DNA of 63,964 bases, filler included, from Intoshia linei (lineage: Eukaryota > Animalia > Orthonectida), in NCBI GenBank assembly GCA_001642005.1. It is 8 parts of 8 records of this genome, joined end to end, with 100 filler letters (N's around TTAATTAATTAA, not from the genome) between each part and the next. Parts side by side here need not be neighbours in the genome. Positions count along the whole stretch, not along the records: positions 15,294 to 29,084 come from LWCA01000996.1; 7 more parts are not named here. One strand, 5' to 3'. A model generated the notes under the pieces. It was not told the origin of the DNA, searched no databases, and saw only the letters and a list, made by a program, of their open reading frames with translations. Within the stretch, counting starts at the first letter, position 1. Every line of letters begins with the position of its first letter. This document shows positions 1 through 63,964 of the stretch, one piece after another. Position numbers and translations under genes: made by a program.

Positions 1-176
1 ATATTTAATATTGTACCATAATAAATCTTAATATTTAATTTTTTAAATTATTTTAAAAAAAAAAATTTTAACAGGGGGGACCAAATTGAATTTTTAATAG
101 GTTAGAAAAGTTAAAATTTTATTTTGATAGGTTATATTTTGACGATTTTATAGGTTAGAAAAAGTTTGCCCTACTG
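1..176 (+). mobile_element. Right end of a hAT-like DNA transposon (same family as 49606-50300)
   Basis: ATTTAATATTGTACCATAATAAATCTTAATATTTAATT...GGGGGACCAAATTGAATTTTTAAT...TTTTGATAGGTT closely matches 50184-50301, which follows a transposase C-terminus; repeated ATAGGTT subterminal motifs. Confidence 0.6.
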
Positions 177-348
177 ATTACACATTGCAATGCATTTGGT
201 GTATCATATTTTACAAATTATAGACTAACTTTAAGGTACGTTGTTTTTGATTATAATTCAAGGTATAATATTCATAATGATGTATACAAAATTCAATAGT
301 GAAAAAAATTTCTTATAATAATTTTTTTTTAAATTTTAGGACTTAGAT

Positions 349-641
349 CAGGCTCAGCAACCAGTGGCCCACAGAATCATTTTGTTGGTCCTTTGAGTTA
401 ATATGTAAATTATTTATTTTTCAACTTTAAAACACCGTTTTAAACATTTTCTACTGTCGTCTCATTGAAATCATTTTAATACTGAATTTTCAGATCGTCT
501 CGGATTTTATTTTGTTGAATATACAGAAACGTTTCTCTTCAGTTAAAATTGAAATATATCCTGGAAATTTTCAAAAACGGATCCCATATAATTTTTTTAT
601 ATAAAAAGTGGCCACAAGATTCAAAAGGTTGCCGACCCCTG
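349..641. mobile_element. hAT (Charlie/Buster-type) MITE
   Basis: Ends CAGGCTCAGCAACC / GGTTGCCGACCCCTG; degenerate 8-bp target duplication ACTTAGAT / ATTTAGAC with central TA. Confidence 0.7.
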
Positions 642-2029
642 ATTTAGACGAAGTCTTACCTATTTATTATTTTTATAATTTTTGATTAATATCAAACTAA
701 CAAAACTTACATTATGTCACACACAAAAAATACTACATAGATTCACGGCATTATTTTTTTTAAAAACTAATTTAAAGTTGAGGGGTGACCTAAAATTATT
801 ATAGTAATATTTTATTTTTTGATGAAGTGATCCTATATAATGATTAATTTTGTATTTATTATGAAATTTTCACCAAAAAATAATTATTATAAAGTGCTGA
901 AACAAAGAATCAAAGTTTTAGGTTTTTGATATATAAAAACCATTTACGTTTGGTCGATTTATTCAAAAACTGCCTTTAAATTGTTGTAATGACATCTCAG
1001 TGATGGCAGCCAACTGGATGTAATTAATGATTTTGGTTACAGTGATAACAACCATATTTAAGTGACTCAGAGCTATTTTAGAGCAGAGTACTTCTTGGTG
1101 TATAATGCAATGAAATCCAACCAGAGGATGACTTACGAAATTTGAAAAATTGGCTATAAATCTTTGAATTTGAATTCAACAGTAGTCAAAACCCAAAATA
1201 ATTAGTCTAGAAATATATTTTAAAAAACAAAATGTACACCGAATATGATAAACTAACCAAAGACATTAAATCCGTAGAAAGGACTATAAAACAATATTTT
1301 AATAAATTTTATTATTATAAGTTATTTATTTAATTATTAATATTTATTAAGTTAGTTATAAGTTATTATTTTATTGTTATAAGTTATAATATGTTTTATA
1401 AAAGATAATTAAAATAATGTCCCGATCGAATATTGATGTTTATAAATTTAGATGAAGCTATATTCTTTATGAATACACGAAACGTACATTACAATTTTGT
1501 AGACGCACATTATGAATACATCTTGAATACGTGGAACACCTTAACAGAGGGTAATGATAAAACTCATTTTTGTACTAATCATTTTTTTGTATTTGTCTGA
1601 ATATACATAACGTACATCAAAATAGATCGAATTAGGAAAATTAACAAAATTTTGACAATTACTAATATTCATTACTGTACTTTTCACATACAATGAGAAA
1701 ACAAAAGTTGAGAAACCTAAAAGTTACGCTACAAAAAATATCTATAAAACATTCAGTCTACAAAGCACATCAAAACTCACATAGCAAATCCATATTCATT
1801 TACTCAAATTGAAATGTAAATTTTGCATACAATTGTAATGTTTACCTTAGTCTGTAATTTATACTCAAAAAGTGGTGCCGAAAGGGAAAATGAACCAAAC
1901 CAGAGTTCATATTCAAACTAAAAAATCCGTATGGCAACATTGGTTTACGTTGCATTCTCAGTACAACATTGAATTGAGAATTGATAATAATCAACTAAAA
2001 CATTTCATAATATACTAATTTAAAATTGA

Positions 2030-5000
2030 ATGATTTCAAGTAGATCTACTATTTTTTGTCTTTTTCATGTTTTCCTTACGGTGGCATATGGAGACATTGA
2101 TTTGGGGAATATGATTAAATTGTGCGATAATAATTTTGAAGAAACAGTCTTGAAACATGAGCACATGCTCATCATATTTTGTAATTTTTAATATTTGTTG
2201 GTTTATTTAATTTTATAGACTCTGAATCTTGCGACCATTGTAAAGAGTTGATGCCAAACCTCGTAGCAGTGGATAACATAATGCGGGAAAAAAATCACCC
2301 ATTTTCTCTAGCGTATTTTTTATCTTTAACAATTTTTTATTTCATTTCAGAGTGATTAATGGAGCGGAATGTAAAACAACAGAAGAAAAATATGTTACGA
2401 CAGGATACCCTACAATTTTGTATTTTAATCAAAACGTTGATGATTACCAAGAATATAAAAGTTTTTCATTTTTATTCTTTGTTTACATTTTTTAGATGGT
2501 CGTGAAATAGACGATTTTATCTTGTATATTAACAAAAAATTGGGAGATTTGATCAATACAGTTACTGTTAAACACCTGCTGAATACATTGCAGACTAAGT
2601 CGTTTGTTGTAGTTGCATATTTTAAGGTTATTTTAGGCCATGTTTTACACTTTGTTTGATTACTATTTTATTGTGTACAATTTTCCATATTTTGCAATGT
2701 TTATGCATTTATTTGATAACATTTTTATTAGATTATATTTAAAATACAGTAATTAAATTTTATCGGATCAATTTGTTATTATAAATTTATAATAGTTTTA
2801 ACGTTTATGTTTTAAGTGTGTGTATTTATGATTGTTTTAGGTGTTTGATAATGAGTACATTAATGCTTTGAAAGTTTATGCATCTACCCACGAATCAACT
2901 ATCATTTATCATGTCAAAGAAGATTTGTCAACCTCAAATATTGACATTTCAGATGAAGGGATTTATGTTATCAAAAAGGTTACTAATATTTGTTTAAAGT
3001 CATGTATTGGGATAGATTTTCTATTTTTGGGAAATTTTCACTATTTACGACTGTTGTCATTTTTAAAATAATTTAATTTAGACTAAATATAATTGATTTT
3101 TACAAAAATTCCGGTTTCAGTTTCAAGAAAAATAGTCCTTTTTAACTTGGGGCGTAAATGACAAATGAATAAAATTGACCGCTTTATTTTTTATGTAATA
3201 GGAACTATTAGGAATTTTAATTTTTTTTCAATTTCAAGGTTATTGCGTAAATTTTAAAATATACCAGTTTTATAATTTTTTTGTATTGATTTTAATGTAA
3301 TTGATTATGTATAATAGGGGTGTTCCAAAATTTTATAAATTAGGTCCGAATACTGATAAAGTTGCGTGTGATAGTTTTAAGATAATCGTGAAAAGAAGAA
3401 AAATTTTTGAATGACCAAACATGACGAACGCCACAAGACCACTCAAAACATAACTACATAATATCATCGTAACATTTCAGTAAATAAAGTTATATTTTAG
3501 TTTTTGTAGAACATTTTTGTATGAAATTTTTAAATTGGCAAGCTCTTTCACAAAAAATTTTTCTTCTTTTCACGATTATCATAAAACTATCACACGCAAC
3601 TTTATCAGTATTTGGACCATGAAATTTTAAAAAAAAGTATAAAACATCACACCCCTAATGTATAATTTTCTATTTAATGTAGGTCTTTAACTTGAGTTAA
3701 CCAATTTGTCGCATGCTGTCCATATTTTACAGAGTTGTTCACTTATATATGCACTTTTTGAATTTTCAGATTATTTTTTTAATCAAACCTTAAAGAGGAA
3801 GGTTTTTAGAGTTTTTTTTTTTTAGCACTTAAAGGATAATTTTCATATAATTTTTTTATATTTTTATTTTAGTTTGATGAGCCTATCGAAGTATACAAAA
3901 GTGAAATATCTGTTGAAGCTGTTAGCAAATTTGTTGAATTCCATCGAATTCCTCATTTTGTTATTTTTGATATGGACGTAATTTTAAAAATATCTTAAAT
4001 CTATAAATTGGTTTGATGTCGGAAACCGTCTGAAAATAAGGAATTTTATATATACAGTCCGACCCTGCAAACCTCGGTGTGGCATACTCGTGTTTTGGGG
4101 CAAAAATGTTATATATAAACAATAAAAATAAAATCATATATATATATAAAGTATGAGTATAATTTCCATACTGATGACTAAACTTTAGTCTTTAGTTTAA
4201 TACTTCCATTCATAGAGCATAATTACTAGGTTACGCAAGATTTTGAGGATGCTGTTAAAGAAGTTATGTGAGCATTAAAATAAGCATCATTGTGATTTAT
4301 TTTGAATTTCTTTTATTTACAACAAATTATTATTGACAAGTGATTTTTTTGAGTATTATTTATAGCTATGCCAAAAAGAAGAAGCTAAAAAATAATCTTT
4401 TTATAATTGATTAAAAAATTTACTATAATTATGTAAATTTTTTAATGATACGATTTATTTTAAAATTGTATTACAATACACTTGTTAAACTTAAACTAAG
4501 TCTATTATTAATTCATTATAGGGATGCGCGAACGCAATCCCATCAGTCATAAATTGTAAGCCCAACAATGCACCTTGTGCAGAGTTGTAGGGGTCAATCT
4601 GGCGATGTGCAATGCTAACCTCGCCCTAGTACCAAGGCCCTCTTGTCCTCCCCAGTACCGCTCCAGGTAAGTGAATATTATGTTTTATAAATTGCTTAAA
4701 TTGAATATTCATAATGTTTAATATAAAAATTATCATAATTTATTCACAACAAAACTTTTAATTATGGTCAAAATAAAAGATGAAACCTATAATTACGGAA
4801 TTTGTTGTTTGAGTATTCGGTCATTTAATATTAATTTATAGAAAAAAACTTATTAATTTGATTTTTTTAACGATTACAACTTAAATTATAAAAATTTTGA
4901 TAAATTTTATATTATTTACATTACTATTGATATTTAGAAATGTTATAAAACTTTATTTGTTTGTATTATTATTATACATTTCAATAGTAATCTGCACAAT

Positions 5001-8000
5001 TCGACATTTTGTAACTTACGATGTTTTTGGGTTTAGTATGAAATATTAACTATTTGTTCAACATGTTCACCATTTTTTAACTCGCCATCATTTTTTTTTC
5101 AAAATTCAAAACAAATTATGTGTATGAATAATTTTATAAATAAACTAGGTTGACTGTTATGTACTACATACAAATAGGACCTATCTCTACCGAGGGCACA
5201 TTTTTATTATGCTTAAAAAATAAATTCACGTTAAAAATCTAATTTAAAATTCTTATATGCTATTTATAACAATTTTAGGATTGGACTGTTTTCCTTTATT
5301 TTTAATATTATACACATTCTGTCTAATAAATTAAAAAAAGGGATAACAATTGTTTTTAAAATTCTTTACGTAAATGTTAAAAAAAATTAAAATGGAATAA
5401 TTCACTTTAAAGTAATAAGTAATGATATGATGGTTCCACCTGCAACAAATTTGGGAACTACTTCTATCACATTCTGTCTAATAAATTAAAAAAATGTGAT
5501 AACAATTGTTTTTAAAATTCTTAACGCAAATGTTTACAAAAAAATTAAAATGGAATAATTCACTTTAAAGTAAAAAGTAATGTGATATTATGGTTCCATC
5601 TGAAACAAATTTGGGAAACACTCCTTTAAAAGATTTATAATAATGAATAGTAGGATTTTGAACGTGAATTTATTTTGCAAGTATAATAAAAATATGCTCT
5701 CGGCAGAGCTAGGTCTTGTTTGTACGTAGTATATAACAGTCAACCTATTTGTTATTATAATTTGTATTCATTTAATACAAACTATATTCCATTTCAAATA
5801 AAGTAGAAAGTGCATCTGCATCGAAAAAATTGACTCTAAGAGAAACTATTTTATTTACAGAAGTATCCAGGTTAAATGTCACCAATTAACAATATGCAAT
5901 TTATTTAAACCAGGTGTATACAACCTGCGGGAAATCCATGTGATCATAATGTAATATATCATTTTACTTCAAATTGAAAAGTTTAAATCAGATTTTATTC
6001 AAGGCAATGGGCAAGTGTTTTTATTAAAAAGTTACATTTTTGACTTTTTTTGGCCACTTTTTTAAAATGGATTTAAACTTTCTCAATGTCAAGTAAATTT
6101 TGTGCGGTCGTAGTATCAATGAGTGTTAAAATATCTTTGTTGTTGAATTGGTGGAAAGATTGTGCACCCGTCGTTTAAACATTTGTTAGCCAATATTACT
6201 AAAAGGTTAAACAATGAAATTTAATAAAAATATATGGTTATTCGTCACTTATAGAATCTCTTAAAATCGAAGATCCCGTTAATGAATTATAGGTTTTTAG
6301 TATGGAATTCACTGAAAATGAAGTAATATTACATTATTGTAATTTCTGTGATATATATCTATTAATTTATGATGAAAGATATTATTGAAATCAACTGTTA
6401 ATCTAAAAATTCGTTATTAAAAGTAGAAAAGTATATCTATGAACCAGAGGAATGGAATAAAAATGATTTAAACCTAGTAAAGTCCATACATCTTACATCA
6501 GGGTGGATAACCTTTTGTGGGCTACAATATATAATAATTCAATATTAAAATGATTATTATGAGCATTATAGTAGAAAATTTATAAAACGGTGTAAAAGTT
6601 GAAAAGTTTAAAAATAAATAATGTACACCTTTACTCAGAAGACCATCAAAATTATTCTGTAGGCTACTGGTTGCCGACTCCTCCTTACATGATCATATTA
6701 ATTATTCTCATGGATGAAAAAAATGATGTTCGTTATTATTTTAATGTTGTTATGTAGTTCCAAATGCCACTGACTATTCTTAACATAATAAGATAAATAA
6801 GAAATCTAACATCGTAATGTTTAATACAAATTAATTAAGCAAAAAATTAAATTGAGCAATGATTGAAATTTGTCGATTTAGAAAATTGGATTAGTAAGTT
6901 GTGATTAATTCTAACAGTCAGGGAAAATTATAAAATAATTAAAAAAAATTAATAGTTTAAAATTCTGAATACTAAAAAATATTATATTCAATAAAAAAAG
7001 AAAATACTAAAATGACTTTATAACACGGTCCAACAAAATCTAAAAATGCGAGTTTGTAATTTTTTTATGTTTTTCTAGTGCATTTTTTGCAGCGCTACCT
7101 TGCTGGAGTAAAATTTCGCCCACCATACGAATAATTTTTGTAGCATCACATATTAATTTAAAAAGTACCTCCGTCTTAATTCCTCTCAACGGACCATTCT
7201 ACAACTCAAAATAGATTATACAACCCATATGTATAAAAACAATATTGAATTTTAAGTATAAATACATACTTGTATTACAAGTTGTACTTGTACTAGGTTT
7301 GAATTGTTAATATATTATTAACAATACATGTGTCATTTATTATTGCAAGAAGAATTTGTATTTCATAATTGAAAAAAAATTTAGCTGGTTGAATCAGTTT
7401 TCCAATCTGGAATAAACCATCATTTTACATGTTTTATACCATTTTCACATGATAAAAAGAACAACAGTCAAGAAATTTTGAAGAAATTGTCTCCAGATTA
7501 CCACGCTGAGGTATTTAAATGTAGAATTGTTAATTTTATATATTTATTATATACATTTTACCAAAATACAATCATCTTTCACTGATAAAAACGTTTTTTT
7601 AAACTATATAATGTATATTTGCACGTGTCATTGAAAAAATCTGAACCCTGGTGTATTTTCTCCCGCAATTACATATATCTAGATTATATTTTTGATGATG
7701 AATACGGAAGACGAAAAATTGACTCAAGTAATAGATCATTTTGGAATACAAAAAGACGAATTAAAATGCATGATTCTTAAATTGACTGAATCGTCCCTTA
7801 TTCCATATCACATGGATAAAATGTTTGAAACTGAAGATGAAATTAAAAATTTTATTAAAGATTTTCGAGACGGAAAAATCAGTGTACTTTTTAATTTGAT
7901 TTGATTATAATTTTGATATATATTTAATTTATACATTTAGAAATTTATCAAGTCCGCTGAATTGGAGGATGATTGGGATGCAACAAATATCAAACAATTT

Positions 8001-8538
8001 GTTGGCTCAAATTTAAAACCATATTTACTGGAAGATTCAAACCGACACGTTTTCATCATGTTTTGTAATTTTTATAATTTGTAATTAACCTTAGTTATTT
8101 TCTAATTTTCAGACGCTCCATGGTGTGGTCATTGTGAAAAATTCCAACCGATTTTACAAGACATTGCAGACGAATGGAGTACTCGCAAAGACCACTCTTT
8201 AGTTTTCGGTAAAATTGACTCGACAAAAAATGATGCCCACGTTGATATTAAAGGTTATCCAACACTTATTTTGTTCAAAAACGGAAAACAAGTAATAAAT
8301 CACATAATCAAAAATAATGTTTAATTTGTAGGAAATTGTATACGATGGCAGTCGAGACAAAGAGTCAGTGACTGCATTTTTGGAATCAAATTTATCGGTA
8401 TTTATATAATGTCATCAATGTCGCGATAACTTGTTAATTTAACTTCATGTACATTAATACTTAATTTTATAGGGAGAAGATACAACCAAGGATGAGGATG
8501 GTGAAAATGTAACTGAAAAAAAAAAAGAAGAACTGTAA
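2030..8538 (+). CDS. PDI: Protein disulfide isomerase (a-b-b'-a'), 12 exons, signal peptide and C-terminal KEEL
   Basis: Exons 2030-2180, 2219-2312, 2351-2460, 2496-2626, 2841-2978, 3873-3977, 7385-7510, 7683-7883, 7941-8064, 8113-8291, 8332-8397, 8473-8538 join in frame at GT-AG; motifs FYSESCDHCK, GYPTI, FYAPWCGHCEK, KIDSTKND, GYPTLILF, YDGSRD, KKEEL*. Confidence 0.93.
3315..3657. mobile_element. hAT-type MITE with long inverted arms
   Basis: TAGGGGTG...CACCCCTA termini, internal inverted arms (TACTGATAAAGTTGCGTGTGATAGTTTT / AAAACTATCACACGCAACTTTATCAGTA), perfect 8-bp TSD ATGTATAA at 3307-3314 and 3658-3665. Confidence 0.88.
4521..4674 (-). ncRNA. U1: U1 spliceosomal snRNA, antisense within PDI intron 6
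   Basis: Minus strand reads ACUUACCUGG (5' splice-site pairing), stem-loop I, GGGCGAGG...AUUGCAC loop II...UGACCCCU, stem-loop III, Sm site AAUUUAUG and terminal hairpin GGGAUUGCG-UUCG-CGCAUCCC. Confidence 0.95.
5145..5748. mobile_element. Inverted-repeat element bounded by two outward-facing Helitron-like 3' termini, with an internal ~157-bp tandem duplication
   Basis: 5145-5240 is the imperfect reverse complement of 5655-5748; both arms match the CTCGGCAG.GCTAGGT...GTAC..AGTA...AGTCAA.CTAG terminus at 51968-52018; internal repeat ~5312-5460 vs ~5468-5620. Confidence 0.7.
5911..6172. mobile_element. hAT MITE
   Basis: CAGGTGTATACAACC left end, degenerate right end GATTGTGCACCCGTC; TSD ATTTAAAC / GTTTAAAC. 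Confidence 0.6.
6499..6682. mobile_element. hAT MITE
   Basis: CAGGGTGGATAACC / GGTTGCCGACTCCT ends; TSD TCTTACAT / CCTTACAT. Confidence 0.6.
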
Positions 8539-11091
8539 CATGTTGTAATACTATAAATATCAATATTTGTTATGTGATCTTTGACATACCTATTGATGCG
8601 TAATTCTTACATACCAATAACTAGCCTCTTTATTTTGTGTAGTCTCCAGCCATTCTTAAATTATTTCATTGCGCAATGTTGTATCATAGCATCGTGCTGA
8701 ATTTGACTACGCTTAATTTTTAATTCAAACTCAATCCAATTTGAAACACTCTGATTGTCATTTAAATATTTAGATAGTATTATACAATATTCAATTTAAT
8801 TGACGAAATCAAATGGATACTAACGATGGAAATGACGAATGTATGTAGTGATTTGTTGTTTATAAAAATGTTTAGCCATTATAATGACGCCTTCATCTGA
8901 TAAAAACGGATGTTCTTTGATTTGTATTGAAAAAACACAATCTAATATTGATCAAAACCACGTCCATTATGTTGCAGGTGGACCTTACAAAGGGGTTTTT
9001 ATCAATAAGGCTCATGGTTTTTATTTTATTTTATATTTAATGCTGGTACTACTTGTAGTCTACTTATAATGTGTACAAAATGTATATCACTCATTTTTAC
9101 ATGTAAATATTTTCAAAAGTAAATGAGAACTCTGTTCGTGTTTTTTAGTGTTGATATCTATTTGTCAGATTTTCAAAATATAATTTACTTGTGATCATTG
9201 TCACTTTTAAGGTTTATGTATTTCTTAATTGACAATAATATTGGAAGATTCACATGGGTCGCTTTGAGAATTTTTATTTTTTAAAATTAATTAATTAACT
9301 GCTATCACAAATTTAAATTTTTTATATCAAGATTGTTCAAGACTGTAGAATTCGCACATTTTGATGTATATTATCAGATTTAAGATGTAACTGCCATCAT
9401 TCCAAATAATATTAAAATATCTAATTTAATATTGATTGCGCGAAGTAATATCTTTTTAAATCGCAATGCATGAAAAGTAAAGAAAGAATAAGGTAATGAT
9501 TGACATGTAGAAAACACTGTATTTAGGTTGTAAGTTCAATTAACCCGGTTTATCACAGCAGTTGTACCATCTTAATTTTCATGTAGATCAGTAAAATGTC
9601 ATAATTGCCCTTAAACAGGGTATTGCTTAAAATTGTTTCAATTTTCTGTGGACTGACGTGTAATAAATGAAATCCACTGAATTTAATTTAAATTGAACGG
9701 AAGTTGTCTACAATATAAGTATGCATAAAATGTATTAGGTTTCCTATTGTAAGGAAATAATGATAATTATTATTCTATATTTTTAGATAAAATAAACACC
9801 ATTTTAACTGAAAATGCTTTAAGTATTGATTTTAAATGCTATTTACTCAATTCTCAGTCTGGTCAGCATATTCCGGTAAGCCTTAAAATAATAAATTATT
9901 TATATATTAAGGGTTAATTTAACTGAAAGATTCCAGGTTTATGTACATTATACATGATATATGTGATATTTTCTGATAAGTATATATTTTGTATATAACA
10001 TACATGGATCATTTTTTTAAATACAATTGTACAATGTAATTCATAAAATTATCTTGGAATTTGTACGATATGGATCTTCAAAATCTAGTTTAAGTAAAAT
10101 AATTCTTTTATATAAAATAATGACGTATATAATTTTAACCAAATTAATTATTTGCATGATCTTAACCTTAATAAAAGAGGTATCGCTATAAAACAGTATA
10201 GGGCGAACGAAATATTTGAGAAATCCAGGTGTAATACATGTGTAACAAAGTTGTTTCAATAAATTTAAACGCAGAATAAGTTTGGCGTGCTACCCACTGG
10301 GACATTAAGGTGTTGGAATTTCCTAATTAATAATGTTTACAATGTACATTTTTATATTTTCTTAATGTTCTAACGCGAATATACATTATTACAATCTACA
10401 AACGTTATATATGCGTGTTTAAAATCCCCTCAGATGTGAATCGATTACAAATATTTTGTACAAAGAATATTATTCATTAAATATTCTAATAAAATTTCAA
10501 GAGAAAATATATAGTGTCCAGTTTGAGTATATTGTATTGAGTTAAGCTTTAGAAATGATATTGATTTTTAATCGATTATCTTCAATTATTTTGTATAAAA
10601 TATGTTAATTTCCCAAATTTTTATCGTGTCGATATATATAAAATATATCATTGTGACATCAATGTCAAATTATAAATTTAATTTTTTGTGATCATCTATA
10701 TTTTCTCTATCGGAGTGAGCACAATAAATCTAACGATATGGACCCAATTCGCGGAGAATTTTCATCTAAACCGCGATAGTGCACTCATTTTAAAGAATTT
10801 TAATAATCTTACTAAAAACTGGCTTGACTTTTAATAATTTAGAAAACATTACTCATAAAATTTAAATTTAATTCCAAATTTTGACGAATCATTCACTAAT
10901 TTTATTGTAAAAATAAATATTTTATATCTGTAATTTCTCTAAGTAGAGTTGAAAAAATATTGGTCCATGGGTGAATAATGGTTGCTCCCTGGTGTAGATC
11001 ATTGAATAAACGTTTCACAAAATACTGGACATTGTGATGTATTGGGCTATACATATACAATGTATTAGTGTAAATTTTAAATGTTTTTATA

Positions 11092-11149
11092 TTAGGTCGT
11101 TTCATAAGTAATGTTTTTTTAACAAAATTAAAAAGTTTATTTGATTACA
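11092..11149 (+). mobile_element. mariner-like terminal inverted repeat running into an assembly gap
   Basis: TA|TTAGGTCGTTTCATAAGTAATGTTTTTT resembles mariner TIRs (TTAGGTTG...AAGTAAT); second copy at 42880. Confidence 0.55.
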
Positions 11150-11249
11150 NNNNNNNNNNNNNNNNNNNNNNNNNNNNNNNNNNNNNNNNNNNNTTAATTA
11201 ATTAANNNNNNNNNNNNNNNNNNNNNNNNNNNNNNNNNNNNNNNNNNNN
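11150..11249. other. Scaffold gap with artificial linker (also 15194-15293, 29085-29184, 42937-43036, 55040-55139, 59343-59442, 62524-62623)
   Basis: Seven identical 100-bp blocks of N-TTAATTAATTAA-N. Confidence 0.97.
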
Positions 11250-12104
11250 TGATAAAAACTTACACGATTATAATAATCGTGTGAAAAAATATGTGCATCC
11301 TTCTAAATTCCAACCTTTATTGTTGATATAAAAGGGTGAACAAAGGAGCAAATTTATTTATTATTTGTGGTTGTGTTTATGATTTTATAATAAAATTATC
11401 AAACATGTTGTTTAATTTATGTTGTACATATTTGCATGTGTATAAACTTTTAGGACATTTTTCATTTTTAAAAAAAAGATAATTTGTGGTTTTTGCCGTA
11501 AAGATATGAGATTTTGAAAATAAACTTCATATTAATTGTAAACCGTATAAAAACGTGTTTTAAAAATTAAACGTTTTTCATTATGAATTTTAAATACATT
11601 ACAATAATATTGATGATTTTAAAATCTTTATCAGAATGTGTATTTTATATAATTATATGACTTGTTAGATTTATAAAAAAAAGAATAATTGAGATTTTTG
11701 ACCTTGAAGGACCGAATTTAAGAAAATGAAATTTTCGATAAAACATCTCTCGAAAAACTAAGAGAAATATGAAACTTTTAAAACTTGACTCCTCCTACAT
11801 TCTTAATTAATTTATTATTATTAATTATTCATTTTCATAAATCAGGTAGAATAAATAAATAGAATCTTTAATATACTCTATCACGGTTCTACTTCTTCAC
11901 GGTAATGTTGTGTCATTGATATTATTCAAAATTTAGAATCTACATTGAAATTAATTTTGTGACAATTTAGAGCAGTTGAAACGATTTATTTTTGTTTCTG
12001 GACATGCAAAAATTTCAGTCTGAGAATACGAAATTAAAATACATACAATCTATAACAATTTATAATTCAAGTAATATACAAGTGGAGCAAATACAATTTT
12101 TTAA

Positions 12105-15100
12105 TTATAAAGGTGGGTTGTATTCTTTCCATGGGGGTAAATTATTTTTGAGTCTATATTGTTCCCAAACATCATCATAGGTTTCATCGGTCAAATATCT
12201 CTTGTTTATTTGTTCTTCTAGCCGTCTTAAATCGGAAAAATTTAAATAATTCTAAAATAAAATATGAAATACATTAATGGGATTTTAAAAAATTAATAAT
12301 TACGTGAACCCATGGATGAAACAACTAAACAAAAATTAAAAAAAAATTAATAAAAATTACCGCTTTATTAACAACAAATCTGAGTCTAATTTTATCAGTT
12401 AATAAATGCTTAATTAAATCGATAGCTAAATTTGTAAATTAATCATGTTTATAAATTGTGAATAAAATTAATAATCAAGTATTAACCTTCACAAGATATA
12501 TTTTTCCAAGTATCTAAAAATATTTTAAATTGTAATGCTAATAATTTAATACCAGATGGAAATAAAAATGAGGCATTTTTAATTTGTTCTGTAATATCCT
12601 CGTCTACATTAAATGGAAAAGTAGCACTCAAACTATATTTCATTTTCAGTTGTTATTTATATTTTTAAACCTAACATATATTATAACTCCAACTGACCAT
12701 AAATCAATCGATCTATTGTACTTTTTTTTCTTAACCGCTTCCGGAGCTAAATAAGCTGGAGTTCCAACAAGAGAACGTCTGAATGAGTTGATTCCCATTA
12801 TTCGCGCAAATCCGAAATCACATAATTTTATCTAAAATAAATCCATTCAATTAGTGAACAGTGGCGATTCTAAAATATCCCTCTTCGGGGCCTCGATGAA
12901 ATTTTTGTAAATCCTTACAGAGGTTGTTAGGGGTTATATGACATTATTCATAGTTAGTAAAAAAAATTTAGTGACTATTTTTCATTTTCGGGTGGCCCGA
13001 ACTAGGTAGGTTTGGCTCTGTTAGTGAGTAATAATTAGTCTATTCTAAATACATATATACCTGAGGGAAATCTACATTATTGGATAAAAGAACATTTTCT
13101 GGTTTTAAATCACAATGTACAATTGAAAGAGAATGTAAATATCTTAAAGCCAACAAAATTTGAGCTGTCAAGTACGAAGTAACTAAATTATTAAATTAAC
13201 AATAATAAAATGTTCAAAATTACTTCTTTCATTTAATCTTCCCTTTTTATGGTTCAATATCATATCTAACATATCTCCGTGTAATTGTTCCATCATGATA
13301 AAAATCTAAATTTTAATTTTATTATGTAATGTAAAACAAGTAGAGAATCCTCTAACTGACTAAACAAAAAAGTATTAAAAAATAGCTGATCCCACTAAAA
13401 AAATTCGAAACTTTTGACTCAGGCATCAAATATGAACCAATGGTTCCCAATCAACTACAATGTTTTTGCCATTTCTATATCTGGAATGAAAAAACTTTCA
13501 ACCCTTTTGATTTTCCCTTATCGCCCTGTTAGGTAACAATTTTTACTTCAACTAGAATTTAATTTTAGTCGATTTATCATTATTTTAATCAAGATAATCA
13601 AATTTCATGAATTAGTTTAGTTCGTATAGTTAGTACCTTGTTCTCTGTTTCATAAAAACCTTCCATTCGAATGACTCCTTCATAATTTACTTCCTAAAAT
13701 TCAAAATTTAAAAAATAACGGTTCATAATCGTTACAGTTAAAATGCGAACTTCGTTTTTTAATTTATCAGCTTGATTGCAGGTGAAGCGATTTTTGCAAA
13801 TAACTTTTATTGCTACCTTTTCTAATGTTTTATTAGAAGATCCTCCATATACTATACCGAATTGACCTGAGCCAAGTATGACTGTTGCATCAATTTTATA
13901 ATCATTTGAGATTGTCTAACATAAAACATTTAAATTTTATAATAAAAATTACATATAAATAAAAAAAAAAACGCAAATCCAAACTAAACCCTAGAGTAAT
14001 TTTTCTAAACCTTTTTTCCATTGGGCATATGCGGAAGACATTGAAAAAATTTAAAGAAACATGATAAAAACAGAATAATAAAAGTTTGATATTTGTTACG
14101 TGCTTAATGAAAATCTTAACTATAGTATAAGATTTTGCAATGAAAAGCTGCAAATTTAAAAAAAAAGTTGACCTTTACTTACTTGTTAAAAAGTATATAA
14201 AATTTAGTGTCTGTTTGAATTTACAAAAACGCAATTTATAATGCACTGTTTAGCATGTGATATTTACATCTTTGTTTCATTTCCAGAAATTGAGTCCTTC
14301 AGCGTCAAAAATTTAATTTTCCCCTTTTTAAAATATAAAATCAGCCCTAAAATTTAAAAAAACATAAATTCGTGTATAGTTTTAAAAATCATAAACATTG
14401 TCATAAATCGCAACCTCAAAAAAGTGAATTTTGTCGATCAAATCTATCAAAACCACAGATGACCTTTTTTTAAAAATTAAAATAGTCGTATAATTTCAAA
14501 AAAAATATAGTTGATACAGTTATACCCAGTTAACACAACAAAAAAATTCACTCTCAAAAGTGACGCCTTCACAATCAAAAAAGCAGTTTAGTATTCATTT
14601 TTTTTTGAAAGCTATTTTATAAAGATATAACATTTGAAATAGTAAACGGTCCTAGAATTAAAAAAAAAATTATCCTTATGAATATTATGATTTATATACA
14701 AAATCTATTTTTTGGGATGAATTTTTTTTAAAATCATAAACAATCATTGAATCATTGAATTAATAAATTAAAAATTCTAAAACTAAATAATTAATAATAA
14801 TTTAACTAATTAGAAAAACTGCCCTAGAGATAATATCCTATAATATATATACATATATATAATATAAGATAATATCTGGGCTTTTTGGTTTACCAATTTT
14901 TAAAGCTTTAAATATATAATAATACAATTTATTTGAACACACCGAAACGACAATGATCGATGCAGTGCTACAATAACGAATCTCCAAAATTTGAATTTCT
15001 TAAAATAAATTAACTCAATGATCCCACTTGTTAAAAATAGTGATTGTGATTTCCCGGGACATGACAAAAGTCGAGAATCAAGAAATTAAAAATTGAATTT

Positions 15101-15607
15101 CCCGGGAAAAATAAAAAATTTTTATTCATATATAATATAGAAGTATTAAAAATTTTAGAGACCTTAATTAATTTTAGAAACAAAAAGAAATTTNNNNNNN
15201 NNNNNNNNNNNNNNNNNNNNNNNNNNNNNNNNNNNNNTTAATTAATTAANNNNNNNNNNNNNNNNNNNNNNNNNNNNNNNNNNNNNNNNNNNNCAATCAT
15301 AGATATGTAATTTTGGCTTTACATTTAACTCCAAATAAACTAAAATTAAAGTAATCGAACATGACTAAATTTCTCAATTTTCATGTCTCAATTTTTTTCG
15401 GGAAATTCCGGGAATTTTGTCCCGGTTTTTTTCCCGGCACAATCACTACTTGCAATATGCTGAAAATTTTCCTCTATTATTAAAACAAATAACCTTATAT
15501 TGATAAGCCATTAAAACATTTATTTTTGAGATTTTTTTTGTTTTAATTTTTTTTATCAAATCTGTCAATCCTAATCCACAGATATAATCCACGTCATCTT
15601 TGTTAAT
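12105..15607 (-). CDS. PRKD: Protein kinase D family Ser/Thr kinase; kinase domain 12105-13915 complete, PH-like exons upstream, 5' end unresolved
   Basis: Spliced minus-strand exons give [104 protein letters not shown]...PPL*. Candidate PH exons 14943-14998 ([11 protein letters not shown]) and 15494-15607 ([11 protein letters not shown]) are lower confidence and do not join directly in phase to the kinase exon. Confidence 0.88.
12859..13020. mobile_element. hAT MITE in a PKD intron (related copy 29817-30111; termini also near 55410 and 63350)
   Basis: CAGTGGCGATTCTA / TAGGTTTGGCTCTG ends; TSD TTAGTGAA / TTAGTGAG. Confidence 0.75.
15038..15448. mobile_element. hAT-like MITE with TTCCCGGGA subterminal repeats, interrupted by a gap
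   Basis: TAGTGATTGTG / CACAATCACTA termini; multiple TTCCCGGG motifs; related fragment at ~16525-16610. Confidence 0.6.
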
Positions 15608-17342
15608 CTAAATGAACTGAATTCAATAAATAATCTTTTGATTTAAATAAACAACATAAATATTTATTAGGGTTGTTCACTATATCACCAAATAAAAACT
15701 ATTTTTGAGTATAAGCCTCATTTTATTTCGAAATCAGTTGTACCATAATTTTTTTAAAATTTTGAACATTTTGTTCTGCCCGACTTAAACGTTTTTTATA
15801 TATTATTTTGAAAGTAAAGCTTCATTGAGTAAAGTATTTTCATTTTTTTCCCTCATTTTAATTTATTAAAACAAAGAAACTAATAATACAACTACACTCA
15901 CCTCTCACGAATCTACGTAACATTTTACACATCTTCACATAATTATTATGAACATTAATCCATTAGAATAAATACGGTTCAATTTTTTAGCTCGGCTTCA
16001 AGAGAGTTTATATTACTTTTTTTCATTAAAATGTATTTAATACGTAAATAACTGAATTTTGAAATAGCACTCAGATTTTCATAGTTGAAATATATTTTTA
16101 GTTATTATAAATTTTTGAATTTTTAAATTTGACCAATATTACAAAAAACCCTTTTTATGGAAAAAACGTCCTGTGAGGTTAAATATTAAAATTTTTCACT
16201 ACATATATAGTATATGTATTAGTGGGTCCTATATTAACCATATCCAATTAAAAAATTAATGTTGATGTTAATTAAGAAATATAGAAACTTGTGCGCGAAA
16301 ACCTTAAAAAGATTAAATGTTTTCACGGTAATTTTTTCTAAAATTATATTTTCTAGGTATTTTTAAGTACCCTCTTAAGCGTGATATAGGGTATTTTCAA
16401 TAAAAATATTTTTTAGTAAAAAAACGAACAGCCCTAATAGGCATAGATTGAAAAATACTAAAATTTTGATACAATAAATGAAGAGTCTAAGAAAAGCCTG
16501 ATACAGGTTGTCATAGAAGATCATTGGTGATTTTGCCGGGGGAAAAAATTGGGATATTTAATAATTTCCGGGAATTAAATTTCCCGGGATTTCCCGAAAA
16601 AAAATGAGACATACATGTATTTGATTTATGTTTGTTATTACTATGAAAATATGATGATATTATAATATTTAAAATTTACTATTTCAAAAATCCCACCACT
16701 AATAAAATTTAATAAAAATCCTATTTTACGAAATCTTATGAAAAAAATCCACTTCATCAAACTACAAATAAAAAATCTAATTTTCCAGTCGTTAACGGAA
16801 AAATATCCTTTTTCCAATACTTTTTTTAAAAACATCTTATTCCAACCACAAATTACTAACGCTTAAGGGAATTATCCTCTTTTTCCAATATTATTTTGGA
16901 ATATAATATGGTATCCAAAAATAATTTTTGAAATTCAAAAAAAACACTAAAATAAACCACCCTAATATTTATATCTAAAATAAATACCTAATTTTAATAA
17001 CATATACATTAATGTAATACCATATAAATTGACCGAGGGGCTGAATAAATATTTATTAGTAAAGGTTTATTTTATTAGTAATAAGTACAATGTTTACGGG
17101 GACCAAGGTATGAAAAATATCCCAATAAAAATTGCAAAATTGATCTTTTTAATAAAAAAAAGTGGACACCCTACTGTTATACTTGCTTGAAATTTCAGAT
17201 AAAAACATTACTTTGGAAATACTGAATTAAAAAATCAATTTTATTGAAATATGGATATTTTAACAATGCAATGGTTCAGAGTGTGTCGTATAATCACTTT
17301 TTTTATAATTTGAAAAAAACTAAAAATGAAATAAAATTTTAC

Positions 17343-17549
17343 CTCTGTTTTTAATTTAGTTTCCATTTTATCAATTTTTTCTTCCAGTTCATTTTTTATA
17401 ATATTGGCTAAGTTAAGACATCTACGATAATTGGAACGATCCTTACATACACCGACAATGAATTTGATAAAAAAATATCCAAATATACATATTCCAACAA
17501 TATAACCTTGTAGGGTTTTGTAAAAAATTTCTATTATGTAATTCAACAT
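17343..17549 (-). CDS. Putative first exon encoding a transmembrane segment and a coiled-coil-like stretch; possibly the PKD 5' end or a small orphan gene
   Basis: MLNYIIEIFYKTLQGYIVGICIFGYFFIKFIVGVCKDRSNYRR...NELEEKIDKMETKLKTE ending at a GAG|GTAAAA donor. Confidence 0.45.
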
Positions 17550-18269
17550 TCAAAATAAACAATTCCTATTTATTTACAATAAATAAAAACACATCAATGC
17601 AATCTAAAAAAGAATTCAATAAAACCGACGATAGTTTATTGTGAATTATGTACTGTATGTTTGAAACAGTAGTTACTACATATACAATGTATACATAATG
17701 TGTATAATCACTGATTAATTATACTGTGTATAATACTGATTATTAATAACTAGAGTAGAGTCTACTCAGTAGACTAAAAAGAGAACTTTTGAAATGATGA
17801 AACGAGTAGAAAAATAATAAAATGTATCATGCTCATTTTAATAATAAAATATATAGCTAAGTGCATTAGCTTTATGACATAATCGTGTTAAAACTGTGTT
17901 TTGAATCTTTTAATTAATTTAATTTAATTAATTGTATGTGAAATTGTTAAAAAACATTCATATTTGAAAACGATCTCATGCATTTAATTTCGAGCATTTA
18001 CAAAATAAAAAGTGAAATAATAAAATATTATAAAATGTAGTTGATTCATATTTATACAATGCGTTTGAAAACGAAAAATTTAGATAAAAATCATTAATCA
18101 AATGAAAAAGAATAACGGATATTTCCAAAATAAAATTGACCTTTGATAAATATCAACTAAATTAAATTTAAACCACTAGAATTATCAACATTTTGTGATT
18201 ATAATCAGTTATTTATTTATTTATAATATAAAAATAAAAAAAATCAATGAAAAAAATTCCGAAAGAATG

Positions 18270-19062
18270 AATTATATAAATTTTGACCCATATGTCTTTA
18301 TTCGAAATGTATAGACGTACACTGCACATTTTTTTTGAAATTGTAGAATCAATATTTATTTTAATCGAAATATTTTAAAAATATTGGTTGATATATTAAA
18401 AATTATTTTTCACCGGGAATGTGTAGATTTCTGCCGTTGAAATTTTGTATTTATATCAACTGGAATAAGCTCTGTCAGAATAATTTTTTGTTTTAATAAA
18501 ATATTTCGTAAAAAAAATATATGAATACTAAAATGCTTTTTTGACCGTGAAGTCGTCACTTATTCAGATTTAAATTTTTATGTGTGTTAACATGATACAA
18601 CTCTACCACCTGTAAATTTTTTGAATTTCTAGGGCTGTCTTCAAAAAAAGGAAGTGTAATTTGGGGTTTGGCCCTGAAGATATAATTTTTTTAAATTTAA
18701 ATTTATGATAATGTTTATGATTTTAAAATCCGTATCAGCGTATATATTTTTTTAAATTCTCGAACTCGTTTGATTTTCAAAAAAAAGACAATTGGGATAT
18801 ATATTTTTTTAAATTCTCCAACTCGTTTGATTTTCAAAAAGAGGGACAATTTTTTAAATTCTCCAACTCGTTTGATTTTCCAAAAGGGGGACAACAGGGG
18901 TTTTTGACCCGTAAGATGTGCAATTGGGAGGTTAAAATTTATAATAATATACGTTTCGGAAAAAACTGTAATTGAAATGTGGTCTTTAAAAAATTCTAAG
19001 ACAGGTAGTTATTTAAATAAAGCATAACACACACAGGCACACAAACAAAATTCGCGTAGCAT
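18270..19062 (-). mobile_element. Non-autonomous Helitron-like family copy with three ~40-45-bp internal tandem units
   Basis: Reverse complement of the family at 31718, 48870 and 51207 (GCTACGCGA...GTGTGTGT...AATAACTAC...CCACATTTCAATTAC); tandem AAATTCTCCAACTCGTTTGATTTTC units at ~18750-18890. Confidence 0.7.
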
Positions 19063-20497
19063 ATATCACCTATTATATGTTATATAGTATTTTAAAGTTA
19101 TTAATTGAATTCCGCTTAATGTTTTTTGAGAATTGAGAATTTTTAATAACGACATATTATTTTTCACATATCAATGCATACTCTCTGCTTATGTGCTATT
19201 TTTTTTGAACAGCCCTAATATACATATTATATATAAGTCTTATATGGTACACACAAAAAAACGAGTAAATTTTGAAAAAATCGAGCACTATTAATTAAAA
19301 AACAAACACATTTACATTCCAAGCAATCATGCAACATTTATATTAAATCGAGGAAATGTCATTTAATTTAGTGTAAAAGAGTATTTCGATCACTTTTCAC
19401 TTTCTAACCGGTGTGTCGTGACACTTTTGTGTGTCGCCAAACTTAAAATTTTTTTTAAATTCCATTAACAGACAATACAATTGGAAAAAATAAAAATTCA
19501 AATCAAAGATATAGTGATGATGATAAATTTTACATAGATTATTTTCAGATTATTATTAGAAAAAAAATGGTTCAACTATATTTATTAGTCAATTGTTTAT
19601 TTTTTTGATTGGTGCGTCGCGAAATTTTTTGAGATTGAAATATGTGTCACCAACCAAAAATGGTTGGAAAGCATTGCTTTACTCGGTTTTGTCTACTCTA
19701 ATAATAACTGTAAATACTAATAATAACTGGCAAGTAAAAGTTAGCGATTTTTGTCTTACAATAATTTATTATAGTATAATTTATATCATGGTCTAAATAA
19801 ATCATATGACAATAAATATTTTTCTAATAATTATAATTAGACTAATTTCACATATTTGTTTTTGTCAAAAAAATTATTGCAAATACTACTAACTACAAAT
19901 ACAAGTACTGCCTAATACAAATCAAAACAAATATTAACTACCTGTACTGTAATACATATACTACTGAATCAGTAATATTGACTTAATCGTTAAAGTTTTG
20001 ATGAATCTACATTGTAGATTCAAGATTTGTGGATTCTACAATTTGTGGATTACATACAAAGTTAAATACCAGTACTGATAAATTTATAGTGTCACTTTCA
20101 ATTTCAATTTAAAATGAATGAATTAACGTTTAATTATCGATTATTAAAAATGTATTGGAAAAAATTTAAATGTGTAATATATCAACAAAATTCAATTTAA
20201 AAGTTTAAAATAACATAGTAGATTTTGAATTTAATTTTAAAATATACATCATTGATAGGTCTATAAAATTTTATGTGTTAGTTTTGTTTAATCATAAATT
20301 TATATTTTTAACCAAAATCAATATTATAAAATGTCTATTATACTTTAATCAAGGCATATAATGATTAAAATTCTTTACATGTACAAGTTTAATAATAAAT
20401 CCATGCCAAATCATAATTTATGATATCGAATCGCAATTAGAATAATTTAAAATTAATACCTTTAAATTCATCTAGTCAAAAAAATTGTTATTTTAAA

Positions 20498-23400
20498 ATG
20501 GTAAAGAGTAAACTTTTAAATAGAAAAAATCATAAAAATGTGATTGCAGAAGAATTTAATATAATTAATGAAAAATTGACGTATTTTTTTGTTAAATCAT
20601 CCTAATATTTTTTTTAGATTCAGAAAAAGAATTGTTCTTTTTCTTAATAGTTCTCCATTTTTAATTTTCACTTGCTTTATTGTGTTGTTGGATATAATCA
20701 TCGCCATTTCTCATATCATTATTGATCTTAATTTGATGAAAGGTATTTCATGTTATTTAAAAATGAAGAATTCTAGAAAAAGGGTTATTAAATTTTAAGT
20801 TGATTTTTTATAATCAAGGATGCTACAAACCTTATCTCATCAAATTAAATTAAATGTATTGTTGATTTGTTTAGCGAGTACAAAACAGGTGCAGGAGAGC
20901 ACTTTTTGTATGCCAAATTTTATTAAATGATATCCCAAATACACTTCAATATGTATAATGATATTTTTATGGTAATGACTTAATTTCTAAAATCCATAAT
21001 CCAGCCTATTGGCATAATACGTCATGTTTGAAATTTTCATATGGTTAACGGATACTGCAATCATTTATATAATATTTAATAATATTTATATATATAATTT
21101 TTTCATTTTAATCCTTCTTTTAATATTATCAAATTTATGATACCATATCATGAGGAATTTTTTTCAGAAATAAAATTTGCGAAAAATGGCCGTTACTGAC
21201 TTGTAATTTTATAATATGACTTGTAATAATTTGGGAACCTACTGAGCCTAAACTACTAATTCAGATTCAAATTTTCATCCATGAGTCAATAATTTTAATT
21301 AATATTATTATAAAAATAAATATGTTATATTTTTAATTTATCTCAATAGAGTTAACCAAATTATTGGTACATTTCATATTTTTTAAAGGGCCACTCCAAA
21401 TATTGGCTATATTGACCTACAATTTGTATAACTTTTTTTTATCATCAGGGAAATTATCATAAATAATATGATAATCATCTTGATTACACCTAAATTTCGT
21501 TCTAAAATAATAGATTTTAATTCATTTACTAGAGTCTAGTGCAAAGTTCCCAAAAAAATATATTACGACAACTCTAAAAGTATACAAATATTTTTAGTAA
21601 ATATCAATTAGTACAAAATAGTAAATATGTTTATTATATTATTATAACAGCCATTAAAAAATGTTATCTTTTAATATTACTAATTTTATTTTCATTATAA
21701 ACCCTTCTTTAATATAGTAAACACTCTAGTATACAAACAATTGTAAATTTATGATTGTTCTTTTTTGTATATATACGTTTTATTGTCTATTAAGGGTTAA
21801 TAACATTTACATTTATTAGAATCCAAAATTAATCCGAATTTCAAGAATATATTAATGAAATATCAAATACTAAATTAAATTTAGAAAACTAATGTTTGAA
21901 ATTCTAATTTAATTTTAAATTTTTTCTTAAATCTGCGGCCCCTCCGACTCTGAAGGCCCCATGTGAGAAACACTAGACCAGTGGTTCTCAACATGTGAAG
22001 TTTTACCCACGAGTGGATATTTTGATACATTTGCATTTTTCATGGGTTTTCATTTTCAAAAAATTTTGAATAAAATTTAAACTACAACAACGAAACTAAA
22101 AGTAATACAACGTTGTTATTATTTTTATATTTATTACAATTCTTTGCAATATTGGTAAAATTCACCTGAAATATGTTTATAAAGTACTGATTCTGTTAAT
22201 TATTGATACATAATTAATATTTTTAAGTATTTATTAAATTGGTACTGATTATATATCAGGGGTGGCCAACAGGTCGATCCCGAAATTTTTTGAGTCGATC
22301 ACTGCAATATAAAAATTAATCTTTATACAAAATTATATTTTAAGAAAAATTTTAAAATTAAAACATACATGTACTTCAAATAAATATTATCTACTTGAAT
22401 TAGAAAATAATTTATTAATTATGCGAATGTATATTTACTGAACATGGTTCACATGTTCTTAACCGTTTGTTGGTTAATCATTTGATATGACATACTTATT
22501 ATTCTATTTATCTCGCACATTACAATTAGCTTAAAAAAATCAAAACAATACCATTTTCATATTGAATGGGAGATGACTAATTAATATCCATAATATTGGT
22601 AACATAATGATCCTAATTGATTACTGATTAACATATCAAAAATATGTTGACTTTTACTTGACCTATTCTATTTGATGTCAACTTGAAATTTAAGATTAAA
22701 AGGCATGTTTTGTAATGTACGTACATGTATACTACCATACATGGTGGTCTACATTGTATAGCAGGTAATTTCAACCGATTATGATATTAATATTGATAAC
22801 TTACAATTTTATTTATAGTTTATTTAATTTAGAAAGTATGATAAAACAATCTGCACATTTACAAAACCTAATAAAAGCCGTGAAACAATCACGAAATGCA
22901 AAAATTCCTCAAATAAATTTAATTGACATAACAAACCAAGCTAAACAAACAAAAGACGATATAATCAGCATGTACAAAACTTTTAAAAACAAATTGAAAC
23001 CTGAAATGTGCATAAACACGTTAAAAGATGTATTAACTGAAAAAATAAGCATAAAACATTGTACAGACATGACTGAATATTTAAATTTGAAAAATATACA
23101 ATATTATAATGTAAATAATTGTACACGAGAAAATATGTACAATATTAACCCTCACAAATTTAAATCCATTACCAAATTTTTATACAAGAATGCTACTTAT
23201 GAAAATCAAAATATTACAACCTGTGATGATTATATTGACGTCATTCTTAAATTCGTCAATGATAATATAACCATTAATCATGATTCTCTAGAATGGATTA
23301 CTCATGTGCTGCATATTACTAGTATTGTTCTTTTAGGGTGTCTTTTATTTACGGTATTTTATTACTTGTTTCACATGCAAATTTCCTCTTTTAAGATTAT

Positions 23401-24868
23401 AAGATTGATAGTTATCATTATAATGGTTCCTAGAAATGAAATTAATTAATTAATAAAAATGTTTCAACGAGGTTTTACTATTGGGGTATCTTTAAAAGTC
23501 TAGTAAGTTTTTACTTAATTATAAATAAATATTATACATGTAATATGATTTTTTTTCACCTTCAGAGTAATTATTATTATTGTAACAAAATTTTTAATTA
23601 AATTTTAGACTTTGGTGAAACTATTTGCTATTGGTTGGACTTTTTTTAAAGGAATTGTCGAGGTAATATATTGACTTTTTTTACTATATTAATTAGATTG
23701 TTGATTTAATTTTCCTCGTTACTTCATTTTCTTTGGATGTATACTTTTTGGCAGATTCCAATACGAATGATAGTGAAAAAACTGTTGCAATTTTAATTGT
23801 ATTGTTCTTTTGGAGAGTACTAAGAGTTGCAAATGGTAAATTTCACCAAATTTAAAATTTAAGATAAAAAACAATATATAATAAATGAAAAATTCAAAAT
23901 AAGCATAGCAAACTTTTTTGGTCCTACTACCAATGTTCTGGGCCAATCTGATATAACATGGAAATATTTAATTTTAGTCAAAAAATTAATGTTTTTGATT
24001 ACACTTGATTATAATAATTATTACGAAGATAATGGTAAATGAACTTAGACTACATTACATTAATAATGAAAATACATTATTAATTATGAAATATTTATAA
24101 AAATTTATAAAAAAAAATTAAGCCATTAATTAGGAATGTTAGTTGCCGCAAAACAACGTCATGAATACAGAATAAATTTACAACAACGAGTTACAGAAAG
24201 AGTCCAAAAGAAGCTACACAGTTTATTGATAGAAGATGAATCAAAATCAGTAAACATTTTAATTTCACAGAATATGATAACACTAATACAGGGTGGCTTA
24301 ACTATTACGTAGACCCCAAATATTTTTCAATAAATAAATCTTTCCCAAAAAAATGAGAATTTAAAATTGAAAAAAATCAATTAAATTTTTTGGTGGCCCA
24401 CAATAGTTGTGGCAACATCAAGATAGTGAAATAAATCACCTTTTTTACCACATGTCGCTGCAAAGGTACAATTTTTTTTAATTTTTTGGGTGAAGAATGT
24501 TGATTTTTGATAATTACTTATAAATAGAATGAAATTAAAGCACTTCGAAATCTATGCATAAAACATAGAATAAGCATATCCTCAATGAACAATTGCAAAA
24601 AAATAGGTAAAATACATTTACGATGAATAACTTTAATAATTTAGATTTAAAAGTAAACAACAAAGCACTGTCAGCGTTAACTAACGCAGCACACATTTCA
24701 CTGCACATGGCCATGTCTTCAAGTTTCTTGGTTGCTCAAGGAAGAAAAAAGATTGTGAAACATTCCGTGAGCTTCAACATAAACAAAGAGTTAAACTATA
24801 TTTCAGACAACGTTTATTCACGTCATTTGTCCTCTTCACAACCTCAATTTTCTAATGATGCAGATTAA
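20498..24868 (+). CDS. Voltage-gated proton channel (Hv) family protein, divergent, 8 exons
   Basis: Exons 20498-20580, 20618-20742, 22833-23353, 23609-23662, 23697-23835, 24134-24249, 24528-24606, 24645-24868 join in frame; S0/S1 FRKRIVLFLNSSPFLIFTCFIVLLDIIIAISHIIIDL, S2 LHITSIVLLGCLLFTTLVKLFA, S3 EIVDLIFLVTSFSLD, S4 LIVLFFWRVLRVANG, then coiled-coil-like tail; no pore or phosphatase domain. Confidence 0.85.
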
Positions 24869-24978
24869 ATTGTATTTTAAAAAATGTACAAAAATATTTA
24901 TACAAAATTTAAAATTTAATAACAACAATATATTTACAGTGGTTGGTAGTTACACAAATAATTGTATATTTACATTTC

Positions 24979-26455
24979 TTAACGGTTGTCCAACATTAAA
25001 AAATCTTTGGCTTCAAAATTTAAAACTACTAATTTAGTTTCTTCTGTACCTATTAATGAATTACATTTTAATCAAATTTTAAACAAAGCATTACCATTTC
25101 TACTACCCATGGCACAAACAAGCTTGGTTCTACTACAACGCAATCTCCATACAACTCCGCCATTTTCTCTCGTTACCAATTTGACTAAATCACAGTAATA
25201 ATTTCCAGTATATAAATTCCACAATTTCACTGTTCCATCATCGGATGCGCTAACTACTTTGTCACCTACAATTTCCATACATGTTATCGCGCTAGTATGT
25301 GGTTTACGACCTAATTTATCATTATAATTATAATTGACAAAATAACTTGAAAATACATGCAAACATCGACCGGTAATTAGGTCCCAAGCTCTCAGTGTTG
25401 TGTCAGCATTAGCCGAAATTAAAATATTTTTAACAATTTTGAGTCCACTTGTCAAGGAAGAATGGCCTACCAAAACATGCATGCAACATCCATTCACTAC
25501 ATTCCATATGCGAATACAAGTATCTAAAGATCCACTAACAATCAATGAGCCATCAAACTAAAAGTTAAATAAAAATAATCACATAAACATCTACTTCAAG
25601 GGAGTAGATTCGATTAGTGTGGCCAGTGAGGACGTGGATAATATTTTGTTTGTTGTGATTCCATACCCGGACGGTACAATCGTAGGAACCACTAATGAGG
25701 TATTTTTCAGTGAATTGTAGACAACGTACAGCAGCAGTATGACCTGAAAACACACTAAGGCATTCTCCTGTCGAAAGCGACCACAATCTCAAATCTGCGT
25801 CTCGTGATCCGCTCATTAGTCTATCTTTGTAAAGTGCCAAGCATCGAACTGTGGATGAATGGCCCAAAAGTACAAATTTGCATTCATAATTATGCAATTT
25901 CCATATACGAATTGATCTATCCGTTGAACCTGTAGCAAGCATTTCAGGGTTCATTTTACAAGCCCACACTCCGCCTGTGTGGCCCAGCATTGTGGCCAAA
26001 CACTAATTTTAAATATAAAATTGTAAATTGATTACAAGACAAATTTACCTCCCCTGTATTAGCAGACCAAACATTAACAGTATTATCATCCGATGCACTA
26101 ACAACCAAATCTCCGCAATATTCAAGACACGTAATCACGTGGTCATCGTGTCCTCTCATTAACTAATAAAATGTACAATGTAAAAATAAATAAAATACAT
26201 TACCATTTTATCGGATGGTTTACAAGATTTCCAATTATATTCAATGTTTTTGTAACGAACATAATTTTTAAGGTAAAATTGATTTGTGGGAATACTATTA
26301 TTTTTACAATTTGAAAGTTTTGCATTTGTAACATAAATAATATCATCTATTGAATTTCTATCCACCGGAAAGCCTTCCATTAAACAAAAATGCTTCCATA
26401 TCACATCAGAACTGGATACAGTGTTCCAATATTTACTAACTCGGAGAACTGAAAG
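24979..26455 (-). CDS. FBXW7: F-box/WD40 protein FBXW7/SEL-10/Cdc4, 5' exons not located
   Basis: End of F-box (LRVSKYWN...IWK), MRGHDDHVITCL, GHTGGVW, GHSSTVRC, SGSRDADL, GHTAAVRC, GHTNRIYSL, GGVVWRL, GSRNGTEETKLVVLNF; the three phosphodegron-binding arginines are retained. Confidence 0.94.
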
Positions 26456-28429
26456 CTAAGAAATAAAATAAGTTAAGAGGTAAAATATAATTTTATATAA
26501 TAAATAATCTAGTAGGTATGCTGCAGACTGTTTGGGTATAATTTTTAAGTATTTAATTTTCGTAATCCGCACTGTATTAAAACCTAAGTGTAATAATACT
26601 GCACCGCATCAAACTGAATGTTAGTTTTTGTTTTTTTGCATCCGCTGTACCATGGTTTTTCAACCGGGATTACGATCGCTAAGGGGTCGCGACTCGCCAG
26701 AAGTTGGAATTATTTATATATCTAAAAAATGTTTTGGAATTTTATAATATCAACTAGAACATTGGTTCCCAAAAAATATATTGATGGCCCCCCTCACAGT
26801 ATACAAATATTTTTAGAAAAGATCAATTAGTACAAACCTTTATTAAACCATAAATCAAATATCGTAAGGGTTAATATTATTTACATGTTATGTTAAATTT
26901 ATTATAATCCTAAATTAATCCGAATTTCAAAAATATATTAATAAAATATCAAATACTAAATCAAATTAATGTTAACGATTCTAATTTAATTTTAAAAATT
27001 TTCTTAAATTTGCGGCCCCCTTCAGACTCTCTAGGCCCCCTGGTGGGGCCAAACCCCCCATTTGTGAACCACTGAACTAGAACACACAGACAGATACACA
27101 AACAAAAATCGCGTAGCCTTTTATATAAGTTAGGATTTGATTTTTCAAACTTTATGTGATACAGTAAATGTCGATATAAATCACCAATTTCGGTTACATT
27201 TAAACCATATTTCAATTTTAGTAAGTTATAAACACGGCCTTACTTGATAGTTTAATTTTGACGTAACAAATAGTTGATATTTAAAAATAAAATTTTCAAT
27301 TGGTCATTTTAGAAAAAGGCAGTTTCCATTTTACACAAATTTCCACCATTTTGCCTACCCTGCGAGAGGAGTCTCGCAGTACTCGTAGTCTAGTACTAGT
27401 AGTCTCGGTACGGTAGGTTAAATTCTGGATGTATAAATCTAACAAAAAATTAATATATGCCATGATACATACATCATATGTATATAATGAGACGATGCTA
27501 AAAAATTTTTTTAACTCATAAAACAAAAATATAATATAACACTTTAATTACAGAGTATAAGTTACAATTTGGCAAATGTAAAATTTTTTATTTATTAGTA
27601 ACAAATTTAAACTGAAATTATTATTTTAATAGTTATTTACATGCCTAGTACAGAATTTTCACTTTCCATAGATTTCTACGAACCCGATGGGTGAGTTCTT
27701 TTCAACTTCGAGCTATATATACTAATTGTTTATATTTTAATATACGCAATATATTTTTAATTGTTTTTAACGCAAAATTTTATTTTTTAAAAGATAATTA
27801 CATTAAATATTACAATGGATAGTCCTTCAGAAATAAAAATGCTATTTTTAATTGCAAATCCATCAAAAAATGAAAAATCGCATAATATGTTTATATATAT
27901 TAACGAAGAGAAATTAAATGAAAATTTCGAATCTGTTCTAAAATTTTTCTATGCATCATCTAAAAATTACGAAAATTAAAAAAGGAAACTAAAATTACGA
28001 AGAAATCGAATATTTTATCTAAAGCTTAAATATTTCAGTATATCAATAATGCACCAAATAATAAATATACACTATATCGCAGTGTTAGAGTTATAATGTT
28101 CTATTTGACTTTTTGACAAAAATGATGTTTTTGATGAAAAATGTTGCAAATCATATCTTTTACATTTTTCCAAAAAATTAAGCTTGAAAACGTATTATTT
28201 TATGAGATAACAAACATTTACTGGTTCAATTACTAAATCTCGACTTGATAATTCCTTACAAAATTATCAAATTCCTATTAAAAATAACCTCACAAATTCT
28301 AAAAAGAAAGATATTAAAAGTATATTAATCAAAATATATGCATTCAAACGACCATGTAGTGGGACGATTATATTTAATCAGAATAATCTTAAACTCAACC
28401 ATATTTACTGAAATCCAACCATTTTTACT

Positions 28430-28600
28430 AAAAATCAAAATTTACCAACCTTTAAAAGAAAAATCCACTTTTACAAACCCCTAAGGAAAAATCCCAATTT
28501 TACCAACCCTTATTGGGAAAACCAACTTTTACCAACCTTTAATGGAAAAATCGAATTTTACCTAGCCTTAAGGGCATAATCCACTTTTACCAACCTTTAA
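28430..28600. repeat. Minisatellite with ~29-30-bp unit
   Basis: About six degenerate copies of AATCCACTTTTACCAACC(C/T)TTAAGGAAA. Confidence 0.75.
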
Positions 28601-30443
28601 CCTTTTACTGTCCGGTGTTCCATTAATGAAACACTAGATTTAATACAATATAGTGACTAAGTTATATCATGCTTCATTATTATAAAGATGAAATTTGGTA
28701 AATTAAATTCTCCGCTTCTTCATGGAATTGACATATTTTTATTTGCATAATTAATTATATATACAATTAACGGTTGAATATAGCTGAAAAAACCAGTAAA
28801 AAAATTCATATTTTGAAATAATATTAAAGTTAATTTAATAAAATAAATTTGATTTTTTACTCTAATGATTAAACTCCAGATGAATTGTAGTATCAGACAA
28901 AAAAAATTACATGAAAATAAGTACACAGTTAATAGTTATGAGTCGATAAAAATAGGTGCTCCATTAATGGAACACTCGTAATTAACACGTATTAATGAAC
29001 TAATTTTTTTTCGAAGGTTATTATTGTTAGTTAGCAAAATTTATCGTATATTCTTCTCAAATTTATTTCAGAATCGTGTCATTTNNNNNNNNNNNNNNNN
29101 NNNNNNNNNNNNNNNNNNNNNNNNNNNNTTAATTAATTAANNNNNNNNNNNNNNNNNNNNNNNNNNNNNNNNNNNNNNNNNNNNATTCGAGTCCTTTTGT
29201 TGTTTATAGAATTTTATTATATAATTAATAAATAGTAAATTTTATAAATTTACAAATATTCTGAATTTCCAGTGAAAGCTAATATCAAGATTCGATATGT
29301 GATTTTGTAAATTACTTATTTAATCTAAATTTATTTTGATACGCTTAGTAATATCCATTTTATAAAAAGCGTGAATAGTATTTTAGGTAATATTCATGAA
29401 TAACTTTATGTTCATTTTGATTTATTATTAAAATTTCATTCGGTCCGCGCCTGACCAAACCTTAATATTATGATTTACAAATTTATATATAATACCCTTG
29501 AGGTAAATGGGGAACATTGCCGGGGTATACTTTTTCTATAAAAAAAAGTGGGACACTCTATTGTACAGTCGTATCCTGTTAACACACACAAAAAATTTCA
29601 ATCTGAATAAGCGACGCCTTCCCGGTCAAAAAAGCATTTTAGTATTCATATATTTTTTTACCGAAATATTTTTTGATACCAAAAATGTGAAATAATTAAC
29701 GGTCCGAAAATTAAAAAAAACTACACATTACCGGTGAAAAATAATTTTTAATATATTATCAACCAATATATTCTAAATTTTTGAATAAATAATTAAAAAA
29801 TAACAATATGAGTATACAGTGGCGAATCTACCGTACCAAATGCCCTCTTTTATTTAATTTTTGTAAAATGGGACCTTATTTGATCAAATTGAGCATTATT
29901 TAACAAAATTATATTTTTGAATATTATAACTTATGTATAAGTATTATTATAATTATTATAACATAAGTATTTTGTATGCTAAATTTAAAATCTCATCTCA
30001 AGACTTTTAGTGAGGTGGATAAAGGCTATATGACATGATGAATTGTTTGTTTGTGTTTTTAGGGGCCTATTTTTAATTTTCGATGACCTCGAGCTTGCTA
30101 GGTTCGGCTCTTAAGTATACATCCTATAATTTAAAAAAATCAAATCAAAAAGCATTTATTTTTTTTGTAAAATTAAAAAGTCGGCAGAGATAGACACTGT
30201 TTATACCAAGTACATAATAATCAAACTGATTTATAAATAAAATGACTAATAAAAAATTCTCGACCTTTAAAAAATATTTTGCGGTTGGGCAAATCTATTC
30301 CGCCATTACCAGCCTATGCACCTTCTATAAGTAAAAAAATCCTTTAGGCGCGTGGTATTTGAAAATTGGATACTAATTATATACCAGGATAACTTATAAT
30401 TATACAAGGTTGATTTTATACAATTAATAATATATACGCGTAG

Positions 30444-31574
30444 ATATGGATTATGCTGCATAGCGAATGATGATGAAGCTGTAAAAAAATTGTATGAAAT
30501 TAAAAATAGACCAATAAATAAACCAATTTCCATTTGCTTTGGTTCTGTACATCAAGTTTGCAAGTATTTATTAATATTATTTATTTGACAGTTGTATATT
30601 TATTTTTTTGTGTGGTATAAATTATAATACTAAACTGCACCGCAAAACTATGTGCAAACTCTAAATTGTGCCATTAAATATATTTACATATGCCTTGTCT
30701 AATACGGACCAATACAATTTTTTCGTATTATATCAAACCATGACCTTTTATTTATTTAGATTCTATGAATGCGATCATACTGTATTAAATTTACTGAATT
30801 CAGAATTACCTGGGAGTTATACGTTTATACTAAATATGAAACCAAACCAAATCATCTCCCGATATGTAAATGTCGATAAAAAAGACAACATTGGATTCAG
30901 AATACCCGAAAGTCAACTTATTTTAGGTTGCATTATTGTTTATGTTAATTTCATTATTAGACGTTTGTAAACAAATTCAAATGCCATTAGCTTTAACCAG
31001 TGCAAACCTTTCAGGAGAATTATGTGGCAACACAATCAATGTAAATACTTGACTTGATTTATTCATTCTAAATTTTATTGCAGAAACAAATAAATAATGA
31101 CAAACTTTGTCAAATGAACATTGTACATTGTACAATGTTAGGTAATAATATTTGTAATTTGACAAGTGTTTTCAGTAACTTAGCTGATAAATTAATTAGT
31201 TTATGATTCAAATATGCCTATATGGATTATTTATTTATCCATTTTTTTGATTTATATGGAATCTCAAAATGTTTTATAAATTAGTACATTATAATTTATA
31301 CATAACTATTAATGTAATAACATAGTATTACATAATATTTTAGAGTTTTGAGAAAATTTGGAATAAAATTGATTTAATTATAACTGAAGAATCGAAAAAA
31401 TCCTTAAACACAATGTCATCAACCGTTTTAGATTTATCTGGAAAATTTGACAAAAAGTCTTTCAAAATAATCAGATGTGGAATGTTTTTATTTATAAGAC
31501 ATTTTTCATTACATTTTAGGAATTGTCAATTCATTGTCGATAAATTACAACAAATTGGATTTTATCAAATCTAA
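30444..31574 (+). CDS. YRDC: Threonylcarbamoyl-AMP synthase YRDC/Sua5, first exon(s) not located
   Basis: Exons 30444-30563, 30760-30926, 30961-31040, 31344-31483, 31520-31574: YGLCC...KKLYEIKNRPINKPISI, LPGSYTFIL, IGFRIP, PLALTSANLSG, SSTVLDL, IIRCG. Confidence 0.9.
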
Positions 31575-31717
31575 AATTTTAAACTATTTTGTATCTTTTT
31601 TTTTTTGTAAAAATGATTAAAGTTAATTATTTTAGTAATTTTATTATTAATTTTTAAAGTATAATTAACTAAATATTATAATATTAGTTAAAATTTTATA
31701 TTAATATCATTAATAAT

Positions 31718-32310
31718 CCTTACTTATATAATATGCTACGCAATATTTGTTAGTGTGTGTGTTACCGTTTATTTGAATAACTACCAGTCTTAGAATTTGA
31801 TAAAGTCCACATTTCAATTACAGTTTTTTCCGGGGTGTTAACTATAATTTCAAAACATTTACAGGTGGTACAGTTGTATCATGTTAAAACACAAAAAAAT
31901 TCAATCCGAATAAGTGACGACTTCACGATCAAAAAAGCATTTTAGTATTCATATATTTTTTTTCCGAAATATTTTATTAAAACAAAAAATGTGAAATAAT
32001 TAACAGTCCGAAAATTAAAAAAAGATTATTCTGATAGAGCTTATTCCAGTTGATATAAATACAAAATTTCAACCCCAGAAATCTACGCATTCTCGGTGAA
32101 AAATAATTTTTAATATATTATCAACCAATATTTTGATTAAAATTGAAAATGTAAATTGATCCTACAATTTTAAACATAAATGTGGATTGTACGTCTACAC
32201 ATTTCCAATAAAGATATATGGGTGAAAATCTATATAATTTATTACTTCGGAATTTTTTTCATTGCTACGCAATTTTTAAATTTCAAATTTTCATTTTCAA
32301 AACATTTTGT
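31718..32310 (+). mobile_element. Non-autonomous Helitron-like copy, 5' portion
   Basis: A|TCCTTACTTATATAATATGCTACGC...GTGTGTGT start shared with 48870, 50459, 51207 and (reverse) 27135. Confidence 0.7.
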
Positions 32311-34532
32311 ATAAACTTTACTTAAATTTTAACACTACAGTTAACCTTTAAATGTTAACAATTATTGTAAAATAAGGATGGAGAAACTTATGCGGTCATA
32401 TATTTTAAAAACAACTTAATTATTAATTATTTGAATAATATTGTGTGCAATGTACAATATACATTGAAAACAAATAAATAATATTCACACAAGTTAGACT
32501 ATTTATACTAAATTGAATTTGTCAAATTATACTAAATTAAGTTGAAAATTGTTATAAAGCAGTAAAATCAAAATCATTTCTGGACATTTTGTATAGGTAT
32601 TTTTTTCAATTTTCAACCACTTTGTCAGATTGAAAATTTTTGTGTGTTAACTGGATAGTTCTGTATCAACTGTATTTTTTTAATTATATTTTCTGTATTT
32701 TAGGACTATTTTTATATTTTAAAAAAGGTAATCTGGTTTTGATCATGAAAATTAATTTTTTTGGATTGGCTATTTATGATAATGTTTATAATTTTGAAAT
32801 TTATCCCACAATTTATGCTGTATAAAATTTAGGACATTTTTAAAACAAAGGTAATTTATGGTTTGGCCGTCAAGATATAATATTTTGAAATTTTAATTTA
32901 TCATAATGTTGATCATTTTAAAATCTTTATCAGTTTGTTTATTTTTCTAATCCTAGAAGTGGGTTGAATTAAAAAAAAAAATTGGGGTTTTTGCCCTTGA
33001 ATGGCACAATTTTTGAAAATTACATAAGCGATAAAACATGACCCTCGAAAAATTTTATACATGTATTACCTTTTCCATAACTTTACTATGATATTAGTGA
33101 TTTTTTAAACACCAAAATCTAGTGTGACCCATGTTAAGAACGGATCATAACTTTCGCTTAAAAATTGAAAATATACCGCTTTGATAGAAGTAGAGAATTG
33201 TCTAAAATAATTAACAGTATATATTGATTTACATTATAAACAATAGAATATATTATAATTACAACCAATTACAGATAAAGAGCCCTGTAGGTTTGATGAA
33301 AAAGCGAAAATTTAAATTTTTATATTACTACTCAATTTTTAAAATCTACATTTTAATTAAGTTATTATTATAAAGTTTAGGTATCTAATGTTCTAGAATT
33401 TAGCTTGTAATATTAGTACATTTTTTTAATTGGTATGTGAAACGAGTAATAGATAAATATTATATATTTCGGTAACGGCCGTGCTTGACAGCACATGCAT
33501 AAATAATATAATTTTAAGCCATAAAAACGAAAATTAAATTAACAAATGTGCTTAGAAAGTAGGGTTGGGAGTCCCACTTGTCACAAATGACCAAAAAGTA
33601 ATAAAATTGAAAAACCAGTAAAAAATTCAAAATATATAATATTATTACAATTAAGAATACATTTAATAACAAATTCTTTTAAAATAATTTAACGACAGGA
33701 AAATTTTCAAAAAATATACAATATATCAATTTATATTCAAATGTGTAAATATTTTCGAGTCAAGTGAAAACACTAGAATTTTCATAATCAATATGAAATT
33801 ATCTATTCATCAAACAGATAATAATTCAAATTTATTAAAATTATACTTTAATATTCACCAAATTAAACTTAATTTTTCTAACATTTAAATGCGAACGGCT
33901 TTTAAAAAAACTTAAATAACATTTATGAAAATTTACACTGAATGTAGGTCGATGTCTATTAAAATAGTATTGACTTTTACTTTGTTCCCAGTATTTTTCC
34001 ATAATCTCTCAAAAGTGTATTTGGGAATCTTTCCGAGTACTTTAAAATTATGTAAACTTCGGTGTTTCAAAAATTATTCCAGCAACGTTGCTGACTACTC
34101 GGTGACAGCACATTTGACGAGTCATGATTCAGAGCGCCTGGCGATATATTAATAGGTATATGAACTTTAAGGGTTTTGTGGGTACTAAAGTTGAATTTAA
34201 CCGTGATGCAAAGGATTAGATTTACACAATATTAGACGAATGTGAATCATACATACTGTTCATAATCTGCAAAATGTTCAACATGTTTAAATAGAAATAT
34301 GCGTTAAATGATAATTGTACCGGATAAAACTTGTATTCGATATTGAAAGATGCTTATTATTTAAAGATAATATCGATTTACATTTCCTCAATTTTGAAAA
34401 ATTAGTTGATTAACCTATTTACTTGAAATACAGAAGAAAATTAAATAATAAATCAATTTTTTTTACAATCGTACACTTCAAAATTGTAAATTTAAAATTT
34501 TTAATTTAAATAAAAATGTTGTTTTAAATAGT

Positions 34533-36426
34533 CTACATTTGATTTGTAGGTTCAATTATGGTTCCATCCATAATTTTTCCCCATCCTATTAACCTAAATT
34601 TCAATATTTATTTATATGTACATTTAAATACCTCCAATGTTTGTCAAACTTTCGACTAATGGCAATTTTTTCTCCAATTGATGTACACACCGGAAGATAT
34701 AGGGATATTTTGGCCATGTCGTCCTTGACGTTAATTACTTTACCGCCGCTACTTAATGATCCGATATTTAGCATTAATTCTTGATCTTTAAACAATTTTT
34801 GAATCTAGATTTCAATTAAACATTCGTAGTACATTTATAAAAAATTTTTTTTTGACACTGAATAATTCAAGTAGAATAAATTGAAATGTATATTATTGTT
34901 AAAATGTACATAATGCAAGATAATTATAAATACACAGACGATTAATCAATCAAAGTGGTAGCGTGAGGAGTTACTGAAGTCTCACTAAAAGATTTCAAAT
35001 AGAATACTTCAAAATGTTAGTGGAATAATTAATTTTAAAATATGATCTGAAGAATCAAGATAATATAAACTGTATCGCTTATTGTCCCAATTAAATGATA
35101 AGTAGTATAAACTAAAATAAATGGATACATATTGTCGTATACCAAAATTACACTGAACCAAAACTACATTGAATGACTTTAAGATGAACGCATAAGTTTA
35201 CTTTATTGTGTAATCAATCAATTTAAATTCACAATATCACTATAAATATATATATTGGTATTATGTTTATTAATATTTATCCACAGTTACATCTCGTTGC
35301 ATGATAAATGGTTTCATTATCGTTATTAATTACATTAAATTAAGTAATTCATTAACTAGTTATAGTTACCTAAACTAGTTCATTTAATTTATACTACAGA
35401 CCCAAGTTAAAACTGAAATATTAAGATACCATATTATACCTACAACCAATATTACAAAAAAAATAAAAATATTCTCTGGTATTCACACCAGAAATATCTC
35501 TAACCAACTAAAAAACGTATTCTTTTGAAATTCATTTTTATTTAAATTAAATCATTTGACAGATGATACTTTGATGGAAGATTTAATTGATTTAAGGAAT
35601 AATTCTTTGATTAAAATGAAATTCGATGACCAATGTTTGCAATTATTTTGGAGTTCACAATTGTTCACTTATCCTTATCTATCTACCAAGGCACTAAATG
35701 TCCTTATTCCATTTTCCACTACATATTTGTGTGAAAAAGGATTTTCTAGTTTACTATATCTCAAAAACAAATACAGAAACCGACTTCATGCATCTCACGA
35801 TCTAAGAATTGCATTGAGTAACAAAATTCCTCGGTTTTTAGAAATAATTGAAAATAAACAACAACAAAGAACACATTAGTATAATTATACTAATTTGTTC
35901 TTATTAATTATTGTAATGTAAAATTATAATACTTTATAATAACTATTATAATAAATCTTTAATTATAATAATTTTGTTTGTTACTCATGTCAAATAACTT
36001 AATTTTGGGTTTTTTGAATAAAAGAATGAACTAGACAAATCAAAGTATAATTTTTTTGTTACTATGGTTTTAATATTAAAAAAAATCGAAATTAAGTTTA
36101 TTAAATTTTTGGGGGTGTCAAGTGGAAAAAGGTTAAGAACCCATGATTTATACAGTCAAATTCCAAAATTAAAAATGTTGTTAGAAATTGAAAAATTAAA
36201 TACATGTAGGTTAAATAATTATGAAAACATGAACTTGTAATTGAAATGAATGTAACCTTTCTTCCCTGTTTCGCTCCTTCTGTTTTGACCCCCAAAAATC
36301 TTCTAAGTAAAAAGTAAGAAATTTGAATTCTTCCGAAAATAGGAGGAAGTGTTCCAACCACACCCATGACTTGACCAACCATTCGATCAGCTCTGCATAA
36401 AGTTGGGTCAATTTTTGTTCCAATTC
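34533..36426 (-). CDS. EIF2S3: Translation initiation factor eIF2 gamma, last three exons only
   Basis: Exons 36257-36426, 34632-34804, 34533-34593: [22 protein letters not shown]...[16 protein letters not shown]...[13 protein letters not shown]...[28 protein letters not shown]. Confidence 0.92.
35556..36145 (+). mobile_element. hAT (Buster/ZBED5-like) transposase C-terminus plus right end, inside an eIF2-gamma intron
   Basis: FW...[28 protein letters not shown]...KNKYRNRL...DLRIALS...QQQRTH dimerisation domain; terminus AAAAAGGTTAAGAACCCATG. Confidence 0.9.
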
Positions 36427-38194
36427 CTAAATATTATGTAAATATAAAAAACAAAACAATGTTTAATTCAAAAATTAATACAAAATTTCAAAATATTATA
36501 TTCCCAGTAGTACCGTAGATCAGTGATTCCTAATCTTGGATCTAGGTACCACTGGTGAGCCCGGTAAATTTCACAAATTTAATGGAATTATGAAAACTTT
36601 AGATTAACCCTTTGACATATTGCTGTTCTTTTATTATAAAACAACAAAACGAAAAGATAAAAGCGAAATGTCACTTTTTTATATGAACAATTAAAATTAT
36701 ATAAACACGCCCATTAAATTGTATCACGCACCGCATCATGCGGTCTGCAAGCTTTAGTTATGTTTTATACTACTTTTACATTATTTTAATCTCATTTTTC
36801 AACTTGAATTTAAATTATTGATTACAATTTTATAGCCTTAATCCTAACTATAGCAACCAGAAATTGACTGTATTTTTAGTCTGTTTTAAGCACATTTTTT
36901 GACTGTTGCATTTTTATTGTGCATGTCAAAATTAGATACAATTCTTAATGCAAAATGTAAATTTTACACTGCAAATCATGCATATTGAATACAATATCGT
37001 TTATTATTGTATGATAACGGACGTCCACAAAATTTAAAAATATATAAATGTAATTATTACTTTGAAACTACAATGTATATTACGTAGTAGCATGGTTCAA
37101 AAATAAGAAAATTATTGAAATTGAGAAAGTACTTTTTTTATTTTGATAAGAGTAGTAAATAATGATGATTGGAAAAAAATTAATTCGATTCGAATAATTT
37201 TCCTTTGTCATCCGAGCAGGGGAAATCTATAATATAGTATTTTATAATATAAATATTTTAATGGTAACTATGAAAATTAATTGACGAATATTAATTAAAA
37301 CGATAATCCAATGGGTGACAAAGGCAAAGATTCATCTTATGAAAAAGTAAATTAAAAATAATAGTCGTATCGATTCGAAAGACGGAGGTTTTTTAACAGA
37401 ATATGTGATTTTTTATAGAATTTTAAAATTTGGACCAAAATTAAAATAAAATGATTTATAAATAAAAAAGAACAAATGTTTCATACTTTTAATTTATATA
37501 ATTATTAAATTTCATAATACATTTGTTAACACCTAATAAATTGTTTAAAAAATTAGAATAATTTAATAATGTAATAAATAAGTTCCATTTTATTTGTTTA
37601 AATCAGTGGTTCTCTACCCGTGTTCCGCGAAATTTAATTGGGGTTCCGTGAAATATAAATGCGATATTTTTCAATTTAAAGTTTTTCTAAATTACTGTTG
37701 TATACAATGAAACAACATCATTTCTCAAATTTAAATCAAAAAATTATTATACGTTGTGAGTATGAGAACCTGAAAAATGATGTTCAAAAGTAATCTTGAT
37801 AATAATAACACATTTAAACGACTAAAAATTACAGTTGGTTAAAAGCATTATAAAACTTTCAAAAATATCCGTCATTAATCTAAACAAAAATTTTTTATAA
37901 TCGACATAGACTAACATGTTAAAAATGGTAGTTTATGATAATAGTCTATTTACATCACTAATTGGAAATTTAAAAGATATTATTATACTTTAAGATAATA
38001 GCTATAAATATGTAAAAGAGTGAATTATATATACCACACGACTAAAAATAAATTATTACATCTATAAACGTGCATAGGAATATATTTTTAACTTTTATAT
38101 TTAATTTTACTTTACACATACATAATATGTATGTCTAAATTTTTCACAAGTTTCATTTCATCAATATTTTTTTGCATATTACATATTTTTTGAT

Positions 38195-41100
38195 ATGCAT
38201 TTAATACTTTACTTTTTCATTGGCTTTTTTTATGCTATTGAGTCCAAGCATATGTTTAAGAGGGAGGTATTCTTTAGAATTCTGTTTAAAAAATTATATT
38301 TACGTATTTTATAAAGGAAGCAGCTGATAAGATTGAAAATAGAGAATTCAAGGTATTTAATTTGTAAAATCATATTCATATTCATAATTTTATTTGTTTT
38401 TCTCACTTAATTTTTATTTTCATTAATTTTTATTTAAAGATGCCGAACCAATTTTCACCACAGGATTATGTGAATATTGTAACCAGAAGTGTTAATTCGT
38501 CAACTTTTAATAATACGAATAATAATGATACACTGAATAATAACACTACAGTCTCAAATAATTCAACATTGGATGAATAGTGAACATATAAAAAAATGAT
38601 TTATTAAATTTTCTTAGTATGGACAATGCATTTGATATTGGAAACTCGACGGATTTATACTCAATAAATGATTTATTTAACAATTCAAATATCAATCGAA
38701 ATGATTCCGTGAACAATTCATTTGATATTGAAATGAGTGGTTCTAACGGTAAGATTTTATTTATTATAAACTAGTTAAGTGTTATTTACTACATAAAAAC
38801 AGCACCTAGCGCTGCCGAGGACACATTTATATAGATTTCCACCCATATTTCTTTATTGAAAATATGTTGACGTTCAATGTAAATCTTCTTTTTTTAATTC
38901 TACGATAATTATTTACTTTTTCATTTAAAAATGTTGGTTGATAATATATTTAAAATTTTGTGGAATAAGCTGTATCAGAAAAATCTTTTTTTTAAATGTA
39001 TGTGTGTAAGTGTAATATACGTTTTTAAACGTCAAGAAGCCAATTTTAATATGTCGAAGTATATATTATTCGAATAAGACTTAAAAACTACATCAAATAT
39101 CCTAATTCATACAGCTGTATGTTACTTAGTTTTTATTGGATATTCATTTTAATAAAATTATTATTGAAAATATTTAATATAAAAATCTAATATAGGTTTT
39201 TAAACGTCAAGAAAGTCAATTTTAATATGTCAAAGTATATATTATTCGAATAAGACTTAAGAACTACCTCAAAAAGACTAATTTATACAGCTGTACATTT
39301 CTAAATTTTTATTGGATTATCATTTTAATAAAATTATTTTGAAAATATTTAATGTAAAAATCTAATATAGCTTTTTAAACGTCAAGAAGTCAATTTTAAT
39401 ATGTCAAAGTATATATTATTCGAATAAGACTTAAAAACTACATCGAATAGATTAATTTATACAGCTGTACGTTTCTAAGTTTTTATTGATAAACATCTTT
39501 ATAGCGATTATCCCAATTTTCGACTAAATCCCTCAGGGTCCTTTTTAAATTTTTTTATTCCATAATCGATGTTTAGACAAGTCCTTCAGGAAAATACAGA
39601 AACTAGCAAGAAAATGGATGGATAATTTGGAAAAGATTTATAACATAACTTATAATCTAGTAGAAAAATCGTTAGCTGCCAAAGATCACCTTAAACTATC
39701 TACAAGTAATTTTTCATTACTACATTATTATTGTTCAATAATAAATTATACTAGTGATTATATATAAATATTAATATTATACAGATGTACTATTAAATTA
39801 CTAAATTATGGGTGCTTAGTACAGTCCGACCCCGCTGTGGACATACTCGGTTTTTGGGGTATAATCAAGTTTTGGGCACTTTTTCAGAATTATGTAGATT
39901 TTATAGTATTTATATCGATTTTCAGACATTTAGCTGAAAATATCACCCTAAAACTGTGTTTCCCAACCTTTCAAGTGTCATGCCCCACTTTTATCCTTAC
40001 GAAATTTCTACACCTCACAATAATTTATAACAAATATTTCCATGTAGTGTCCCCACAGATTTTTCTATATTTATATATTACTGCGCAACAAACTGGGGTA
40101 AAACTAAAATTTAATATACCTAAATATAACATACAATAAACCGAATTCATTTGTGATTTTTGAGTTTGGTGTATATATTTTTAGTATATCAAAAATATGC
40201 GAATTTACCAAAGTTTAGTTTATCTTGTTCAAAAATTATCATTGCTGTAACTTTACCCGGTAACGTTTACTTTACCACTGTGTTTCAATGGTAGTTATAA
40301 GTTATAACTTTAAAGTGAAATGTGATAAATTCCTGATATAAATGTGATGTGGTTAATGATCATTGATCATCATTATAATCAAAAACGCATGTAAAGATAC
40401 CTCTAAAAATATATGTAAATTTTAATAAAGATTGAGCTTATCAATGAATTTGTAACAATAGAAATCATTGATAACTAATCCATTAATTTGTTTACTAAAA
40501 TTTTTAAAGACCAACCAAATATTCACAAGCCCCACCGGTGAGGCGCACACCCTACGTTGGGAATCACTGCCTTCAACCGTGTTGGACTGTAATAGAAACA
40601 AACATAATATAATAATGTATTGCAATAGTTTAAATATTTAATGAAAAATTAAATAACTTACTAAAACCCCGGATTTTGTGGCAACCCCTGTTTTTGGGGC
40701 ACTTTTCAAAAAATGGTGCCCCAATCCGAGGTCCGATTGTATAGAGAAGAAACGAACCTAACAAGCTCAAGACCATAACCAAAACGAAAAATAGGCATAT
40801 CAAAATTTTTTATCAAAATATTAATATTAATATACGAGTGTAATATAGTGCCATTAGCCCTAATGCGAGGTTCTTGACTTGAAATTTTAAATTTATTACC
40901 AAAATGGTTGTTATATTCAGAATATAACTTTTTAATGATCATTTAGACTAAGGATGGTCAAATTTCTAAATATTTAGTAGAGGCCTACAAATTGGAGTAT
41001 CGGTAAGATAGGTTGGGCGCTGGTAAATAAAAAAATTTAAAATTTCGTATTTTCTGGCTTCATGTTTTTTTATAACGATTTTTTAAGAGTTGTATAATTT

Positions 41101-44100
41101 GATTGTTTCTAAGATCATACACTGATTCTTACTAAATTAAAAAGTTGGTTCTCAGGAGAGATAGCTGATGTTTATACATATATATACAAAGTACATAATA
41201 GTCAAGCTAGTAATTAATAAATAAACTAATAAGACTATCAAATTTTGACATTATAAATAATTTTTTTTAAATTTTGATAAATTTATTTTTAGTCTCACTG
41301 TATCAAAAGTTTTTAACAAATGTAATTAATCAACTAAGTCAGTTATATAATATATATCTTCAAATTGGTGAAAGTATCACAGAAGCAACGTCAAACATTT
41401 TACTGAATGGTAATGCATAAAGTAGTATATTATGAAAATTAGATAATAATAAAATCAATTAATGTTTAAATTAGAAATCAATGAAAACATTACATGTGAA
41501 CCCATAACAAAAAGTGGCGTAAATGAAACATGTATAGAAATTATTAATATTTCTCACAATAATTTTTACAGTATGATTAAAAATGGTAAGTTATTTGGAC
41601 TAAAATAATTATGATTTATTATAATTAATAATATATATATATATTATATTATTCATTTAGAGAATGAAAATGTAGAGAATCACAATTGCAGTTATATTCA
41701 AAATGCAACTAATAACTTTACTGGTATAGTAACTTCAAAAAAATTCAGAAATTAGTATAATCACGGTCAAAAATTCAAATTACCCTTTTTTAAAAATCAC
41801 AGTCCAAGAATGTTAAAAAATACAAATTCTGGGATAGCTTTTAAAATATTAATTATTATTATAAATTTTAAACTTAAAAACGTGCATCGTCACGATCAAA
41901 ACCCACATTAACCGTTATTTTGGATAATGACAAAAACTAATGAGAATATACATAACGACAATATCTAGGAAATTTCAATGAAATGGAAAATTCGATAATA
42001 ACGGAGATAAAATGTTCATTTGAATCTATTAGAGAAATTAAACACATGTTTATGGGGTTAAAAGGTACATTTTTATACTATAGTATAATAATATAATACC
42101 GTATATTATGATTCATGAAAAATTACGATTATTGTTAATTAAACAATAATGTATATAAATTACTTGATTAGATGCAAATAGTACAACGTTTGTGTTGAAA
42201 ACTCTGGTAAAACTTGGTATGCTGGTAGAAAATTCAAAATCTTACATTATAAATTCTACAAATTCAATTTCAAACTTGATAATGGAACGTAATACTTATA
42301 ATTATCAAAATTAATAAATCAAATTTTTATAGTTCAAAATATTAACAGACCAACCCAAAACAATAATAATTATGGTACGACATAATTTTAAAACAAAACG
42401 TTTACATTCTGCATTTAGTTGGCTTAAACAATATTCAGGATTTGGGGGAATCTACACGTCAAAATGTAGAAAACAATTACAAAATATTAAAAAAAGTTAG
42501 CTCAAATATTTTTAAATTGATTCAAAGATTTAATGATGGTAATTAATATAATACTCTTATATATTCCCATGAACTTGAATCGGTTAACATCGGTTATGTA
42601 ACACTGTATTGTCATAAAATAATACATAATTTATGTATTATAATCATTATTTATAGAAGAAAGTTCGAAAAAGATATTAAACAAAATAGTACAATTTGTT
42701 ACAAAGTATATGGAAAACAATAAAAGTTACGAAACTGAAGCGGTTCGAGTGCTTATACGATATTATCTATTTAGTAATAATATTAAAAATTAAAAGTTAC
42801 ATTTAAATGGTAATTTTAAATTAGATTACAAAAACTGTGAATCAGAAATGGAGCAATTGGATAGTATGTTTTGTTTATATTGGGTTGTTTCATAAGTAAT
42901 GTCGTTTTTATTGTAACTTTATTATAAATCATCATANNNNNNNNNNNNNNNNNNNNNNNNNNNNNNNNNNNNNNNNNNNNTTAATTAATTAANNNNNNNN
43001 NNNNNNNNNNNNNNNNNNNNNNNNNNNNNNNNNNNNATGGGTGAAAATCTATATAATTTATTCCTTCGCAATTTTTAAATTTCAAATTTTCATTTTCAAA
43101 CCATTTCTATTAAAATATCAAATTTAAATAAGAAACTACAACAACTTTGTTAATATCATTTTTATATTACAATCCTTTGCAATAATGGTAAAATTCGACT
43201 GAAATATGTTTATAAAGGGAAGATTGAGTTAATTATTTATACATAATTAATATTTTTAAGTATTTATTAAATTGGTACTAAATATATATCATCACATTGA
43301 AAATGACAAAATAGGTTTTTATAATTTTATTTTGCTGGGATTTATGCTATTTATGACAATTTTTAGGATTGGACTGTTTTTACTTAATTTTAATATTATA
43401 CACACATTCTGTCTAATAAATTTATTTACCTTATAAAATATTGTTTAACCAACAAAAGAAAATTACAATAATAACTATAATTTTCAATTTTATTAACATT
43501 TGCTCAACAAACAAAGCAGGAATTTAAGTTTTTGGATGAAAAAATTAAGAAAAACATGAAAATAAAGTTGATTTTAGCTATTTTTTGTTAATTAGTTGAT
43601 TGAGTAACGCAATATCGTTACTGAATTTTTTGAAAAACTGTTTCTAACATCATGATCTGCATTCAAAAATACACCCCCACCTAGATACTCCGTTTTTCAA
43701 ATTCTCAAAATTTAAAAACGATGTGACACCCTAATGTAGATCCATCGTACAGTACACTTATTTGTACGATGAAATTTGACTTACTTATATCGTTATTAAT
43801 AATATACGCATCGCTTTATGTCTAGCGGTGTTGAATTAGGTGGAAACATTAAATTAACAGTAAATTAAAATATTAAGATATTTTAAATCTTACAAACACT
43901 ATAATTACATAATTTTATTTAGATAACCATACATTTAATTCGTCATTTCCCAATTAAATCCAATTTTTTAATAGAAAACAATAATTTTCTAAATTTTAAT
44001 CTTCCCTATATTCAGATTAGACTTGTATTTATTTCATACTTCCATTCTAACTATACTTTATTTTTTATTCTGTAAATAATGCACAAAACATTACTTTTCA

Positions 44101-47100
44101 TTACAATAAAAATTTTAATTTTAATTTTAATCGGTAATATATCAATAATAAATGAACTATATCAGTGGTTCTTAAATTTTAAAATTGACGCAATTGCTAA
44201 AAAATATTTGTAATATATCAGACTTTTTGATATTTTCGTATACTAAGAATCAAAATTTACCGTATGTCGACGTTTATAAATTGAATTATGTAAATTTTAG
44301 TTATAGACTAAACAAATTTTCAGAACCACTGAATTGACGTAATGTTCAAATATTCATATCATTGATTTTTATATACAGCAATTTTATTGAATAGGGTTCG
44401 TGAAATATCGAATCCTATTTTATTATTAAAAGTTTCTAAACTTACCTAAAACATTTTTACCTAAATTCCCAGAAAATTTAATATAATAATACATTTTATA
44501 TATAAAAAATGTATACATAAAATTATAATGATATAAGTAACGATAATAATGGAATAAGTGTATATCTAATATTATAATTGTAATTTTGAATAATAAATTA
44601 TGAAAAATATTTTAAAAAAATGTCAAAAAAGAAATATATGTAAACAATTTTGTTTTAAAAATAAAAATTTATATTATAACGCGGGCCGCATAATTGACAC
44701 CCTGATATACATGACATACATGTATTTAAGTACGACTTTTCAAATAAATCCAAAATCATTAACATTATCACATTTAATGTAATTCTTCTGTATTGTATAA
44801 CTTATATAATGTATATATTACTTATAACATTCATAATCGTTATTTTATTTTGAGTTTAACCATTATCATATCGGTTTTAATTTGTTAGCATATTGAAAGT
44901 GAAATGTTAAAGTACATAATGTAAATATCGTATACATATTTTAAAATGGTATTATCTCCATTTAATTTAAAAATTAGAGGCTTCAGCGAAAAGTGAAGAT
45001 GACATTATATTTGACTTGAAGTGTAGCCACAATAATTCTCTACACAACATTGGTTATTTAACTAATTGATTAAATAAATTATTCAATATTTAGATAGAAT
45101 TAAAATATTTAATATAAATTTAAATCAGAATTTACACAAGCAAGATACAGATGCTTGTAAGCCATTAGTATCATCAGTATGGCCCAAAGGTGATTGGTTT
45201 TAAATAGTGTTTATTAAACTGGAGTCCGCGGTAATTAAAATGATTAAAAATTGGAAAATTTTTTTTCAGAAATGGATGGTCCGTGAAGTTTAATAACCAA
45301 TTATTTATAATATATTAAATTCAAATGATAGGTTATTATTGTATATTTAAAAACAAATACTGCCCAAAAAAATTCTCTCAGAGTTCACTGATATGGAAAT
45401 ATTACTATTTAAATTTATTTTGGGAGAAAGAATACATTATAGATTATTTAAAGCGTAATCAATATAATACAGTGCAACCTCTTTAAGTCAAAACGATACG
45501 TTTGCGAAATTTGCATTTTTAGAGGCAATTTGAGGCAAAGCGTGATAGCACGTGATAATTATAATATAACAATAGAAACACAGTAAAATTAAATATTACT
45601 AACATATTACAATTTCCAAAACAAATGAATTCTATTTATACAATTCTGTATACAAATTTTAAAGCGTGATAATTTTGAATTAACCAGGTTTTGCCTTAAA
45701 GAGGTCCCATTGTATATTATTATAATAATGTATATTGAATATATTATATTAAAATAACTATGAATATTTAGTTAGTCGCTTTCTATCCAGAAAAGAAATA
45801 AAATTAAACTTTTGCTGTAGACGAAAAGGATCTAACAATATTCCAATTGTAATAAATAAAAAAAAGGATTTTTATTTAATTCGGCTGGAACGTAAATGTC
45901 AATCAATTGTAAATGCAACATATACGGACCAGTGTTTAAAAATAGAAACAAAAGATAAATATTTGATTTATTCCAAAATCGAAATACAAGGACTAATTTA
46001 CCCTTATAATAACTTTACATCTAGTTACCTACAATTGTGTTTCTGTAAATATCATATTTCAAATAAAAATGGAAATATTAAGAGTAATTTTATAATTCTT
46101 AACCTTCGATTACTGTGAATTTGTAAGGTTGGTAGTTTTTCGGGCAATAATAAATTTTTTTTAAATAATAATCTGTATAGTTATGATGTTAAGATTAAGA
46201 TATTTTTATGATATTATAAATCTTGTAGATCTACATATGTTATTATTCAGTATCTATACTAAATACTAAAATATTGTTAATACACAATTTTTGATGTTTA
46301 CATTTTTCGTTTATTTTATAATAATTAATAACACTAACAAAAAAATAAATTTTTTTGAATGCAATAGTTAAATTTAGTGCATCTGAAGAGATTTTTATTC
46401 TGAATAAATTAGTTCAATCAGTTTTTCTGTGTCACGTCCAGATTGTTTTAAAAGACTACGTATTTGAGTTTTACATGGCTCATATATACGTATAATATAT
46501 AATGTAAGTTAGTTTTTCATATTCAATCTTATTTTATTTATAATTCAGAAAGGCTTTAATTACTAATTGGTACAATTTTATTGTATACAAAAGTAATTGT
46601 ATAAAATTGTACAATTTCCCAATTTATTCGAGCGTTTTTAATTGTACTTCAAATTAATTTAGAACCCCATATTTTTAAGGATTTTTGACAATTTAATCTC
46701 AATTTAAAAAAATCTAGACGTGATTTAAAAATATTATTGATATCACGTTGACCAACTCGTTCAAACTAACAAGGTGATCTAGAGATGTATTTATCATCGT
46801 TGCATATTTTTGGTGGTGTACTGTGTAATTAGACAGAAACCACAATAAATCTTTGGTTCTTTCTGTTTGAAAAATTTGTCTCCACCATATGTTGTTTAGG
46901 GTCAAAGGTGAGGATTTATTGACCGGAATAGTTCAGGGTTATCTATATACACGAATAAATTACATTAATTGCGTAGATAATGCAAATGCAACAATTAATC
47001 AATATAATGGTAGTACCATGTATTCGAAATTTAGCTTTAATCTGTTATGGATTATAGTTGGACTAATAATAACAACTTTTACATTATGCTCTGTTTTTTT

Positions 47101-47349
47101 CGTGAATCGGTAACTCTTATATTCTTTAATGTAATATAATTCTTATTTGTTAAAAAAATAATTTTTTTCTTTAGTATTCAAAATTTTATCCATTCTAGAA
47201 AAAAAAAAGTTTTAGTAAAAAAAATTGAATTGACAAAATTAGAAGACAATACTGAAATTATAAAGACTTTACAAGAATCTATTCAAAGTGGCGATGAAGA
47301 CCTTTCGATTGAATTATATACTAGTGTGGAGGAATTGTATAAAAATTAG
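38195..47349 (+). CDS. Uncharacterised type-I membrane glycoprotein, about 19 visible exons, spans a gap
   Basis: Signal peptide MHLILYFFIGFFYAIES; in-frame exons starting at 38195, 38317, 38440, 38618, 39577, 41293, 41475, 41661, 41969, 42172, 42333, 42419, 42657, 42825, [gap], 44978, 45094, 45772, 46900, 47175; many N-x-S/T sequons; TM LLWIIVGLIITTFTLCSVFFV; tail ending IELYTSVEELYKN*. Confidence 0.75.
39022..39490. repeat. Tandem repeat, ~2.7 copies of a ~175-bp unit
   Basis: TTTTAAACGTCAAGAA...CAATTTTAATATGTC.AAGTATATATTATTCGAATAAGACTTAA...ATACAGCTGTA at ~39022, ~39196 and ~39372. Confidence 0.9.
39822..40739. mobile_element. pogo/Tigger-like non-autonomous element (related left end at ~4055)
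   Basis: TA|CAGTCCGACCCCG ... CGAGGTCCGATTG|TA imperfect TIRs with TA duplication. Confidence 0.7.
42880..42936 (+). mobile_element. mariner-like TIR running into a gap
   Basis: TA|TTGGGTTGTTTCATAAGTAATGTCGTTTTT, matches 11092. Confidence 0.55.
45470..45712. mobile_element. pogo/Tigger-like MITE
   Basis: TA|CAGTGCAACCTCTTTAAGTCAAAAC ... GTTTTGCCTTAAAGAGGTCCCATTG|TA. Confidence 0.75.
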
Positions 47350-47490
47350 AATTTTTAATTTTTAATAAATCCTACTTTGTCTGTAGTATATGCGTGTGCC
47401 TATCTGATTACTCCCTATTATAACAACAATTATATCATAGAATTTGACTTTTTTCAAATAACACTAGGGCACAAAATAAGATTTATGGTA

Positions 47491-48046
47491 AAAACGGCAC
47501 AACTTAAATAATTATAATTACATAGCAATGAAAATACAATTGTATTAATATGATCACAAGTAGAACTTGAGATTAAAAGATTATTGTTGTAATTGATTCA
47601 TTTTCGTAGTTAACATTTTCAAATTTCGGCTTGTAATAATTAAAACTAAGTTCACTGCGTTAACAACAGCGAATATTGCAAAATAGAAACTAATAATTAA
47701 CACTTTTTAACAGCGTAACTATTTTTCACTACAAAACATCATATATTGTGTATTTTTAATTAGAATTTATAAATGAATATAATAAAAAAATATTCTGAGG
47801 TGTGAACACCATAGAATATTTTTAATTTTTTTGTAATATGGTTTGTAAGTAAAAAATTAATCTTAATATTTCTGTTTTAACTTAAGTCTGTAGTGAATGA
47901 ATTCTATAAAATCTAATAATAATAAAAATGAATCTAATATAAATCAAATGTTAACTGAAATTGCGTTATATCAGTGTAGTTTCGGTATTTCATTGTATTG
48001 TATTTTCATTGCTATGTAATTATAATTATTTAAGTTTTGCCGTGTT
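47491..48046. repeat. Long inverted repeat (fold-back or MITE-like)
   Basis: 47491-47540 and 47997-48046 are reverse complements, 48/50 match. Confidence 0.85.
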
Positions 48047-49605
48047 TGTATGTGCCGTTTTTGTAGATTACCGTTACATCTGCGGCATTTACCTTCTCAA
48101 ATCGAAAAGAATGTATGATATGAAGAATTCAATTATCATTGTATACGAATGTACTTTTGGGATGTCAGCAAAAAACGTAAAAAATATTTGGACCCTATCA
48201 CATATTTACAGTGTATGCTATATGTACTTTAAAACTGCGATTTAATATTCATAAGATTTATTCTCTACATAAAATTATAATGTTTGGTATATATTTCTTA
48301 TAAAGTTTCTAGTAGTACACTATTGAAGTTACTGCTAGTACTTAATATCATTATCTCGTTACTGAATGTACTTATAACTTCATTTTTATGAGTTATACAC
48401 CCGATTACGCTACTATTATGATGATATGTAATTGTTTTTACTATTTAGTCTATTAAATCAAATTAAATTTAACAAAATTGGTTCACAGAATTTTCTAGAT
48501 TAGTCAAATTATGTTTTGTTTATTAGTATATATATTTGTAGTCATATATTTCATAGTTTACATAGACTCCGTTTTTATTGAAACACTCGTAATAGAAAGT
48601 AAATTAATGTTCTCATTAGGGACAGTGGCCCTATTGTACTTTTAACTAACAAAAATTAAATTAAATTTTAGTAAATAATAATAAATAAAAATAAATTTCA
48701 ATGAAAATTTATCAAAAAAACAATAATTTTTAAATTTCGTTGTTACAGCGAAATGTATTATCAATCTGCAAAATCTGCCAAAGAATGTGCCATAAAATAG
48801 TCAAAAACGGTGGCCCTAGTTCTCATAAGAACTAATGAAACATAAGAATTTTTCTTGCTAAATTGTAAATCCTAACTTATATAAAAGGCTACGCGATTTT
48901 TTTTGTGTGTCTGTGTGTGTTCAACTTTATTTAAATAACTACGCGTTTTAGAATTTTTTAAAGACCACATTTCAATTACTTATAACTATGGCAAGCAAAA
49001 GTCAGGAAAGTTAAAATTTGATATATTAAATAGTTTAACATTTCCAGCATGATGGCACCAATATTAATTGGCTAATTAAAATTTTATAAAGTTAATAAAG
49101 TTAGATTTCAAAATATTCAATTATTTATATGTGCATTTTTAAATTTTAAAATCTGAATGTAATGAGTAAAGTGACAATAATTTATTGAATACAAAAAATT
49201 ATAAATTAAAGCTTTTCATAGCATATATTTGTAAAAGTGACGTGGACGATTCGTGTAACTATTGTAATAAAGTTGCATGATAAGAATTTGTTAATAGTAA
49301 CGCTACACTGAATCTTAATTAAATTTTAATCTAATAATCAGTTAATGCCTAAATTTCAAAAGTCGAGACAGAAAAAATTTATAATATTTTAAGAATTGTG
49401 ATTTCTCATTTGAAAAATTATATTATGTGCAGAGTTATAGATCATCTGTTAAACACAAATTATTAACTTTGAATGATACTACTCCAATCCGTAAATATTG
49501 CAAATTAAAAAGTCATTTTGCCATTGACATAGTAGAATTTTTTGCCTCGGTAGACATACCTTATACAAGTTAAACAACAAAAAATTAAAGAAATTTTTTA
49601 TCAAC

Positions 49606-50300
49606 ATGGGCAAATCGTTAACATCTGAAAACAATTGTGGTGGTAAAATCGACCCTGTATATTTAAAGGAAATTGAAAGGATAAAATCGTGTTGTAAAGA
49701 TGAATTAATATTTATGATGTTGAATGAAACCGATTTAAACGATGTTAAATATATAAACATAATTGTCGGTACTTTGAAAAACTTCCAAAATTTAAGGCTG
49801 TTTGACTGTAAAATAATTAATACAAACATGAATGATCAAATTGTATCTATGATAGGATTATATAATAAATTAATCGAATTAAACGGATATACATCTATAT
49901 TAGATGTTATTGACATGGCAAAAGAGTCGTTTACTATTAATCAACCATATGATACAATAAAAAAAATACAATTTATTCCTGACCCATGTGAAATACAACT
50001 ATATATAAAAAAAAGAATGATATCGATTAAATTATGTTAGCTATGGATCAGTCCAAACCTCATTTATTGTACAGCCAATTGAGAAATGGTCCTTTAACTT
50101 CTAACGGTGTAGAAAGAAGTTTTAGCATGCTGAAGACATTACTCACAAAACAAAGGAATTTTTTATCTAATAACGTTAAAAAACATTTAATATTGTACCA
50201 TAATAAATCTTAATATTTAATTTTTTAACAAGGGGGACCAAATTGAATTTTTAATGTATTTTTTATAGGATAAAAAAGTTAGAATTTTATTTTGATAGGT
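49606..50300 (+). pseudogene. Degenerate hAT-superfamily transposase, 3' part
   Basis: ORF 49606-50040 followed, after a break, by GPLTSNGVERSFSMLKTLLTKQRNFLSNNVKKHLILY (S..VERSFS dimerisation motif); 3' flank shared with 1-130. Confidence 0.75.
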
Positions 50301-50458
50301 TTTCCATCATCAAGTTGTTCGACTTAATTGACGGTTTTGATTGACCTATTATTTTTTTAATAAAAACACTAGAAAAAAATTTTTGAAAATGTATTAAATT
50401 TAACACACCTAGTTTTAGTTGGCTGCCGTCACTGGCTTAAAGCATCGAAATGTTTTAA

Positions 50459-50663
50459 TCCTTACCTTTACTTTATATAAAATTGAATGTATTTGTGTGT
50501 TACCGTTTAATTAAAAAATTAACAGTCCAACAATTGAAAAAACCTATTTACTAATATTTTTTTTCGAGAGCTATGTTTTATGAAAAATTTATTATTATAG
50601 ATATTTATAATTTATTCATAGAGGTAGCTGCTGTTTGTACAAAGTACATAACATATAAGCTAG
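50459..50663 (+). mobile_element. Minimal non-autonomous Helitron-like element
   Basis: A|TCCTTAC...GTGTGTTACCG 5' end and GCTGTTTGTACAAAGTACATAAC...AAGCTAG|T 3' end; inserted between A and T, no TSD. Confidence 0.7.
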
Positions 50664-51206
50664 TATAATATATTAGAAGGTTATAAATAACTGTATGTAA
50701 TAACCACTTATACATTATCACCAAAAGTCGATAGTATAATTTGTATTATTCGATATTAAGGTGACAAATTAATTGCACGTTACACCGTATGTTTATTTAT
50801 TAATTAATTACATATCTATAATTGAAATTGAATAAATTTAGCCAGTGTTTTTAAAACAACTAGTCAACTTTTCATTATTTAATTAACCAGAAGAACTGGA
50901 TCAAAAAATCACAAATAATGTTGTCATTTGTCATTTATATAATTTATCACGCTGTTTCAAATTGACTCGTCAGAATAATGTATTGATTCATATATTGTTT
51001 ATACTGGGCACATTTTGATAAATATTTTGATGTGTTTTTAATTTTAATTATTTTCAATCTTAACGGGTTTTTGCAAAAGGCGTCGTAGTAGTCCTTAACG
51101 CTTAATGAATTACATTAAAAATGTTGAAAATAAATGATGGTTTAACTTTTCTTATATTTTTAAATAACAGCAATGTTTACTCAGCTTTAGCTCATTAGAT
51201 AAATAA

Positions 51207-52018
51207 TCCTGACTTACATAATATGCTACACGATTTTTGTTTGTGGATGTGTGTTCAACTTTATTTAAATAACTACGCGTCTTAGAATTTTTTAAAGACC
51301 ACATTTCAATTACGATAAATTCCAAGCTCCCAATTTCACATCTTACGGATCAAAAGCCCCAGTTGTCCATCTTTTTGAAAATCAAACGAGTTGGAGAATT
51401 TAAAAAAATATATACGCTGATGCGGATTTTAAAATCATAAACATTATCATAAATTTAAATATAAAAAAATTATATCTTCAGAGCAAAAACCCCAAATAGT
51501 ATAGTAATACCTACACCGGCAAATAGCACATTTCAAAATGACTTCATGATGAATACTTTAGAGAAAAAAAACAAAATATGGGTGTCTTTAAGTAATAGAA
51601 TAAAATTAACTGCTAACACTAAGAGTATTTCACCATAGAGAAAAAAATTATAGAATATAAATAAAATATGTCTAATCTGATGATTTTTATTGAAGTAATT
51701 AAATTACCCTGTGAAATATCACTTAACCCTCAGCCCTAAGTTGAATTTAAAAACTCGAATTCTCAAGGGGAAAATAACGCAGTTGGCAACCCTGATTAAT
51801 CATCATAATATATTTATTCTGATATATATTTAAAAAAATTTTCAATAGAATTATATGAAGTTATGATCTACGGTAATACATTTTTGTAGCCTTACTTTAA
51901 TGGGTTCGTAAAAGTGATTTAAAACCATAATAGATTTAATTTTTAATGCTATATTAGATATATCCGCCCTCGGCAGCGCTAGGTGCTGTTAGTACAAGGT
52001 ACTAATCAGCCAAGCTAG
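51207..52018 (+). mobile_element. Non-autonomous Helitron with both termini
   Basis: A|TC start; subterminal hairpin GCTG-TTAGTAC-AAG-GTACTAA-T-CAGC; CTAG|T end; no TIR or TSD. Confidence 0.78.
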
Positions 52019-52620
52019 TATCTATATAAAATATAAAAATATTTATAGAAATTTCAATGGTAAAACGTAAGGTGTGCTGAATTTCAGCCTGAACCGGAGG
52101 TGTAACGCACACCCGTCGAAAAATTCACCCTGTCAATGCTACCTGCAAAACTCAAATTAAAAGTTTACAATAATTAAATAAACATTAAACACTCAGTTGT
52201 TGCCTAACATTTTAAATTGAAAATACGTTTTGTTGTATCATTTTAAATTTAACATCAGCATATATACTTATTTAAATGAACTTTTTGTGTCGTAAGAATG
52301 GCTCTCCCATTAAAAACGTGGTAATTTTTAAAAAAAATGGTTCATATCATTAGTTTACAAAGAAAATTAAGTTAGTACCATTTTAATATAATTAATTATA
52401 TAGTCGACAATAAAAGTATTTTTATGTAAAATTTTATTTTTTGGTAGAATTAGAAAAGTCCGCCCTCGGAAACCTAGGTACTGTTTTTACTAAGTACAAA
52501 ACAGTCAAGCTAGTTTTAATATGTAAATTAAAAGTTTGTGCTCATTATGAGATTTCACAACTTATATAAACAAAACAATATATTTTATTATCTTTTAAAT
52601 TAAATAATAATTATGTTTAG

Positions 52621-53931
52621 TTAGAAATGATATGCGAAAATAACTATAATGGTAAAGAATACACAATTCGTACATCAGATGGGTACATTCTAACAATGCA
52701 CCGAATCAAATCACAAAAAAAGGCACCTGTAGTTTTATTAATGCATGGTTTATTGTGTTCATCGGCTATTTGGGTGGACAATGGACCACGATACTCTTTA
52801 GGTTATTTTACTTGCATTAATTCTAAATACATTAGCATATCAGTTAGCCGATTCTGGATACGATGTTTTCATGGGAAATGTACGAGGAAATGTATATAGT
52901 CGAAAACATGTAAATTTGAATCCTAGTGCCAAACAATTTTGGGATTTTACGTACAATTTACGAATTTTAAAACATATACAAAATATTAGGTTTCATGAAA
53001 TGGGAGTTCATGATTTACCTGCCATGCTGGACTTTATTAAAGAAAAGACTAACCAAGAACGCATAAGTTATGTTGGACATTCTCAGGGATGTATCATGTT
53101 GTTAACTCTTTTATCCACGTATCCAGAATGGAATAACAGAGTATGTTATTAATTTTTTAGGATTTTAATTTTACAATTATTAAGTTAAATTATTCAAATT
53201 TTGAAGTGCTTTACTCCGGTAGTTTTTTTAATCATTTTTGACTTTTATTTTTTTGCATTGTGTTATATTTACCCTCCTCCTTATCGTATTTTTGAGTTTC
53301 AAAAAAAGCGTAAAATTGGACATCCTAATGAATGTACAATAGTTATATAATTGGTGATTAAAATAAGTATGCCAAACTTTAGTCAAATTAAATTGTATTT
53401 AAAACTACAATGTTAAAATATATATTTTACTACAGATTGATACTCATTATGCACTGGCTCCAGTCGGTAGTCTAACAACTCCATCAAATATGATTAAAAC
53501 AATTTTAAAATTCTTTGATAGTACTCGCATTGTAAGTAAAATTTATAAAAATATATTTGTTTAGGCTTTGGTAAGATCTATGTTTGGAGAAGAATTTCTA
53601 CCTCACAGCGGAGTTAGTAAATTTTTACAATTGTTTCATGCATTCATTCGACCCAGCAATTTTATCAAAACTATAAATTTGTTATCCGGACCGGATAATA
53701 ATTGTTTAATTAAAGTAAAAATACAATTCTTTATTCATACAATTTAGGAAATGTGTCATAATTACCTTAAAAATATTCCTGCTGGTACTTCGGTCAAAAA
53801 TATGATTCACTATAATCAGGTATTATTTTTATTGTCATGTTATGTAAGTTTTCAAGATTGTCAAACGTGGAAATGGAATTTTTCATCGTTATGATCATGG
53901 AGTTGATGACAACAATAAATTCTACAATTCT
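52621..53931 (+). CDS. Acid lipase family protein (LIPA/LIPF-like), both ends not located
   Basis: TSDGYILTMHRI, PVVLLMHGLLCSSAIW, SLAYQLADSGYDVFMGNVRGNVYSRKH, FWDF, EMGVHDLPAMLDFI, YVGHSQG nucleophile elbow, ALAPV, PAGTSVKNMIHYNQ, YDHG. Confidence 0.92.
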
Positions 53932-55508
53932 GTATGTTTTAAATTATTTACTGGTATAAATTATACCGTATACATTACACGGTATAGTGCATTGAAAATT
54001 TAACATTTGAAAATTACTCAGTTTCCTTAAATGTGGCAACTATATTGAAAATAGTTTTTTAGGAACTAATTTAGGAACTCTTTTAAAATCACTTGTAAAT
54101 TTGATCATGTAGGATGAACCAAGGACAGCTTAAACTTAGTATACATATATATGTATATATAGTATACAGTATTCTTTGGATGAACAGAATTATTTTTAAA
54201 TCAAAATTTAAAATGAGTAAATATTTGTTTATCAAAGAATATTCCGAGAAATTTGATTAACTGATGAGAAATTAAAAATAAAACGTACACTAATCGCCCT
54301 TGATTATTGAATACGTTGTTGTCGTATATAATTTGTTTTTACTGGGATATCTACGTTTAATATAATTAATAATAAAAACGTATAGGATAAACCACCGAAG
54401 TACGACTTTGAAAAGGTTACAGTTAGGACGCATATACATTACGGAGGATGCGATATTGTTGCAAACCCTAAGGTAATTTATCAATGATAATAATTCTATA
54501 TGATTAGGATATAAAAATTCTAGCTTCTACGTTGAATGTTGACAGAGAACCAGAATTATATAAAACATGGAACCACGCTCATTTCATATGGTCTACAGAT
54601 TGTCACACTTCAGTATATAATGATATTATTTCCAATATAAATCAAAGATTTCCTCGTTAGTTGTATTTTTTACCTGTACAAATACAATGTATTATGTAAT
54701 GATATAAAATGTAATATTTTAAATAAATTGTTTTAATTTGAATAAAAGTGTTGTAATAGTGAAGTTACAGTTCAGTTGGAACTGTTACTGTCATTGTTTG
54801 AGCACATGTATTTGCATTTCTATTTTGATAATGGTAGATTCGGGCTTTAAATCTACAAGATTCTTCGAACTTCAGATATAATAACCTTCTTTAAATATAC
54901 AACAAAATTAGTATTATCGTGATATCGCGATCTGTTGTTACTTTCAATTACAGTGGAAATTTGATTCTGAAAACACTTCTTAGTAAAAACACTTGTTAAT
55001 ACATACAGCAAATACTAAATTTAACTTTATATTTCAAGANNNNNNNNNNNNNNNNNNNNNNNNNNNNNNNNNNNNNNNNNNNNTTAATTAATTAANNNNN
55101 NNNNNNNNNNNNNNNNNNNNNNNNNNNNNNNNNNNNNNNTAGTTTTGTTTAATAAATGTTAAAATTAGTTTCAATAGTATTTATAAATGTTTTCCAATGA
55201 TAATATAAAAGTTTGGAAATTTAAACATTATTTTAGAACAAAAAGTCATGATAATATGTAAACATTATTTCGGAACAGAGAAAGTATTATTCAAAAATAT
55301 AATTTTTTTAAATGCTGTTGCTGACACAGGATAAATAAATAAACAAATAAAATGATGCTATCATTTTACACAAATTTATTCGAAGCCCCTTAGAGGTCTT
55401 AGGTACGGTAGGTTCGGCTCTAATAGTTTCCGTTGGCAACGCAAAATTCATTGTTTTAAAAATACGTTTCATTTTTCACGTCACTGTATTTAAAATTAAA
55501 TTGTATAC

Positions 55509-57258
55509 ATTTAATTGAATTGAAAGATTTTCTGAATCGAAAACGCCATTAAATATAGGAAATTCCTTCAAAGCGAATGAACAAGCCTAAAATTATAAAC
55601 TGCACAATACAAACAAAAATGAAATACGTACTTTAATAAAGATTGGCATAAAGGTTATTTGTTCATCATTTTTGTTAAAAATTCTTCGTAAACTAATCAT
55701 TTCATCCATTTCAACAATATCGCACAAACCAAACTGTGGTACCAAAATAGACTTTTGCATGTTTTTACACATGCTTCTTTGAAACATGTTCAATTTTATT
55801 TCAGAGTTGCATAGTGAATCAGTATCTGAATCTAGGTATAATTGTTCTTGAGATTTCGATTTTTCATGATTTTCATAGGTTTTATTTTCTGCTAAATATA
55901 ATAACATGTCTTCCTTGATGATTCTGTTGTTGGGTCCAGTGCCTTTTATAATTGACAAGTCAATCTATAATAAATTTAAATAATGCTGTTAAATGAAAGT
56001 ATTGCAACACTTTAAAAAATAGTATATGTCAGGTCCACTGAGAGGGGTATGGTCAATAGTACAGTATAATCAACTGACGTCTGCCAATATCAATATCATA
56101 ATTTAACAGTATCAAACGTAGACAATAAGACAAGCTAATTTAACCTATATGCCTCGTGTAAAGGCAGCACTATTTTTGTAGCCCGTCATTTTTTGTGCAT
56201 CAAAAAAATTAAATAAACTACTAAAAAATATCATAATATTAATTTTTGTTCCATATTACTATTATTATAGTATTAGATTACTTAGGAAAATATGATATTT
56301 TTGTTCATCTTAGAATTTTTTCATTCTGTTAAGACAACGTACCATTTCTCATACATTTATGAAATTAAAATGTAAATTTTACACATTTTATAATTTGGAA
56401 TTTTGCATGTAGTGTGGTTGCCTGAGTGATTATGAACGATTTTTCTAGATGTTAGAAATTTGTTATGAATATATTACGTCATGTTCAGAAGCCATTCGTC
56501 TGATAGCTGGTGTTGTCATTATTTTCTTATTGTTTTTACTGTGAGATTTATTAACACTATCATTAGACATATTATGAATAGAATTAGTATTATCCTTTTT
56601 CATATTTGATTCGGTATCTTCAAAAGTTGAATTTGTAACATTGTCAAGTAGTAAATCTAAAAGTAGTAACATTTTATCATCAAGTTGTAATTTTTTCCAA
56701 TATTTTATGTCTAATCAAAATGATAGGACCCTTCGCGTCCAACAAGTGGAAACATTGTTAAATTCAACCTTAAAGACTGCTAAGCTTTTTTCAAAACACA
56801 CAAAAATTACCATCGGTTTCAATACTGACAAGAGAATCTCCAACTTTGATAATGCTATCAACATCATGATGAACCTTTGAAATAATTCCATCATATCTAG
56901 AAGTAATAACAACAGAAGATTTGTCACTTTGAACTTCACAAATATCTTGAAATTGTTCAATTTTATCTCCCTCTTTAATAAACCTAAACATCAACAACCA
57001 TTAAACCGAAATGAAACGAATTTTAACCATTTCTTAAGAGCCACTTCGTGAATTCCCTCTCCAATGTCGGTTAAACTGAAAACTTTGCAAGAAAAAACTA
57101 AATTTTAAAAGTTTCTTAAATTCACCAAATTTAAAAACACGATTGGCTGTAAATTTTCCAAGAAATGATTTTTTGCGCATTTAAATTTCCAATAAGTTTA
57201 GAAATCTTTAGAAAAACCTATACAAAAATCAAGATAAATGCAATGTTAAATTAACCAT
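55509..57258 (-). CDS. DBT: Dihydrolipoamide branched-chain transacylase E2; 3' end probably in or beyond the gap
   Basis: FSLTDIGEGIHEV.LKKWFIKEGD, lipoyl motif ICEVQSDKSSVVITSRYDGII, subunit-binding TTPAIRRMASEH / IKGTGPNNRIIKEDM, core ITFMPIFIKACSFALKEFPIFN. Confidence 0.92.
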
Positions 57259-57321
57259 TTCAATATTTTATTTTATTTACAATTTTATGTTGTCAGTAAC
57301 ATGATGTGCAAATAATCTTTA

Positions 57322-57789
<468 letters not shown>

Positions 57790-57929
57790 CTATAAATAAA
57801 ATAAAATAATACAAATAATATTACTAAAAATCGAATGTTGAATGAATGGAGGTTAAGTGTCACATAGATGTAAGAATCAAAAAAATTAAGAATACTCAAT
57901 ATATAGTCAATATAAATTTCATTTTCAGA

Positions 57930-58880
57930 AATTAACAAAAATCTTATATTTTAACGGCCAAAACCTCAAATTACCCTTTTTTGTAAAAAATTAAAAAAGT
58001 CTTAGAATTGTATACAACATAAATTCTGGGATAATTTTTAAAATCATAAGTATTATCATAAATAGAAACCTCAAAAAAGATTATTTTCACGATCAAAATC
58101 ACAGATTACTCTTTTTTTAAAAAATGAAAATAGCCCTAAAATTTAAAAAAAAATTACGGATGATACAGTTATATCCTGTTAACACACACAAAAAATTTCA
58201 ATGTGACAAAGTGACACCTTCAAGGTCAAAAAAGCATTTTAGTATTCATATATTTTTTTTATGAAATATTTTATTAAAACAAAAAATTTGAAATAATTAA
58301 TGGCCCTACAATTAAAAAAACACTTTATTCTGATACAGCTTATTCCAGTTGATATAAATTCAAAATTTAACCCCATAAATCAACGCATTCCCCATTATTT
58401 CACATTTTTTGTTTTAATAAAATATTTCGGAAAAAAATATATGAATACTAAAATGCTTTTTTGACCGTGAAGTCGTAACTTATTCGGATTGAAATTTTTT
58501 GTGTGTGTTAACAGGATACCACTCTACCACCTGTAATGTTTTTTAAATTCTAGAGCTGTTTTCATTAAAAAATAAATATTAATTTGTGGTTTTGGCCCTG
58601 AAGATGAATTTTTTTTAAATTTAAATTTATGATGATATTTATGATTTTAAAATCTGTATCAGAGTATAGATTTTTTTAAATTCTCCAACTCGTTTGATTT
58701 TCAAAAAAATGACAATTGGGGTTTTTGACCCGTAATATTTGAGTTTCGGAGGTTAAACTTTATCTTATTATATTCCCCGGTAAAAACTGTAATTGAAATG
58801 TGGACTTTATATAATGCTAAGACTAGTAGTTATTGAAATTAACGATGAAAAACACATATATAATACATATTATATAAGCC
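57930..58880. mobile_element. Two oppositely oriented Helitron-family internal segments in a COQ5 intron
   Basis: ~58170-58300 is the imperfect reverse complement of ~58395-58520; the same sequence occurs at ~14520, ~29570, ~31870 and, reversed, ~18480. Confidence 0.7.
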
Positions 58881-58900
58881 TTATATAATATCCCTTATAT

Positions 58901-59342
58901 CAGAGGTTCTCAACGTGATCTATGTCGCCCACAAGTGGGCCACAGAAAATTTTCAACATTAAAAAAGCATTGGTGTATTAAGCCATAAAATTGCTAACCA
59001 AAACAAAATCTATAAATGCATAATGAATTTGAAATATAAATTTGGAATTATGGTTTACAAATCTTCAAAACTTTGAACCAGATGATAAAACCAGTCCTGA
59101 ATTCACTGAAAAACTCTTGGATTTAATTTAATTATTTTAAGTCTTAAAAGAAGATTTGCAATTAGTAAGACGAATAAAAAAGAATATATATTTGGATTTA
59201 TGGCAATTCAAGAATCAAATCCAATTGTGTTTGATAATGTTCAAACAAGTATTATTGCTTTTCCTACAACACGGCTTGTAGAAGCTGAATTTTCAGCAGT
59301 GGTCGATATTTTTAGTAAGAGGTCAAAATTGGATGTGAACAA
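58901..59342 (+). mobile_element. Internally deleted hAT element
   Basis: CAGAGGTTCTCAAC left end followed by IIAFPTTRLVEAEFSAVVDI dimerisation-domain remnant. Confidence 0.7.
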
Positions 59343-59442
59343 NNNNNNNNNNNNNNNNNNNNNNNNNNNNNNNNNNNNNNNNNNNNTTAATTAATTAANN
59401 NNNNNNNNNNNNNNNNNNNNNNNNNNNNNNNNNNNNNNNNNN

Positions 59443-60602
59443 TAAAATAATACAATTAATTATGTTAATTAAATGAAAATATTAGATAAATATATAAAAT
59501 TACTAATATTTAGTATTCCATCTTTTATTTTGTATAACTGATGCAATTTTTCTGGGCAATGAGGCATACAAACCTTGAATAGTTTCTAGAAATACGCGGT
59601 CTCATTCTTTCTGTATAAATCTCCACAGTTCTTATAAATTGGTTGGATGTAGCTTATAAACTTTATCTTTCAAAATTTTCCACATATGTTTAATAATATT
59701 TAGATCTGGGCTTTGCGCAGGCCATTCTTTTAATGTTTTTATACGATTTACCCTGATAAATCGGCAGGTTGTGTTTGCTGTGTGGAAAAGTGCTCCATTT
59801 TGCTGCATTTTCAATACATGGAAAAAATTTTCCTCATTTGCTTTTCCAAGGATTCACTGGTATTCTTGAGCGTTTACTTCTCCTTCACATTTAATTAATA
59901 TTCTTTTTTCATCTGCCTTAATACTTTCACAAATCATAATTGATTGGCTATGTTTTATGCTTTTATTTGTTTACCTTGACAAAAACTTTGTTTTTTGGGT
60001 ATTCGTACATTTTCTCTCCTTTTTGAAAACAATTCAAATCTACTTTCATCAGTAAAGGCTACATTTTGCCATTGGTTCGTCCATTCCACTTTTGCTTAAA
60101 ACCATTTTAATGGGTTTTTCATTGATTCCTTTTTATAATAGCCTCTTCCCTAAATTTTAGCATTCGTTTTCGACCTGATCTTGGCACATCAGCTATGCCT
60201 AACCCCTGTTTATATTTTTTAATTATATTTTGTATCGCAAATCGGGACATTATTAAGGTTTTACTTATAAAAACCTAAATTTTTCCTTCCTTGAATAAGA
60301 ACACAATATTGCATCCTTTTTCGTCACTTATACGCGTCATTTATAGATCATTACATTTTAGTTTTTATTGAAATTTATTTTAGTTTAATTGAAATTATGA
60401 AAGTGCCTAAGACTTATGTCGCTCGGAAATTTGCAATTTTAATTAAAAATACCTATATTTCATTAATTATTAAATTTTTAGGGTTGTTAAATATTTTTTC
60501 TTGATCATACATCAGATATGATATAAGAAAATGTCTTAAATCATGAACCAGGAATATTTAAATTAATTACAATGGGGTGCCTAAGATTTATGTCGCGCAC
60601 TG
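59443..60602 (-). mobile_element. Tc1-like transposon with frameshifted transposase
   Basis: TA|CAGTGCGCGACATAAATCTTAGGCACCC TIR with an inner direct repeat at ~60402-60423; ATG at 60340; remnants RSGRK, WQNVAFTDESRFELF, MQQNGALFH, WPAQSPDLNIIKHMW. Confidence 0.9.
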
Positions 60603-60699
60603 TACATTGTAGAATTTATTGTAATTTAGCCTTAACTGTAAATGTTTTATTTGCTGTTTATATATTTTTAAATTCTTTATCTCGCCAATTTTTTCTAAA

Positions 60700-61040
60700 T
60701 CCCAAGAATGTCGAGTTATAGCGAGAATACTGTATGTATTACAATAGTTTATTCTCATTTCATGGACATTTTTTATTCCCACTGTATATCTTTCTTTTAA
60801 TTATGGATCATAGATTTTCAATACAATTAAGATCGGGAGAATTTGGCGGCCAACACATTATTTTTTCTGATCCATAGCCATTTGATGAAAGATATTCTTT
60901 TGTATAACGGGATGCGTGACTTAAGGCATAATCATGCAAAAAAATGAAATTTTTAAAAAAGCTTTTTCCTCTTTTTTTTATCCACGAAAAAACTGTATTT
61001 TTTAAAAACGCGCAGTATGATCGAAACATTAGAAACACCT
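60700..61040 (-). pseudogene. Second Tc1-family transposase fragment (DDE C-terminal part)
   Basis: FLHDYALSHAS...WPPNSPDLNCIENL*SIIKRKIY. Confidence 0.85.
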
Positions 61041-61364
61041 CAGAATGTAATATTATATGATTGTAAAAATATTACAAATAATATGAACGGACAAATGGTC
61101 ATTAATATTCTTCATGATACTCTTAAAAATAATTAAACAAAAAAAACAAAGAAACTTTTTAACAGATAATTTTAAAAAATATTTGATTTTTGTACTACAA
61201 CAAATAATACATTTTTTATACATCTTGTCAAGACATAAATTAGGGATCGGAAACCTTTTGCATCTAGTACACCACTTTTCTATTTTTTACAACAATTCAC
61301 ACATATCACGGTAGGCAATTTAATGTAATTTAATTTAAATTTAATGTTGAATCAACATTAATCA

Positions 61365-61860
61365 AGAATCTATCTGAATCGTGCGGTTTCAAGCATACTT
61401 TTTCTTCTGCGTACAATCACAAGAGCACGGGATCAGTCGAACGCCTAAATCGAACATTGAGAAATAAAATTAGGACCAACCGTAATGAAAATAAAGACAA
61501 TTAGGATGTTCTTTTACCACTTTTCTTACTATCAATACGCAATTGTCTCACCAAGAACTGGATATAGACCATCTGAAATCTTATTCCAAAAATCGTTAAG
61601 TATGCCAATCCACAACCTCAATCAAAAATATTCAATTGATACAAACAAAATAAAGAAAACAAACAACAAATATATTGATAAAATGAAACAAAACTATGAC
61701 CGCCTAGCCCTAAAAAATTTAAACTGTCATGCTGCAAAATTCATAACTTACCTCGCAAATTTAAAAACCAACCAGCCTACTCACGTAAGGCAGTCAGACA
61801 AATTCGTAAACCTTATCATTTTAAGGATTACGATTTGTCTTAGGAGGACCCAGTAACAAT
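61365..61860 (+). pseudogene. Ty3/Gypsy-type integrase remnant
   Basis: GFKHTFSSAYNHKSTGSVERLNRTLRNKI, then TGYRPSEILF...MKQNYD in a shifted frame. Confidence 0.8.
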
Positions 61861-61959
61861 ATAATCATTATCAATATACATAGATCTAATTACATTATCA
61901 ATCAAGTAAAATCAAGTCAACAGAAATTATATTGTAACTTCTATATTCTATATCTGTAC

Positions 61960-62523
61960 AGAAAGAAAAGATGATTATGTTAGACTTCTTTTGCACACTG
62001 AAATCACGTGGTTGTCAAAAGGAAATTGTTTGTCTCGTTTTGTGTCTCTTTATGATAGTATTGTAGAATTTTTATTTTATTGTAGATTTTATCTGAACAA
62101 ATTAAATTAAATAGGAACAATACATATTACTTGTCTTTTATTTTTAATATGTTAAATGATGTTACCCTGCGTTTACAAGGGACACTTATCACATTGATAG
62201 ACTAAACGTGTTCTAAAAGCATTCAAGGAAAAAATTATAGTTTATCGCAGAAATGTGAGAGATAGGAATTTTGATAATATGCTGGATATACAAAATTCCA
62301 TATCTGATGAAGACATATTGCATTATTGCCATTATTTGACAACATTAAAAGAAGATTTTGAGGCTAAATTCAAGGATTTATTTAATTTACAAATTCATTC
62401 AGGGATGATAGATCTATTTAACTGCAACATTAATGATGCCCACTGTACAGTTGTTGAAGAATTAATAACATTGCAATGCGACGAAGAAGCCAAGTACCGT
62501 TTTGAGAAAGGTGGAAATTTTTC
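61960..62523 (+). pseudogene. hAT (Buster/ZBED5-like) transposase fragment
   Basis: YVRLLLHTEITWLSKGNCLSRFVSLYDSI, LRLQG, YCHYLTTLKEDFEAKFKDL, EELITLQCD; contains stops and frameshifts. Confidence 0.88.
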
Positions 62524-63964
62524 NNNNNNNNNNNNNNNNNNNNNNNNNNNNNNNNNNNNNNNNNNNNTTAATTAATTAANNNNNNNNNNNNNNNNNNNNN
62601 NNNNNNNNNNNNNNNNNNNNNNNCTTTTACGATACAAGTATTTTTAATTTTATTTTTTTTATAAAATTTAATATTTTGGAGTCATTTTTCAGTATGCTAA
62701 ATCAATTGACGGTAATTTAAGATTTCTTGATTTAGATTTTTTACACAAATTATTAATGCAAATTATTTTATTCAGTGTTTACATCATAAAACCCCCAAAT
62801 TGACGAAATTTTTTACATGAGAAAAACGCTAGTCGGTTAATTAGTATTTCTCCAAATTCAAGTGGAATCCTGTTAATCAGGCATTGGATAGTATTATAAT
62901 TTTTATCATGTTAAAAAATGTTTTTTGAAACAATTGTTAACTGGTCAAAATAAGATTAAGATTAAACACTAAAAAAGCTAAAATTTTATGAATAGCATAA
63001 TTATGGGTCCCATGTTGAACTTAAGATATTCGAGAGCCTCTTTGAGTAGTGCAGTACTCGTCGTAATTTTTGTAAAATTGGGCTTCATTTTTTCAAATTT
63101 AGCAATAAAAATTTAAATTACAATTCTAACAATTTCTAAACGCTAGAGCAGTGTTCCCAAATTGGTCCACTGGAAATTCTAGGTTATTCACTAAAAAAAT
63201 TTAAATAAAATGAAGATTTTGGGTGCTAAATTTAAAATGTTAAGTCAAGAGCCTTGGATAGGTGGATAGGGACTATATGACACTAGGCATAGTTTGCAAA
63301 AAAGTTTTTTGAGCCTATTTATTTTCGGTGGCCTCGAGCTTTGTAGGTTTGGCTCTGTGCACAAGGGTCCTTACCGTAAAATCAACCAAAATTTGTGATA
63401 AAATAAAGATATATTTACAAATAATATTCGCTGCCATTTCCTACACTAATATTTTGTCCATCGGTTCAGAAACAGTGAAATGTTGAATATGTTATTCATA
63501 ATTAACTCAAGAAATGTCATCTTATTCATAAATTCTATTTTTCTTTAATGAAAAATTAATAATTTCATTAATTGGGTGGGCCAAGGAATGAAAAATTTTT
63601 TTTGGAATAAATTACAATTTGCAAACCGTCACATGGATGATAATTTGTATAAGAATGAAAAGAAAATCAATCAATGTTTTTTAATTGAATAATGGAATGG
63701 GCGAATAGTGGAGGGTTCGCTGTATTAATTAATTATAAAGTCACATTTATTTCACTTCAATACTTCATGTACTTTAAAATTATTAAAAATTACATAACCC
63801 CAAAAAAGTAGCGTTACAAAAATCTGGCTTTTACAGAGATCGACATGTTTATGATGACCTCTGGCTCCCCATGGACCCTGTGTATAATGCTTTGTTTATA
63901 TTATATTTTGTTAATGTAAAGTATTTTAGAGTCTGGCGTTATTATCTATCTTAATAATGACGAA

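What the first reader, a model, noticed from the sequence alone, without database searches (positions are those of the whole stretch)
20498..24868. Atypical Hv proton channel: two-arginine S4, altered S2 countercharges and a ~150-aa S1-S2 ectodomain
Seen: the S1 selectivity Asp is kept (VLLD, equivalent to human D112) and S4 ends W-R-x-x-R-x-x-N-G. The first Arg of the RxWRxxR signature is Phe (LFFWRVLR). Aligned by eye on the conserved S2 Lys, the F150 and E153 equivalents are Leu and Thr. One exon inserts ~150 residues with 4 Cys and 4 sequons (NCT, NAT, NIT, NIT) between S1 and S2. Established: canonical Hv1 has three S4 Arg and a very short loop; some molluscan Hv paralogues have two Arg and long S1-S2 loops. 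Inference: a weakly voltage-dependent or leak proton channel, possibly regulated through an extracellular domain.
Basis: partly seen in the sequence, partly recalled or inferred. Interest (0 to 1): 0.8.

Follow-up and report, generated by a model that had tools for sequence, protein, structure and literature searches.

The report
Large-loop, two-arginine Hv channel of Intoshia
The gene is real and encodes the orthonectid parasite Intoshia linei's copy of an already described spiralian branch of voltage-gated proton channels that lack the first S4 arginine and carry a big extracellular S1-S2 loop, so it is a new member of a known kind, not a new kind of channel.

Summary
The piece is a whole 13,791-bp contig of Intoshia linei (Orthonectida). 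The gene at 20498-24868 (+) is GenBank OAF66231.1, a "hypothetical protein" that UniRef auto-names Hv1.

HMMER alignment to human Hv1 confirms these equivalences:
- S1 Asp kept (D53 = D112).
- R1 is Phe (F298); W300, R301, R304 and N307 are kept.
- F150 is Leu and E153 is Thr; K157, E171, D174 and D185 are kept.

A 152-residue loop with 4 Cys and 4 sequons sits between S1 and S2. Its exon lies in the longest open frame of the contig (226 codons, against at most 144 in shuffles).

The type is already published. Aplysia AcHv3 is a proton-selective, weakly voltage-dependent, leaky channel, and large-loop Hv sequences without the S4 proline are reported from Annelida, Bryozoa and Nemertea. Orthonectids nest within annelids. 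Intoshia's nearest S3-S4 relatives among 1.84 billion proteins all lack R1. A metagenomic relative shares all seven checked intron positions and phases.

Hv membership is well supported over TMEM266 or VSP. Proton conduction and weak gating are inferred only. The GenBank model adds a doubtful 19-residue exon between S4 and the coiled coil. An in-phase cryptic acceptor could give a short-loop isoform. Interest is modest.

The parts
20498..20580 (+). Exon 1: start codon and short cytoplasmic N-terminus (27 codons + 2 nt)
   Evidence: Exact match to P0001 residues 1-28; GT donor at 20581
20618..20742 (+). Exon 2: S1 helix with the selectivity-filter Asp D53 (GAT 20691-20693) and D64; ends in phase 1
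   Evidence: HMMER alignment to human Hv1 S1. Same exon end and phase in relative L004
22833..23353 (+). Exon 3: the 152-aa extracellular S1-S2 loop (about 22833-23290), with 4 Cys and 4 N-x-S/T sequons, plus the first half of S2 (H230; L240 at 23342-23344; T243 at 23351-23353)
   Evidence: Lies in a 226-codon open frame, the longest on the contig, against at most 144 in 200 shuffles. Translation; positions. Relatives L004 and P0022 also keep a long loop continuous with S2
23290..23291 (+). In-phase cryptic AG acceptor inside exon 3. If used, it would join S1 directly to 'EWITH...' and give a very short loop
   Evidence: Read from the sequence; same phase as the 22833 acceptor. No evidence that it is used
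23609..23662 (+). Exon 4: second half of S2 with K247 (= K157), and the S2-S3 turn ending in E261 (= E171)
   Evidence: Colinear weak match in L004 at 4949-5002
23697..23835 (+). Exon 5: S3 (D264, D275) and S4. The motif F298-F-W-R-V-L-R-V-A-N307 is at 23805-23834. The exon ends in phase 1
   Evidence: The only PDB hits are Hv1. In the 1.84-billion-protein search it returns itself plus R1-less exon fragments. Same exon limits in L004
23978..24034 (+). Doubtful 57-nt in-phase cassette exon (e5b, 19 aa), present in the GenBank model between S4 and the coiled coil
   Evidence: Maps to P0001 residues 308-326. It appears as a 19-residue insertion against the transcript-derived relative P0022. Human Hv1's S4 runs without any insertion into the start of its C-terminal helix in the P0022 alignment. 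L004's coiled-coil exon aligns directly after its S4 exon
24134..24249 (+). Exon 6: helix continuing from S4 (the first part of the coiled coil)
   Evidence: Aligns to P0022 and to L004 6478-6591 with identical exon limits
24528..24606 (+). Exon 7: end of the coiled coil (the 'EIKALRNLC' motif)
   Evidence: Aligns to P0022 and to L004 6792-6872. The same motif occurs in Eisenia and Lingula large-loop Hv sequences
24645..24868 (+). Exon 8: C-terminal tail and the stop codon. It has no detected relatives
   Evidence: Exact match to P0001 residues 392-465. No Pfam hit

Best explanation

Architecture:
- A pore-less four-helix voltage-sensor domain that is itself the conduction pathway.
- A short cytoplasmic N-terminus.
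- S1 carrying the selectivity-filter Asp (D53).
- A 152-residue loop facing the outside or an organelle lumen, probably N-glycosylated and disulfide-bonded.
- S2-S3 with most of the acidic and basic network kept: K247, E261, D264, D275.
- S4 with Trp and only the second and third arginines.
- A C-terminal helix in register with S4 that should form the dimerising coiled coil.

Shown here: homology, residue equivalences, exon structure, and shared architecture with relatives.

Inferred, not shown:
- It conducts protons selectively through D53 pairing with R301 or R304.
- With one gating charge fewer, and with the inner countercharge E153 replaced by Thr, it gates less steeply and opens more easily than Hv1.
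- Whether it leaks as AcHv3 does is open.

My odds: Hv-family large-loop member about 0.9; functional proton channel about 0.7; AcHv3-like weak gating or leak about 0.4. The confidence given for this explanation (0.6) is for the whole statement, that is, membership plus a working proton channel with reduced gating steepness.
For: - Identity: P0001 is OAF66231.1 of Intoshia linei, on a 13,791-bp contig that equals the piece.
- Against PDB, Hv1 is the best and only significant match: 5oqk at 1.6e-4 and 3wkv at 1.2e-3. Ci-VSP scores 4.6.
- BLASTP to the 646-aa long-loop transcript protein P0022 gives E 7e-16. P0022 itself hits Hv1 at 2.8e-8 and Pfam Ion_trans.
- Six of the seven non-self hits to exon 5 among 1.84 billion proteins carry LLWRxxR, that is, no R1. 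The seventh, P0002, is a spurious repeat protein. They score 35-36 bits, against 14 bits for human Hv1.
- Metagenome contig L004 shows colinear exon-by-exon matches and identical intron positions and phases at all seven junctions checked. This includes a long exon holding the loop plus the first half of S2.
- The published annelid (Eisenia) large-loop Hv sequence shows the same S3-S4 and coiled-coil motifs.
- The review states that such channels occur in Annelida, Bryozoa and Nemertea without the S4 proline.
- Orthonectids are recovered within Annelida.
- AcHv3 is proton-selective with about 60 mV per e-fold gating.
Against: - There is no functional data for any non-molluscan member.
- Intoshia lacks the S4 proline, which the AcHv3 authors suspect underlies its weak gating. 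They also note that single Arg-to-Ala mutants of human or mouse Hv1 do not leak.
- The gasket equivalents V50, L240, F267 and L268 are all hydrophobic, so a gasket-type leak is not predicted.
- Pfam does not recognise the protein, and similarity to Hv1 is low (24 bits).
- If exon e5b is real, S4 and the coiled coil are uncoupled.
- I could not build a tree with named Hv1-Hv4 and TMEM266 sequences.
Confidence: 0.6

Rival explanations
1. It is an ordinary, steeply voltage-gated and non-leaky proton channel. Loss of R1 and the S2 changes only shift or modestly flatten gating, and the loop is a passive spacer.
For: Single S4 Arg neutralisations in human or mouse Hv1 still gate and do not leak, as cited. 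F150A alone gives no closed-state leak. The gasket stays hydrophobic, and there is no helix-breaking proline in S4.
Against: The only tested R1-less natural channel, AcHv3, gates very weakly. Intoshia also lacks the E153 countercharge.
Confidence: 0.25
2. It is a non-conducting voltage sensor or otherwise repurposed VSD protein (TMEM266-like in function), kept for signalling or as a partner of another protein.
For: NCBI auto-names a Lingula protein of the same large-loop type 'C15orf27 (TMEM266) homolog'. The review warns that some Hv-derived proteins may have lost channel function. The sequence is highly divergent and has no Pfam hit. Relative P0022 even has Gln at R2.
Against: It keeps exactly the residues TMEM266 lacks: Asp at the D112 and D185 positions. 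It also keeps W, R2, R3 and N214. AcHv3 shows that this architecture conducts protons.
Confidence: 0.12
3. The long loop is not part of the main product. The in-phase acceptor at 23290-91 is used instead, giving a short-loop protein, or exon 3 upstream of S2 is an annotation artefact.
For: An AG acceptor in the same phase sits just before the S2 coding sequence. No RNA-seq was available.
Against: A 226-codon open frame in 24% GC DNA is far beyond chance. The 22833 acceptor has the stronger T-rich tract. The transcript-derived relative P0022 keeps a long loop, and in L004 the loop is one open frame continuous with S2. The resulting linker would be shorter than in human Hv1.
Confidence: 0.04

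Closest known systems
Annelid, bryozoan and nemertean large-loop Hv channels (e.g. Eisenia fetida TSA GIUK01058977), described by sequence in Chaves et al. 2023 (PMC10377628)
   Same: - S1 Asp.
- A very long S1-S2 loop.
- No R1 and no S4 proline (xxWRxxR).
- An 'H.LH..S' start to S2.
- The E153 position is neutral (Gln in Eisenia, Thr here).
- An S3-S4 stretch of the same length.
- The same 'NG..V.AK.R.E.RI.LQ.R' and 'EI..L.NLC' coiled-coil motifs at the same spacing (read by eye).
   Different: - The Intoshia loop is about half as long (152 aa against about 300) and unrelated in sequence.
- The C-terminal tail is much shorter.
- Phe rather than Leu at R1, and Leu at F150.
- Orthonectida is not listed in that survey.
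Aplysia californica AcHv3 (Hv3 family), PMC10911540
   Same: - Short N-terminus (35 aa there, about 30 here).
- Large S1-S2 loop.
- R1 replaced by a hydrophobic residue.
- A coiled coil straight after S4.
- It is the only functionally tested member of this architecture: proton-selective, Zn-sensitive, about 60 mV per e-fold gating, and leaky.
   Different: - AcHv3 has LPWRxxR (with proline); Intoshia has FFWRxxR.
- AcHv3 has 980 aa, a 299-aa His-rich loop and a 535-aa C-terminus; the Intoshia GenBank model has 465 aa.
Human and mouse Hv1 (HVCN1; PDB 5oqk, 3wkv)
   Same: It is the best solved-structure match. D112, D123, H140, K157, E171, D174, D185, W207, R208, R211 and N214 are all conserved.
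   Different: - Hv1 has R205, F150, E153 and E119.
- Its S1-S2 loop is about 12 residues.
- Its S3-S4 linker is 3 residues shorter.
TMEM266 (C15orf27/HVRP1), PMC6392501
   Same: A VSD-only protein related to Hv1, with a coiled coil after S4 and a longer C-terminal tail.
   Different: - TMEM266 has Val and Met at the D112 and D185 positions.
- It has three S4 Arg plus K213 and D217.
- It keeps F149 and E152.
- It has no long loop.
- It is reported only from vertebrates.
- It shows no proton current.

Membership tests
Voltage-gated proton channel (Hv) family | VSD-only protein: four TM helices S1-S4 and no S5-S6 pore domain | tested here: met
   Hydropathy shows S1 and S2-S4 only, and nothing hydrophobic after S4. 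Alignment to the Hv1 VSD covers 27-69 and 220-307
Voltage-gated proton channel (Hv) family | Acidic selectivity-filter residue in mid-S1 (human D112) | tested here: met
   D53 aligns to D112
Voltage-gated proton channel (Hv) family | S4 signature RxWRxxR (R1, W, R2, R3) | tested here: not met
   W300, R301 and R304 are present, but R1 is F298. This matches the modified xxWRxxR of the unconventional branch
Voltage-gated proton channel (Hv) family | Closer to Hv1 than to other VSD proteins | tested here: met
   PDB phmmer: Hv1 1.6e-4 and 1.2e-3, Ci-VSP 4.6, no Kv or Nav hit. Exon 5 alone hits only Hv1. No TMEM266 chain appeared among the PDB hits, so that comparison rests on diagnostic residues
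Voltage-gated proton channel (Hv) family | C-terminal coiled coil continuous with S4 | tested here: inconclusive
   Met if e5 splices to e6: the alignment to P0022 and L004 is then gap-free. It is broken by 19 residues in the GenBank model
Voltage-gated proton channel (Hv) family | Proton-selective, voltage- and delta-pH-dependent current | not testable with these tools
   Needs electrophysiology
Unconventional / Hv3-like large-loop Hv channels of Lophotrochozoa | [quoted passage not shown] | tested here: met
   152 residues (70-221) between S1 and S2
Unconventional / Hv3-like large-loop Hv channels of Lophotrochozoa | First S4 arginine missing | tested here: met
   F298 at the R1 position. 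The nearest database relatives have Leu there
Unconventional / Hv3-like large-loop Hv channels of Lophotrochozoa | Proline before the S4 Trp (LPWRxxR), typical of molluscs, brachiopods and phoronids | tested here: not met
   F299. The review says the proline is also absent in the annelid, bryozoan and nemertean forms
Unconventional / Hv3-like large-loop Hv channels of Lophotrochozoa | Much enlarged intracellular domains | tested here: inconclusive
   The N-terminus is short, as in AcHv3. The C-terminus after S4 is about 140-158 aa, longer than the roughly 60 in Hv1 but far below AcHv3's 535
Unconventional / Hv3-like large-loop Hv channels of Lophotrochozoa | Groups with this branch in a phylogeny that includes Hv1, Hv2 and Hv4 | not tested
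   Named reference sequences could not be obtained.
TMEM266 | Non-polar residues at the D112 and D185 positions; three S4 Arg with K213 and D217 | tested here: not met
   D53 and D275 are present, there are two S4 Arg, and Asn sits at the D217-equivalent position (definition)
Voltage-sensing phosphatase (VSP/TPTE) | PTEN-like phosphatase domain after the VSD; no S1 Asp and no S4 Trp | tested here: not met
   No Pfam domain in the C-terminus. D53 and W300 are present. Ci-VSP scores E 4.6

The most novel reading that the evidence does not exclude
In this extremely gene-poor endoparasite the large-loop, R1-less channel may be the only Hv gene retained. Its short, Cys- and glycan-bearing ectodomain may have been reshaped to sense the host environment. 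The in-phase 57-nt cassette between S4 and the coiled coil may be a real alternative exon that switches S4 to coiled-coil coupling (cooperative dimer gating) on and off.
Probability: 0.08. Interest if true: 0.6.

Novelty: new member of a known kind. Interest (0 to 1): 0.3.

Why it matters
It extends the large-loop, two-arginine Hv branch to Orthonectida, which the 2023 survey does not list. The protein is also invisible to Pfam-based channel counts: it has no PF00520 hit, so it was probably missed when Intoshia's 36 Ion_trans proteins were counted.

At 465 aa or fewer, with a 152-aa loop and no S4 proline, it is a compact natural construct. It could separate the effect of losing R1 and E153 from the effect of the proline in AcHv3. 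Retention in a roughly 8,700-gene parasite (figure from my own knowledge of the genome paper) hints that this branch has a basic cellular role. None of this overturns current understanding.

Tried and rejected
- Pfam on single exons and on the whole protein: no significant family.
- Word-index searches with the loop ORF, and with P0001 residues 215-307: nothing, or only the protein itself.
- ESM Atlas: nothing for the loop, and only weak Ion_trans fragment leads for exon 5.
- Rfam on the contig: nothing.
- AlphaFold2 without an alignment: P0001 mean pLDDT 43, loop alone 37. Both are too poor for any fold search, so none was run.
- BLASTP of the loop against the loop ORF of L004 and against P0022: only the 19 residues just before S2 match. 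The loops I could compare are not detectably homologous.
- P0002 in the big search is a spurious repeat-protein hit.
- The mixed alignment A3 misplaced two short fragments, so I did not use it as a profile.
- A tree with named Hv1-Hv4 and TMEM266 was not possible.
That joined step is left out. The only full-length protein used is the database entry P0001, which contains e5b.
- No contig looked human.
Full report
**What the sequence is.**
The piece (window 15294-29084) is about 25% GC. It carries a multi-exon gene on the + strand. I derived exon limits from GT-AG sites and reading-frame phases. A HMMER search of 1.84 billion representative proteins with exon 5 alone returned a 465-aa protein, P0001, at 100% identity. 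P0001 is GenBank OAF66231.1, 'hypothetical protein A3Q56_06040 [Intoshia linei]'. UniRef auto-names it 'Voltage-gated hydrogen channel 1'. Its only contig is 13,791 bp, the length of the piece. So the organism is the orthonectid Intoshia linei.

P0001 maps exactly to these window coordinates: e1 20498-20580, e2 20618-20742, e3 22833-23353, e4 23609-23662, e5 23697-23835, an extra e5b 23978-24034, e6 24134-24249, e7 24528-24606, e8 24645-24868.

**Check of the observation.**
phmmer of P0001 against all PDB chains gives only Hv1 as a significant match: human 5oqk at E 1.6e-4 and the mouse chimera 3wkv at 1.2e-3. Ci-VSP scores E 4.6. The alignment falls in two blocks, S1 (27-69) and S2-S4 (220-307), which flank the inserted loop exactly. 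Exon 5 alone also hits only Hv1. The equivalences are:
- Kept: D112=D53, D123=D64, H140=H230, K157=K247, E171=E261, D174=D264, D185=D275, W207=W300, R208=R301, R211=R304, N214=N307.
- Changed: E119=H60, F150=L240, E153=T243, R205=F298.

The loop (70-221, 152 aa) has Cys at 129, 146, 166 and 200, and sequons at N165, N189, N196 and N214. It has no hydrophobic stretch. Exon 3 lies in a 226-codon open frame, the longest on the contig, against a maximum of 144 in 200 shuffles. It is therefore coding beyond reasonable doubt.

**Two weak points of the gene model.**

*Exon e5b.* The GenBank model inserts a 57-nt in-phase exon (19 aa) between S4 and the following helix. BLASTP against the transcript-derived relative P0022 opens gaps totalling exactly 19 residues there. 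The multiple alignment shows e5b as an insertion absent from P0022, with L004's coiled-coil exon aligning directly after its S4 exon. Read by eye, the distance from the S4 'NG' to the 'EI..L.NLC' motif is the same in the Eisenia large-loop channel as in Intoshia without e5b. From memory, it is also the same in human Hv1. I therefore regard e5b as a probable prediction artefact or minor isoform. Only RNA-seq can settle this.

*Cryptic acceptor.* An AG at 23290-91 is in the same phase as the 22833 acceptor and would give a very short loop. The long open frame argues that the long form is the main product. So do the relatives: P0022's transcript keeps its long loop, and in L004 the loop is one open frame continuous with S2.

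**Relatives.**
Six of the seven non-self hits to exon 5 are exon-sized ORFs from metagenome or read-archive contigs. All six read LLWRxxR, so they too lack R1. They need no gap in the S3-S4 linker, or in one case a single one. Human Hv1 needs a 3-residue gap and scores 14 bits against their 35-36. The seventh hit, P0002, is a spurious repeat protein.

P0022 (646 aa, from an RNA-type assembly) is a full-length long-loop protein. It matches P0001 at E 7e-16 from S2 to beyond the coiled coil. It also matches Hv1 at 2.8e-8 and Pfam Ion_trans.

Contig L004 (9.9 kb, marine metagenome) carries a colinear set of exons matching Intoshia e2, e3 (the part just before S2), e4, e5, e6 and e7. All seven junctions I checked have the same position and phase as in Intoshia. 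They include a long exon that holds a Cys-containing loop plus the first half of S2 and ends at the E153-equivalent codon. The loop sequences I could compare are not detectably similar, except for about 19 residues just before S2.

**What is known.**
Chaves et al. 2022 showed that Aplysia AcHv3 is proton-selective. It has 980 aa, a 35-aa N-terminus, a 299-aa S1-S2 loop, and LPWRxxR in S4. Its gating is extremely shallow (about 60 mV per e-fold) and it has a proton leak.

Their 2023 review defines 'unconventional' Hv channels by a very large S1-S2 loop, large intracellular domains and xPWRxxR. It states that large-loop channels without the proline occur in Annelida, Bryozoa and Nemertea. Its supplement prints such sequences. 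The second Eisenia fetida channel shares with Intoshia the S2 start, a neutral residue at E153, the S3-S4 block, and the coiled-coil motifs (read by eye, not aligned by a tool).

Phylogenomics places Intoshia within Annelida. Intoshia and Orthonectida are not mentioned in the review or its supplement. No paper in the library pairs 'Intoshia' with 'proton channel'.

**Membership.**
Against TMEM266: that protein has Val and Met at the D112 and D185 positions, three S4 arginines plus K213 and D217, and is reported only from vertebrates. Intoshia has Asp at both positions and two arginines. Against VSP: there is no phosphatase domain, and the S1 Asp and S4 Trp are present. The canonical RxWRxxR signature is not met at R1, and the molluscan proline is absent. 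That is exactly the state reported for annelid-type large-loop channels.

One caution remains. NCBI auto-names a Lingula protein of this type 'C15orf27 homolog'. The deep relationship between this branch and TMEM266 is unresolved, and I could not test it.

**How it most likely works.**
Shown: a VSD-only protein with an intact Hv selectivity-filter position, W, R2, R3 and N214, most countercharges, and a helix after S4 that aligns to the Hv coiled coil.

Inferred: protons pass through the VSD, with D53 pairing with R301 or R304. One gating charge fewer, plus loss of the inner countercharge E153, should lower the steepness of gating and favour the open (up) state.

Against a strong AcHv3-like leak:
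- There is no S4 proline.
- The gasket equivalents V50, L240, F267 and L268 are all hydrophobic.
- Single Arg neutralisations in mammalian Hv1 do not leak.

Three of the four Zn2+-site positions hold possible metal-binding residues (H60, D64, H230), so Zn2+ sensitivity is plausible. The loop must face the outside or an organelle lumen. Its sequons and Cys fit that topology. Its function is unknown, and single-sequence AlphaFold gives no confident fold.

**Limits.**
That joined step is left out. The only full-length protein used is the database entry P0001. A tree with named Hv1-Hv4 and TMEM266 could not be built with the remaining quotas.

**Verdict.**
The identity as an atypical Hv channel is supported. 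The functional inference is plausible but untested, and somewhat weaker than for AcHv3. This is a new member of a known kind, of modest interest.

Noticed in passing
window 25072-26160 (- strand): A convergent neighbour gene, whose first WD40 ORF ends about 200 bp from the Hv stop codon. Its WD40-repeat exons have human FBXW7 as their best natural PDB match (E 3e-72), with Pfam WD40 hits.
   Followed up: partly
window 21546-21942 and 26765-27019: A dispersed repeat of roughly 400 bp, matched in segments at 79-92% identity. One copy is inside the unusually long 2.09-kb intron 2 of the Hv gene (the Intoshia median intron is 57 bp). The other lies upstream of, or within, the FBXW7-like gene.
   Followed up: no
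window 28402-28599 and 18748-18894: Tandem repeats with a 29-nt period (5 copies) and a period of about 45-57 nt (3 copies) in non-coding parts of the contig.
   Followed up: no
P0022 / loci L006, L007 (Logan DRR671686, DRR671684): A full-length long-loop Hv-like transcript of unknown organism. Its S4 reads LLLWQIVRMFNG, with Gln at R2, a position the 2023 review calls fully conserved. By HMMER alignment, E153 is Phe and K157 is Glu. It may be an Hv derivative that no longer conducts.
   Followed up: partly
L004 (ENA ERZ27292031 k119_268066), 352-7822: A marine metagenome contig (38.7% GC) with a complete large-loop Hv-like gene. Its intron positions equal Intoshia's. Its S4 is WRIARVTDG, with Asp at the N214 position, like D217 of TMEM266. 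The same S3-S4 type recurs in the other metagenome exon fragments returned by the searches.
   Followed up: partly
window 23978-24034: An in-phase 57-nt cassette with good splice sites that the GenBank model includes. It is either a prediction artefact or an alternative exon that would break S4 to coiled-coil continuity.
   Followed up: partly
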